From: Obrimoposthia wandeli
Taxonomy: Eukaryota
NCBI GenBank assembly: GCA_977020255.1
Contig: CDROCS010002570.1
Span: 806,001 to 870,000, forward strand
DNA length: 64,000 nucleotides
Direction: 5' to 3'
The position numbers were made by a program, and so were the translations under genes. This document shows, piece by piece, positions 1-64,000 of this stretch. Below the pieces are notes generated by a model. That model saw only the letters and a program-made list of their open reading frames with translations, had not been told where the DNA came from and searched no databases. The first letter of the stretch is position 1. Each line of letters opens with the position of its first letter.

Positions 1-1394
1 TTTGATTTCATTGTCGAGTTGGGAGAGAAAAAAAGTAGAAATAAAGAAAAAGCAAATTTCACTTGTAGTTGAGGCTAAAGTTTAGGTAACTAACAAAGGA
101 AGAGAAAGAAGAAAGGATTTCAAGTCAGAATGCTGCCCGGGTTCAGTGCACCAAAGTTATTGTTAGCGTGCAGAATTTTGACTATGGCATTCAGAAACCC
201 AAGCAATTGTTCGTATAACTTCTTGATGTGACAAGTCAACTGTTTTATACCAGATGTTTCAAAATTGTTGCAATTACTTCACATTCCCTTCTTTGTCTCC
301 GGAATAGAGTGGTTCGTAATCAAGTTTGTTTTAATAGTCATTCATTTTGACACGAAAAAATAGTTTCAATTGAAATAATTATGGTAATTGTATCATTTTT
401 GGAATAATAAAAATGCTTACGTCTATGTAATGTTCAGATAAATGTAGACTATCTGTCTTATTTTAATACTTACATTTAATTATTTTATTTATAATAAATA
501 TAAAAATATTACTTTAAATTATACAAAACAATAACAAAAATAGTTTTAATAGAGTGAAAATATTTAATTTATTACTCAAAAGTGCTTCCCGTTTTCCATA
601 GTCTTTTTCTTATATCCATGGGTAAGTTGTAAATACTCGAAGCATTAATTTCAAATATTCCATCATTTCGTTTGTTAATATAGAATCCCAAAGATGCATA
701 TACATACTCACTGTATCAGGTTCGATCTGGGCTTTTGTAGGACCTCGAAAAACTTTTATCATTTAATCGACATCAATCGTTTATTTTCAGATTTGCATCA
801 AGACAAAAAAATCATCGTCAATTAATGTTTGTGGTCACATCAAGATGTTTTTAATTTGAGAAATAAATTAGAGTTCTTCAAAAACTCTTCTTGCAGAAAT
901 ATCTTAGTTGTCGAAATTAAATGACCATTTAATTATTATGTTTTCAAACTTCCAAAATTAAACATGCGTTTAACTGTGGGAATGTCTGCCTGACTCCTTG
1001 ACAATTAATTTGCTCATACAAACCGAGTTAGTGCATCGATATTATAACAAAATAGCCAACAAAATAAGTTGATTTTATTTGAGTTAACTTTTTTGGTTAG
1101 GAAAATAAAAAATTGTATATACGTTAGCCAAAATCAAATAAATTTTGTTTAAAGTCTTTTGAATAGTACAAAATTTCAAACTAACTGGATTGGAAAGAAT
1201 TCTTTAATACAATTATGCATGTCGGTTATTATTATTATTATTAAAGTTATATCAATTTTTGCTTATAAATAAAAATAAAGTTATTAATTTATTAATCACA
1301 TTTTAAAATAATTGAAATAAGTATGTTATTCGAAATATTAACAACTTAACAAAAACACTTTAGAAACATTTCCTTTTCGTATTTAGTAAATATT

Positions 1395-1430
1395 AAGCAT
1401 AGATTCGTTGTCAATTTAATATTTTTAACC
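1395..1430. repeat. Short dispersed repeat, second copy at ~9471-9507
   Basis: taagcatagattcgttgtcaattt.atatt.ttaacc occurs in both places. Confidence 0.7.
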
Positions 1431-2479
1431 TAGAAAATTAATATGAATCATTTGCATTAAAAAGTTTAAAGATTTACATTTTTTTCTTCTTCTGAAAGTA
1501 GTTAATAGTTTCAAACTAACTAAAATAAATATTTAAGTGAAAATTTTTAATATTAAATAAAGCATAAATTTGGCAAAAATAATAAAAATGAAACTAGTTT
1601 GATTAACTTATAAATTGTTAGAAATAAATCACCTGGAAATTTAGAGGAATTCATTTTACTTTATTTATTTACCTATTAATGAAAGTAATATGAGTGATAT
1701 ATTCAAGAAGTATTACACATTTTCATTTGTATCTAAAATTAGTTACAGAAATAAGCAAAGTTAAAGAAAACCTTTATAATTTAATTCAACATTTATTTTT
1801 ATTGAGTTTGAAAGATTAACCGTTTTGCAACAAATGGTACAAATTGGCGTGTTAACTGTCGCTTACTTTTCAAAATTTTCTTTTCTAACTTTAGTAAAAA
1901 ATTATAAAAATAGTCATCTTTGCATTAATAGAAACTAAGACCTTCAATAGTGATTTGCTACACACCATATAACAAAACACATCACAAGGTTCTAGAGATG
2001 TTTTAACAGTTCAATTATTTATTTACTTCTTTATGTATTTTATTCATTTAATAAGGAATGTGCATTAATTTATTGGTTAAATGTAAAAGAGAAAGATTTT
2101 ATTACATATTAGTAACATCAAATTAAAATTTGATCAACTTTGAGAATCCCAAGAGAAAAGGAAGTTTGTGTAAAAGTACCAAAATTCCTCAGATTGAAGC
2201 AAAATCAAAATCGATGTAAAGAAAGTTGTGCGTATGGTGGGATATGAAAGAAATTAAGTACTACAAAGTATTGGAGAATAAATAAACGTAATCCATAAAT
2301 AATCAAGTAAATTAAATTGTTTTATCAGATTAATAATGTAAATAAAAAAAATGCAGCTTTCAAAATTGGTGTGTATTATTAGTTGATCCAAAATTTAGCC
2401 AATGACGAGTTTGTACTAACTAAAGAAACAATTTCCAGATGCATTCTTATAGAAAATAATAGGGTACAAATGACAAAAA

Positions 2480-3020
2480 TATTCTAAAATAAGCCTTGGA
2501 CTCCATAGCACCAAGTAGAGCCACAGTCTTCAGATAATATAAGGATTTCAAGAACGCAAATTGAAGGAAATTCCTAAAACAACATTCGAAAAGGCCAAGA
2601 AATATTCACCAAGTAGCCAAGTAAGATAAAATACCAAAACGTCCCATTAATGAAACAATAAAATAGCTCAGATATAAAAGTGCACTAGGAATGATTGACG
2701 TTTCAAAATATAAATAAGAACTCCACAGTGTGGCTAATATCTGATGAGTCCTGGTTTTTCTAATACCAAAAAAGATAAAAACTGGTCATAAGTAGGGTAA
2801 GTTTGAATGAAAATCGTTTGTACATTCCTCAGATTATTTATAATGTTTCAAAAAAAAATTGGATTTGATTTACTGATAATGGTAAGTTTTATATTGAAGA
2901 AAGATATACTCGTTTTGTCAGTGCATGACATCTCACAGCTTTAAATTCAAAAGCAAGCTCCATATTCTCCAGATACTAAATCTTGTGATTGAAGACTGTT
3001 CATGTTTATAAAAACGAGAT
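2480..3020 (+). mobile_element. Degenerate mariner-type transposase relic
   Basis: Fragments APSRATVFR*YKDFK, WLISDESWF and QAPYSPDTKSCD*RLF resemble mariner HTH, first-D and YSPDLAP motifs; many stops. Confidence 0.75.
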
Positions 3021-3949
3021 TATATTGAATTATATCATTTGGAAGTAAGGATAATTTGCTAAAGAAAGCGCATAAAATTGTAAAAAAACATACAATAAGA
3101 AATGATACTGAGTGAATAAAAAAGGTTCCAAGATTATTGGAACAATATCATAAAATAAAATGAAAGTTAAACTATGTACTAATTTGCAAAAACAAGTTGT
3201 TTAAGATTAAATGAACAAATTTATAAAGATATTTGAAATAAATTTACTGTTTGAAATGACATTGCAATATTACTTAATTTGTTGTTAGAAGTAGGAAGAT
3301 ATGAAATGTGATGAAGCAAATATCGTTGATGAGTAATATGGGAGATCAACAGGAGAATGGAGAAGGCGTGGGTATTACACGAGGCGTTGTGAAGAAGATT
3401 AGGGCGGAGAAAATCGGATCAAGAAGAGAAAGATAGGAGATTAGTGGAGCCAGATAATGAGGAGATGGACAAGAAAGTTGGAAGCAGGCAGTAGGGAAAT
3501 AATGATAATTAGAACATTAATTCATTATTGTAGAAGCAGTAGAAGACGGCAACAACGATACAAATACAAACATCAAGACGATTGTGCTAATATTTCTACG
3601 TGAATTTTTTGTTTCCCATTTCAACTTATGTGAAGATAAATAGTATTGAAAGCTTCTTGTGTAGTGATGTTCGTTTCTTATTAAATATATGGGCTAATTT
3701 CCGATCTGTATTATAAACTTTACTTTTTCATTTATCCAACGAGATTGAAAAATAATTTCTTTTTGAAAAGAATGCAATTTAATTTTGGAAATTCATTATT
3801 TTTAGATTTTATTGTTATAAATGAAATGAAATATAAACACGTTTAAGTAAGGACTTTCAAAATCCATTGCTCTCTAATTTGTCGAACAAGAATTTCAGTC
3901 GAATTTTACTTATTTTATATACAGTTTGTAACATTATTATTTGACCAGA

Positions 3950-4430
3950 ATTTAATGAACTATCTACCATCAGTATAAAATTATCGCTGATTATTTTCAA
4001 ATATTCCACAGCTTAAAAGCCATATATGGTTTGCCATTATCATCAAAAATTCCAACGTCATTTATCATCATTTTTCAGTTTAACATACTCCATAAATTGA
4101 TTTATTGATCAAGCAGCTCCATTTGGCGTGAACCAAATATTTGTACTATTTTTAAAGCAAATCTTAGTCGCACTTTTAGTCATTTTTGATTTGGTTTTGG
4201 TTTTAACAATTCGGCAACTTATGATACGTCAAAAATCTTCTTAATAGACAAATGAAAGATATGATCTTTTGATACTCTTCAGAGAATGACGCTGCTGTTT
4301 TACGTACAAATCCACGATATCTTTCTTGGAATTCTCAGTAGACTTGCTTAGTAATTATGCTTCTCTCACATCTTGAAAATTTTTCTGGCCTACCATGATA
4401 CCTTTTGACACCATTTAAAATGTTGTTCTT
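3950..4430 (-). mobile_element. Degenerate Tc1-type transposase relic
   Basis: GRPEKFSRCERSII (GRPR.LS motif) and LKVRLRFALK (K.RL.FA motif), interrupted by stops and frameshifts. Confidence 0.55.
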
Positions 4431-5208
4431 TGATAATTTTTAAAATATAACATATATCTTTCAGAACTTTCTTTTTCTTTAAAATATATTTTTTGGGTGT
4501 CTAAATTTTTATATAATTTTTAAAGATTTTCTCTGTTTTTATCTGTAAATTTTCTAAATAATCAAATAAGTAACCCTTATACAAAATACAGGCTGCATAT
4601 TTCGTAAACTAAAATAATAAATAATTGTAAACTTATAAATTTCTTTATATTATATTAAAGAAATTAAGTAAAAATAGTTGATTGAAATTGTTAAGTTGGT
4701 CAAATAAAAATGTTAGAGACTCTAAATGCAATCGAAAACTTCTAATTTTTTTATGAGACATCAAGTAATTTTAAGAGAAATTCAAATTATATGATCCTAA
4801 TAAATGAAATTTCAACAACTATTTGAAAGTTACAGTGCAAAGTTATATCAGAAAAATTCATTTTGAGCATGCATACAAACTGTATTTCTTGACAGCAATG
4901 TAAAGTATATTTTCTCAGACTGGGGATGTCCAACCGCCTGAGTTAACCGTACTACGTGGATAAAACACTAGTAAGCGTTCTGAAGGTGGTGGTATGTTCT
5001 CTTGTTTGAGAAAGTGCACTAGATACTCTGTGTGACTTACTAAGAATTGAAGTGGTAACAGTTATTTCGAATCATTATGCATATATATTTCAAAAGAATG
5101 TCGAAACCTTTCCGACTTGAGAAGCGTTATGAAGAATTTCGGTGACAAATAGCTAAAGTTACACCAGATTGCTAATAAAGTAATACGCCCGATTATCTAT
5201 CAAGGAAA

Positions 5209-5249
5209 TCAATGTGCTTTTGTACATGTGTGATAGCTAGATTCCGGTG
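5209..5249 (-). CDS. Candidate terminal exon (APESSYHTCTKAH-stop) after a 48-nt intron
   Basis: tttatatag|CA CCG GAA ... CAT TGA. The 48-nt intron is in frame, so spliced and unspliced reads both end at TGA 5211-5209. It may instead be part of a long intron. Confidence 0.35.
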
Positions 5250-8200
5250 CTATATAAAATATGTTATTTTGATAAGGTAGTAAGCAAAATGTATTACCTT
5301 CTTTCAGAAGAACATCTGTGGAGATCCATGCACAGTCTATTTCTCTGGTGAAGTCCTGAAGGGCTAGACTGATGTCTTCGTATGTACCCGGGTCTTGGTA
5401 ACGATGGTAAGTGTGCCGCGGGAGACTGTATGCTGTATGGGAAATAGTCAAGGCTCATTTATTTGGGAATTCTAAATTATTTTTCTAAACTGTATAGAAT
5501 AAAAATAATTTTTGCTCTTTTAAAAAGAACCATTTTCTTTAGAGTAACAAGCGTTTGGTAAATTGAGAAAAATTATTTTAAAATAAATTACTAAACAAAA
5601 TTTACTATTGTTATTTATAAGTAATATATTGAGTTTTTCGAAGCACTGAGAAACAACTTAACGGCTCTTACCAAGGTTAATGAAATATCTAATTAATATA
5701 TAATAAATTCATTTTCAGAATATTACTCTAAAATCACAGAAATCTTTTTGAATACAAACACGGGAATCATATATATTATGCTGTCAATTTTTAGTTACCA
5801 CCTAATATGTATTAGAGTTTGAAGAGGGTTTTTCACTAAAAATCTTTTTTTTCCGGTTTCTGGTAGTTTATTTGCTTGTTCCCAAGTGAGCAGTTAATCA
5901 GTCGAAAATTGAGGAGAGAATCTGGAAGCAGTGACTGTGTTGCTGGGGTCAGTATATAATGGAGTGCAAATTGGCGGAATGCAGTGGCCAATTAGGGACC
6001 TCTCCATTTATCAGGGTGAAGAGCCGATGTTTATGACGGGAAAATTGGACTGAGTCATTACAATCTGTTGCACATTTCGTGATGTATCTGGTTAACCCCG
6101 GGGTAGGCTCGACTGCTAACTAGCGTGGTAGGACTACTCATGGTCAACTGTTAGTCATCAATTAATTTCGACTGGGAAATATGAGAAACTTCCATTTGGG
6201 AAATAATTTATTGGAGTGTTGATAATTTTCATTTTCGTATGTCATTTATTCAGGCATAATAACTTAATTGGTCCAATTTTGCAAGTTTACGTACGAATAC
6301 TTCAATCCGACTTTGCCTAGCACATAAACAGGGAAAACTGTTTATTTATTAATTATATTTATTCTACTTCCATGTTAATAAAAAAACCTAAACATTGCCA
6401 ACTTACGCACTTGACATGCCTAACATTCCAAATCAATTCGATTTTATGGGAAAGTCGGGTTATGTTACATTATGTACAATCTGCTGCAAAACATTTATTG
6501 ACACTTGAAATTAAGCCGGATTTAATAAATTAGATCAAATACTTAAGTCTTGTATTATAATCAGAGATCGGAACCCGAGGGGAACTGTACCGTTGTTTTA
6601 TAAATTCTGATTAACCGAAACCGACATGGAAAACAATACAATGTTTCTATTAAATTCAAACTTCTTTTTATTTGTTTAAATAGATATCAAAATTTTGTTA
6701 TAGATATAAAAATCTCAATTAATTTTTGTTAATTATACAGTGTATTCCATAAAAAGAAGATTTTCAAATCTACTTTACAACACAAAAGAATGACATATTT
6801 TAATCTTTTTGAAAATATAAGTATACCATAGAAATTTCATTATTTTTTTCCACTTCACGATATAACCTCCTTTTTGTTAATTACAGCTCCAAGTGTTATT
6901 GGTACGAAATTTACCACTTTTCAAAGTAAGTATTTGTCAAAATTTTTAACTCATTCTTCTATTGTTGATTTTAATGAAAAATAGCATCTATTGATTTCTG
7001 GTAAACTTTATATTTCAGGTCCCCCCAAAAGAAAAAGATCTTTAGGTTGAGATCTGAGAACATGTTGACACATGAAAATTCGAAATGATAATTCAAAACA
7101 CAACTATTTGAAATTGTCTTCTTTAAATTTTTTATTACATTCTTTGTGATGTGAGAAGGAATCCCATCTTGCTGAAAAATTGTTTGTTTGAGTCTGATAC
7201 GTTTCTCGTCCAGATATGGTATGATACAGATCTTTAGCATTTCCAGGTATTTTAATCCATTTAAAGTTCCATGTCAATGTTAAGTTTGGAACTTTAAGTC
7301 ATATGTAAACCCACAACAAAAAAAACTTTCTTTTCATGTAAAATTGTACTACCTTCATTCGTACAAAAACATCAGACCAAACACTACCTCGGAGAAATTT
7401 AACTACACTTTCATCTTTCCAAAAAATTTAAGGCTAAAGCATCATCTAAGCAAACTAAGTATAAAAACAAACAAAAAGCCTTGTTATTGTCGCTTCAGTA
7501 TCAATTTTAAATTCCGCCATTTAAAACTTTTAATTATAAAATATTAAAACAATTAGTAAAAGTAAAGATATTTTAAAATATCCCGTTTTGTAGTCAATGA
7601 TAAATTATTTTCTCAATCATAAATATGTTATGTTAAAGTTTTGTTAAATTATATTTTTTGGAACTTATTTTAAAATTGATATAAAAACGTACTGTAAAAT
7701 AATTGGTGTATTGCATTTTTATTTTTGTAAAATTTTCCTACTGATTTGGAACCCAAATCGCAACTGAAATGAACTAGAACGAAACTTTGTAATAAAGGAG
7801 CAATATTGTATAGGTTTGATTATAAAAATTTCAAATGTTTGCTATAAAACAGTATTGAATTATAAGTTTAACATTAAAAATGAAGAGTTTTATCATTTAA
7901 AAAAATAACATCATTTAGGTGTTGCAAAACTTTAAAGTCAATTTGTTATTTTTAATAAATCATAAAGAAACACACCACAATATATTCTTTAGCATCTAAA
8001 AAATATAAATAAACCTTAAAATTATAGCAAACATACTATTAAAAATAATAAAACTGGTCATAAGGGTTTTCAATTTTAAAATAACGTAAAAATTTAATAA
8101 AACAGTAAAAAAAATCACATTTTTAAATTCTAACGCTAAAATATAGTACTAAAATGTGATTTAGAAAGTTAATTATATTTTTGTTGTTGCTATAAAGATT

Positions 8201-11200
8201 TCGAATGTGACATATAGTATATTTGTGTATATACCCTATCAATCTATGATCATGTTTTAAAAAGCTACTGTTATAGGGTTTTAACCTAATAGTATTTAAC
8301 ACTTTTTTGAACATTTTCCAAGATTTTATCCCTCAAATCACCAAAGCCGAACAGGATGGCCCGTCTCTTCATTTTAACTGTTACACTTGAAAATGCTATT
8401 TTTAAAAATTCGTCTCCTCGGTAAACTCTTTCACTGTAGAAAGCTTTTAAATTATTGAAATGCAAAATAACAATTTACGCCTTTGAAGAATTAAATCAAA
8501 ACTAATTTCATTCTTAATTCTGGTTTTAAAGTTCTCTGGTAGTAAATTTTGTGAATACCAAGTTCTCTTTTTTTTGAATTCTCTTAAAAATCTTGGATAT
8601 CAAATTAAATTGAAATTGAGACAATACATATCCAGAAGTTTACACAGATTGACTTTTTGAATGTTTTTCTTGTATAAGTTTGTTAAGGTTAATCCATCAT
8701 TTTAATGCATATTAATTTAATTGGTTAATAATATTAAATTAACGAGTATATCTCTAAATTTTACTAAAAATATTTTATAAGAAATAAGTAATATAAAAAC
8801 CGAAAATACATTAAATATAATTTCAGTTTGAACATAAAATAACTTAATCTAAAAGTTGAAATATTTGTTGAATAAAAATATGTTAATAAAATAATGATTA
8901 TAAATTTAGTTTTATTTATATAACATTATGAGTATAACTTAATTATTAATATAATTTATAACTTGTATACGTAATCGTAGAAAATATTTCTTTTTAATTC
9001 AGTTTCAATAGCAGTTTTGACTATTTAAGAGTATTTAAACAAAATTAATTTCATAAGCTTTTCTTGTATTTTACAGTTATAAATGATAAAATTGATATAA
9101 TATTTTAAAATGCACAAAGGAATAATCTCAACTGGGCATCTTCGAATATTAAAGAAATCAATTTATGACAATTGTAGAAATCGATATATTTTCAACTAAA
9201 AGATCAATTTACATTTGTTTAAATTCTCTTAAATAGTTTAAATTTCAATAATACTTTTAAGAAATTTCTAAAAGAAGTTAAAATATTAATATTTTGATAA
9301 ATTTTGAAGTTTATTTATTTATTTTATGTTCAAATCCAAACATATATTTAAAATAACATTTTTAGATAATTTAGATAAGCATATAATTTGAAATATGACA
9401 AACTTAAATTACGAATTTTATTTTTTATATTACTTATTTTCTCTCTTTAATATATATGTATTGAAAATAATAAGCATAGATTCGTTGTCAATTTTATATT
9501 ATTAACCAATAAACTTAAAATGATTAAGATTGTAGGATACCGCAGGGGATGATTTATTTGTCATATGTGCCCAAATGAAATTATTCAGTTGTAAAATGTA
9601 TGATAATAATTATGATTTTATTGTACAAGCAATTGGAATTTCATAAATTAAATAGGAAAAAATAAGCGTTCGCAAATTTATGACGTAAGATAATATGAAA
9701 TAATTTTAAATCTTTGTGTATATATGTATCTCTGGACTTATTTATTTGAATATCAAGCTAAATTAAAATTTTGAAACCCGAATATTCCGAAGTGTCGTGA
9801 AACGTCGATGGAAAATATTCACAATTGTTAATTGGATTATCTTCCTGGTGGTTGCTGCGCCAAAGTCTTCAATTAGTTCATTGAATCTTGTGCTTCTTTG
9901 CAACTTTTTTGCTTCTTGTTTTTCTTCTTCATTTTCTTCTGCCTTTTCTTTTGATGGTTGACTCTTTTATTCGAATTCCCACAGAGTTTTCACTATTAAT
10001 TAGCTTTTTCTCTCTACCTATCTTCATTATGAAATTGACTAAAATAAAAAAACAATAGTAATAGTGATTGTAATGACTTTGGGAATTGTGATTTAGAATG
10101 TTAAATTTTGTTTCGATTTTGTATAACTATACCGTTAATATTCGAGCTTGAATGGCGGGTTTTCATGAAAATGTCAAGGCCAAATAATTTTAAATGCATT
10201 TTATGTTGATGCCCTAAAAGGTAAGTTTAAAATTTATTGTACCACTTTTGTTTATATCTTTTGAAGGATTTATTTTCATGACATTTGAAATGTCGGTTCA
10301 TGTGCCATTTATGATGACAATGAATTTGTAGAGATTGATTTCAACGATTTAGAAACGACGAATTTGATGAAAAAGACAAAGAACGCTCTGGTGCACAAAA
10401 CAAGGATTTAGAAACAATTCTCAAACACAAAAAAGAGCTACCACATGATTGAAAAATAGAAGCCTTTTTGGCCGTGGAACCCTTTGGTATTATTTAAAAA
10501 ATATATTGTAACCCCTACCTTGTTACAAATACTTAAAAAAAAAACCAAAAAGTGAAAATTGAATTAACAATTTAAAGTTAAACTAATGAAGTATTTATTG
10601 AGTAGTTATATTGGGCATATGCCCTGGTAGGTAGAGGTGAGTAACGTTAATGCCAATTTTTGTAAATTTATTTAATTATTAAATTTCAGCTTAGTGAACC
10701 TTTGATTTTGTTTACGGAACCCACTTTGGGAACCCCTGTGTCAGATCAATCTAATAATAAAGTTTGATAAATTACACGATATTTTCTTATAAATTAAGAA
10801 ATCGCTGTTATCATATTGAAGAAAAGTGCTAGTTCAAGTGAGCACTTAATGAAGCTTCATTGGCTGCCGATCAATGCTATATTTGAATTATAAAAAATGT
10901 CTTTATATGATCTTCTCGAGCATGGTCTAATGAACGTGTATATGTACTATGTAAGCAACGATGATGACTGTTGGTTTAGAAATTCTCAATAACAGACAGT
11001 GATGGAATTTTATAATCCGGATCTTGACAACAATCAACTGATGAACAAAAGAAACATTAACAATGTTGAAAAATTAGAGAAGTAGCTGAAGACTTTACTA
11101 TTTAGAAAATATTACGGAGATTAATGGAAATCTGGAAGCGCTTGTGAGTAGATCATATATTTACTACATATTAGCGCTGCATTAATTACTGAATACATTT

Positions 11201-14200
11201 GTAACTGGTCGTGAATGCATCATTGTGATACTTTATTATCCATATCCTCGTAGTATTGACTGAAACGTTTATGTAATATTGCACAGTTTCACATAAACAT
11301 TTATATATTTTCTACAACTCATTTTTTCTCTGTTGTTGTATATTGACAGATGTATTAACAATCTGGTTACATTTAGTTTTTTCTCATCACATAAAATGTC
11401 AGTTTCACACAATCATTGATTTCACAACGAATACAAAATAAACCGCAATGAAATTTTGAGACTTTGTAAAGTTTTCTTTTTAGGGTCTAACTATTTTCAA
11501 TGGGAAATATATTATTTTTTCTGACAAAAACCGCATCAAAGAGAGTACTGAAAATAGCATAAAATTGCAAATGTGAAGAAATATATGAAAATCCTGAAAA
11601 CATATGTGGACAATATTTTTCAATAGTGCCTCTAAATCTAACTGTCGTCAACTATATAACCCATTTATTTTTTTCAATAAATGACCAACATTTTCAAACG
11701 TCTAGGGACCTGAAAAGTTTATCGACTACAGCACGTGTTATCTTCGTTTTCTTAACCACGACGAGAGAGGTCAAAAACCACGTTTTAGGGGATACCTTTT
11801 TTCAGCAAGAATTTCTCAACAGAAGTGTAAATTTACAGATTACAATTAATTTTATTTTAAAACAATTTTTTTTAGAATTTTTTTGAACTCTATTTTTGAA
11901 TATCTAAATTTATCTTCAAAAATGATGTTTATTAGTTCAGATTTGATCTAAGCTGGATTGTCACATTTAACTTATCTTCAAGCTAAGAATCTTCAAACTT
12001 ATCTTCATTAAAAATCAATAAACTCAATCCAACTAAATCCCCAAGTTCTTTCTGGCAATCATCAAGTACAAGGATCACTTTGAAGAATAAATATAGCTAT
12101 TTAACAGTTATATGGGGTTTGTGTGAAATACCGATAAAGAGAACCGAATCCAAAAACCATTTTGAGGATTTTTGTTAAGAAAAAAGTTCAAATCCCCTAC
12201 TCACAGATTGATAAAAAAGTTGAAAAATGTTAATGCGAGATCATTTTAAGATAACATAGCATGACAAAATAAAAGCAAAACATAAAACTAACGTAAATTT
12301 AATACTGTGCTGATATCTTAATGCAATAAAGATGAATTTTTGGATAAAACTACTGCAAACAGACCCAGAATGGCACTAAGTAGCACTTATTAAGTAGTTC
12401 AATTAGACACAAGTTATATTGAAAATATTAAAGATTTTTCTAAATATACAGGCCAAGATATGTATTGCAATGTCTTGTTTAAATCTTCAAAATGTTATTA
12501 TCTGAAGTCAAATATTAAAAAATAGAATAAAAGCCTCTAAAATCGATACCCAAATTAGTGAATTGACAAATACAACACTTATTTATCAAGTGCGATCTGA
12601 TGTGAACACTTGAAATGCTTGTATTGGTTTGTTAAGTTCTCTAAACGTTAGAATTTCGTAATCTGTATCCGTAATATGATTCTCTATAATATTCTCTTTA
12701 GTATCTACATGATTTAATATACATCTTATAAGTCGTGTTTAGAACACTTCTAGAACAGATTTCACAACTTTTGATGCAGCTGCCTTTCTCCATATTCAAA
12801 GAAAGCAGCCAACTGACGCTAAATCTGCATAATGAAGAGGTTTTGTGATTTCCTCTACAGTACTTCCTTTTTTAGATTCCATCATAGAATATATCTGTAA
12901 ATATTTCATGCTGGCTGCTTAAAAATCCTCAGAAGACGACCAGTTTCTGTATAGAATGTTATAGAATCCATATCAACTCTAACTTATTTAAATTACACCG
13001 GATCTGTAAAAAAAGTGTGCACTTCTAAAAAATATAAAATCTAGATTAATTTAATTTTAATTTTACTAATATAAAAGATCACACAGTACAACGTGAGCAT
13101 TAATGTTCACTCAATTAACAAAGTTTTTTAGGAATAATTTTGCATCCTGATAACGACAAAAAAATAATTTTTTACACCATAATATCCCAAAAGAAATTCT
13201 TCTTATTTTAGTATATTGTAACATAATATACAGATACAGATTATGAACTGACTATGTGTAGATAACCTTTATTTCTAAATCGATATAGAACTTTTTAATA
13301 ATAATTTGTAATAAGCTAACACATTTAGACTAGAAAAATGCTATTTCGTTGAATGGGAATAAATGGAAAGTTATTATGTAGTACGCAGAGGAATTATTAC
13401 TGTTAAAACCTCTAATAAGCAATATTTTAGGTGCGTGTAAAATTATGTTGCTCTTTTCAGTGAGAAAATTCTCAAAATTCAAAAAAAGAAAAAGACAGAA
13501 TTTGAAATGTCTGTCTGATTCAAGATATCAAATTACATATTTCTGTACTTCTATTTTCAGAACCATTTCCTGTTTAATTTAATTATCAAATTAATGTTAA
13601 TATTAAATCATTGAATTAGTTTCTAGCTTACTTTTAAATGTAAATAGAAAAATTATCTTAAATAATCAACAAATTCTTTGAAACTTACCACTAGAATAAA
13701 TAATTTGGTTTGTATGGTGATTTTCAGATACCTTTTTCTTTGTCTTTGTCACTTTCTTTTCGTGCTTGTGCCTGGAAGAGAGAAATCCTTTGTAAAAACC
13801 AGTTGAATCGAACATAAATGTGGAAGTAGAACATCGTATTACAGAATTGTGCCACCTGTACTTTCTAATATTAGGAAAAACATTAATTTATTTTGTTTAT
13901 CAAGTCTTAAGCAACAATTTAATAATTAATCCAAGTGACATTTTAAATAAAATAAACAAGTAAATTGTAGAAAAATGTAAATATTGAACAACAGAAGACG
14001 GGAACTTCAACGTAATTGACTGGCACTAAATGGGAAAGATGTGACAAGACAGACGGGTCTGACAAGGTACATGCCAGAGCTGCACTGGTTTCTAATAATT
14101 GTTCGAATATATTATTTATTTAAAAATGTTCGGTTTGGGAATCGCCCTTATATGGGAATAAAATCCTCAATTTTGAAACTCCAAGTTCAATCAATTTAAG

Positions 14201-17200
14201 AAGAAATAAAGATATTTAATGACTGCAGTTTAAACATAGAAAACAAAAAAGAACATTGTATTTTTTATGTGCCCTTGTCTAAAATCCGCAGCTTATTTAA
14301 AGAAAAAAATTGTAAAAATGAATAACCATCTACTTTATATTTTTAGTGATCAAGGGCATCAAAATCTGCATCAAATTCAGTATCAAAGAGTTCAAATATC
14401 AACATATGCGTATAAACTATTGATAAGAGAATGTTCTAATATGGAAGAATTTGGAAGAGATATATAGACGGGCTTTATCAGAAAGGGTTCTATCCTCACC
14501 TGTACTGAGAGAAGGTGGCAATCTGGCGGCGCATGCAGAAGATGACTACCACAGCCACAACAATGAGCACCACCATGAGCAAGATAGACCCCACCACCAA
14601 TAGAACAACGTCTTTCTGGCCTGCTGAAGAGTGGCTGTCGTCGGGACTGGCTTTCCCAGATCCATCTATGCCGCCACTCGTTCTCTTGTCCTTAGAGGCT
14701 CCATCAAGGGTTTCGGAAGGGTTTCCAGAGTCCAGGAAAAGTGTTTTACCGGAGTTTGGAGCTGGACTGGAGCTATGAGACAGTGGGAACTGTGAATGTT
14801 GTTGCTCTTCCAGTTCAGGCCTGGGGAAAGTCGGGCTCGAACCTGGAGACAGGAAGGTTATTGGTGTCATCTCTGTCAAATACGGTAAGTCAAGTCAAGG
14901 TCAAGTAAATTTCAAATTAACAATATTCCACTGTAACTTCAAGGTTATGTCAAGCTTAATTAAGAACAAGGTGTTGTCGAGTCTATGTTATGCCGAGGTT
15001 TAAATATCAAGACTAAACAAACAAGTACCAACCTGGACTTTCTTTGACCGTTTTAAATTTTGCAAATTGTCCCCATCCTGATCTGCTGCGTGCTCTTACC
15101 TGAAAAATGGCGTAACTGATGATAAAACATTAAATTTCGCTTCGTAAATATTTACTCCTGAATAGACAATTTTATATAATTGTTAATGACACATTATTTG
15201 GACAAAATTCTCGCGAAAAAACTTGTTTCATAAATGTGCAGCTTTATGTGATTTTAGAAGTATAAATTTCCGCAAAATTTTCGCATAACCCTCTTAATCA
15301 GTTTTGATAATCTTATAAAACATCTTTTAAAATGAAAAATATAATACGTTGGCCTCTAAACGATAACACACAAAAGCTAACTTATTTTCAAAAATACTTC
15401 TCACTATTAATTTAATTATCTACAAATATTGATCAATACAAAGTTAGTCCAAAAGCTTTTCAAATGTAGAATATAGTCATTATATCTTGTTTCAAAATCC
15501 TCACATTTTACAATATTATTATGTAAACTATTGAAATGATTGATTTAAAACAAGTAGTTATTTATAAAAATTAATATTCAGTACTTTTTACACAGATACA
15601 CGAAAAATTCTAATTACATTATTTTGTTTTTCAAATTAAACGTTTTTAATTCAATTTATTTTGAATTTTACAATTTTCTATATTTTTCCCCAATACATCC
15701 TGTGGTAGAATAATTGAATCAACTACAATTTCTAGAATAAAAATTATTTCACTGATTGCTTTATTTCAAATAAAGATAGAAAACTAAACAAACATACCCG
15801 AAAGGAAGGGCGTTGGGAAATTCAAATACTCTAAACATGGAATAGTTGCGCCTTTATGATATAAGCCTATAAAACTTTATTATCTCTTCCATGTATTCTA
15901 TTGCTATCTTTTCTGAATTCTGTTTATAACAATAGATTACATTTTATTAGTAAAAGCGCTTATTAGTAGTGGGATTGACCCATTAGTTGAGAAGGACTGA
16001 CACATGTGTGTTAATCTTGAAGTAATTTTTACCAAGAAGTATACCTCTTTAAAATGAAAAGAAAAATTTACTCTGAACATGAACTCCCTAAAGCAATCGA
16101 AGGAACTCACCTTAGCCACAAAAATGACCAGTTTTCGATCATCGACGTCCGTGAAGCGAACCTCTTTGGAGATTGTGAAGACGTGCCGCTGGAAGTCAGG
16201 AAACTTGAAGACGGAGACCTCTGACAACTCGGTGGGACTACTGAGCGCTAAAAGAACGACCTCGAATTCCAGAGCTGGGAGCTTTGTCAGAGAAACCTCT
16301 CGCCACTTTACGAGAACGGTTCTTCCGGTTTTAGTCAAGGTCATCAGCTCCACGTTGCAGAAAGTCTCTGTGAATTAGAAGAAACAAGTATTGGTAAATT
16401 ACTGTCAATCACAGTTTATTAACAATCTTTAAATATCTCGTCACACCAGTCCTGAGCCAGATTTCGATTGAGGGAATTAACTTTTTCGTTTGCTCTATTC
16501 CACTAATTAGATAAACCTCAATTTAAATCGGTCGACATCTTTCTTTTTATGACAATTTACTGATTTTCGCATCTTTTAGCTGATTTTTTTAAAATTCCCA
16601 TCATAAAAATAGTCCACGGAATGAACTCAACTTATTATTTTAATTTTATATTAAAGTACCCCTATATCATAATTAAAAATAAATTAGTCGATGTCGCTAA
16701 CATTTATTATATTATATTTACACACACGATACTCAGAACCTGAAAAAAGTAGTATATACAATATGCGTAAATAGCTATGTTGAAGTAATTTCAAGGAATA
16801 AATATGAAATTGTTTAGTGGCTTTAAAAGCTAAATGTCTATCAAATCACTGCGCTTTATAATGTTAAATTATGAAAAATTAAAATATAAATAAATAAATT
16901 CTTATTTATAGCAATAAATATTGAAGGTCAAAAAAGAACGAATTAAAATAAATTGTTTTTTTAAATAAATTAAGATATGTTTAATAAATAAATTGAGACC
17001 ACGAAGAGATCATGAAATATGTATTTAAGAACATGAAGTGTTACAAAAAGGTATTGGAAATAAAGTACAGTACTTCTAATCATTCGTTCCAAATGTCAGT
17101 ATCTATCTACTTGATACTTGTTTTACAAAGTTAAAGAAATCAAAGTAAGATGGTGATATAAACGAAAAAATCAAAGAAAAAGAACGTCTACAGCATAATG

Positions 17201-20200
17201 CCGGAAATGAGGAACGACAAGATAAAGCAAACATGATTAAGGATTATTTGGATTACTCATTTCACGACGACAAAATACGATTCAAAGTCGCTTTAATCAC
17301 ATTTCCAGATTTAATCACACAGCGGAAAAAAGGCAAGCTCTGTTACACATGGTCACACAAATTTCCCTGGAGAGAGGGAAAGGTCTTAATTAATTTGTGC
17401 TCCCCACAACGTCAGTCGAACGACGGGGTCTACAGTGCGGTCTTCATCAAATATTAATGCATCTAATCCAGATAATTGAGAGGTGCTCCTGCCGTCTGGA
17501 CCGAATTTGATCAGTCAAATCCCGATCTCAGACACGATGCTTCACGATTCTCTTTCATCGTCCTGCAATCTGGAGTGGCGGGTCGCGTTTGTTGTTGCGC
17601 TGTACTTTTGTTTTTTTCTCCGCTGATTAAGTTTAAGGGGCATTTTATCCCCAATATTCCCACTAATATTTACAAAGTCATCCAGAAACGTTTTGAAAAT
17701 AAGTGTGTGGATTTAAAAATGAAAATGTCCGAAAAATGTCTATATCCACTTAATATAGGATTGTCAGATACATTTAGAACGATTTTCTCACAATAATACT
17801 ACAAAGAAAACGACTGATACGCTCAAAAAACTGAGTTTGAAGTTGTAAAACGTTTAGTGAAAATAATAAGCGTCATTATCAATATAAAGTTTTAATTTAC
17901 AACAAACTGTATCATGACTTGCACTCGTTTGTGCTGCTAATTCTCACCAAGTTGCATGTTTGTTAACTTCTATCAAAGTTAAAATATACAAATCCAAACC
18001 ACCATTAGAAAGTTTCTCAGAATAATCACTTCCTTTCACTGATCTAGATGAATCACATGAAGCATTTAGAATGGAATTCATTATTCATTAGTAAGACGAC
18101 TAAAGACGCAAAATTTGCCAGAAATATTGAAATAGAGGATATTTTATTATTTAGTCACGATTACCATTTTAGAAACTGGGAGAATTGGTTATTAGCATAT
18201 TTGTTTTAAGTCAAATTAAAGATATGTCGATAGATGTCCACATTCTGTGTGAATTGTATAAAACCTACCATCGTAACAGTAAGAATATTATTTAAGAGAA
18301 ATATCAAAGAATCTTTCAATCAGCTCCTCACTCAAACACGATAAACAGCTAGTTGAATTTCACGGTCTTGTAAAATTTAAACATTCCTACTCCATTTGAA
18401 ATGAAGATAGGTCGGTTTAGAAAAATAGTAATAAACACGTTTTTAAAAAAACTTTCAATACAAACCAAATTGCCAAAGTAGCGGAGAAATTATTGTTTTT
18501 ACAGAAACCGGAGCCTTAATGTCTCTATTAATATCTAGTCTATCCGAACTCCATCACTTTTAATTCGTTTTAACAGAAGGGATTCACCAAATATATCACA
18601 AAGATCTTGAACTTGAGTATAATGCTCTGCAAGCTATTATAAATGTGAATCACTGGTGGACCTTTGTTGATTGCGGGTTTGATCTTATTTATTTAATATT
18701 TATTGCATATCAACTTGTAAAGAAACAAGTACATTGTGCTAACTTTATGTTCAGAAAATTTTGATGGAAAAACCACACGCTGGAACCGTCTAATTAACGC
18801 GGAAGTAGCATCGTATTAGGGATGATTCAATCAATATCCACTTTTTCTCATTTAGTTATCATCAATTTCAGACAGCGTTTGCAGCGAGTGGAGGGAAATA
18901 TCGGTACATGGTGTAAACAAAAACAGAAAACGCGGCTGTTTTGTTTAATTATGAAATTAAGTGATTAAAAGATAATCTACTACTTCTAAAAAATACAAAT
19001 ACAACTATGACTACACAGTCTGTGACCTGGTATAGTCATACGGATCCACGCTTTAAAGGGCCTACACCTTTGCTGGTGGGAGAGTTTCTGGGATGTTTAT
19101 GGTTGAATGATTGCAGTGTGGTCGGTGGGAACTGTCACATCGATAAACCGGTCAGGTCAATAAATCAGAAATCGATATAAATTTCTGTGATATACATGTC
19201 TATACTGTGCTACTAACCGGAAGTAACAAAATCTTTAGGAGGGTCTGTCCATCCATATTAAAATAATTTTTTAATTTTATACCCTCGTTGACACATATTG
19301 ACACATCTGCATGTATACATTCTCTTCAATTTTGTATTATTATTTTGGATAAGGCTTAAATTGAACAAAAAATCATGATATTAAAAGATTTCAGTATATT
19401 ATAGTTCAGTCAATAATACAGTCAATAACGACATATCTTATGGCGATATTTGAATAGTGGTTTTTATGACATGTCTTTTCATTCAAAACTTAATAAATGA
19501 AACACATAAATAAATAATCCAAACACTTACTCAAATATATGTATGTATTATTAGATAAGCATCCTCATTAGAAATATTCGTTCTCATAAGCAATAGCTTC
19601 ATTGTGTTCCTCTTGCTTGAAGAGCTGTTCAATGTTCAAATCCACAGTATAATGCATATCACTATTTAACTGTCGAATACATTTAACTGGGGCTTTAAGT
19701 TGTAAGGTTCAACACCTCGAGATGACGACCACGTTCACTCATACAGAAGTGACAATTTAAATAGAAAAATGTAAAAAAGTTTAGTAGATAACAATAAATA
19801 GAGATTTTTAGTCATTAGTTTCTAGAAGGAAAATCCGGTCATCTTTGCTTTCAGTGAATTTAGAGGCCTCATTTTCATAAAGAGCAGCCCACTGTTTAAT
19901 TATCGTGCAAGTAATTTTTAGATATTATTATTGGATGGAGATTTGGGGAAATACTCGGCCATTTCACGATATTGTTGTTTTCAAGATATTCGATTGTCCA
20001 ATTTGACACATGCAGCGGGGCATTGTTTGAGAAAATGTGTCGTCATGATTCACATTATAAACCACTGTTTGTTGTCTGAGGTACATCTTTAGACCCTCCC
20101 CTATTCAGGCTTATTTCGACATATGACACCTCTTGCTATCTCTCTCCATCAGTCTTTAGTCAATTTCTAGTTAATGTATTTTTCCTGAGATCACGCCAAT

Positions 20201-23200
20201 AATAACTTACATGATCTGGTCAATCTAAAATTTTGTTTTATTTTCACAGTTTTACAGATTCTGTATGTCTAGATGCATTTAGTTCGCTAAATGTGTCAGC
20301 AGAATATTAGTCCGAATCATTCAGAATTTTGCAGCAAAAATAGTGTTCAATAAATTGTTGATTTTGGATTTTGTGATGTAGCTTTTAATTTATCATGACA
20401 TCAATAGTAAATAATAATAGTAACCATAGTAAAAGTGATATTTTGATATCATATTTCTAGTAATAAAATTTTGACACAGTGAATGAACTTTTGACGTAGC
20501 TCCATATACATTTGACAGAACGAATGATTCTTTTGACTATATTCGCTATATTAAACAATAAATAGATTCCATGACCCATCTTTCTATGTTTAAATTATCA
20601 TTTTATTTCATTTAGATTACTGATATTTACTAAATCTGTGACTATTTTGTTAATAAAGTCAGTTTTGTTTATTTCTCCGACTAATTTACTTGCAAAATGA
20701 TCAAAATAGTCGTATTTCAGTTTCACTGATCACTATTTTGGGTCACATGATAGAAAAATAAAAAACAGCAAATACAGTTGATATTCATTCTTCCACTATT
20801 TTATTCTATATTTTCCCTCTCTGGCCATTAACCCTCATTCCCTCCACATACCCGCATCCAACCAAATATCCACTAAGAGTTAAACTAACCCAGCGGGGAA
20901 GTAAGAACAGATTTCTTGGCAGAACTTTGTTCAATCTCGAACTGGCTGGTCACATAGCGACTGATCTCATTGATGGTCGTTACCTTGAAGTTGTACTCGC
21001 GACTAGGCAGAGCGCCTAGAACAGTGACCCTGCAAGGAAAAAGTATACATAGTCACGAAACACAAAGAGCGATACACCCACTTGTTGCCATACACTGACG
21101 ACGAAGGCAGAAACTGAAGCTTATTCGGGCAATTGGTGCAGTTGACCCTGTAGAAGAGCCCACTGCTATTGGTTACCACTTTGTTATCCATAGACGAGGC
21201 AAACTTCTGCTGTGGCGAGGGTTCCCAGGAAATCAAGATGCGAGCCTGATCCCGAGTATCGATATTCACCTTGATTGGCTTGCCCGGTGGTGCTGTAATG
21301 AGGTTACGAGACTCCAGATAAACGAAAACATCCCAAGAATCCGGTGGACATTATTTTATATTTAAGTAACTAAACAAATAAAAGTTTCATATCAACTTCA
21401 TTTCATCTCAGCTTTCAACTCATTTCTTCTACTGGATAAGCATTCTCAATTTGCCAACCTTTTTCCTATTTTCACAAAACACACTCAAGATCAAGAACTT
21501 TCAATGTTTGATACACTTCTCAGAAACTCTGTCGCGGTCGATTCTGTCGATTTTCATTCAAGTGAGTCGTTCTTTGAGGGAGGAATATGTCAGAGACTTC
21601 TGAGGGTTTTATCTTGTGTCAATTTATGAAACAATTTTAATTTTGTAGTGTGTCTGATGGAATTTCACAATTTATTGGTTCTTGAAACTGTCAACCATGT
21701 TTTGTTGTAGGTACTTAAATTCTGGTCGTCCAGTGGTGGTTAAACCAGAAACTAAATAAATTGTCTTTAATTCTTCATTGACGTAGGTATTTCTATAATA
21801 CGACAGAGACTCGTCTCACTCTCATTAAAACTTTTACTTCGTCCTAAAACGAGACAATGAAACTAATAATTCTGAAATGAACAATAATAAAGTCGGATGG
21901 TCGCAGTTAACAAAGGTATATTGGGATATTTATATCCCTCATGTGGAGGGAATATAAAGTTACACATTGTTTCCTCAATGCAGCGTTCATTACTGGGACA
22001 CTGTCGATTTCGTTGATGTACCCATTTGTCAAAGTTGAGTGATTAGAATATACAGACTTGAAATTGACGACTGTTAAATTTTCCCACGTCATAAAATTAC
22101 GGAGAAAGATGCAAATTGAAAATTGATTTGCATTTTATGTATATTTCAAGATGAAATTAGGAGAACAAAATAAATCGTTAATGCTCATCCAGTTTATCAA
22201 TGTTCTCGTTATGGCGAGGCGGAGCGGAATGTTATTTTTTAACCCCTTGACTTAACCATGATTTAATGTCGACATCCGTATGAAATAGATGACACATTTC
22301 CTGATCCCACCGATACCTTTAGATGGGATATTTATTTTGAAGAGGAAAAAGCAAAACTAAAAGAATGACAAGATGATAAAAAACATTCTGTAAAAGATAA
22401 ACCAACATAAATTAGATAAGTTTGTAGAAACTCTGCATTGGTGTCTTTTAATCAATCGAAGTGTTTCCAATCATAAAAATCCGTTCTTCTGATATACCAG
22501 TAGCTTATTCAAGAGAGGTGAAAGAATATGCTGACTCAATAAAGTTAGCTTTTGAGTCGATTCAGTACAATGAGTGTCAATGGAATGCTGGTGGAAATCA
22601 TAGCAATACTCTCTGAATTGAAAACGTTACACTAAATCCTGTTGTTTTAGTTGTCTTTGGAACAGTAGATCGATAATAATTAAATTGAGCTTTATTTAAA
22701 AGCTTCGTAAATGTTTTAAACTGTAGTGGCGAAGCATTTAAAGTATTCAGAAAATGATTTTAATGCTTCTAGAATCAAAGTTAAAAGAACAAATATGTGA
22801 GCAACACAGAAAATTGCATCAGAAAACCCTAAAAGTATTTCAAAAACATTTGAAAGTTGAAACTTCTCGTTAAGTATTAGTTAAAATTAAATTGAGATAA
22901 TTTTCTTATTGGTTCACAATATATTGAAAGTGGTGATGATAAGGTTAAGGACAGCAGTATAATTAGACTGCTCAGCAAAAATGCTTTTAGATCAGTTTTA
23001 GACTAATGTTATGATTAGGGCAACCAATATTATGCGCATATTTTTATGCGATATGCACATTTTTTTCCAAAAATATGCAGAAAAATATGCATTTTTATGC
23101 GAAATATACACACTTTTCTGTATATCTTTGCAAAAAAGTTATGATGTTATTTAAATAAACTATACAAAATAAAAATCTATACAAAAATAAGCCATTCAAC

Positions 23201-26200
23201 ACTAGTTTAATGATGTATTGTAGTACAGCATCATGTACTGTTTAACCGAACTGGCTGAAAATCTCCTATCCTTTGTAATAATTTTTCATGATGCAGAATC
23301 CAAAGTTGAATCCAGATTAGCTCTATCACATATTAACTGTGATGCTGATCTTAAATATTTTGTTCGTTTAGATTTATTGTTTATCCGTTTAGCCACCGCT
23401 ACTGGTTGCAGTTAATTTTTGTTGCTATTTTATTATGATTAATTAGACATTCTAAGAGTTTTGTAAAAAAATTAGTTTTCAATGTCATTGCTTACACTAA
23501 TTTCTAGCATGTTCCAATAATGGAACGTTGGCGGTTAAACGGTTAATGAATTCCCCATCCAAATATGGCTTACTACTTTTGGTAATTTCATGAGCAATAA
23601 TAAAACTCACCTTAGTTGATATTTCCTTTTTTGCGTTTTGGCCAGTAAAATCATTTTGCTGTTGAGATATATTTTGAGTTAATTTCTGTGCTAATTCCTT
23701 TCTAGCTTCAGAAGTTAAGTTAAGGCCATATTCTAAATGTTTAGTAGTAAAATGTCTTTTGATGTTAAATTATTTGAAAATTGATACCCTTTCCAAACAG
23801 ACAGACAGCTTTAGTTTTCACTTGAGTAAAAAAATAATTCCTTCTCCATTCTTCATTGAAAACGTGACACTCATTTTCGATTTTTTTTTATTCATTTTCT
23901 TTTTGAACGGTTACACAATTGCGTAATATGTTAACAATTTTTTAAACAAAACGCAGATGCATGGTTAAATATTTTAGTTTATGAATAACTATATTTGACA
24001 AACTTTAACACTACGTGCAAGTGCAGTTTCTTTTTTGAAAATTTAATCATTTCTGTTGAATTGCAATAGCGAGTAGTGTTTGTTACTACACATTCTTAAT
24101 TTTTTGGCAAGGTAAATTTGTAGGGCTTAAAAAATTATTTCAATAGCGTATAAAATTTGCCAAAATGAATATTATAACAAAAAAAGCTACTTTTATATTT
24201 CTTATTTAAAATAGCTAGCAGTAAAAACGGTAGCGGGAAGCATGCGGCCCGCGGGCCACCGTTTGCTCAGGCCTGGTTTAGAATCTTGTTTTACAACTAC
24301 TTACTGTGTGTTGTTTAATTTCCCCATGTGATATTTTGTTCAAATTTTTACAAGTACGAGAAGTTTTGTTTTAGAGAAATTTATCTTATCGTTCCTATTT
24401 TGTCTAGCGATATTCATAATTAATTTTCAATTTCAAAATCACTTCAAAAAAAAGAAGGGCTGATTCAGAAAATTTGTCTAAATCTGAGCCCAGCTACCGG
24501 ATTATATTAGTCACATACCAGTCAATTGCAGGTCACTACTTAGTTTTGTTCCGTATTGACCTAAATTAACTTCAGTGAGTGTATAAGCGGGACTTATAAA
24601 TCTGGATTTTAAGGTCAATCTGGACGTGAGACAGTTTTTTATTCTAATCAACTTTAAGAATTAGGAAATTTCTGTAAATTTCTATAAATATTAGATGGTG
24701 ATAAATTATCAACAAATAAATTTTAAAAATTATGACAAGCCATCAAGCGAGAATTATTTTCCAGAAAAACTAAAGATAAAGTACACATTAAAACATTTTC
24801 AGCAAATTATCTTCAAAAGTATAAAACTGTTATCATATATTTCAAGCTTTATTACACTCACTAAAATGGATATTCTATGCAGATTTTTTTCAGAGACTGT
24901 TATTTTTTATGAAAATGTTTCTTTTCAATGAAATTCTCTACACAAGCCCGGTATAATTTGGTTACACGTTCTCGCACGGACTCTAAACCGTACATAAACA
25001 TTGTTATTTCGAGAATGTGTCAAAATATGCACTAGTTGTGTAAATAAATGTGTGCTTTCATTGATTTAGCAAGGGGTATCCTTTCATCTTAATCATTTAA
25101 ATGTTCAAGTTAATAAAATAAAATTTATGACGAATCCATGCTGAATATTTGCTGAATATATGTATTAAACTTGAAAATAAGTAATAAAAATGAACAAAAG
25201 GGTTGTTATATTTAATTTTGGATGCTTTTTTGAGCTATTTTATTAGGGTAAATATAAATTTTTATAAGTTGTATTTGCCATAGAAATAAATGGTTAATAT
25301 TTTTTAAGATAAATAGTCAATAGTATTAATATTACTAAATTCAGTTTTATTTATATTAAAAAAATGAGTATAGCTTACTTGTTAATACAAGAAACTCTTT
25401 TGTAGAAAATATTTGATCATTTAATTCTATTTTTACTGAATTAATAAAATGATAACTTATAATGTTATCTTTATTTAAAATTGTTTATTTTAATATTCAG
25501 AGGTACCAGTGGGATTATTTCCTTGTTAAAGTTAATTCAAATATTTATTCGAGACTTTAAATCTGAGTTATGACTATTTTTTTTCCATTTTACTATTATA
25601 ACTTTTTTAAGTTTGAGAATTTTATTTAAATGTACAAATTGCACATTTTCTAAAGTTCACATGACAGTGTTTACAAATGAAGTGTCACCTTTGCAATTTA
25701 GGCTCGTTGGAGGTCCTGGGAGACTGTAGAAGCCGTTCCTGCAGTAGCAGCGAGTCGCTCCCATTGAGCTGTGGGAATTCCTGGGACATTTGACACATCC
25801 CTCCAGACCGATGGTGTTTTTGTAATACTGAAAATTGCATTCTGCAAACAAAGATGGATGTTTGAGAGTTTAACTATTAAAATTGTAAATTAAATGTAAT
25901 ATATATTTTTGGTGATTGTGTTTATGTGTAGTAGAACTTCTCTAGTATAAGTTGCTACCATTTCCAAAAGAAATTATAAAATAAATAAACAATAGCGATG
26001 AAATTTTTCCATTTTCAGATACTAAATAGATTCCACAATAAAAGAAATCCGGATTTATTGAAGCAATTCAGTCATAAAGTCAAGTTTTGAAATGTTTGAC
26101 AAATGTTTGGCATATGCGGCGGGTGAGGTAACATGTACCTTCGAAGCAGTTCTATCATTTCAATGACGCATTTGCCAATGTGCAATCTAGCATTGTCATA

Positions 26201-29200
26201 TCCTTCGGCATATTCTGGACGTTTTTCCTAAGATTTTTTAATCAAATTGACGATCACCATTGATTGTTGCAGACAGTTCCAGTTGCTCATAATATGAAAC
26301 GTCTTTCAGATTCCAAAAAAAATCCACAACATAACCTTAATTGCATGATGATTCCCTTTTGGCATTAGTCTGGATTGACTGATGATTTCCTTTTCTTGAA
26401 TTGTCGTTATAAACCCCCTTTTCATAATCAGTGATATTTCAGCTAAAATAGCTTTGTTGGTACATAATTCGACATTTTGAATGAAATGAAAGTAAATCCT
26501 TCTAAATATATAATCAAAAGCTTCATATACGAAGTCAACTTAACCCTAGGTTTCTATTTTGAAAATATTTCAACGACATGTAGAGAAGTGATGATGAATT
26601 TATATATGTTTATGGACTGCTATTTCAATAAGTTATTAATGTGTTTGCGTGAATAACATCCCAAAAACACAATATTCACATCAAACATATAAAAGATTAA
26701 GTATATATCGATAATTTATATTTAAAAAAGGTGTCCTTTAAATAGGTTGATGGCACATAGAGAATAAAAATGAAAGCATATATGAATTATTATAATAAGT
26801 AGTACACGGCCAATACCTATTCAAATACCCCATATTTACTGCATGTTTATTAATTGTAATTATCACTTCATGTCTTTGCATAAAATTGACACGGATATCT
26901 GCGTTGTAATAAATGGTACATATTTTTGTTGTCGAGTTATCCATTGTTGAAAAGTGGAATATTTTTTCTGGCTATACTTGCAGTTCCCAGTATCTTAAAG
27001 GACATGTCATAGTAAAAGACCAAACCTAGTCACAATGAACGGTTATTGTTTAAATTGTTAACAAAGCAAACATATCTTCAAAATCGACAAAATTAAATGG
27101 AAATGCAGGAAGAAAAAGCACTGTACAGAAATTCAATTTCTCAAATAGTTATCAAGACTCCCATAGGAGAGTTGGACTACATCCATTGGACCATATCAGA
27201 TAACGATAAAATTTGTTTTCATTTCCATTTCTCTTCTTTATCTTTCTCCATTGTTTACAGATCCCTTTTCGTAGTAAATAATAAACTGCAAAATCTCAAT
27301 AAAAAATGTATGATGGGAATCCAAAAACGCAGAGAAGAGGGAATGGGAGGGAATTTTTCTCCTGTATTCGGATATGTTGTAAATCTCAATTTTAAGAGAG
27401 CTACGATTCTGAACTGAACTTTAGAGAAGTGAAAGAATGTTGATTTTAGTGATGAAGTTTTATTCGAATTTATCAAAAGACCTAAAGACGCGAAAATTTA
27501 CCTTAATTATCCCTTAAATATCGATATAGTTAATGAAGAAAAGTTACGTTTTTAGGTTGCGATACAGCTGATGCACCTTCTGATGGAACATGGTTTCTTT
27601 TGATAATTATTTTCGGGTTTTCTCCTTATTTGATATTTACAGTTTTTAACAAAAGTATTAACATGAGAATTTTGACTATAATAACTTTAAATTATTTGGG
27701 GTTCACGATAATGAATTTTGTATGTATTTCATTTAATTACAGATATAAAATTAACATAAATTATACCGAATACACTTTTAAATAACATAAATATACAGTA
27801 ATATCCCTTTATATGCAAAATTTGGGAACGCCCCAAAGTAACTTTATGTAGAAAAATAAAATAAATCTATGTAAAATATTTTTGATACTTGGTATTTAAA
27901 AAATTAAAACTTTGACCTCTTCTCTCATATCATCAATTTCTTCTGCATTTGATTTCACTGTGTCAGCAAAGATTTGAATAATTGTTTCTATAACATCTTC
28001 CCTAGATTTAGCTGCGAGTTTTATAGCTTCCAAAATTAACAAAATATAAATTTAAACAACTCAAATAGATATGGAAAACATTTTTTTAAAAGTACATTTT
28101 AATTGTTTTTCTTCTAATATGAATTATAATGTTATTTAATGTATAAATTCAGCAATCTTTCCAGAAATTCATTTAAAAGGAGATATGGTACCTTCAAAAT
28201 AAACGTAATGAGTAATAAAATTTCTGAAAGTAATTTGATGCAATTTTTGGGTGTTTCAAATATCTTTGAAATTTACGGTCCCTGTGAAAGTTACTTGTGG
28301 AAAAATGGCCTGAGACTGAAATGAGCTACACTCTCACTCCAGAAGATCAATCTGAAACAAAGACAAAAAAAATATTAAGAAAAGTTGTATAGATAGTCTA
28401 ACATTAAATTAACCGGCGTAGACCTTTATTCAACTTAATTTTCCATTTTGTTTTGATAAGCCGGAAACATGGAAGAAACAAAGTATCGTCACACCTGCAT
28501 GCCTTATCAGAGGGAAGGTATTATCCTGTTACAAGACACCAACAGTGTGATGTGGCATCTAAAGATTTCAATGTTTCCCTACAGTTAATTTATTCATCAA
28601 TTATTTTATTAAATTCTTTCATATAAACAAACTGACAAAACATAAAAAAGAGCTTCAGTCATAAAATTTACGGCACCTGGTTTTTATCAAATCTTCTACT
28701 TAGAGCTGGGTTTAGTACAGTGAAACGTCTGTCATATTTCCCATTCAGTATATTTCAATATTTGATTTTGATGGCAAGAAGAGTGGAACAAGCTATCTCA
28801 CGTTCAGCGATCAAGGGTTTAATTTTGACGTGTGGATTGAATATTTTAACAACATTTTCCAAATAAAATATTTCGAGAATTCAAGGCCATTTTTATAAAA
28901 CATGAATGTCAAACCACCATGAGTAATGTCCCATTAGATGAGGCGCTTTATAAATATATCTTCTCATATCGAGTATGTAACGAGATATGTCTTATGTGGA
29001 TGGGAAGATGTCAAGTCCAGTGTTTACTAGATAGAGAGAGACTCACTGACGCAAGTATTCTGGTGGGGCTCATATCCGATCCCGCACTGGCACAGCAACC
29101 CAAAAACCGACTGACGGTCCCAGCTTCCGCTAGCTCGACAGTATGCCGTGGGGCCGACATTGGCCCCTTGGCCAACTGGGACCGCGTGCTCCACACAGCG

Positions 29201-32200
29201 AGCAGCCACTGGTACAGCCCTGGAGCGGATTGCTGTGGTACGAGACCACACCAGCCGCTGATGCATCACCTCTGGACACTGCTGGTAGAAGACGCTAACT
29301 TCCTTCAGCATCGCACATGAGCCAGTGTTGCGCAGTGCTAGAATCACTCCCGCACGACGCACTGGAACAGCAGCCTCGTGGACGTTCAGGATGTCTTCCG
29401 TCCGGTCCTTGTGCTCCCACTTTCGGTTGGGCGTTACCTTGGACACCGTCAAAAAGTACCTGCATTTAGAATGGCATGGTTCATGTCAGTAGCAATATGA
29501 AGATATACCTTAAAAATCCCAAACAAATGACCCTAACATTTAAAATGTAGGATCTCGGACATTTTTTTACTTTTAATAACCATGAAGAAAAGTGTATCAA
29601 CTGGAAGTAGCAAGGTTCACCCATCGATTCTGGTTTTTCAGTATTCGCTATCAATTACAATGCAGCATTTGAAGCCCTTTCTTTTTGATTTTGTCACGTA
29701 GTCTTTTAAAATATTCGGGAGGCTTTGCTTTTAGTTATTTGTGTTTGGTTTCTAAATATATTTTCAGTCTACGGAGTACCAAACGTTTTGGACCCAATAA
29801 TGACAACTTACACATTGTGGACTTGAGTTTCCAAGACCCGAGATAAAACTCAGTTTTGTGTTGGTTTCTAATTTTCTCTTCGCCTTAACTCTAACGTGTG
29901 CGATGAAAGGAAGTATGTTGTTGCGACACTATGATTAAACTAGCTACATTTTAAATATAAATAAATCAATACGACCAGCAGCTGATCAGTCAACGTGTAA
30001 GCACTGAATTGGAGAGTTTTTGGTGAGCACCATTGACTAGCTAATGAGTTGAGAAGATGCAGATTAATACATTAACTAAAAGGTGGCGTAGTTTAGCAAT
30101 TGATAAAACCCAAAATCACGTTGCAGTACCCATACATACTCTCCACAGCAAACACGTTGAAAAACTCTGAACCAGACTATATATAAATGAGACGTTCAAA
30201 ATCTTAGTTCTGAATTTAATTAGAGATATACACGGGGTGTGAATATTTTAACTTGAAAAAAGAAAACTCTGGAGCACAAACCTAATCGAACTATCAGGAA
30301 CGTAGTTGTATCTGGTAAAGGGAACGATCAGAAGTACTGGAGATGAAATGTTGAATCGTATGATTCAATACGAATGGATAACGGGTATTTTTGGAGAGTT
30401 GAATTGGTGATGTGGGATGAACTAATTAAAAGAACAAACTAAAAATAAAGAAAAGAGGAATTTATTTGCATACATACAAACTGCATTTTGTCCATTACTG
30501 GGAATATGAAAATGTAAAGATATATATTTGAATTAAATTTTCCGAAAATTTTTCTTTTTTACTTGTGCTCCCTTTCGCTATTTACTTTCTATGATGTCAG
30601 TTTGATAAGGATTTTTGTATACCAGTGTCGCGATTCCAATAAAATAAACCGTTAAATTTTCACGTTTACAACAATGTTTTTCACCTACCAAAGCATTCTT
30701 ACATAATCATCTTTCAGATAGCAAGATATGATCTCGACTTTATGACAGAGACATTGAAGATGCCATTTCCTTCAGGGTACCACTCTTACTTCTGTCTTGC
30801 GCCCCTAAAACTGTCAAGTACTGGTCTTTTTCAAGGTATCATCTACTAGAAATTGTTCATCTCTAATTATTTTGTCAATACTGCATTTGAATTTTAAAAC
30901 ATATACTACTAAATTTCTACGCATTTAAGATATTTTTGTTGCACAATCTTAATGGACCATTTAATTTCGCTGCCCTTGATTCATTAGCCAAAATTTAGTT
31001 GGAAATTGTTTAATCGATAATAATAATAATGCCAAACACGCACTCAAATCGGCTTCGAAATTATTGATTCGGGTTTATTTCACCCCCAGTTATCATGTCT
31101 GTCAGGTTGCCCAAAATGGCTCCATTTATTTGTCAGTCTATTAATCGGCGATAATGTGATACTTTCAGATTTAAAAGCATTCTATCTACAAATTTTCCGT
31201 ATATTTTTTGTGTATTACAAAGTACAATTTATTTGAATTAATAGTAATATAAAGTATTTTTAATATAAAAAATAATACGATTGGAAGTCACTGTGATAAC
31301 GCTGTTGTCATTCTAATGTTTCTAACGTCACTCTCTTAGTACAGTTTCTTTTTTAATTTCTCATATTTTCATTGCCTTGTGAAAGTCCCAAGGTTAACTT
31401 TGTTTAACAATGAAACACATTTTCAATTCATCTACAAAGATGGAAATATCACCGTTAATTTTCAACTGTTGTAATTGCAATTTAAATTAGCCATAACCGA
31501 AGTTGAGGTTGCCATATTATAGAAGCCTGTAAAATCGACTGTACTGGATCAATCACATATTCAAATTATGTCCAAAAAGCATTTGTTACAACATCAAGGA
31601 TTTATATCGCATATAGTAACATGAGTAGAGCAACCCAAAATATAACCTTAAAACAATTTTTTTAAACTTTATTGTGTATTATGTGACAATTTTCAGTTTC
31701 AGTTTTGTTTAAAATTGATTTAACTACATAAAACTGTCAATAATTACTTATTCTTCATCATTCAAGTATTATCAATACTTTTTTTTACAATCAAACACTG
31801 CTATATTAACAAATATTATTTTATATTGTTGTAATACAATATCATGTATTTTCCGCATTTCCACATTCATGAGCAACGCTTTACAATCATTTTTAGATTT
31901 CATAACACTTTATTTTATTTCGCTAATTTCATTATAATTTCTTCCATCGAAAATGGCTAAATTTATTATAATCCATATCCAATAATGTTCGTATTTAATA
32001 GGCTCTGTCGTTCGACATATCGGGTTCTATCAATATTTAAAAGCACATTTGACAGTGTCTGAAATATTCATAGAATTTCTGCAATTACTGAATAACAGAA
32101 AAAGAACATAATAATGTCGTTTGCCCGAGACTAAATTATGAAGAAGGACGTTCTTTAGATCCAATAGTTAATCGTAACCAGTCGAAAGCCATTTATCGTT

Positions 32201-35200
32201 TATTTATTAACTGGAAATTAGACCCCAGGTCAATTGAATCTAAAAATATCATAAAAATGATATCTTGACGTATATTGGCTTTTATAATTGGCCACGAATT
32301 TAATGGTGCAGAGTTTATTTATTAAAAATCTCTGAAAAAAAATCAAATGTTTATTACAGAAAATTTGAAATATATAAAATAGCGCAATATTCTTTTCCAA
32401 TACAAATGATTTTTCTTCATTATAATAATTATAGTAAAAAGAAAAGGACAATAGGAATTGAAAGAAATTTTCATTAGTGCTCAAAATAAGTCAGAAAAAT
32501 GGTAGAAAAAATGTTTAACAAAAAAATATTTTAATTATATTTTATATTATATTAGATTTTAAAATGCAAACAATCAATATTGTTAACATTTGCACTGTAT
32601 AGATTAAATTATTTTGTAATTTTAAAGGATTTTTATTTTACTTTTTAATTATACTTTAATTTAATAATTTTTTATACTTTAATAAATATAATAAATAAAT
32701 ATTTTTTTAAGTATTTATTTCATCTAGATTAAGTTTAATTTATTTTTTTCGAATATTAGATTTGTGTACCTTACAAATTATATATTTAGAAATTAATTTA
32801 CATGAAATCATTTATAACTTATATACAAAAATATATTGAAAAGTCAAGCGCATGTTATTCAATTATTTGAACATTATCTAAAAGCCTAGATGTAAAAGCT
32901 TTGCTTATTCGATTTTAAATTTCATTCATGTTTATCTCTATCCTGGAATTTGGATAAAGTTACATTTGTTGGGATTTTTAATTGACACTCTTAGAACCTC
33001 GTATGGAGGCCCCCAACGTGAGTTCTTTAGCGATAGAGCTTACATATGTTTGTGGCCTACCTATTCTTATCTTACCTATTTCGAGTCTCAATCTGAAGGT
33101 TTACTCTTTATGTTTTGTTGTTGGTGTGGTGTGTGAAATAACTGAGGAGGCCCTAATACTAATGTAGGTCTGTAGTAGTTTAGATTATATTTTATAGAAA
33201 ATCTGGTTAAAAACCTAGACTGGTTGAATATCGAAAATCCGGAGCCAAGCGACGATAACGATGTTCTTCCGGTAATATTGAGACACAACAATCCTCAAAT
33301 ACCCCAGTGCCCGAAATACCGTCACGTGGTTGTCCCTCGGCCGATCTATAGTTTAGAAGTACCTAAGTCTATGTGAAGAGAAGTAATAAATATGTGTAGT
33401 TTTAAATTTAAAATATTTCAAATTACATGTTTATTTAAGTTGTTCAAAAATATGATTTTAAATAGGTTAAACACAATATTGATATGAACAAAGAATAAAT
33501 TATTTTAGAAGTTATAATATTAATATTTATTGTATAAAATAATTCTTCGTTAGGCAGTTTTGTTTAAAATTTTGATTACTTAAAAGAATTTAAATAAATT
33601 TGTTTATTTAGTTTAAAATTTATCAGCTTTTACCGGTATTTAGCAGATAGATGAGAAAAATAAAAGTGTACAAATATTTAAAATTGATTATAATAATATT
33701 CACAGCTCCCCAGTTGAATTTATTCCCTTGTTTGAATTTAATCCTTTCCTTGTAATAATATGGCCTTATCAGGATATTATATTATTTTTCTGGGCGTTTG
33801 CAGCCTTTTTCTAGCTGCTGAAGAGATATTATGATTTATGTTGGTTTCAATTAGCGTTTCTGAGAAGTCATTATGAAAATTTTGTCATTAATGTGACGAT
33901 TTTACGATTCAATAGTAATTAGATAAGGACATTTGCAGTTGAAATGCCCCATAAACTTGACTAATTCATACTGAGACAACAAGTTTATGGCTTATGAGTT
34001 TGCCAAAATCTTCATCATTTTCTGAAAAGCTTTACAATTCTTTTTACAACAATACAATAATATTATTCTTCGGAATATTTTCTGAATAGTAAATTCTTCA
34101 GCTGCTTTTTGAATTTTTCAAAAATGTTAAAGTTTCTTTTATTATTTTATTATTTGAGAACTACTTAATTATTATCCAGTCATCACTGTTGATCCTCAGA
34201 TGCATATACATTCTCACTACATCAGACTCGAGAAGATCACATAAATATTTGGGAATTAGTGAGAGAATACTTTTAGTAATAATAAATTGGATATGGAATC
34301 CAATTCTGGTATTCATCAGTAGTTTATGGTGCTTCATTAAATGTTTACTTATTATCCCCTTTTCTTCGATTTGAATAATATTCTGACAGCTTTGTAAAAA
34401 TAATTGCAAGTGATTTAGTTGATCAATATTATTTATTAGATAATTTTGAAAATCAAGTTTTGATGCACTAATTGCGTGTGTCAGTACTAAGATATTTTCT
34501 TATTATATAAATATTTTTGATATAACTGTTGCATGTTCACATCACTTTATTGATTTGACAATTCATTGTAATGTTTTCATCGAGGACCCAACCACAGTGT
34601 TTTTAATTTTACTTATTACATAAAAATATTTTCACCGAAATCCTTACGAATGTTTAATATTAAAAAGTTACTGTTATAAAACATTTTTCATCAATTAGTA
34701 ATGCAATTAATTAACCAATGTCATAATTGAAATCATAAAATATGTGTACTGACAACCCACTAATAGGGAGATAAAGGAAGGCGCAATGTTTAACGGAAAA
34801 TAATTATAAATTAAAGAAGAGATTTGTAACTTATAACTGTTGGATGTATATCTTCTCCCGTATCAGTATTGACTGTATTTTTTAGATTTTTTATATAGTA
34901 AGTTTGTTTATAAGGTTCTAAATCACACAACTATAAAATGTTGGTTTAATTACTCTTTCTAGTGCTTCCATTTAGTTTAAAGCCCGACTCTTTCGATTTA
35001 ATTCAATACATCTGTTTCAAATCCTTCTGAATTTTGCATTGTCAAAGAATACTAAAGTTGGTGAATAAAAACCACCCATAGATTGAAACGCTATTCCTAC
35101 ATACAAAAAACCAAAATGCAGCGTCCAAGTGACCATTTGGTCACATACTCCATATTTCCTTCATCCAAATCCAAATCCATCCTCGTGACTAACAACATCG

Positions 35201-38200
35201 GCATCAAAAGAAATCACTACAATAACACATCCATTTGTTACATATTCGTCTTCATTCGTATTTATTAGGAACTTCGTTTATTCCAGAGTGAAAAACTGCA
35301 TCCTTGTATTAGTTTTAAAATAGACAAAAAATGAATGTATTATTGTAATGTTAATTATGCTACTATGCTATCATATATTAAATTGGAACAATTTGTACCA
35401 TTCGTAAATTATACTTATCATTCAAATATTAATATTTATAAATTTTGTGAGCAAATATTATTTCATAAATAAACTGACATTTTACACCGGCAAATGGGAT
35501 CGTTGTATTGGGGATTCCAATCAAACTAATATAAACTATTTAAAAGTCTGAAATAAACCGAAAATATCCTCAAATAAACAACAAACAGTTATATTTATGG
35601 CAATAAAGAGTTAAGTATTAGGTTATTTCGAACAGTAATCTATTCCAGGTTGTTCAGAACTTTCTCATTGTATTTCAAGATTCTTTGAAATAATAAGTCC
35701 ACTGTTTATCTGATGTGTTTATTTATTTAAAAATATATATTCTAAACGTTTTTTACATGCTTCAAGAATCATATTTTCTTAAAATTCCATTGAAATTGAT
35801 TCAGTATTTCTGTGCAGCATTTAGTTTACTTCCTAAGAAAGTTTAATTTATTCGATCGTCTTCTAACGATTTTCATTGGACTTTCTTCGATTGCTTCTTT
35901 GATGGCATCATTATTGACAGTACTTTGACACCCAGACCCGTGTTTGTCTGTTAGACTGGTGTCACAATCACGAAACCTTCTAAAATAAGCTCGCACCAGA
36001 TTTGGATTGACAATAGATTTCTCGTCTACATTGTCTACAATCTATACAATTTCTAAAAATTACGAATAAACCCAGAAATAAAATTGCTTTACTTTTGGAA
36101 CAACCCAAATTAAAAGAAATCAATGTTAAACGATAAATTTACCGGTCATTGAACTCGATGCTTTCGGTGTCTTGGTCCACCTCATATTTGAGAAGCTGAA
36201 GCGTCTCTTCACAATGCGGACCTGCTGAAGCCGCTGGCGGCGGTTGTCCAGGCCTCCCCGAGTTGCACTTGCGCATGGTGAATGCCAGCCGCACCGTTAG
36301 AGTGACGCCATGTTGCCGGCTGATAAAGGGAGACCTCAACCAACTGTCGGATGAGGTGTCCTTGATCTCGCAGACCCCGTAAACCGCATCTCCGTTCGGC
36401 GGCAGGTTTTGGATTCGCCACTGCATTGGGTTTTCAGTCCATTAAAACTTTGTTTCAATTACAGAAAATAACTAAAATTGCGTTTTTCAACCGCTTTTAG
36501 ATTCAACCTGCTCCTATTGTAGTGAAGAAATATGTATCCGCACTCACTTTCAACTTATGTAACAACTTCATGATATAGTGAATAAATTAAGAATCTGCTC
36601 AAATTATCTCAGTTATGGAAGCTGTGAAATGTTGAAACAAGGCACCAAAATACGAATGTAGAACTTTTGACCCGGACGTTTTGGTCCAGCGATTTGTTGA
36701 AATAAGACGTTTTGGTTTGGCCAAATTTTAATTAAAAAAATAAATATATTTCAACATTTATTATGCTGATTACATTTCTTATTAATATAATAAACTTATT
36801 TTTAAAATTAGAACAAGTATAACTTATTTCAACATTTATTAATACAAAAACACAATGAAATCAGAATATACATTAGGCTGGCCTGCACACAAGTTGTGAC
36901 TGACACCTTTGAGGAATTGTAAAAGTGACATTCTCCTTTTTTTCAATTTCACTTTGAGCTCGGTAGAAATTTTACACAGAAAATCGGAGATCCTGACATA
37001 ATTCCTTTATGCTTTTCTATTTGTAACAAAATAAGTTTATAATTTAGTAATTGAAATGAATACCAAATTATTCAAGATCACTTATTACATATTTTATGCT
37101 ACAAATCTTGAAATATATTTAATTTTTAAAATTAAATATGACCAGGCCAAAACATCCGTAGGCTAAAACGTCCATACACACTAAAACACTTTCATTCAAC
37201 AACTTATGCAGTTATTTGTGTTTATACATATTTTCAATAACCCTCAGTACATCTCAATCTTTTATGGAACTTGATTCTATATGTCAGAACAACTTATGGA
37301 TGAAAGAAATTTTAGTTAATTTGTCCATATAACTTGTTTAGAAAGTTAGAGAGGGTTGGTGTAAAGTTTTGACAGGGTTTTCTTTTCTTTCTTTTAATGG
37401 CATATTACAACTAAAAAATTAACAATTACATTAGAACATTTCTTATCTCCAAATGTCCATATCGTTGCTTGGTTTAAGTTCATTGCAAAATTTCATGCGG
37501 GGTTACGTAAACAACAACTTTTATGTGACCTAAATTTACCAAAAAAACTAAAGCAATCTATAACTGACGAAAAAAATAATGTTTCTTGAGAAAATTAAAT
37601 TTGTGACATTCTTACAGTAACAAGTGACCATATAATAAAGCTATTGGCTGCGGATCAATGCCAGAATTGAATTCTAGATCCAAATTATTATCATCAAAAA
37701 CGTATTCTGTCAGAAAATTATCTTCTCAAGGTGGTGCAGTTGTTAAGATTGGAATTATAAAATTATTAAAATAAAATTAACAATATAAAGAGAAATAGAA
37801 CCTTGAATTAAGGTTGAATAAAATAAATAGATTAACAATTTTTAAAAACAAATAAAATAAAATTAGGAAAAAGTAATTTAGGACCTTGAAGAGGTCAGGT
37901 GTATAATGTGATGTATATAAGAAAGTTAGATGTGGGAAAAATATAATAGAAAAATATTTAACTAGCTTTAAGTCAGAAAAGGAAAAACCCCAATGAGAAC
38001 GAACAGCCGATAGTCTACAAATCCATTATTTTGCCAGCTAATCAATTTTAGGTAGAATTTTATATAAGCAAGAAAGTTAATATCACAATCCGAACGCAAT
38101 CCAGCAAAGTGATCTAGTCAGAAAAGCAAAAGCGACTTGAAAAATCCACAGTGAAAAACAAGATTGACTGGTGAATTGGACCAGCAGAGATTTGAGACAT

Positions 38201-41200
38201 AACAAAAAAGGTAAAGATTAATAAAGAAACGACTCGTTTATGCTGCCATATCCAGAACCCAACTCACAAGGAATTCGGCAGAACCGAAAACCCAACTTTC
38301 CAAACTAGGAGACCAATCGGACAGATCGTGTCACCAAGCTAGCTCGGACGGACTTGGACTCAGTGACATCCATATATATTTGGTGAAGCGTGAATTTAAT
38401 ACAAATTGTGAAGTAATTTTGTGAGCGACATTTATCATAAAAGTGAATTTAATACAAATTGTGAAGTAATTTTATGAGCGACATTTATCATATAAGTGAA
38501 TTTAATACAAATTGGGAAGATATTTTGTGAGCGATATTTATCATAAAACGAATTTTCAATATAGATTGTGAAATATTGCGCGAGTAATTAGTTATCGTAA
38601 AACGAATTCAAGAGAAATTGCGAAATATCTGTGTAATCCAAAAGTTCATCGTAAAGGGTTATTATAAAGCGACCGGTTATAAACAATTGCAGAATATAAT
38701 TTTAGGATAGATACGGGAAATAAATTTGAACCGGTAGTTAGGTGAAGTTGGTTCAAAATAAGCAAAAGCTCTAGAACCTATATATTACAAAAAACGAAGT
38801 TGAGACGGGAAAACAAGTTAAATTAACTAGGTAAATTTAGTTTAAGAACGCAAAATCGATAAGTGTCATCTCCTTATTATAAAGTGTCTGGACTGCTTGT
38901 TGTAAGACGAATTATTCGTCAAATTGTTAAAATCTTTTTAAAGATAAAAAAATATAGTTTTTCCTACAGTTTGACTAGACTTAATGATATAGAGTGCTAC
39001 TAATCCCTTTTCACATCACACTACATTAGAGGGAACCTTACTAATTATCGTTGTATACATAACACTGTACACATCTCGCCAAAAATAGCACAAACCCTTC
39101 AGATTGAGACTAAGTTAAGTAAGACAAATCCTAAATAGGACACAACCATATGTAAGCCCTATTGCTACAGAACTCACGTTGGGGGCCTCCATACGAGGAT
39201 CTAGTTTCAAATAGAAATCCCAACACAGATAGTATGTATATGCATTTATGCACGACGATGACTGCATATTGATTAAGTAATTCTCAAATAATAAACAGAA
39301 TAATGGGATATTTATAATCGGAATCTTTACAACAATTTACTGATGAACATAAGAAACTATAACAAAGTTAGACAATTCAAAAAGTAGCCGAAGACTCAAC
39401 TATTCAGAAAATATTACTAAAAGTAATGTTATGGTTATTGTTTTTGTTTAATTGTATAAAAATAAATTTTATTTTCAAAATGCTAAGGTGCGTTTATATA
39501 ATTGGGTTTTTGGAACTTATTACTTTTGTCAATTGAGATTGTAGCGATCTCCTTTTGTGTAGTCTATTGTGTTAGTTGTAGCTGTGTAGCTGTGTAGTTG
39601 TGACAAAATACGGTTCCCTTAGTGTGTAAGAGCTGTCAACGCTGCCACGATTTAGTCGGCTTCTAGATAAAGTGCTGATGACAGGGTGGAGCCAAATATC
39701 ACGAGGTCATTGTTGGGTTGCCGCATTGTTCTCTGACAAACTCCATTGTCTTCGAGTATGACATCAACATTGTTGCATTGATGCCTAGCAACCCATGTGT
39801 CAGTTGGCGTACTGCTTCTATAGATACTTCAATATTTCTTTTCACAAATCTATTGAAGGTTTATTTTATCTGCACATCGATTTTCAACACTTATTCGACT
39901 ACCATATAAAATATGTTAAATATTTAGAAAAGGAAGAAAAAAAATAATTTAAATATTACAAAAATAGCTTGACAAAAAAGGCCAAAATCTTTAAAAAATA
40001 TTTTGGCCTAGAAAGGCCAGAATAATCTACTAACGAAATTAATTCATACGGAAAGATTTCTTTCTTAATTACGATAAATATAACTTATATTAACCATCAA
40101 CTCCATAATCAATTGTTATAACTAAACGTACAGTTTCATATTTTTGAAATATGCTATTTCGTTAAATAGAAAATAAGTTATTATTTGTTACGCAGTTTAA
40201 TTAATCACAGAATGAATGTTGTTAAAATGTCTGAAGAACAATTCTAGATAATTTCTGTGTATGCTAAATAATCAAAATCATCATTCGTATAAGGAAGAAG
40301 ATTTGCGAAATTAATATGAGGCGAAATAATGAAAATGTAATTGGCTAAGTCAAATATAAAATACTAACTATTTATGATAATTAGTGGTTGTACTTTTGCT
40401 ACAATTATTGATAATTTCATTTCCAGTATATTATTGATTATTTTCCAATCCCTTAAACATTTGTTTACAAAGTTATCTTTGCATTCACATTGCCAGGCCC
40501 CAGTTAGTTTGGTTGTACGATTCAATGCTACAATGTACCGAGGTGGTGAAGTTGCAGTGTTCTCTGTCAACATCTCCGAAATGCGCACGCGAGAAAGTAT
40601 GTTTGCCTCATGAGTGTGGCCTGTTATTTGTACAATGGAAAACTTATTGTTACATATTCAGAGTACAAACAAACAAACAGAACCGTACTGTTTTTTTCTA
40701 ATAAACTCTGTTTGTTTAGTATCAATTCACGACACGATTGTAAAGGTCACATCTCTCCTAAACGTGTTGCTCAAACTCGACAATTACAGAGAAGCGTCAG
40801 TGAAAAACCGATACGATTAGTTTTCGGGTCAAATATAACGATTTGCTCCATTACAAATTAATTATTCTTATGAAAATTAAATGAAAAATAATTTGTGTAA
40901 CTTATGTCTTGTTGTTTTTACAGTTAGCACTAGTGATTGTTTGGCAGAATGATATAGTTTAGTAAAATAATAAACAATCATTGCTTGGCAGAACTCCAAA
41001 ATAAGAAATAAACAATGTTTTTGCGAGTTCCTTTGCAGATGTCAGGTTTAACTGACAACTGCGAATTTTTAATAGATGGTAACTAATTTTCTATCAAAAA
41101 TCTGCTGTATACTCTATAATATAAACTCTGTATAATACAAATATACTCGGCTCACTTAATGAAAGTAGTAAAATATAGAATAAATAATTAAAATCGTACT

Positions 41201-44200
41201 TAAATATGCAATAAATAATAAAATTTATATTAAAACATTTTAAAGAAAGAAAAAAATTATTTGTTAATTAACTATTACAATTTTTCTACCTTATCTTACA
41301 ATAGTCAACTATGAAGACTCATATAGATTATAAAACTGTATTAAGATCTAATCATTCTCATTTTTTAGCTATTCCTGTTGATTCTATTAAAGTTCTTTAA
41401 GTTACCAAAGCACTGTTACTAAAACAGCAAATTATTTCCTATCAAAAAACTCCTAGAAACTTTATGATATAAAAATTAATACAAATATTTTTATTATATA
41501 ATTATGCAGGTACACAAAAACAAAAATGTATATTTAAAAACGTTTCTCAAGTCAGGTACAATTTTTAATAATTAATTTGAATTATATTATTGCAGTACGT
41601 TTTTTTTAAATGGAATTGATGACTTACAAAAACAATATATTAAAATAAGTATGTATACAGTTCATCAAATTATGAATGAGAAGATTGTCATTATGTGGTT
41701 TTAACAATTTAACAAGCTTTCATGATAAAGTCCCAAATCTTTGATTTTAGTTTTATAAATAAATAATATTTACTTCACAAGGAAACAATGTTTATAAATT
41801 CCCCTTAAAGTGTTGAATAACTCAGTAAACTTGTAAAGAGAACTTATTTTAAAAATTAAAAATATTTTAATGAATTAATAAGTAATCAAGAAAAAAAAAG
41901 AGATTATTCATACATGTACTGTGATATTATTTTAAAATAAATTATTTTACTATTAACATTTCTAAAATATTTTTTTTATAAAATTTATGATTTGTATTTA
42001 AATTATAAACTGGTTAAAAAGTGATGTTGTTTATTATTTAATTTTGTTCTAAACAAATCTCAAATTTTAAATAAACACTGTTGCAATTAAAATTGCACTT
42101 AATTTTAATTGCAAGTAAACAAGGCCGCGGAAGTGTTTTGTTTAACTATATCAAAAAAGAACACAACCGCAGTTTTTCAAAATAAATACACACAAATGGA
42201 TTCATTAGTTTACACTGATTGTTGTTAAGTTTTTGAGCTTGTGAAGTATTTGAGAAAGTAGCTGTATATATCTCAGTGTTGCTGTTGTTTGATTTTCGAA
42301 TATATTTCAAATGGATTCCTTAGTTTATACATATTATTAAAACAATGTAAATTTTCATCATGTTTACAAAATTTTACAATAATAGTCTGATTAAGTAAAA
42401 AGTGTATTTTTAATAACTTTTTAATTTAATTAAAATTCGAATAATCTATAAATTGTGGCTATTTATCTTTAACATCGAAGATGGGTTTCCTTTTTGTCAG
42501 TTGTACTTTATTTCCATAATTTCTGAAATCAACAAATTGGTTTTGACTTTCAATGTGAAACTCTTAGTTTGCTCAAAGAAATTAGAGTTTGTAAAGAAAA
42601 TTTAATTATGTATCAACGAGAACTTATTTAAAGAACGTTCCGTTGCTGCATCGTTGACTAATTATGGTCACATAGTTCGATGTTTAGGTTATAATGTACT
42701 TTCTGATTTTGTGCAGTAAAAGTTGATAATTTACTAGTACAGTGATTTTCTCTGATTTCACGTATGACAAGGAGAGTTATCGAAGTTGAAATCAGAAATA
42801 TTCCTATAAATAATTATCAGGAACAATATGAAAATTTAGATCCTCGACTTATACTTTGCTAAGGTTTTATAAATTTGTCTTTTAAAGATACCAAACAGTC
42901 TTAGACTCATTGATAAAGGAAGAGATTCGTGAATTTTGAGAAGCATACAATTACTTTAACGCTAGCTTTCCAATCTCACCAACTTGAATTTTCCGAAACA
43001 GTAGAAGAGTTTTACATGGAGCTTATTGAGTTATCTGAAGAAAACCTTTTACAATATCCATTGAATAATAAAGAATATCCCGCAAAAATCTGGAAATGAG
43101 CGACAGAGTACCCTTGCCTTCGGAAATATGCATGCCGATTGATTTCGTACCCAACATAACGACGATGGCTCAACAAAAGAAATCTCCGAGAAGTCATTAA
43201 AAGAGAAAATAATAATGGAATGATAAACTGTCTTAATTTAATTCTGTCTAAATAAATTAGCTATATTTTTAGGAGTTGTACTGGAGTTATACCTTTTTAC
43301 GTAAATTATAAATGTAATTATGTAGCCAATAACTGTAAAATAAGTATAAAAACTACTCAAAACCACTGGGTATAGTCTATGTGACCGCATCTGAATTAAT
43401 GCATGAAACGTTTAATTGGTAATTGATTTAGAGAATTCATTAGAAAGCTCCTCTCTTTTTTTTTGGGGGGGGGGGGGGGGGGATGAAACGTTTTCACTTA
43501 TAAATAAATAAACTTATTCTAATATGTCTCAAAATTTCTTCATATATTTATATCTCAGTAAACTTTCACAATAAATAAAATTTAAAAATGAAAATTATTC
43601 GAAACAAAATTGTATGAAAATATCTGCGCTTTACAATTGGAAAATGCATTATTGAAACAAAATTTAATGTTCATAGTCATAGAAACTACGTGTATGTGGC
43701 TTTTTAATGTCCACTCGTTTCTCTTTCATCTTATCGCAACCTTAAATAAATAGTGAAAACTGGAGAAGTGAGTTAGCCATGTCTCTCTGTATCTGTTTCA
43801 GTTGTTCGGCTTCGAAGGTTATTTATGACTTTAGAAGGTCCTGTTATGGAAAAAATTTAAATTAAATCAAAACAAAGTTCTACAACTTATTCTTGTATTC
43901 ATGACTTTTGTTCCCAAAAATGATCGGCCCACTCAAGTTGCGTACACGTCTCATCCATATTGCCAAATTGGTTAAGAGAATAATCCTAATTACTTCGCTG
44001 CTGTACATACTCTCTTGATGCCACCTTTTTGCCACTTTATTTGGCTTTTTCGACAATAAACGATGACATACAGTTAAAATGAATTGTTATGCGTTTAAAA
44101 TACGTAATTATAATTAAAAATACAAAAACACAATAAGGATTTCTACAAATTATTAAATCTTAAAACGGACAAGAACTTTTCTATGAATACATTTTACAAA

Positions 44201-47200
44201 ATTACAAAACAAAATGAAAACTGCCCGAAACATTTATCATCACATAAAAATTTCAATGGGCTTAGTGTTGTAAAATAAAAGGTTTTCTACCAAATAAAGT
44301 AAGTATATATCTGTAAAAATGTTTTATGTGACTTTCATTAGATAATTTTAAAGCCTTTTTACGGTTACTGCATTCTTAAATCAAAGTGTTAGTATAATAA
44401 ACAAAAAAATATAATATAAATACGAACAAATAATGTATGTATGTCATTTCCTCTTTAAAAAATCCAGATCAATTGATTTTGATTTTCTTTCGTAAAACGT
44501 ATTCGTAATGATTCAAGTTAATTCATACAACTTCAATTCCTAGTAATACATGAAATACCGAGAAAATTTTGCATTTTATTTATTATATATTGATTAATAA
44601 TTAACACAACAAATCTCAAAATATCTGACTTACCCCTTTAAATTTATTTGTATTCTTTCTCCACATATCCCATCCGTCTCGTTTTGTATCGAGCAGAACC
44701 ACTGCATATCATTAAATAGATATATAGAGATAGTAAAATCAAAAATATTATAAACAATTCTAAAACAATTCCAAATTATTCATTAAGTATTACATATGTT
44801 TCAATAAGATAGTGATTTACTTAATTTTTTTAGTGAATTTACAAAATGAATTCCCTATATTTATAAATTGACATTTTTTATAGAAAATTAAACAGTTATT
44901 AACATGTAATTTTATATTAATTATAATTTTATCAATTGTTTCATTTGTTTTACAAATAAATATATTTTCCTTTATTTTTGTACGTAATTGTAAAAAACTC
45001 ATTTTAAAAAAGTAGTAAAGTTTTCAGTTGCTGCTTGAAATTTTACACATTTTTACTGTTTCTTTTGTTCGTAGGTAAATTGTTATAATGATTCGAAGTA
45101 CAAAGTTTATATATTAGACATTTATGCTTTTATGAGAGAATACATTAATAGAATCTTGACTTCAATTCTGGTATTGTTCATTTGTACTAGCACTTTTCTT
45201 TTATTTGAATATAATTCTGAGGGCTTTATAGAGTGAAAGTTTTGAACATACACATTATCTACACACAGATGGTGCCAAGATTCTGAACGATGACCAGAAA
45301 GAGCAGCACATCCAGGTCTGTCAAGTAATGTAAAGATGCGTGTTGAAAAATTCCTTATCGGTGATTACACTAAGACCTGGAAACCAAACGCCAGAACATT
45401 CAGTGAGAGAGTCTCGGATTGCCAAGACTGAAGAAAGCAAGACAATCAAACCCTCAAATCAAAACCATGTTAGTCGTGTTCTTCTGTTGAGTATACGAGC
45501 AACTAGCCTGCTTCGTTCAGTGCGCGAGAAGATACACTATTTGCAGTTCTTCTCATCTGGTCTGCATTGTTGTGACTTGTTCCCTTTTCCTTAACTTCAA
45601 GGAGACATTAGGTAACAATGCAGCCATCAAGACAGCAGGGTCAGAGGATCTTGAGAGAATCCTTCCAGTGGTGCATGTAAGCTTAGCCAAGGAGGGGAAA
45701 TGTGTAATTTGTAGTTGGAACTTGAATTAATTATGATGTGAATCCAGTTTTGTTACTTCTCTGACATACCTTGTATATGTACCTTTGCAGAAAAAGAAGG
45801 TTAAAACAAAAAAATGTATTCCGTCTATTTTGGAAAGTGTAACTATTTTCATTTTATAAGAAGCCCGTTCGTCTTATTTGATTTGCTTTTTTACAGAATA
45901 ATTTAAAGTAAATTAAACTACAATTGCCTAATCTTAATAAACAATATTTTGGCGTTTCATTGCGAGGTTGTGGCAATTCACCAACACAGAAAATATCTTA
46001 GTATTGAAAAGAAACTGTTCAACTCTACGAAACGTATGTGGTCGATAATTAGGTGGCAGTTGGTTATCAGGAAGGCCATATTGGTCAAGATTGATCTCGC
46101 AAAGATGGAGACGAACTAATTAGGATAATTGAGCCACATATAAAGTAAGACACGACCTCAGGTGACTGAAGATTACAGATTGATACGCAGATTACAACAT
46201 GCTCGACGCAATATAGAAATGTGTGGAATTTCAGAGCTATGTAGTCTAGAATCTCGTGTGAAATCTAAAAAATAATCATGAGTAAAAATGCATCTAAACG
46301 TAGGTTTTAATAAATCCATAATTTTTATTTTGTACACATTAATTCGTTAAATACGGAATGTTTTGAATAAACGGGTTTGTGAAATTTCACAATAACTTTT
46401 CAATTTTAACATCAAAATCCCTTATTAAAATTCATTTTAAATTTTATTTTTTGGGCATAATGAAACCTAGCCTACATTAGAAATCCCATACGAGCGACAA
46501 ATATATCATATGAAACCTTCGTTCTCCGTGGCTATTAATATAATTTTTATAGAACAAAAGAACATGATTGCGTATCTTTATTTGATAAATATTAGATAAT
46601 TTTCCCACAACTTCACTTTAAACTTCGATTTAATCATCCACTTCGTTGCAATAGTCGTTAAAACAATCAACAACAAAACACATTTTCATAAACGTGCAAA
46701 CTTCACGTCATAAACTTAATTAAGCTTCTCTTTCCGTTTTTGTTGTTGTTTCTACCTTGCCTCTTTATTCATATTTGCTCTATTAATGTATAAAATTTGG
46801 AAATATATTATTTAAATTACCTTACCGTACTCACAGATTCATCTGAAACGTCAAATAACACATAAAAACTGTATTTTCTTCATTTTCTATGTTCATATTC
46901 AATTTTCGTTATGGCATTCATTTTGTTTCTCTGTCCTATATATTAAAATCATACAAAAAAGTATGTTAGTGTATGTATGCGCCTATATATTTATGTTGAA
47001 TGGTAAATTTTTATTAGCGTGTTTATCGTTTATTTAATTTTATTATAGGTTATGGTATTCAGTTTTACCAAGGTAATTAATCTGTGTTTTATGGCATCAT
47101 TGACTTTTTAGAGATACTGGTTTCATTGGTAAGTTTTACTATAAATTATTATTAATTCCATTCTTATACTATAGATTTTAAGCCAGAATTTTACAACAGC

Positions 47201-50200
47201 TTGGATTAGGTGAAATTATTAATTTATTTTATATCGATGAGTCATACACACAAATAATTGATTATTAGAGTAAGTTTAATTACATTGAAATTGTCATTTT
47301 TAAATGTAGAATTGTAATTAGTTGAAATTATCATATCTTGGTATTTTCATGGATTTTATTGATGTTTCGGGTTTCTGAAGCACAATCGAAAACTGAACTC
47401 GCTAAAAGAAGGTAATCTTGATTCATCTGAAATGGTTCGCAGAAGCACTTTCGCGGAAGTAAACTGAAGATAATTGAAGCACTGAGTAGCACAAGTTAGC
47501 TCAATTATTGTAATTGAATTAATTGGTAATTTGCATAATATAATTTGTTTGATAATGTAACTGCAAAAGACTGCGCAGAGGCAAGTAATGAGTTTCTGGA
47601 GATTAAAGCAGAAGTTGATGCACGATTTCGGTTTGAGCAACATATATGATCTATAGAGCCTGATTCAAAATGATTTAGTCGATAGTTGCATGTTGTAGAC
47701 AGTTATAAGCTGACACTTCTCATCAATTTCCACACAACAGATTGATTATTCGCCTACATGAACATGGTTTCAAAATTCGACCGTTTCAGTTTTCTGTCTA
47801 AAAAGTGGACTTCAGATAAACTGGATATATAAACAATTCAAAAAGGTTTCATAAAGATCTTAGAGTGCGGGAAGGTAAGTTAAGTAATATATTTCCCTAT
47901 TTTATACATAAATAGAATCAGGAGGCAAGGTAGAAACAAAAAACAGAAAGTTTTAGGGTAAATTTTGTTAAATTTAATATTTTTTAGGATATCTATAAAG
48001 TACAAAGATATCTAGTGGACGCCTATCTGAATGGCGGGGAGAGTGATTATTTCCTTTAGGCACGGCAATTGGCAATCAATAAACACAACACGATATATAT
48101 AACAGTTTTTTACAGGCAAACAAAGGAAATTACAAGTTCCAGAAACGGATCGAAGCACAAGATCACATAGGCAGCCTGGGACTTGTCATTGAACGTGTTG
48201 TATTGAACTTGTTATAAATACTTTTTTTGTTAAATTTGTTTTTTTTATTTAAATGTTGAAGGTTTTCAGTAAAACTATTCCAAAAGGTTCCTAGAAACCA
48301 TTATTATCAAAGAATTAAAATGCATAATCACATTTTTCTTGGGGGACATTTTTTCGTCTTTGTTGTACAAATTGATATCCAGTGGTTGAAATTCAGTTTT
48401 ACAGCTGTGATAATCAATTTGATTAGCTGTAATAGCTGAATAAATAAGGACCCGAAGTTAAAATCATGATATTAAGATGGCCCGTTCGAGTAACAGGTGT
48501 ATGCAGCTGTTAGATTATGAACTTACACTGCTTACAACTTTTTATTTAAATCGGTCATTTTAAGTATAGTGTATTGAGTCATTTGTTATTCAGTAGTCAA
48601 CATTTACTTCGACATTTGCCTAAATTAAGGTCAAATTCCTGAAATCAATTATAACTCCATTAAACCCACGTCTGATCGATGAAGTTTATGTGAGTAGGTG
48701 GATATGTCCGGTCTAATCCCCCTCCCAGAAATAACTGAAATATTAACAAGACCAAATTGAGACAAACTTCGATCAGAAAAGGTATCTAAAAAAGGGGACC
48801 GGGAATTCCATATGATGTTTCAGCCAATTGTAACAGAATATCGATTATAATGGTTTTATGATATTATACCCAATCATGACAGTGCTGGAATAAGTCAACT
48901 TCGATTTTTTTCCTGACATGTTTGAACTACATTAAGGTGTTTGTAACAAACTATATTTGTCTTGAAACATGACTAGATTGACACTGCATCAAATAGCACT
49001 TTCTGGGAATAAAATTGCTCAATCAATACTAATGTGCTTTACAGTATAAGTCTTTTTCCAGTATTCCTTTTGTTCATATATCTTCATGGTTTGCTTTCTT
49101 CTGAAAAGTTTATCTTTCACATACTATGTAGTACAAATGAATTAAAAGTTTAATAAAATCCAACATTTGAAATCCCTTTTTGAAATCCCACAGGGCATTG
49201 TTATTGGAACTCATTTGATTGGAATTTTGCATTATTATCTCATTTGTTAAGTTTATGATATATGAAATTATATGGTTATTTAAGATTTAAAAATTTAATC
49301 TTTAGTAGGTTGTTGAGTTCGTCAAAAAATGTTACTATTTTAAAAGTTACAATATTTGTTAAATAAATGCTTTAACAATAAATTTTAATTTCAAAATAAT
49401 TCAAAAATTTTAATATCATTACTTTTTATTTATTTACATGAACAATTACTACAAATTATTTATTAATATAACCTTTATACATAAACATAAAATATGATTC
49501 TTTCAAAATCAGGTATTTAGCAGTTATGAATTATAAAAATGACATCTTATAAATATTTGCATTTATTTAATATTTATTATTTTAATATTCTGAGGTTCCA
49601 GTTGGGATTTTTCTGTTGTTATATATTTATTGATTTGTTTCTTTAAGTGAAATGTGTAACAAATGTAACTTATATTTTAAATTGAAATTAATAATTGCCT
49701 AATAGATATTTTTCAATAATTATGTAATCCTCAGTAACATACATGTATGAAACTCTTCGATTCATAAATGAACAGCATATATAATTTAAGTCATGAGCAG
49801 CATATAAATCACTGATAATTGTCGGTTTCCGGTGCACGAAAAGAAGAAGAAAAACAATTAAATTCGGGTATTCGGCAATCTACGGTTGAAATATCGAGTG
49901 GAAACGTCCACGAGTAGCCGCAGGAGCCCAAGCCAGAGTTGCAACAGCACTTAATTGCTGCTACAAGCATCAGTTGAGGGCAACAATGCAAACACAATGG
50001 AGGACAGCGGAAGACGGGGCGTGATTTTCCCACAACTCCCACAATATCAGTCGTTTTCCGGCTACGTTTCCCGTGATGGTGATCACATAATTTGGCCCAA
50101 ACTGTCTCCCGATAATGTTCTATATGCAGCTGTGTAGCAACTGTCAACAAATTGACAACTGATGCAGCTGCTCAGCTGTACACTGTGCAAATTTATAAAG

Positions 50201-53200
50201 CTGTAAATAATTGTTTATATAGAAATCAGAAGTAATTTTTTAACGAAATTTGCTTCATTATTAGTTTAATTTCATTACGCTCATATATAATCAGCTCTAT
50301 TGTTACTTTTTAATTTTTATGTTGCTTCATATACAAACTTTTGTCATATTTTATGTTTCAAAGATCTGTTTAGGCTGTTTGGATCAAACTACTTGGACAG
50401 AAAACCCGCTCTGAGTCTGACTAATCCAACTGCTGTAACTTTGGACATTTTAACGGGTAATTTTCAGATTAGGTATATCATCTGAATAATAATTTTAAAG
50501 CATTTTTTGAAACGGTACGAAAATATAAATTGCACAATATTAGTAAATACCAAGATTTTATAGAAACCCAGAATTCGTATATTTGGTCGTAAAAATGGTT
50601 TATTTATCCAAGAATCTCCCTCAGGGTCCCTATTTACCTCACAACTCGGTTACTGCAAATTAGAGAAATATGTGAAACCACTCTTCAGGATTGCCCGAAT
50701 GCATTGTTATTTCTGTTGAAACAATGTCGAGAAGAGTATTGGAAAAATAATTAAATTTTGTAATAAATTAGTTTTGATCCATTGCGGACTATAAAAATTA
50801 ATTATTCTGGATTTTTGATTTGTTTTAGATGCGCTGTCAGTGCTGTTAATCAAACCGATTGCACGTGAATGACAAAGTTCGAGGGGCCTTTTTTTGTTGA
50901 TGAAGTAAAAATAGCAAAGACAACAAGTATCACAACCATTGACTTACTTTTATCATATAATTCTAGGATGAGAAGCGCATTTAAAGTCAAACTGTAAAGT
51001 TATTTTGGAAAAGAAAACATCTAAAAATGAGTGAAGCTCACACACTGAACGATTCGAGCTGTATAACAGACGCCATCCAAAAAGAGTTAAGTATCACTTT
51101 CTCGAGCATTCGAACTCAGCACAGTTATGACTCTAAATTAAATCGACTGTGACTGATTTTATCAGAGTAGTTTCCTTATCTGTAAGGGATTTACATAATT
51201 TGTAATAGAGTTCAAAAACAATAAAATAATTAATTGTAAACTGTTGAATATTTTGTTTAACCTTCAACCTTGAGGTAGAAATCTGGATAGGCCCTCCAGT
51301 AAGAACTCATGGAAAGTGAAACAACTCTAGCTCCAACACACGCATAAGACATTTCAACAATATGTTTATGTATGCGACTATGATTATTTAACTTGAATTG
51401 AAATAATCTTATCTTGAATACTCAGTGTTTTGTATTTAAATTTTGGGGTATTAAATTTCAATTAAATCGCTAACTCTAGCTCTAAGATCAGTTGCACTTT
51501 TGTTGTGTAAAGTTGTAGCACAGTGACAGTGACATGTTTATACTTCTATGTCAGTCGTATACATCCTTTCTGCAATGAGAGATAGAGATACAGATCGCAT
51601 TTGCAATTGTATACAGAAAGAAGAAGCTGACACGCGCGATACAAGCCTATCATTTCTTGTGCCGCCAGAGGAGAACTGATCATTGTTCTAGCAGTGACTC
51701 ATGCTGCAGTCGGCAAGGCTGATGTAATCGCAATGCAACCTCATCCCGTACCCGGGACTAGGCAGACAAAGCGGATCTTGATGGAGTGCTCATCTCGAGG
51801 GGAGCAATACAAATGTATCAGCCACAAAATCCAGCGATGCTGATTCTGTTTTTGTTTTGAAGCACATTTATCGTTTCCCATCGATCTGCAAAACATGATA
51901 TAGCAATTTAACTGCACTAAGGTCAAAGAATTAGGCATTATCATGAAAATAAGAATCACGATCTAAAGACAATGGATTCGATTGCCGTCTTCTTTTAGAC
52001 TCTACTCGAACAAAGACTGATAGACAGGGGGCCGTGCTCATCTTTGCAAAGGGATCTAAAGATCAAAAGTATAATAGTTCCTGCTTATAAATGAAAGAAT
52101 AATACAATGAGTTCTTCTTATTCTAAATCAACTCAAATAAATGAAGTAACAGAAATTAACATCTGCACAATTTTATATCGTGGATATTCTGATGGTAAAA
52201 GAAATTATCCGATTGCAGAAATATGAAAGACTAAGTGATTATTATGGCGAATGAGGATGGAAAATTTAGTGGAAGATTTTTTATCGGAACAAGATTTGTT
52301 TTTGAGTTGAAAATTATGGGGTTAGTAATACTAAATAAAATACTTCGCTTATTAAATTTATTAAATTGAACAATGAAGCAAAATGTACACGTTATATTTC
52401 AAAATTATCAATAAAAATGTCCAAAAACACTAAATTAATTATTATATAACATTTAGGATTCCATCAAATATTTTTACTGCCATCGCCTTTGCAACTACTG
52501 GCAAATCATTAAGGCTGCCTACCGATTAATTATTCCGATTTCTAATTACTTTAATCAGACAATTTAAAATGAAACATTGGATTTTCCTGGAATATTGAAT
52601 GACTTTTGCAATCTAATAGATAATTATTCCATTAGATTTAAAGTTAACTTCGATTAGATGCTAAAGCCATTTGCACTTCTCTTGTGGTACAGAACTTATT
52701 TTACATAATAACAAAACATAATTAATATGGCACTAATTATCAGATTTTCTGTTTAACAAGCTACATGTAATGAGCTGTTGTATAAGTTGAGGTTTCTAAT
52801 AAACTAGATCCTTGCACGGAGGCTTCCAACGTCAGATGTACGTGGCCTACCTATTCTTGCTTTACTGAATCGTAGTCTCAATATCTTGTATATTTCTAAG
52901 GTTAAAATTTTAGTATAATTAATTGTTATTATTGATTTTATTTAATTTTCATTAGTCTCATATGTAACCGCTCATAGAAAATATTTAAAAAACATAATTT
53001 ATCTATAATTGTTGGATATGTGAATTATGTACTTATTAGTGTTAGTGTTCTCTAAAAGTATTAAAAGGACAAATTCCCATGTATCCTCAACTCACTAAAC
53101 AATTTTAAACAACCTGTAGATAATATGTAAATATTTGTGGCTAACCACAAAGCGAGGGGAAAGAGTAATTAGAACAAAAAGCTTTGATTATTGATAAGCA

Positions 53201-55151
53201 CTAAATGCGTTGCACAGCTTAAAGAAAAAGAAAGTGAGTAGTGAGCAATATTTCAGTATAGTAATGTTAGTTGGTTAAGTCACGGAGCTGTTTTAACTCG
53301 ATGCTTTTAATTTAATAAATCAAGTAATTGTTTTCATAAACCCTGGATTTAGATGATGCATGTGGTAAGGAATCGATTAGAGTTTCTGAATACTGCTTTA
53401 GAATAACCATTAAACTTTATGTCGGGTCTAAAACGTCTTCTAGAAAGTAAAAGTGTGGGAATTATGGCAATTGTATGTCGACTTTTCTGACAAATTGGGT
53501 CTCTGACTCACCAACTTTGTCACTCGGTCACTTCACAATGCCTGAAAAATATCGTATATAGGGAGAACAATGGGCTTTGTTCTGTCAGAGTGGATCGTGA
53601 GAAAGTGCTATATCTGCCACTCCGGCTTTCTCTGGACAATTGGGACGGCAGACTAAAAAACAAGACAGTCAACATGTACTATCTTCTAACACGTGTACAG
53701 GAACAATGAAGACTTACTCACAGGGTCTCAATTATTTATTTACCATAAATAAGTTACTATTAAATAATAGTTAAATTATCCTGAATTTAAGCTTTATTAA
53801 AATAAAATGAGTGTATCAAGAACATTTACACTACTGAACAAAGAATAACTTTTGTTGTCTGATGCATTCCGTTCGAAATTTTAAAAAAATGATTATTTGA
53901 TAATTAATTATGAAAAGAAAATTGATAGAGCTGATTATTAGCTGAAAATGAAACGATAAATCATTGCTCTATCTACTGAGTAAGAAGAAAGTTTAACTAT
54001 GGGTAAGCTTAACACAAATAGTGAAATCGAGAAAGAGAAGGCTGTGAAGATGTTTACAGGGTATGCTTCTTCGAAGAATGTTTCAATTAAGACAGTTCAG
54101 GAGAGATATTTGGCTTAACTATTGTGCAATTATTCTTCTTCCTTGAAACTCATTGACAGTGACAGAATAAGAATGTTAATGTTTTAAAGTATTAGTAATT
54201 ATAATTGTTCATTATTATTCTAGCGATAATGATGTAATTAGTGAGTTTAGCTACGCTTCAGTCAATTATCGCTAGATTAATAATGAATACTTTTATTTTG
54301 TTTCTGTGGCACGAATAGCATATTTCTAGCCTAAATATGTTAGTTTTTTGACGAAAATATAATTTGTTAAAATCTCGTCAAATCTCAACATGATCAGAAC
54401 TTAGACAAAATAGCTTTTTGATTTACATATGAAACAGCATATTTAGTTGTGACAATTAATTGTTAGGTACAAACTGTTCGAAAACATGAAATGCTTGTAT
54501 TGGTTTCTAATAGATTTAAATGTTGCAAATTACCATTGTAAGTTAATTAAATAGAACTTATATTATAAAAAATATAAAATAATTTTTTTTTCATAATCAG
54601 GATGCATACAAAACTATCCCTTAAAATTTCTTTTTTTACAGTAGAGGAAATATTTTCATATTGTGATATTTCAATGTAAATATTTACATTGTGATATAGA
54701 CAAATGAATTACACTTTCATAATAAAATTTTATTGAATGAAAAACAAAAGATTAAATCACATGAGATTGTCTGAATGGTACATAAATACTTGAAATAAAT
54801 TTTTTACTACCAACGAAATTACCATGGCAATAATATTGAAAAGAAATAGGAATGGGTATTGACAGTGTAAAAACGTAACTTCAATTAGATTAACAATTTA
54901 ATCGTCATTTTATATGTACTAATGTTGTTAATATTTCAATTAATAGAAATCTAATAAAAACCATCAAATATTAATGGACATATATTTTTGTCGGTGAAAT
55001 TCGGTACAGAATTCAATCTATATTTATGTAACCCGTTCCAGATATCGGAGATGGAGTTCTTTTATAAGCATAAATAACAATCACTGTTGATGGCTTTAAG
55101 TAACGACGACACGGCAATCATTGGCACCAAAAACCAGGTTTGCTTTCCCAT
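5209..55151 (-). CDS. Eph: Divergent Eph-family receptor gene (joined exons: LBD, Cys-rich, 2xFN3, stalk, TM, juxtamembrane; no kinase domain seen in window)
   Basis: Eleven core exons (44701 to 5298) have canonical AG/GT ends and compatible phases. They give Eph motifs in the correct order: VLLDT..GW, YGVC..WLRSPFI..FTMRKC..CEET, LALRNTGSC..LKEVSVFYQQCP, C..GSW..CQCGIGYEP, C.KCP.NS..CYC.NGFY, two FN3, TM and YQDPGTYED..F.REID. The first and last exons are less certain. Confidence 0.88.
5298..5432 (-). CDS. Eph exon 12, juxtamembrane tyrosine motif and first kinase beta-strand
   Basis: cccatacag|CA TAC AGT ... AAA GAA G|gtaata. RYQDPGTYEDISLALQDFTREIDCAWISTDVLLKEG aligns by eye to the Eph consensus YIDPxTYEDPxxAVxEFAKEID....IExVIGxG. 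Confidence 0.9.
6738..7300 (-). mobile_element. Tc1/mariner superfamily (maT/DD37D-like) transposase relic with TA|CAGTG-type end
   Basis: ORF 6971..7240 has IFQQDGIPSH and FFFWGDLKYKVY (FQQDGAPxH, FLWGYLKxxVY). tacagtgtattcc at ~6736 resembles a TIR end. A possible N-terminal piece (GHPVR..EDKILENV) lies at ~8320-8400. Confidence 0.75.
13689..13771 (-). CDS. Eph exon 11, basic juxtamembrane segment (HKHEKKVTKTKKKVSENHHTNQIIYSS)
   Basis: tttctctcttccag|G CAC AAG ... AGT G|gtaagt. Phase 2 to 1, which exactly bridges the 14500 and 5432 exons. Confidence 0.72.
14500..14872 (-). CDS. Eph exon 10, Ser/Gly/Pro-rich stalk plus transmembrane helix
   Basis: atttgacag|AG ATG ACA ... TAC AG|gtgagg. 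TM VVLLVVGSILLMVVLIVVAVVVIFCM (14532-14609) is followed by RR stop-transfer residues. Confidence 0.9.
15033..15099 (-). CDS. Eph exon 9, FN3 domain 2 C-terminal strand (VRARSRSGWGQFAKFKTVKESP)
   Basis: ccatttttcag|GTA AGA GCA CGC ... CCA G|gttggt. Phase 0 to 1; matches the Eph FN3-2 VRART.AGYG.FS motif. Confidence 0.88.
16111..16367 (-). CDS. Eph exon 8, FN3 domain 2 (N-terminal part)
   Basis: ttctaattcacag|AG ACT TTC TGC ... GTG GCT AAG|gtgagt; lies in ORF 15937..16353 (TGRTVLVKWREV...LEFEVVL). Confidence 0.85.
19860..20060 (-). mobile_element. Tc1 transposase catalytic-region relic
   Basis: FSNNAPLHVSNWTIEYLENNNIVKWPSISPNLHPI resembles QDNAPxH...WPxxSPDLNPIE. Confidence 0.75.
20890..21029 (-). 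CDS. Eph exon 7, FN3 domain 1 (C-terminal part)
   Basis: tttttccttgcag|G GTC ACT GTT ... CCG CTG G|gttagt; encodes VTVLGALPSREYNFKVTTINEISRY. Follows a 52-nt intron (21030-21081). Confidence 0.85.
21082..21292 (-). CDS. Eph exon 6, FN3 domain 1 (N-terminal part)
   Basis: cattacag|CA CCA CCG GGC AAG CCA ... GGC AAC AA|gtgggt; encodes PPGKP...ILISWEP...FYRVNCTNC, the Eph FN3-1 pattern. Confidence 0.88.
22430..22660 (+). mobile_element. DNA transposon relic, probably Chapaev3-like (CMC superfamily)
   Basis: DIPVAYSREVKEYADSIKLAFESIQYNECQWN resembles the SIPVAHS..KETY.N...LL.KI.Y..HQW segment I recall from Chapaev3-type transposases. The family assignment is from memory and has not been searched. 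Confidence 0.5.
23480..24275 (-). mobile_element. hAT (Charlie/SPIN, GTF2IRD2-like) transposon 5' part with intact TIR
   Basis: The terminus CAGGCCTGAGCAAACGGTGGCCCGCGGGCCGCATG at 24275 is a Charlie-type end. Translated pieces IENECHVFNEEWRRNYFF..KAVCL, FNIKRHFTTKH and KPYLDGEF; frameshifted. Confidence 0.85.
25689..25841 (-). CDS. Eph exon 5, EGF/TNFR-like Cys-rich module
   Basis: tttgcag|AA TGC AAT ... TGC AAA G|gtgaca; encodes CNFQYYKNTIGLEGCVKCPRNSHSSMGATRCYCRNGFYSLPGPPTSLNCK. Confidence 0.93.
26060..26420 (-). mobile_element. mariner transposase relic
   Basis: EKRPEYAEGYDNARLHIGKCV...MLPHPPHMPN resembles KRP......HDNARPH...LPHPPYSPD. Confidence 0.75.
29047..29459 (-). CDS. Eph exon 4, end of LBD plus sushi-like Cys-rich region
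   Basis: atgcag|G TAC TTT TTG ACG ... TGC GTC A|gtgagt. Lies in ORF 29027..29452 (GVILALRNTGSCAMLKEVSVFYQQCP...YCRASGSW...CQCGIGYEP..TC). Confidence 0.95.
32991..33360 (-). repeat. CTAG-terminated dispersed repeat family, copy A
   Basis: Shares caacgtgagttct.tagcgatag.gcttacata, gtggcctacctatt, gtctcaatctgaagg and ggagccaagcgacg.taacgatgtt with copy D. Confidence 0.85.
34161..34600 (-). mobile_element. L2/CR1-clade LINE 3' region relic
   Basis: VLDENITMNCQINKV*..IKNIYIIRKYLSTD and HKLLMNTRIGFHIQFIITKSILSLIPKYLCDLL match the post-RT C-terminal segment (LHWLP..RI.FK.....AP.YL.DLL). Confidence 0.7.
35700..36060 (-). mobile_element. mariner N-terminal (HTH) relic
   Basis: VRAYFRRFRDCDTSLTDKHGSGCQSTVNNDAIKEAIEESP resembles VQRWF.KFR.GD.SLED..RSGRP...D.L...VEE.P. 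Confidence 0.75.
36143..36420 (-). CDS. Eph exon 3, ligand-binding domain
   Basis: atgcag|TGG CGA ATC ... GAC CG|gtaaat. Lies in ORF 36139..36426 (WRIQ...YGVCEIK...WLRSPFI...FTMRKC...CEETLQLLKYE). GC-rich. Confidence 0.93.
36670..37178. mobile_element. MITE-like element with inverted subterminal GGACGTTTTGG motifs
   Basis: The left end has ggacgttttggtcc and gacgttttggtttggcc. The right end has ggccaaaacatcc and gctaaaacgtcc, their reverse complements. The interior is AT-rich and non-coding. Confidence 0.55.
37895..38390 (+). mobile_element. LTR-like segment followed by a possible primer-binding site (TGGTGAAGCG)
   Basis: Starts near tgtataatgtg, contains TATATAAG and AATAAA, ends before ttggtgaagcg and leads into a tandem array. 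No partner LTR is in the window. Confidence 0.35.
38391..38640. repeat. 53-bp tandem repeat, about 5 units, decaying rightward
   Basis: Unit TGAATTTAATACAAATTGTGAAGTAATTTTGTGAGCGACATTTATCATAAAAG starts at 38391, 38444 and 38497; degenerate units at ~38550 and ~38603. Confidence 0.92.
39020..39204 (+). repeat. CTAG-terminated dispersed repeat family, copy B (opposite orientation)
   Basis: cttcagattgagact...tgtaagccctattgctacagaactcacgttgggggcctccatacgaggatctag|t is the reverse complement of the copy A and D starts. Confidence 0.85.
42480..43200 (+). mobile_element. hAT transposase C-terminal (dimerization domain) relic
   Basis: FYMELIELSEENLL...KIWK*ATEYPCLRKYACRLIS resembles QMELIELQ....FW....YP.L...A..LLS. 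Confidence 0.7.
43456..43482. repeat. T9 followed by G18 homopolymer
   Basis: Read directly: T run 43456-43464, G run 43465-43482. Confidence 0.95.
43900..44060 (-). mobile_element. pogo/Tigger-type DDE relic
   Basis: SLNQFGNMDETCTQLEW resembles the pogo L.QIGNMDETP..FDM motif. Confidence 0.6.
44634..44701 (-). CDS. Eph exon 2, start of ligand-binding domain (VLLDTKRDGWDMWRKNTNKFKG)
   Basis: atgcag|TG GTT CTG CTC GAT ... AAA GGG|gtaagt. Phase 1 to 0, matching the classic Eph exon 2 (LLD...W...G). Too short to appear in the ORF track. Confidence 0.8.
45265..45700 (+). mobile_element. mariner transposase relic
   Basis: Frameshifted MVP/KILNDDQKEQHIQVCQ, DLETKRQNIQ*..PRLKKARQSNPQIKTML, and a degenerate YSPDLAPCDFFLFP region. 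Confidence 0.8.
46731..47949 (-). mobile_element. Tc1-like element with ~105-120 bp imperfect inverted repeats
   Basis: 46731-46850 is the reverse complement of 47845-47949 (shared gtttctaccttgcctc, atgtataaaat..gaaatatatta..ttacctt). Internal ORF 47356..47643 has RTISDESRLPSF (Tc1 FSDES.F). Confidence 0.65.
50127..50178. promoter_or_regulatory. Cluster of five E-boxes (3x CAGCTG, 2x CAACTG) around a TGTCAA/TTGACA inverted pair
   Basis: CAGCTG at 50127, 50165 and 50173; CAACTG at 50138 and 50156. Sits at the edge of a GC-rich island (49870-50130). Function is inferred. Confidence 0.35.
50805..52456. repeat. ~1.65-kb direct repeat, copy 1
   Basis: Near-identical to 61966-63614 (offset ~11.16 kb) with scattered substitutions and small indels. 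ORFs 51741..51959 and 62899..63117 differ by one residue. Confidence 0.97.
52804..52882 (-). repeat. CTAG-terminated dispersed repeat family, copy C (short, internally deleted)
   Basis: ctagatccttgcacggaggcttccaacgtc...gtggcctacctattct...gtagtctcaat. Confidence 0.75.
53150..53450 (+). mobile_element. hAT transposase relic
   Basis: QYSNVSWLSHGAVLTRCF* resembles the hAT/Charlie Y.EVRWLSRG.VL.RF motif. Confidence 0.65.
54300..54555. repeat. Diverged dispersed repeat, also at ~59960-60215 (core also at ~12610)
   Basis: Shared gaaaacatgaaatgcttgt.ttggtttctaatagatt, ttgtaagttaattaaata and atagca..ttctag.ctaaat.tgtta. Confidence 0.8.
55085..55151 (-). CDS. Eph candidate exon 1, signal peptide MGKQTWFLVPMIAVSSLLKAIN
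   Basis: ATG at 55151, a short basic N-region and a hydrophobic core. The phase-1 donor A|gtgatt fits the phase-1 acceptor of the 44701 exon. The donor is only moderately canonical. An acceptor tttgtag lies 6 nt upstream of the ATG. Confidence 0.4.
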
Positions 55152-56063
55152 GTTTGACTACAAACTCAATTGAAACTCAAAATTGTGGGTTACGGAATCA
55201 TAAATGACATGCAGTGACATAAAGTAATCTTTACCAATATAAATGTTGAATTAATAATGTTATGACTCATGTTAAAGAAACTAATTTACATTAAAAGTAC
55301 ATGATAATTAAAATTTATTTGAATTTGAAACGCTGAAACGCTGAAAAACGTGACTAATTAAGTAATTTTGTTTGGTGTGGCAAATTGAATGTACAATTAT
55401 GTGTATCGAGGTAAAGTTGGTTGTTTTAGAAGGAAAAATTAAAAATGAAACAGAAAGATTTTGCACAATTTATTGGAACTTAAGAAAAAACTATATATTT
55501 TGCTGAAACGATGCTGTGTCAAAATATGTTAGAAATTACATTTTGTGTATGTCTTTGTAAGATAAAGAGATTGAATTTTGTAGACTCCTGTGGATGTGCT
55601 TGAAATAAGTGTTGAGAAAGTCTTCGGATTGATTTTACGGTTATTAATCAGCACTCTCAAGGTCATGATTCATTGCAAACCGCCAATCAAAGCGGCATCG
55701 AATCGATTTTGTCACATTGTAATATGACCTGCCACAACACCAGAATATTCAGCGTCGTTGATGAGGTGTGACGTAATGTCAATGTCAGCTATTTATGCAC
55801 ATTGCACATTGTATTGATTTTCCATTTCAATTACATATTGAAAGTTTGCAAAGTGATTAAAGACCTTAAAGACAAGCAAAATCACAAAAGAAAAACATCA
55901 AATAGGATAACGATATTGTTGAACTGCCTTATGATCTCAAAATTTTACAGCAAATTTCAAATAAATCGAATTTCAACGGACCCGTTATATCCGAAATGTA
56001 AAAATATACATTTAAAAATCTATAATGAAATTTGACAAAATATTAGGGTTTCTTTTTAAATTA

Positions 56064-56460
56064 CTAGATCCTCTTCCAGAAACCAACGTGAGTTCTGTAG
56101 CGATAGGGCTTACATAGGAATGTGGCCTACCTATTCCCTCTACTTATTTCTAGTCTCAAGTCTGAAGGTTTTAGATGTTGTTTTGTTTGATGCTGTGTGC
56201 AAGGAGTTCTGTTCAGGATAACTAAAACTAATGTAATCTAATGTAGGGTTGCTCTAATTAGCCGGTTAGGCTGTTCTGGAATCTAATTCAAAGGGGTTTG
56301 GTTAAAACCTACACCAACTATGTGAACAGAGCTGGAGCCAAGCGACGCTAACGATGTTTCTCCAAAATACCAGGGCTTAACTATCCTCTGTATAGACTTG
56401 GGTTTGAAACCCCGTTAAGTGATTAGCTCTCGGCTAGCCTATATATTAGTGGATACAAGG
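56064..56460 (-). repeat. CTAG-terminated dispersed repeat family, copy D
   Basis: ctagatcctcttccagaaaccaacgtgagttctgtagcgatagggcttacata...gtggcctacctatt...ggagccaagcgacgctaacgatgtt. Confidence 0.85.
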
Positions 56461-56862
56461 GTTACGCAAAGTGATCGATACACAAAGGAAACGCGATTTA
56501 CTCGGTTAAGATACTATTTATTTATTTACAATCTACATATTCCCTGACTTATTGTAACAGTTTATATTTTCACAAAACTAGTATTTTATCAATCAATTGT
56601 TTTTTAGAGTATAGACAATTACTAATTACGGACAAATTACTTGGTTATTTGATTGTCTTTTCAATTACTAACAATTTCTTAATGATAGACAATTAATGGT
56701 TATTTGATTTACAAAACTTTTGTTTATTGTTTTACTCAGTTTTCAGAATATTTAAGAAATCCTTGGTGGATATATCTGTGATTCTGAATATTTAGTTCCT
56801 TCAGTGAGGCGCGAAAATTCTTTTTAATTTTGATATTTTAAATTTCGGATAACTTAAATCTG

Positions 56863-56917
56863 GGATAGCTTCACCTTCAGATAGCTTCACCTTCGGGTAG
56901 CTTCACCTCCGGATAGC
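56863..56917. repeat. 16-bp tandem repeat (GATAGCTTCACCTTC-like), ~3.5 units
   Basis: TAGC recurs at 56866, 56882, 56898 and 56914. Confidence 0.9.
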
Positions 56918-57659
56918 CGATAATCTACTGCTTCTTGTTTCTGTTCGCTAATACGGTAAATAAATTGTGTATTTATATCAAGTTACCTCCAGGCAGGCTG
57001 GATGCTGCGATTCAATGTGATGGTTTTTCTGCAGAATGCTGATAATGTGTAACGTTTATTCTTTTCTCAAATTCGACTTGTTCGTTTTCTTTAATGATCC
57101 TATGGATATATTTCTTTGTGCTTTGTACATATTTCCTTTTCCTTGAATACACATTTTCCTGACCTTTTCAATGAGTCTATTTATCTCTCACACACATTTT
57201 AAATTCATCTTTAACATATTTTAAATTTATTTGTTTAACTTACTATTTATGGTTAACTTCTTTTTATATATAAACGTATTTTTATTTTTTTTTAAATTTT
57301 CCTAATCTAACACTAGCGTTTCACAGATTAATCATCGACCTCAAATCGTATTTTAATCGTACTCAATCCAGTCCTATCTGAACTCGTGGGTAGTTCCCTT
57401 AAAATATCTTATGCTGAAACCTCGTGTTTAATTAAAACTATATATTTGTATGACAGTGTGGATTTCAAGCTGCAGTTGCTAGGTTTTTACCAGAAAGACT
57501 ATACACTAAAAACAATTACGAATTTTCTACTAGAGTATCTACAAGGGACACAAACATTAGTTCTCAATGGAGAATTTACACAAAACCTATTCGATTATCA
57601 CTTTATGAAATATGAATTTATTAATGTAGTTCAATATGATTATTCTATTAACAAACTCT

Positions 57660-57795
57660 GAAATAGTGAATTATTATCAATTCACGAAATACAAATTATC
57701 ATCAATTCACGAAATACAAATTTTTGCTCATTTATGAAATATTACAAATTTATGAAATACGAATTTTTATCAATTCACGAAATACGAATTAATTA
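57660..57795. repeat. Irregular tandem repeat of TCAATTCACGAAATAC-containing units
   Basis: The motif occurs at 57677, 57702 and 57770, with degenerate TTTATGAAATA units between. Confidence 0.8.
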
Positions 57796-58774
57796 TGAGT
57801 GAGTCTCTTACGATTTTCCCTGTATATTTCGTCGTTATTTTGCACGTATTATCTAGTTGAGGTAAGTGCTTCAATCGTTTCTGATTCTGTAGGTGGTTGC
57901 TCTTCTGTCAGTCGATTCATGATTATCCATTGAAATGGATCGCGTTCGTCGGCTGGCTTAATCTCGACGAATATCCTTTGTTTCGATTCAAATTACACTT
58001 GCAATTCTTGTAACTATTTCTGTAATTCTTTCGTCGTTAAATCCACTTCTTGGACTTGTCGGATGTGTCGCGGTCACTGAACAGCCACGACTTATGCACT
58101 TATGAAATTCATAATCATGTGAAATTCAGTGACTTAAGACTTGTTTTCCTTTTATGTCTTCTACTTTGACGGTTTTCTCTTCAGCTTAATCTCCCAAGGC
58201 CTTTTTACATTTTTCTGACTTACATATAAACATATTTTCATGTCCTTTTCAAGGTCCTAAGTTAATTAGTTTTTTTGAATTAAATTTATTTGAATTAATT
58301 TTTAAAATAAATTTTTAAAATTTTAATCTTTACTGAGAGGTCCTTGCTTATATTTATATTCATTTTATTATTTATTTCATACTTTCCTATTCTTACAGAA
58401 ATAATTTTTCACTTAAAACAAATTATTTAAATATTTATATCAAAGATATTTAACAATAATGGAGAATAAGTGATCCAACTGCAATATACAAATATATATA
58501 AAATGTGCAACAACCTTTGAATTAAAACAGCAAAAAATTTATGATTAATATTTTGTTATGTTTTAAAAAATATTGAGGAGTAATTCTGTAAATAAATTTT
58601 GCAGTACACACATTTTCTATCGATTTATTGGCATTGGTTAATTGTTTAATGAAATCACCTAAAAATGAAAATACCATAAAAATGAAAAAATAAATATGTA
58701 AGTTTTAATATCTTTACAGTTACAAATATAACAATTTAATGCTTTTAATATGTTTTTAGATGAATACTAGATGA

Positions 58775-59000
58775 CATTTACCTGATTTAGAAAGAGGACA
58801 CATAATGGCTTATCATTATATGGGTATGAAACAAATATATATCTAAAAAACTGACAAAGAGTAAATCAATAATGAATAATTTTTTCAAACCCACTGTCAT
58901 ATTACAACCAAAATATAAAAAATGGTAACATTAACTGCAAGAGACGTCGATAATTGATGTGGAGAAAAAAATCTCATACTATCTATCTTACATTACATTA
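58775..59000 (+). mobile_element. Tc1 N-terminal (paired-like HTH) relic
   Basis: HLPDLERGHIMAYHYMGMKQ resembles LT.FERG.I.G....G.S; later LTARD resembles LT.RD.R. Confidence 0.6.
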
Positions 59001-61965
59001 GAGCTGTTGAACGATCATTAACTTTAATGAAGAATATACTATCAAGTAACCGTATATCAGCTTACATTATTATTCATTTCAATCTACATTTATTGTAAAT
59101 CAATAAATTTAATACATTGTATATATTTGTTTTTCTTTTGGTCATAAGAGTCATATTTTTAGAGATAAAAGCATATTTTTCAGAATTTTTAGGTCATAAA
59201 AAGCCCTCCGTAGTTATTATTTTAGTGTGATAGAAGTCTATATACATACACGATAAAATGTAAATATCATGAGAAAAGTGATTAGGACTTAGTTTACTTT
59301 CACATTATTTACTAATGCATATTATATAGTAATTAATTATACGCGACATACCCAAGCAATTATTAATGCCGTTTTCCTAAAATCAATTTAAAATTGTTAA
59401 TGTTAAAAAACACATTTAATTTAAAAGTACAAGCTAATTAAGACTTATTTGAATTTGTATGGCGGAAATTTGAATTCTGAAGTCGTAGCTTGGCCAATTA
59501 AGTGAAGTAGAATGTGTTTGTTGGAAGATACTGATTGCTCATCGAAAATTACCGGTGTATGATGTTCACTAGGAACTAGGAACTAGGAAATCAGAACTTC
59601 AGTTGTCTGAATCTCCATGGGGCTCAAGTGTAGCATATGCTGATGTTTTGGTGTTTCTCGAGAGTTGGGAACCGTGAGAGAGAAGGGAGTTGCATCACAA
59701 TTGATTATCTGATCACCGGAGCGGATCAGCGATCAGAATTGGCACCAACTCAGCAGCTCTTGTTCATCACTGTGTGAAGTGGTTGCTGCTAATGCTAGAT
59801 CAGGTCAGGCATGACAGCAACAACATGCTTGACTCGAAAAACCTCTTACAGACTGATTTTTGTGATAATTTATGTATGCTGAATATTTAATCAAACCAGA
59901 TATTTTCATTCAACTACGTCAAGCAGTGCAACACTTTGCTTTATTTTGGTGCTCCTTTTTTAATTACTGTTTCTATCAGTATTTTTGTGATAGCAAAATT
60001 CTAGTCTAAATGTGTTAACTTACGAAAAAATCTGTAGTTTGAAATACTAACAATTTTAAACGAAAAATCAGATCATTAATCTGACATATGAAACAGGTTT
60101 ATTTAATTATGACAGTGAATCATTAATTACGATCTGTAAAGAAAACATGAAATGCTTGTGTTGGTTTCTAATAGATTATGTTGTTGCATATTACAGTTGT
60201 AAGTTAATTAAATAAAAATAAAATTAAAAAAATAGAGAGAAAATTTGCAGGTTGTTCAGTGGATAAGATTGCATGTTAAACCGCATACCCATGATATTTA
60301 TCTCAATCTTATCATTAGACTTTGTGTGAATTTTCCAATTCAGATTTTGGTAGTATTTGTCGATTTGAACATTTATCGATTCTGCCATTGTTTGTAAATG
60401 TAAATATTTCAGTGACGCCTGTATCCACTCCAGAGGGTTATCGCTTCACCATAGTCAAATGTTGCTTCAAGTAATTTGAAACAGTACTTAAGCAACTCAG
60501 GCAGAGCACTGTCTCAAGCCAGTCTTCGTGTTGCTCGCTTCAACGCACCGTCAAAAGCATTGGCCTATTTCAAACTTTATCTGAACTGTGAATGTGGGCC
60601 CACGCTTCCATTCACATCGCTCAGCTGCATTCAAATACAATCTCAAATGTGTAAACACAAATCATGTTATCTGTAAAAATGAAAAAGAAATAATTGTTTT
60701 TTATAAGAGTATCTAATAGAAAATACCTTACTACTGAGAACACTATAATACTCACGCATATTCCAGCTTGTCAATTAAATCACTTGTAAAAACATTTGAA
60801 CCGTCAGAATTATATTCAAATTAAAGAAAAGTGTTAGAACATGTGAGCATTTTAATTCAAAGAACAAACAGATTGGTGAAATATTCGAAAATGATGATCT
60901 GTCTCTTTACAACGATAATATTGTTTAACGTTGTTAAAAGTAAATAATAATCTTTGTCTACATAAAAGCACAATTTAGGGAAATACGCTAAATTCTTCTA
61001 AATAGCCCTTAATACAAAAACTATTCACCCAGAAAATTATATAAATTTCCGTCCTTTTCAGTAACTTTATTATAAAAGAAATAATAAGTTTATTTAATGC
61101 ATATAAATATGAAATATGCGAGGAAGAAATGTTGCGTCATATCGTATCTGGATACTGTTACAATGAAACGTCAGTTAATCACAGTAATCGAAGTACAGGT
61201 GTTCATGATCAATGGTCTGGAAAATATTGAAATTACTCTTTCCGTACCTATTTGCTAGTATTTGTTATTTTTGTTGAGGTATTTTATGACTATGTTACAC
61301 AGTGTTCCTATACAAGTATAAACATATTCAAATCTTAGAATATTGTCGAAAAATATGGTCCATGGAGTAAAGTGTTACATTGTGTAGACTGTTCTTGTTA
61401 TTATCATGACTACGATTATCTCCAAAATAAATGAGGTAGAAAGTAAGGGGATTTATCAGGGGGAAATCATTGCGCAGGTTTAGCTGCTTCTGCTACAATT
61501 CGGTGATGCCGCTGAAGAGGACAACGACGGTGCTCAGCTCAATGATTGGATGAAAAGAAAAAATCAGTCAACCAAGCTACCAAAATAAAGTTTCCTGATA
61601 ATTAAATAATTTCCTTCAACCAAAATTGATCCTGTTCTACAGAAATTGTCGGCGAACTTTTTTATCTGAACGTCTAAGATGTTTATTGCGTTGTCGTTTT
61701 TGAGGGTGGTAAAAACAAGTTTCCGTTCGGTTAGGAAAATATTTTTAATGATGATATTTTTTCTATCGAATTGAATTTTTAACATCATTTCAATACGGTA
61801 TTCAAATTAAAAAGTTATTCATTTAGAATACGGTAAATTTTGGTCACTTTGTACAGTAATTGTACTTACGGAAATGAGCATATCACAAGTCTCATTCTGT
61901 CGAAAATGTTTAATTCGAGGAACAAGAATGAGAGGTTGACAAGTGCCTGTTGATGTAATATTTTG

Positions 61966-63614
61966 TTCTGGATTTTTGATTTGTTTTAGAAACGCTATCA
62001 GTGCTGTTAATCAAACCGATTACAGTTGAATGAATCAGTTCGAGGGGCCTTTTTTTGTTGATGAAGTAAAAATAGCAAAGACAACAAGTATCACAACCAT
62101 TGACTTACTTTTATCATATAATTCTAGGATGAGAAGCGCATTTAAAGTCAAATTGTAAAGTTATTTTGGAAAAGAAAACATCTAAAAATGAGTGAAGCTC
62201 ACATACTGAACGACTCGAGCTGTATAACAGACGCCATCCAAAAAGAGTTAAGTATCACTTTCTCAAGCATTCGAACTCAGCACAGTTATGACTCTAAATT
62301 AAATCGACAAGACTGATTTTATCAGAGTAGTTTCCTTATCTGTAAGGGATTTACATAATTTGTAAGAGTTCAAAAACAATAAAATAATTAATTGTAAACT
62401 GTTGAATATTTTGTTTAACCTTCAACCTTGAGGTAGAAATCTGGATAGGCCCTCCAGTAAGAACTTATGGAAAGTGAAACAACTCTAGCTCCAACACACG
62501 CATAAGGCATTTCAACAATATGTTTATGTATGCGACTATGATTATTTAACTTGAATTGAAATAATCTTATCTTGAATACTCAGTGTTTTGTATTTAAATT
62601 TTGGGGTATTAAATTTCAATTAAATCGCTAACTCTAGCTCTAAGATCAGTTGCACTTTTGTTGTGTAAAGTTGTAGCACAGTGACAGTGACATGTTTATA
62701 CTTCTATGTCAGTCGTATACATCCTTTCTGCAATGAGAGATAGAGATACAGATCGCATTTGCAATTGTATACAGAAAGAAGAAGCTGACACGCGCGATAC
62801 AAGCCTATCATTTCTTGTGCCGCCAGAGGAGAACTGATCATTGTTCTAGCAGTGACTCATGCTGCAGTCGGCAAGGCTGATGTAATCGCAATGCAACCTC
62901 ATCCCGTACCCGGGACTAGGCAGACAAAGCGGATCTTGATGGAGTGCTCATCTCGAGGGGAGCAATACAAATGTATCAGCCACAAAATCCAGCGATGCTG
63001 ATTCTGTTTTTGTTTTGAAGCACATTTATCGTTTCCCATCGATCTGCAAAACATGATATAGCAATTTAACTGCACTAAGGTCAAAGAATTAGGTATTATC
63101 ATGAAAATAAGAATCACGATCTAAAGACAATGGATTCGATTGCCGTCTTCTTTTAGACTCTACTCGAACAAAGACTGATAGACAGGGGGCCGTGCTCATC
63201 TTTGCAAATGGATCTAAAGATCAAAAGTATAATAGGCCCTGCTTATAAATGAAAGAATAATACAATGAGTTCTTCTTATTCTAAATCAACTCAAATCAAT
63301 GAAGTAACAGAAATTAACATCTGCACGATTTTATATTGTGGCTATTCTGATGGTAAAAGAAATTATCCGCTTGCAGAAATATGAAAGACCAAGTGATTAT
63401 TATGGCGAATGAGGATGGAAAATTTAGTGGAAGATTTTTTATCAGAACAAGATTTGTTTTTGAGTTGAAAATTATGGGGTTAGTAATACTAAATAAAATA
63501 CTTTGCTTATTTAATTTATTAAATTGAACAATGAAGCAAAATGTACACGTTATATTTCAAAATTATCAATAAAAAAATCCAAGAACACTAAATTATTGAT
63601 TATATAACATTTAG
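61966..63614. repeat. ~1.65-kb direct repeat, copy 2 (cut by an LTR insertion)
   Basis: Starts ttctggatttttgatttgttttaga as copy 1 does. Homology ends at ...aacatttag, where the TGTGG LTR begins. Confidence 0.97.
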
Positions 63615-64000
63615 TGTGGTTAAGTTTGTGATTTAACATTTTGTCTTTGTTGTTTTAATACATATATGTTTATTGTGTGTGTAAAATTCAAATAAATTGT
63701 TAGAATCTTTCGATGGTTTCCTCATAACAAGCTTTTGGGTCAAAAGTTAACTGAATACTTCGGCAAGTAGACTTTGAGCTGAACGCCGTATGATTAAAGT
63801 TTCAGACATGTTGAAACAATATGACGGAACTGGGAATATTTCTGAGTGGCTACAGAAATTGGAATTGGTGGCCCGTCTGCAGAAGGTGAAGAATGTGGTA
63901 CCGTTATTTCTATGGGAATAGAAGAAAGCGACCGAGAGGATTGTTAAAATGTCAAACAAGTATTGACAAATGCGTTTTCTGTGGATTCTTGCTCTGCAGA
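63615..64000 (+). mobile_element. Ty3/Gypsy LTR retrotransposon 5' end: short LTR (63615-63729, TG...CA) and disrupted gag from ATG 63790
   Basis: MIKVSDMLKQYDGTGNISEWLQKLELVARLQKVKNVVPLFL, then out-of-frame VKQVLTNAFSVDS; a typical invertebrate Gypsy gag N-terminus. Truncated by the window end. Confidence 0.75.

Follow-up and report, generated by a model that had tools for sequence, protein, structure and literature searches.

A full-length Eph receptor gene of Obrimoposthia wandeli that probably encodes a lineage-specific pseudokinase

The Eph pseudokinase is a well-established concept, and Freywald et al. reportedly observed, in 2002, that EphB6 is phosphorylated in trans when it is in complex with EphB1 (a study in the reference list of PMC8347583). 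By the usual sequence definition, a kinase domain counts as a pseudokinase when at least one of the β3 lysine, the HRD aspartate, and the DFG aspartate is missing, and the roles of ATP-site and catalytic residues are set out in the same sources (PMC8454701, PMC6993872). Arcas et al. traced kinase-dead Ephs only to gnathostomes and remarked in passing on Ephs with altered kinase motifs in some invertebrate groups (PMC6993872). Here, we describe an Eph locus of Obrimoposthia wandeli whose juxtamembrane exon had been read, in an earlier note, as the last recognizable part of a receptor that appears to break off where the kinase domain begins. The window, the whole 64,000-nucleotide stretch of DNA that was analyzed, is C2570:806001–870000 of a 1.35 Gb assembly; 806 kb of the contig lie to its left, and the host genome has a GC content of ~30%. 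Below, plain numbers are window positions, contig coordinates carry the contig name, and all features of this gene are on the minus strand. The exon in question is the juxtamembrane one of an ordinary Eph receptor gene with many exons; this gene covers at least 57 kb from its C-lobe exon to its ligand-binding exon and extends to the left beyond the window. It is an ordinary full-length Eph gene, and on balance we favor the reading that it encodes a lineage-specific Eph pseudokinase, a receptor expected to work as a scaffold or modulator phosphorylated in trans, in the manner of EphB6.

Exons were searched and aligned individually. The Eph-like extracellular exons occur in the expected domain order and are collinear with full-length Ephs in tblastn searches. 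An N-terminal ephrin ligand-binding domain is identified by PF01404 matches above cut-off on two exons, the ligand-binding-domain exon proper (36142–36441; E = 1.2e-12) and an exon in which this domain ends and the cysteine-rich domain starts (29030–29485; E = 8e-8, with an Ephrin_CRD match at E = 0.002 that is below its cut-off). A Cys-rich, Ephrin_rec_like exon follows (25660–25869), assigned by tblastn and by a PF07699 match below cut-off (E = 0.01). The first fibronectin-III region consists of two overlapping open segments (20888–21350) that match residues 252–340 of a bee Eph in tblastn and give a weak fn3 match in Pfam (E = 0.042, below cut-off), and the second fibronectin-III-like exon is an open segment (15940–16374) on which Pfam is silent and which is assigned by position only. 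The boundaries of all of these exons are approximate. The exon for the membrane-proximal linker and transmembrane helix (14500–14830; ..VVLLVVGSILLMVVLIVVAVVVIFCMRRQ..) has a firm 3′ end at 14500 (AG/GTGAGG) and an approximate 5′ boundary, and it contains a clear hydrophobic helix at ~14530–14600, the candidate for the single transmembrane helix of an Eph receptor. Its frame joins correctly to that of a basic micro-exon of 83 nt (13689–13771; ..HKHEKKVTKTKKKVSENHHTNQIIYSS), which lies between the transmembrane and juxtamembrane exons and ends in the donor G/GTAAGT.

The juxtamembrane exon itself (5298–5432; 135 nt) is preceded by ..acag/ and followed by /gtaata, starts with two bases of a split codon, ends with one base of a split Gly codon, and translates in frame as ..YSLPRHTYHRYQDPGTYEDISLALQDFTREIDCAWISTDVLLKE plus the split Gly (YQDPGTYED..FTREID..VLLKE+G). 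It matches Pfam EphA2_TM with E = 8.7e-6 and aligns with the juxtamembrane region of eight full-length Ephs in both tblastn and MAFFT. YQDPGTYED is set against YIDPFTYEDP in these eight, and the minus-strand translation retains both conserved docking tyrosines; the juxtamembrane tyrosine motif is intact, as had been claimed. The GT at 5296–5297 is the phase-1 donor (G/GTAATA at 5298/5297) of an 11.6-kb intron that leads to the N-lobe exon, and its acceptor AG is C2570:799651–799650, 6.35 kb to the left of window position 1.

Four minus-strand exons of C2570, 11.6–26 kb downstream of the juxtamembrane exon, tile the tyrosine-kinase profile PF07714. These are an N-lobe exon (C2570:799649–799387; profile positions 14–92), an αE and catalytic-loop exon (C2570:792376–792278; positions 95–126), a DLAARN..DFG exon (C2570:790629–790525; positions 127–159), and a C-lobe exon (about C2570:785244–784900; positions 166–257). 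The C-lobe exon was found by a whole-genome tyrosine-kinase profile scan (match at C2570:784945–785271, same strand), and the others were located by motif, by comparison with paralogs, and by tblastn with full-length Ephs. All are collinear with eight full-length Ephs on the same strand. The closest solved structures, in single-domain comparisons, are all Eph kinases (EphB4 at 3e-10 for the N-lobe; EphA7 and EphA4 at 4e-24 for the C-lobe), and these PDB matches, with the PF07714 tiling, place the domain nearest Eph kinases. Together, the four exons encode a complete tyrosine-kinase fold. Junctions in the kinase region all have consensus AG/GT sites and matching phases, exon boundaries fall where they do in the canonical C2598 paralog, which is interrupted behind the split Gly, behind FL(R/Q), and behind H(R/K), and open, Eph-like frames run from the ligand-binding domain through the C-lobe. 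A single junction leaves a choice: either of two in-frame splices (C2570:790525/785244 or 790521/785249) can lead from the DFG exon to the C-lobe exon, and the resulting activation loops differ by two or three residues. A tblastn search of 784–812 kb returned no second, canonical N-lobe exon of the kind that a mutually exclusive alternative would need. Searched with the eight full-length Ephs, window positions 1–5200 contain no kinase exon, in agreement with the earlier note, and its caveat that kinase exons might lie to the left of the window describes the true situation, with four of them on the same strand and contig.

A strong donor (CAG/GTGAGA) closes the C-lobe exon, so that further exons are expected. 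Genome-wide scans with the SAM_1, SAM_2, and SAM_EPH profiles gave no match on C2570, and a tblastn search with eight Eph C-termini was blank over the 80 kb downstream (C2570:706001–786000). The tblastn search to the left of the window that had been suggested yielded the Eph kinase exons and drew a blank for Eph C-termini over that interval. A GC-rich open segment at C2570:769629–770024 is a weak SAM candidate (SAM_EPH E = 0.031; BLASTP E = 0.03 against the SAM domain of the paralog), and we do not claim it as part of the gene.

The juxtamembrane exon is present in three sequencing runs of one sample (X1, X2, and X3), none of which is recorded as RNA; the type of X3 is not on record. X1 and X2 cover the exon and the introns alike, indicating that they are genomic. 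X3 contains a single contig (record 16; 3005 nt, depth 16), which within the window lies only on 5297–5433 and covers the juxtamembrane exon exactly. We read the sequence of this contig for 30 nt past each exon edge. To the left of 5297, it is identical to the reverse-complemented initial 30 nt of the N-lobe exon (exon start 799649), and to the right of 5433, it matches 13690–13719, the end of the 83-nt micro-exon, exactly and uniquely. The contig is intron-free over two introns of 8.3 and 11.6 kb. A retrocopy was considered as its origin and excluded; the exon is single-copy in the assembly, and the X3 contig is thus a spliced transcript. The junction between the juxtamembrane exon and the N-lobe exon is used. 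This one transcript contig from one sample constitutes the splice support and is also the sole expression evidence. Beyond the exon, the contig continues for 1287 nt in one direction and for 1581 nt in the opposite one, and the four kinase exons need only ~815 nt. The splice sites and this length (no less than 1287 nt in either direction) suggest that the later kinase exons are in the transcript as well.

An Eph receptor that is tailless, stopping at the start of the kinase domain, is not what the gene produces in this transcript: kinase exons exist downstream, and in the X3 contig, donor 5298 is spliced to the nearest of these. The signals from which such a receptor had been deduced are all in place, namely the phase-1 donor at 5298, an AG at 5251–5250 after 48 nt, and a TGA at 5211–5209; as 48 is divisible by three, splicing and read-through both lead to this same stop codon. 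A kinase-less Eph ending at TGA 5209 might thus be a real and perhaps tissue-specific isoform made beside the full-length form, since the AG and the in-frame stop exist in the genome, truncated Eph isoforms are known from vertebrates (PMC6993872), and contigs lose rare variants, so that absence from X3 is not proof. We nevertheless regard this isoform as highly improbable. The sole transcript contig does not end before the kinase domain; it splices from 5298 to the N-lobe exon and not to 5249, the two junctions that the earlier note had proposed to compare. X3 has zero depth in bins 5207–5280 and no joint from 5298 to 5249, with the reservation that this is one assembled contig and that contigs drop minor forms. 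The hypothetical terminal mini-exon (5209–5249; 13 codons plus TGA) is intron sequence without X3 coverage. A stop codon soon after a donor is expected in an intron of 30% GC, and an intron of 48 nt would be atypical of this gene, in which six other mapped introns measure 0.7–11.6 kb. A gene model terminated at 5209 would be an annotation error.

To describe the state of the kinase domain, we aligned each exon by MAFFT with eight Ephs (hemichordate, catfish, turtle, seal EphA1, bee, Ciona, lamprey, and Caenorhabditis). The glycine loop, canonically VIGxGEFGEV, reads LLKEGSVLSV, and its core is K-E-G-S-V-L versus G-x-G-x-x-G; two of the three glycines are lost, and the middle one alone remains. 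The 30 nt of N-lobe sequence in the X3 contig confirm the loop as G-S-V-L-S-V-Y-R-G-T. At the first glycine, whose loss had been noticed earlier, the gene has Lys versus VIG(A/E/G)G in 8/8 reference Ephs and in the paralog, and this is the sole lysine across the loop, β2, and β3. The β3 strand, canonically VAIK, reads CDVR. Arginine replaces the β3 lysine in three independent alignments, by phmmer against EphB4, by MAFFT against the eight Ephs, and in a profile of 32 Eph N-lobes, where Arg occupies the Lys column with posterior 9 and 31/32 sequences have Lys. The hinge and αD region has diverged from the canonical TEFMENGSLDSFLR to TEPGSTIRLLPFLQ. Elsewhere, conservation is extensive. αC (FLxEASIMGQF) is kept, including its Glu; the catalytic loop is HKDLAARN for canonical HRDLAARN, with the catalytic Asp and Asn kept; DFG, APE, DVWSYG, GYRLP, and CW..RP.F are all retained; and so is the activation-loop Tyr. 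The paralog on C2598 is a canonical Eph with VIGEG-EFGEV, VAVK, HR-D, and DFG. Among columns that are invariant in the eight references, which range from nematode to mammal, 13/34 are altered in the N-lobe exon and 8/37 in the C-lobe exon, and identity to the reference Ephs is 31–55% per exon, compared to 50–69% among the references themselves. Judged by its sequence, the gene is fast-evolving, with its changes concentrated in the ATP-binding half.

Replacement of the β3 lysine by arginine is the classic kinase-dead substitution. With this lysine missing, the gene product is a predicted pseudokinase by the usual sequence definition; the HRD and DFG aspartates are both kept, and their loss is not required when the lysine is missing, although their presence weakens the prediction. 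From established kinase biochemistry, we infer that a one-Gly loop, a β3 Arg, and an altered hinge in combination should strongly impair both the positioning of ATP and phosphotransfer. The suggestion in the earlier note that this Eph is a pseudokinase candidate has therefore gained strength, as it had been based on the first glycine and is now joined by Leu at the third Gly, Arg at the VAIK Lys, and HKD for HRD. The same note had set its kinase-less reading against a transcript that splices from 5298 to exons with intact kinase motifs; splicing into kinase exons does occur, but VAIK is not intact in them, and HRD is HKD with the Asp kept.

No close relative of the N-lobe exon came to light. 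The nearest Ephs, at 40–48% identity and about equally close, are those of hemichordate, fish, turtle, mammal (EphA1), bee, Ciona, lamprey, and nematode, and the receptor is roughly equidistant from vertebrate, insect, and nematode Ephs. Queried with the N-lobe exon, a library of 1.84 billion cluster representatives contained no close ortholog, the best match scoring 49 bits with none below 1e-10 and the best identity being 44–48%. An N-lobe exon without a close relative indicates either that the form is lineage-specific or that its lineage is unsampled.

Two other readings of the altered domain have to be weighed against a pseudokinase. The receptor could be a catalytically active but atypical Eph kinase, in which the β3 Arg and the one-Gly loop still position ATP and the receptor signals through its own kinase. 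Arginine can mimic lysine in part, and some kinases that lack canonical motifs are active. Here, the catalytic Asp and Asn and the DFG Asp are intact, leaving residual or atypical activity possible; HKDLAARN, DFG, APE, the αC Glu, and the activation-loop Tyr have all been kept, and the C-lobe is conserved much above expectation for a fold freed from catalysis. The loop, β3, and the hinge are degraded together, however, and the change at β3 is the very Lys-to-Arg exchange that kills kinases, at a column where Lys stands in all but one of the 32 Eph N-lobes. We therefore consider an active kinase unlikely. A paralog in decay, on its way to a unitary pseudogene, with selection relaxed on the whole gene and function gone, would account for the per-exon identities lying below those among other Ephs, for the lack of an ortholog in a very large protein library, and for a SAM domain that is not recognizable. 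We judge this improbable, as frames are open and phases correct across at least 12 exons and ~70 kb, the gene is expressed and correctly spliced in the X3 contig, and many structural residues are kept, including LEGVV, DVWSYG, GYRLP, and CW..RP.F.

If the gene does encode a catalytically impaired Eph pseudokinase, in which the two juxtamembrane tyrosines are retained along with the fold and the activation segment, the receptor would bind ephrin and join ephrin-induced Eph clusters. A paralog with catalytic competence, for example the C2598 gene, could then phosphorylate the juxtamembrane tyrosines of the receptor in trans, after which the receptor would serve as a scaffold for SH2 docking or as a modulator, in the way that EphB6 works with EphB1. 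Because the genome keeps at least one canonical Eph, on C2598, this EphB6 mode is the most likely one. A broader proposal, which we find plausible and hold tentatively, is that an Eph pseudokinase has arisen here independently of EphA10 and EphB6, outside gnathostomes, by degradation of only the ATP-binding half (loop, β3 Lys, and hinge), with the catalytic loop, DFG, and docking tyrosines preserved, and that it is expressed as a trans-phosphorylated modulator of the canonical paralog. If this is true, 'dead' Eph co-receptors would be a recurrent solution in animal cell-contact signaling, one that is not peculiar to vertebrates. With its β3 Arg and one-Gly loop, and with a canonical Eph in the same genome, this expressed Eph is a candidate case of convergently evolved Eph pseudokinases, and the gene offers a natural separation between ATP binding, which is predicted to be lost, and the catalytic loop and docking sites, which are kept.

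Compared to kinase-less isoforms of the EphA7-T1/T2 type, this gene is similar in that the genome past donor 5298 permits a protein ending just after the juxtamembrane segment, and different in that its transcript runs on into kinase exons. With canonical Ephs (EphB4, EphA4, EphA7, and the C2598 paralog), it shares the apparent domain order, the exon boundaries of the kinase region, YxDPxTYED, and the overall kinase fold; it departs from them in the glycine loop, β3, HRD, and hinge (TEFMENGSLDSFLR to TEPGSTIRLLPFLQ) and in having no recognizable SAM domain. EphB6 and EphA10 differ from it in that both lack the HRD and DFG aspartates as well, with RLG or GFG in place of DFG (PMC8454701), whereas the Obrimoposthia gene keeps both aspartates and has instead a degraded glycine loop and hinge. 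Only the lysine of the triple is substituted, and none of the named nearest proteins is EphB6 or EphA10; the gene is an ortholog of neither. The likeness to these two receptors lies in an apparently full Eph architecture and a kinase fold without the β3 Lys (PMC8454701), in the retention of the juxtamembrane tyrosines and the coexistence of competent Eph paralogs, and in the expected action, that of a trans-phosphorylated scaffold or modulator (PMC8454701; PMC8347583 and the work of Freywald et al. cited there).

On contig C2570, downstream of the C-lobe exon of the Eph receptor gene with the degraded ATP site, lies a GC-rich open segment of 132 aa on the minus strand (C2570:769629-770024; positions 3629-4024 of sub-stretch L012), which matched an Eph-SAM profile weakly (PF22993, E 0.031) and matched the SAM domain of the canonical Eph paralog on contig C2598 weakly as well (BLASTP E 0.03). 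This segment is a possible SAM exon of the degraded-kinase gene, in degenerate form. Two long minus-strand open frames, one of 642 aa and the other of 189 aa, also lie downstream of the gene (C2570:757677-762863, sub-stretch L013). The 189-aa frame is gag-like in appearance, pointing to a retroelement.

Repeats and candidate mobile elements also occur within the Eph gene region of the window. The intron immediately downstream of the juxtamembrane exon carries a short interspersed repeat (window 5033-5095) with 40 further copies in the genome at 82-95% identity, and k-mer depth in the DNA runs, X1 and X2, peaked at this repeat. The same runs also contained a variant lacking 4889-5038, with 7 different letters in its place. 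Within the 8.3-kb intron, an 89-aa minus-strand ORF (window 6971-7240) containing ..FQQDGIPSH.. and ..DLN..FFWG.LK..VY.. looks like the C-terminal portion of a mariner/Tc1 transposase that has decayed. Two near-identical minus-strand open segments 11,158 bp apart (window 62699-63220 and 51541-52062) lie upstream of the ligand-binding exons and form a direct repeat that is at least 520 bp long. The repeat could have arisen by segmental duplication, or its two units could be copies of one mobile element.

A scan of the genome assembly with the tyrosine-kinase profile PF07714 identified intron-less kinase open frames of ~373-388 aa, arranged in arrays with many copies per contig, on C430, C2216, and C914; these arrays look like a lineage-specific kinase expansion.

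In the canonical paralog on C2598, the donor of the N-lobe exon is followed by a very long (ATT/ATA)-type run, and an inverted partial copy of this exon, 94% identical, lies on the minus strand 1.3 kb downstream of the real one (C2598:84469-84666, sub-stretch L027). The paralog's juxtamembrane tyrosine motif, within C2598:81433-81654 (plus strand; positions 3433-3654 of sub-stretch L014), reads YIDPSTHDD, with histidine in place of the second tyrosine. The degraded-kinase Eph gene retains both tyrosines.
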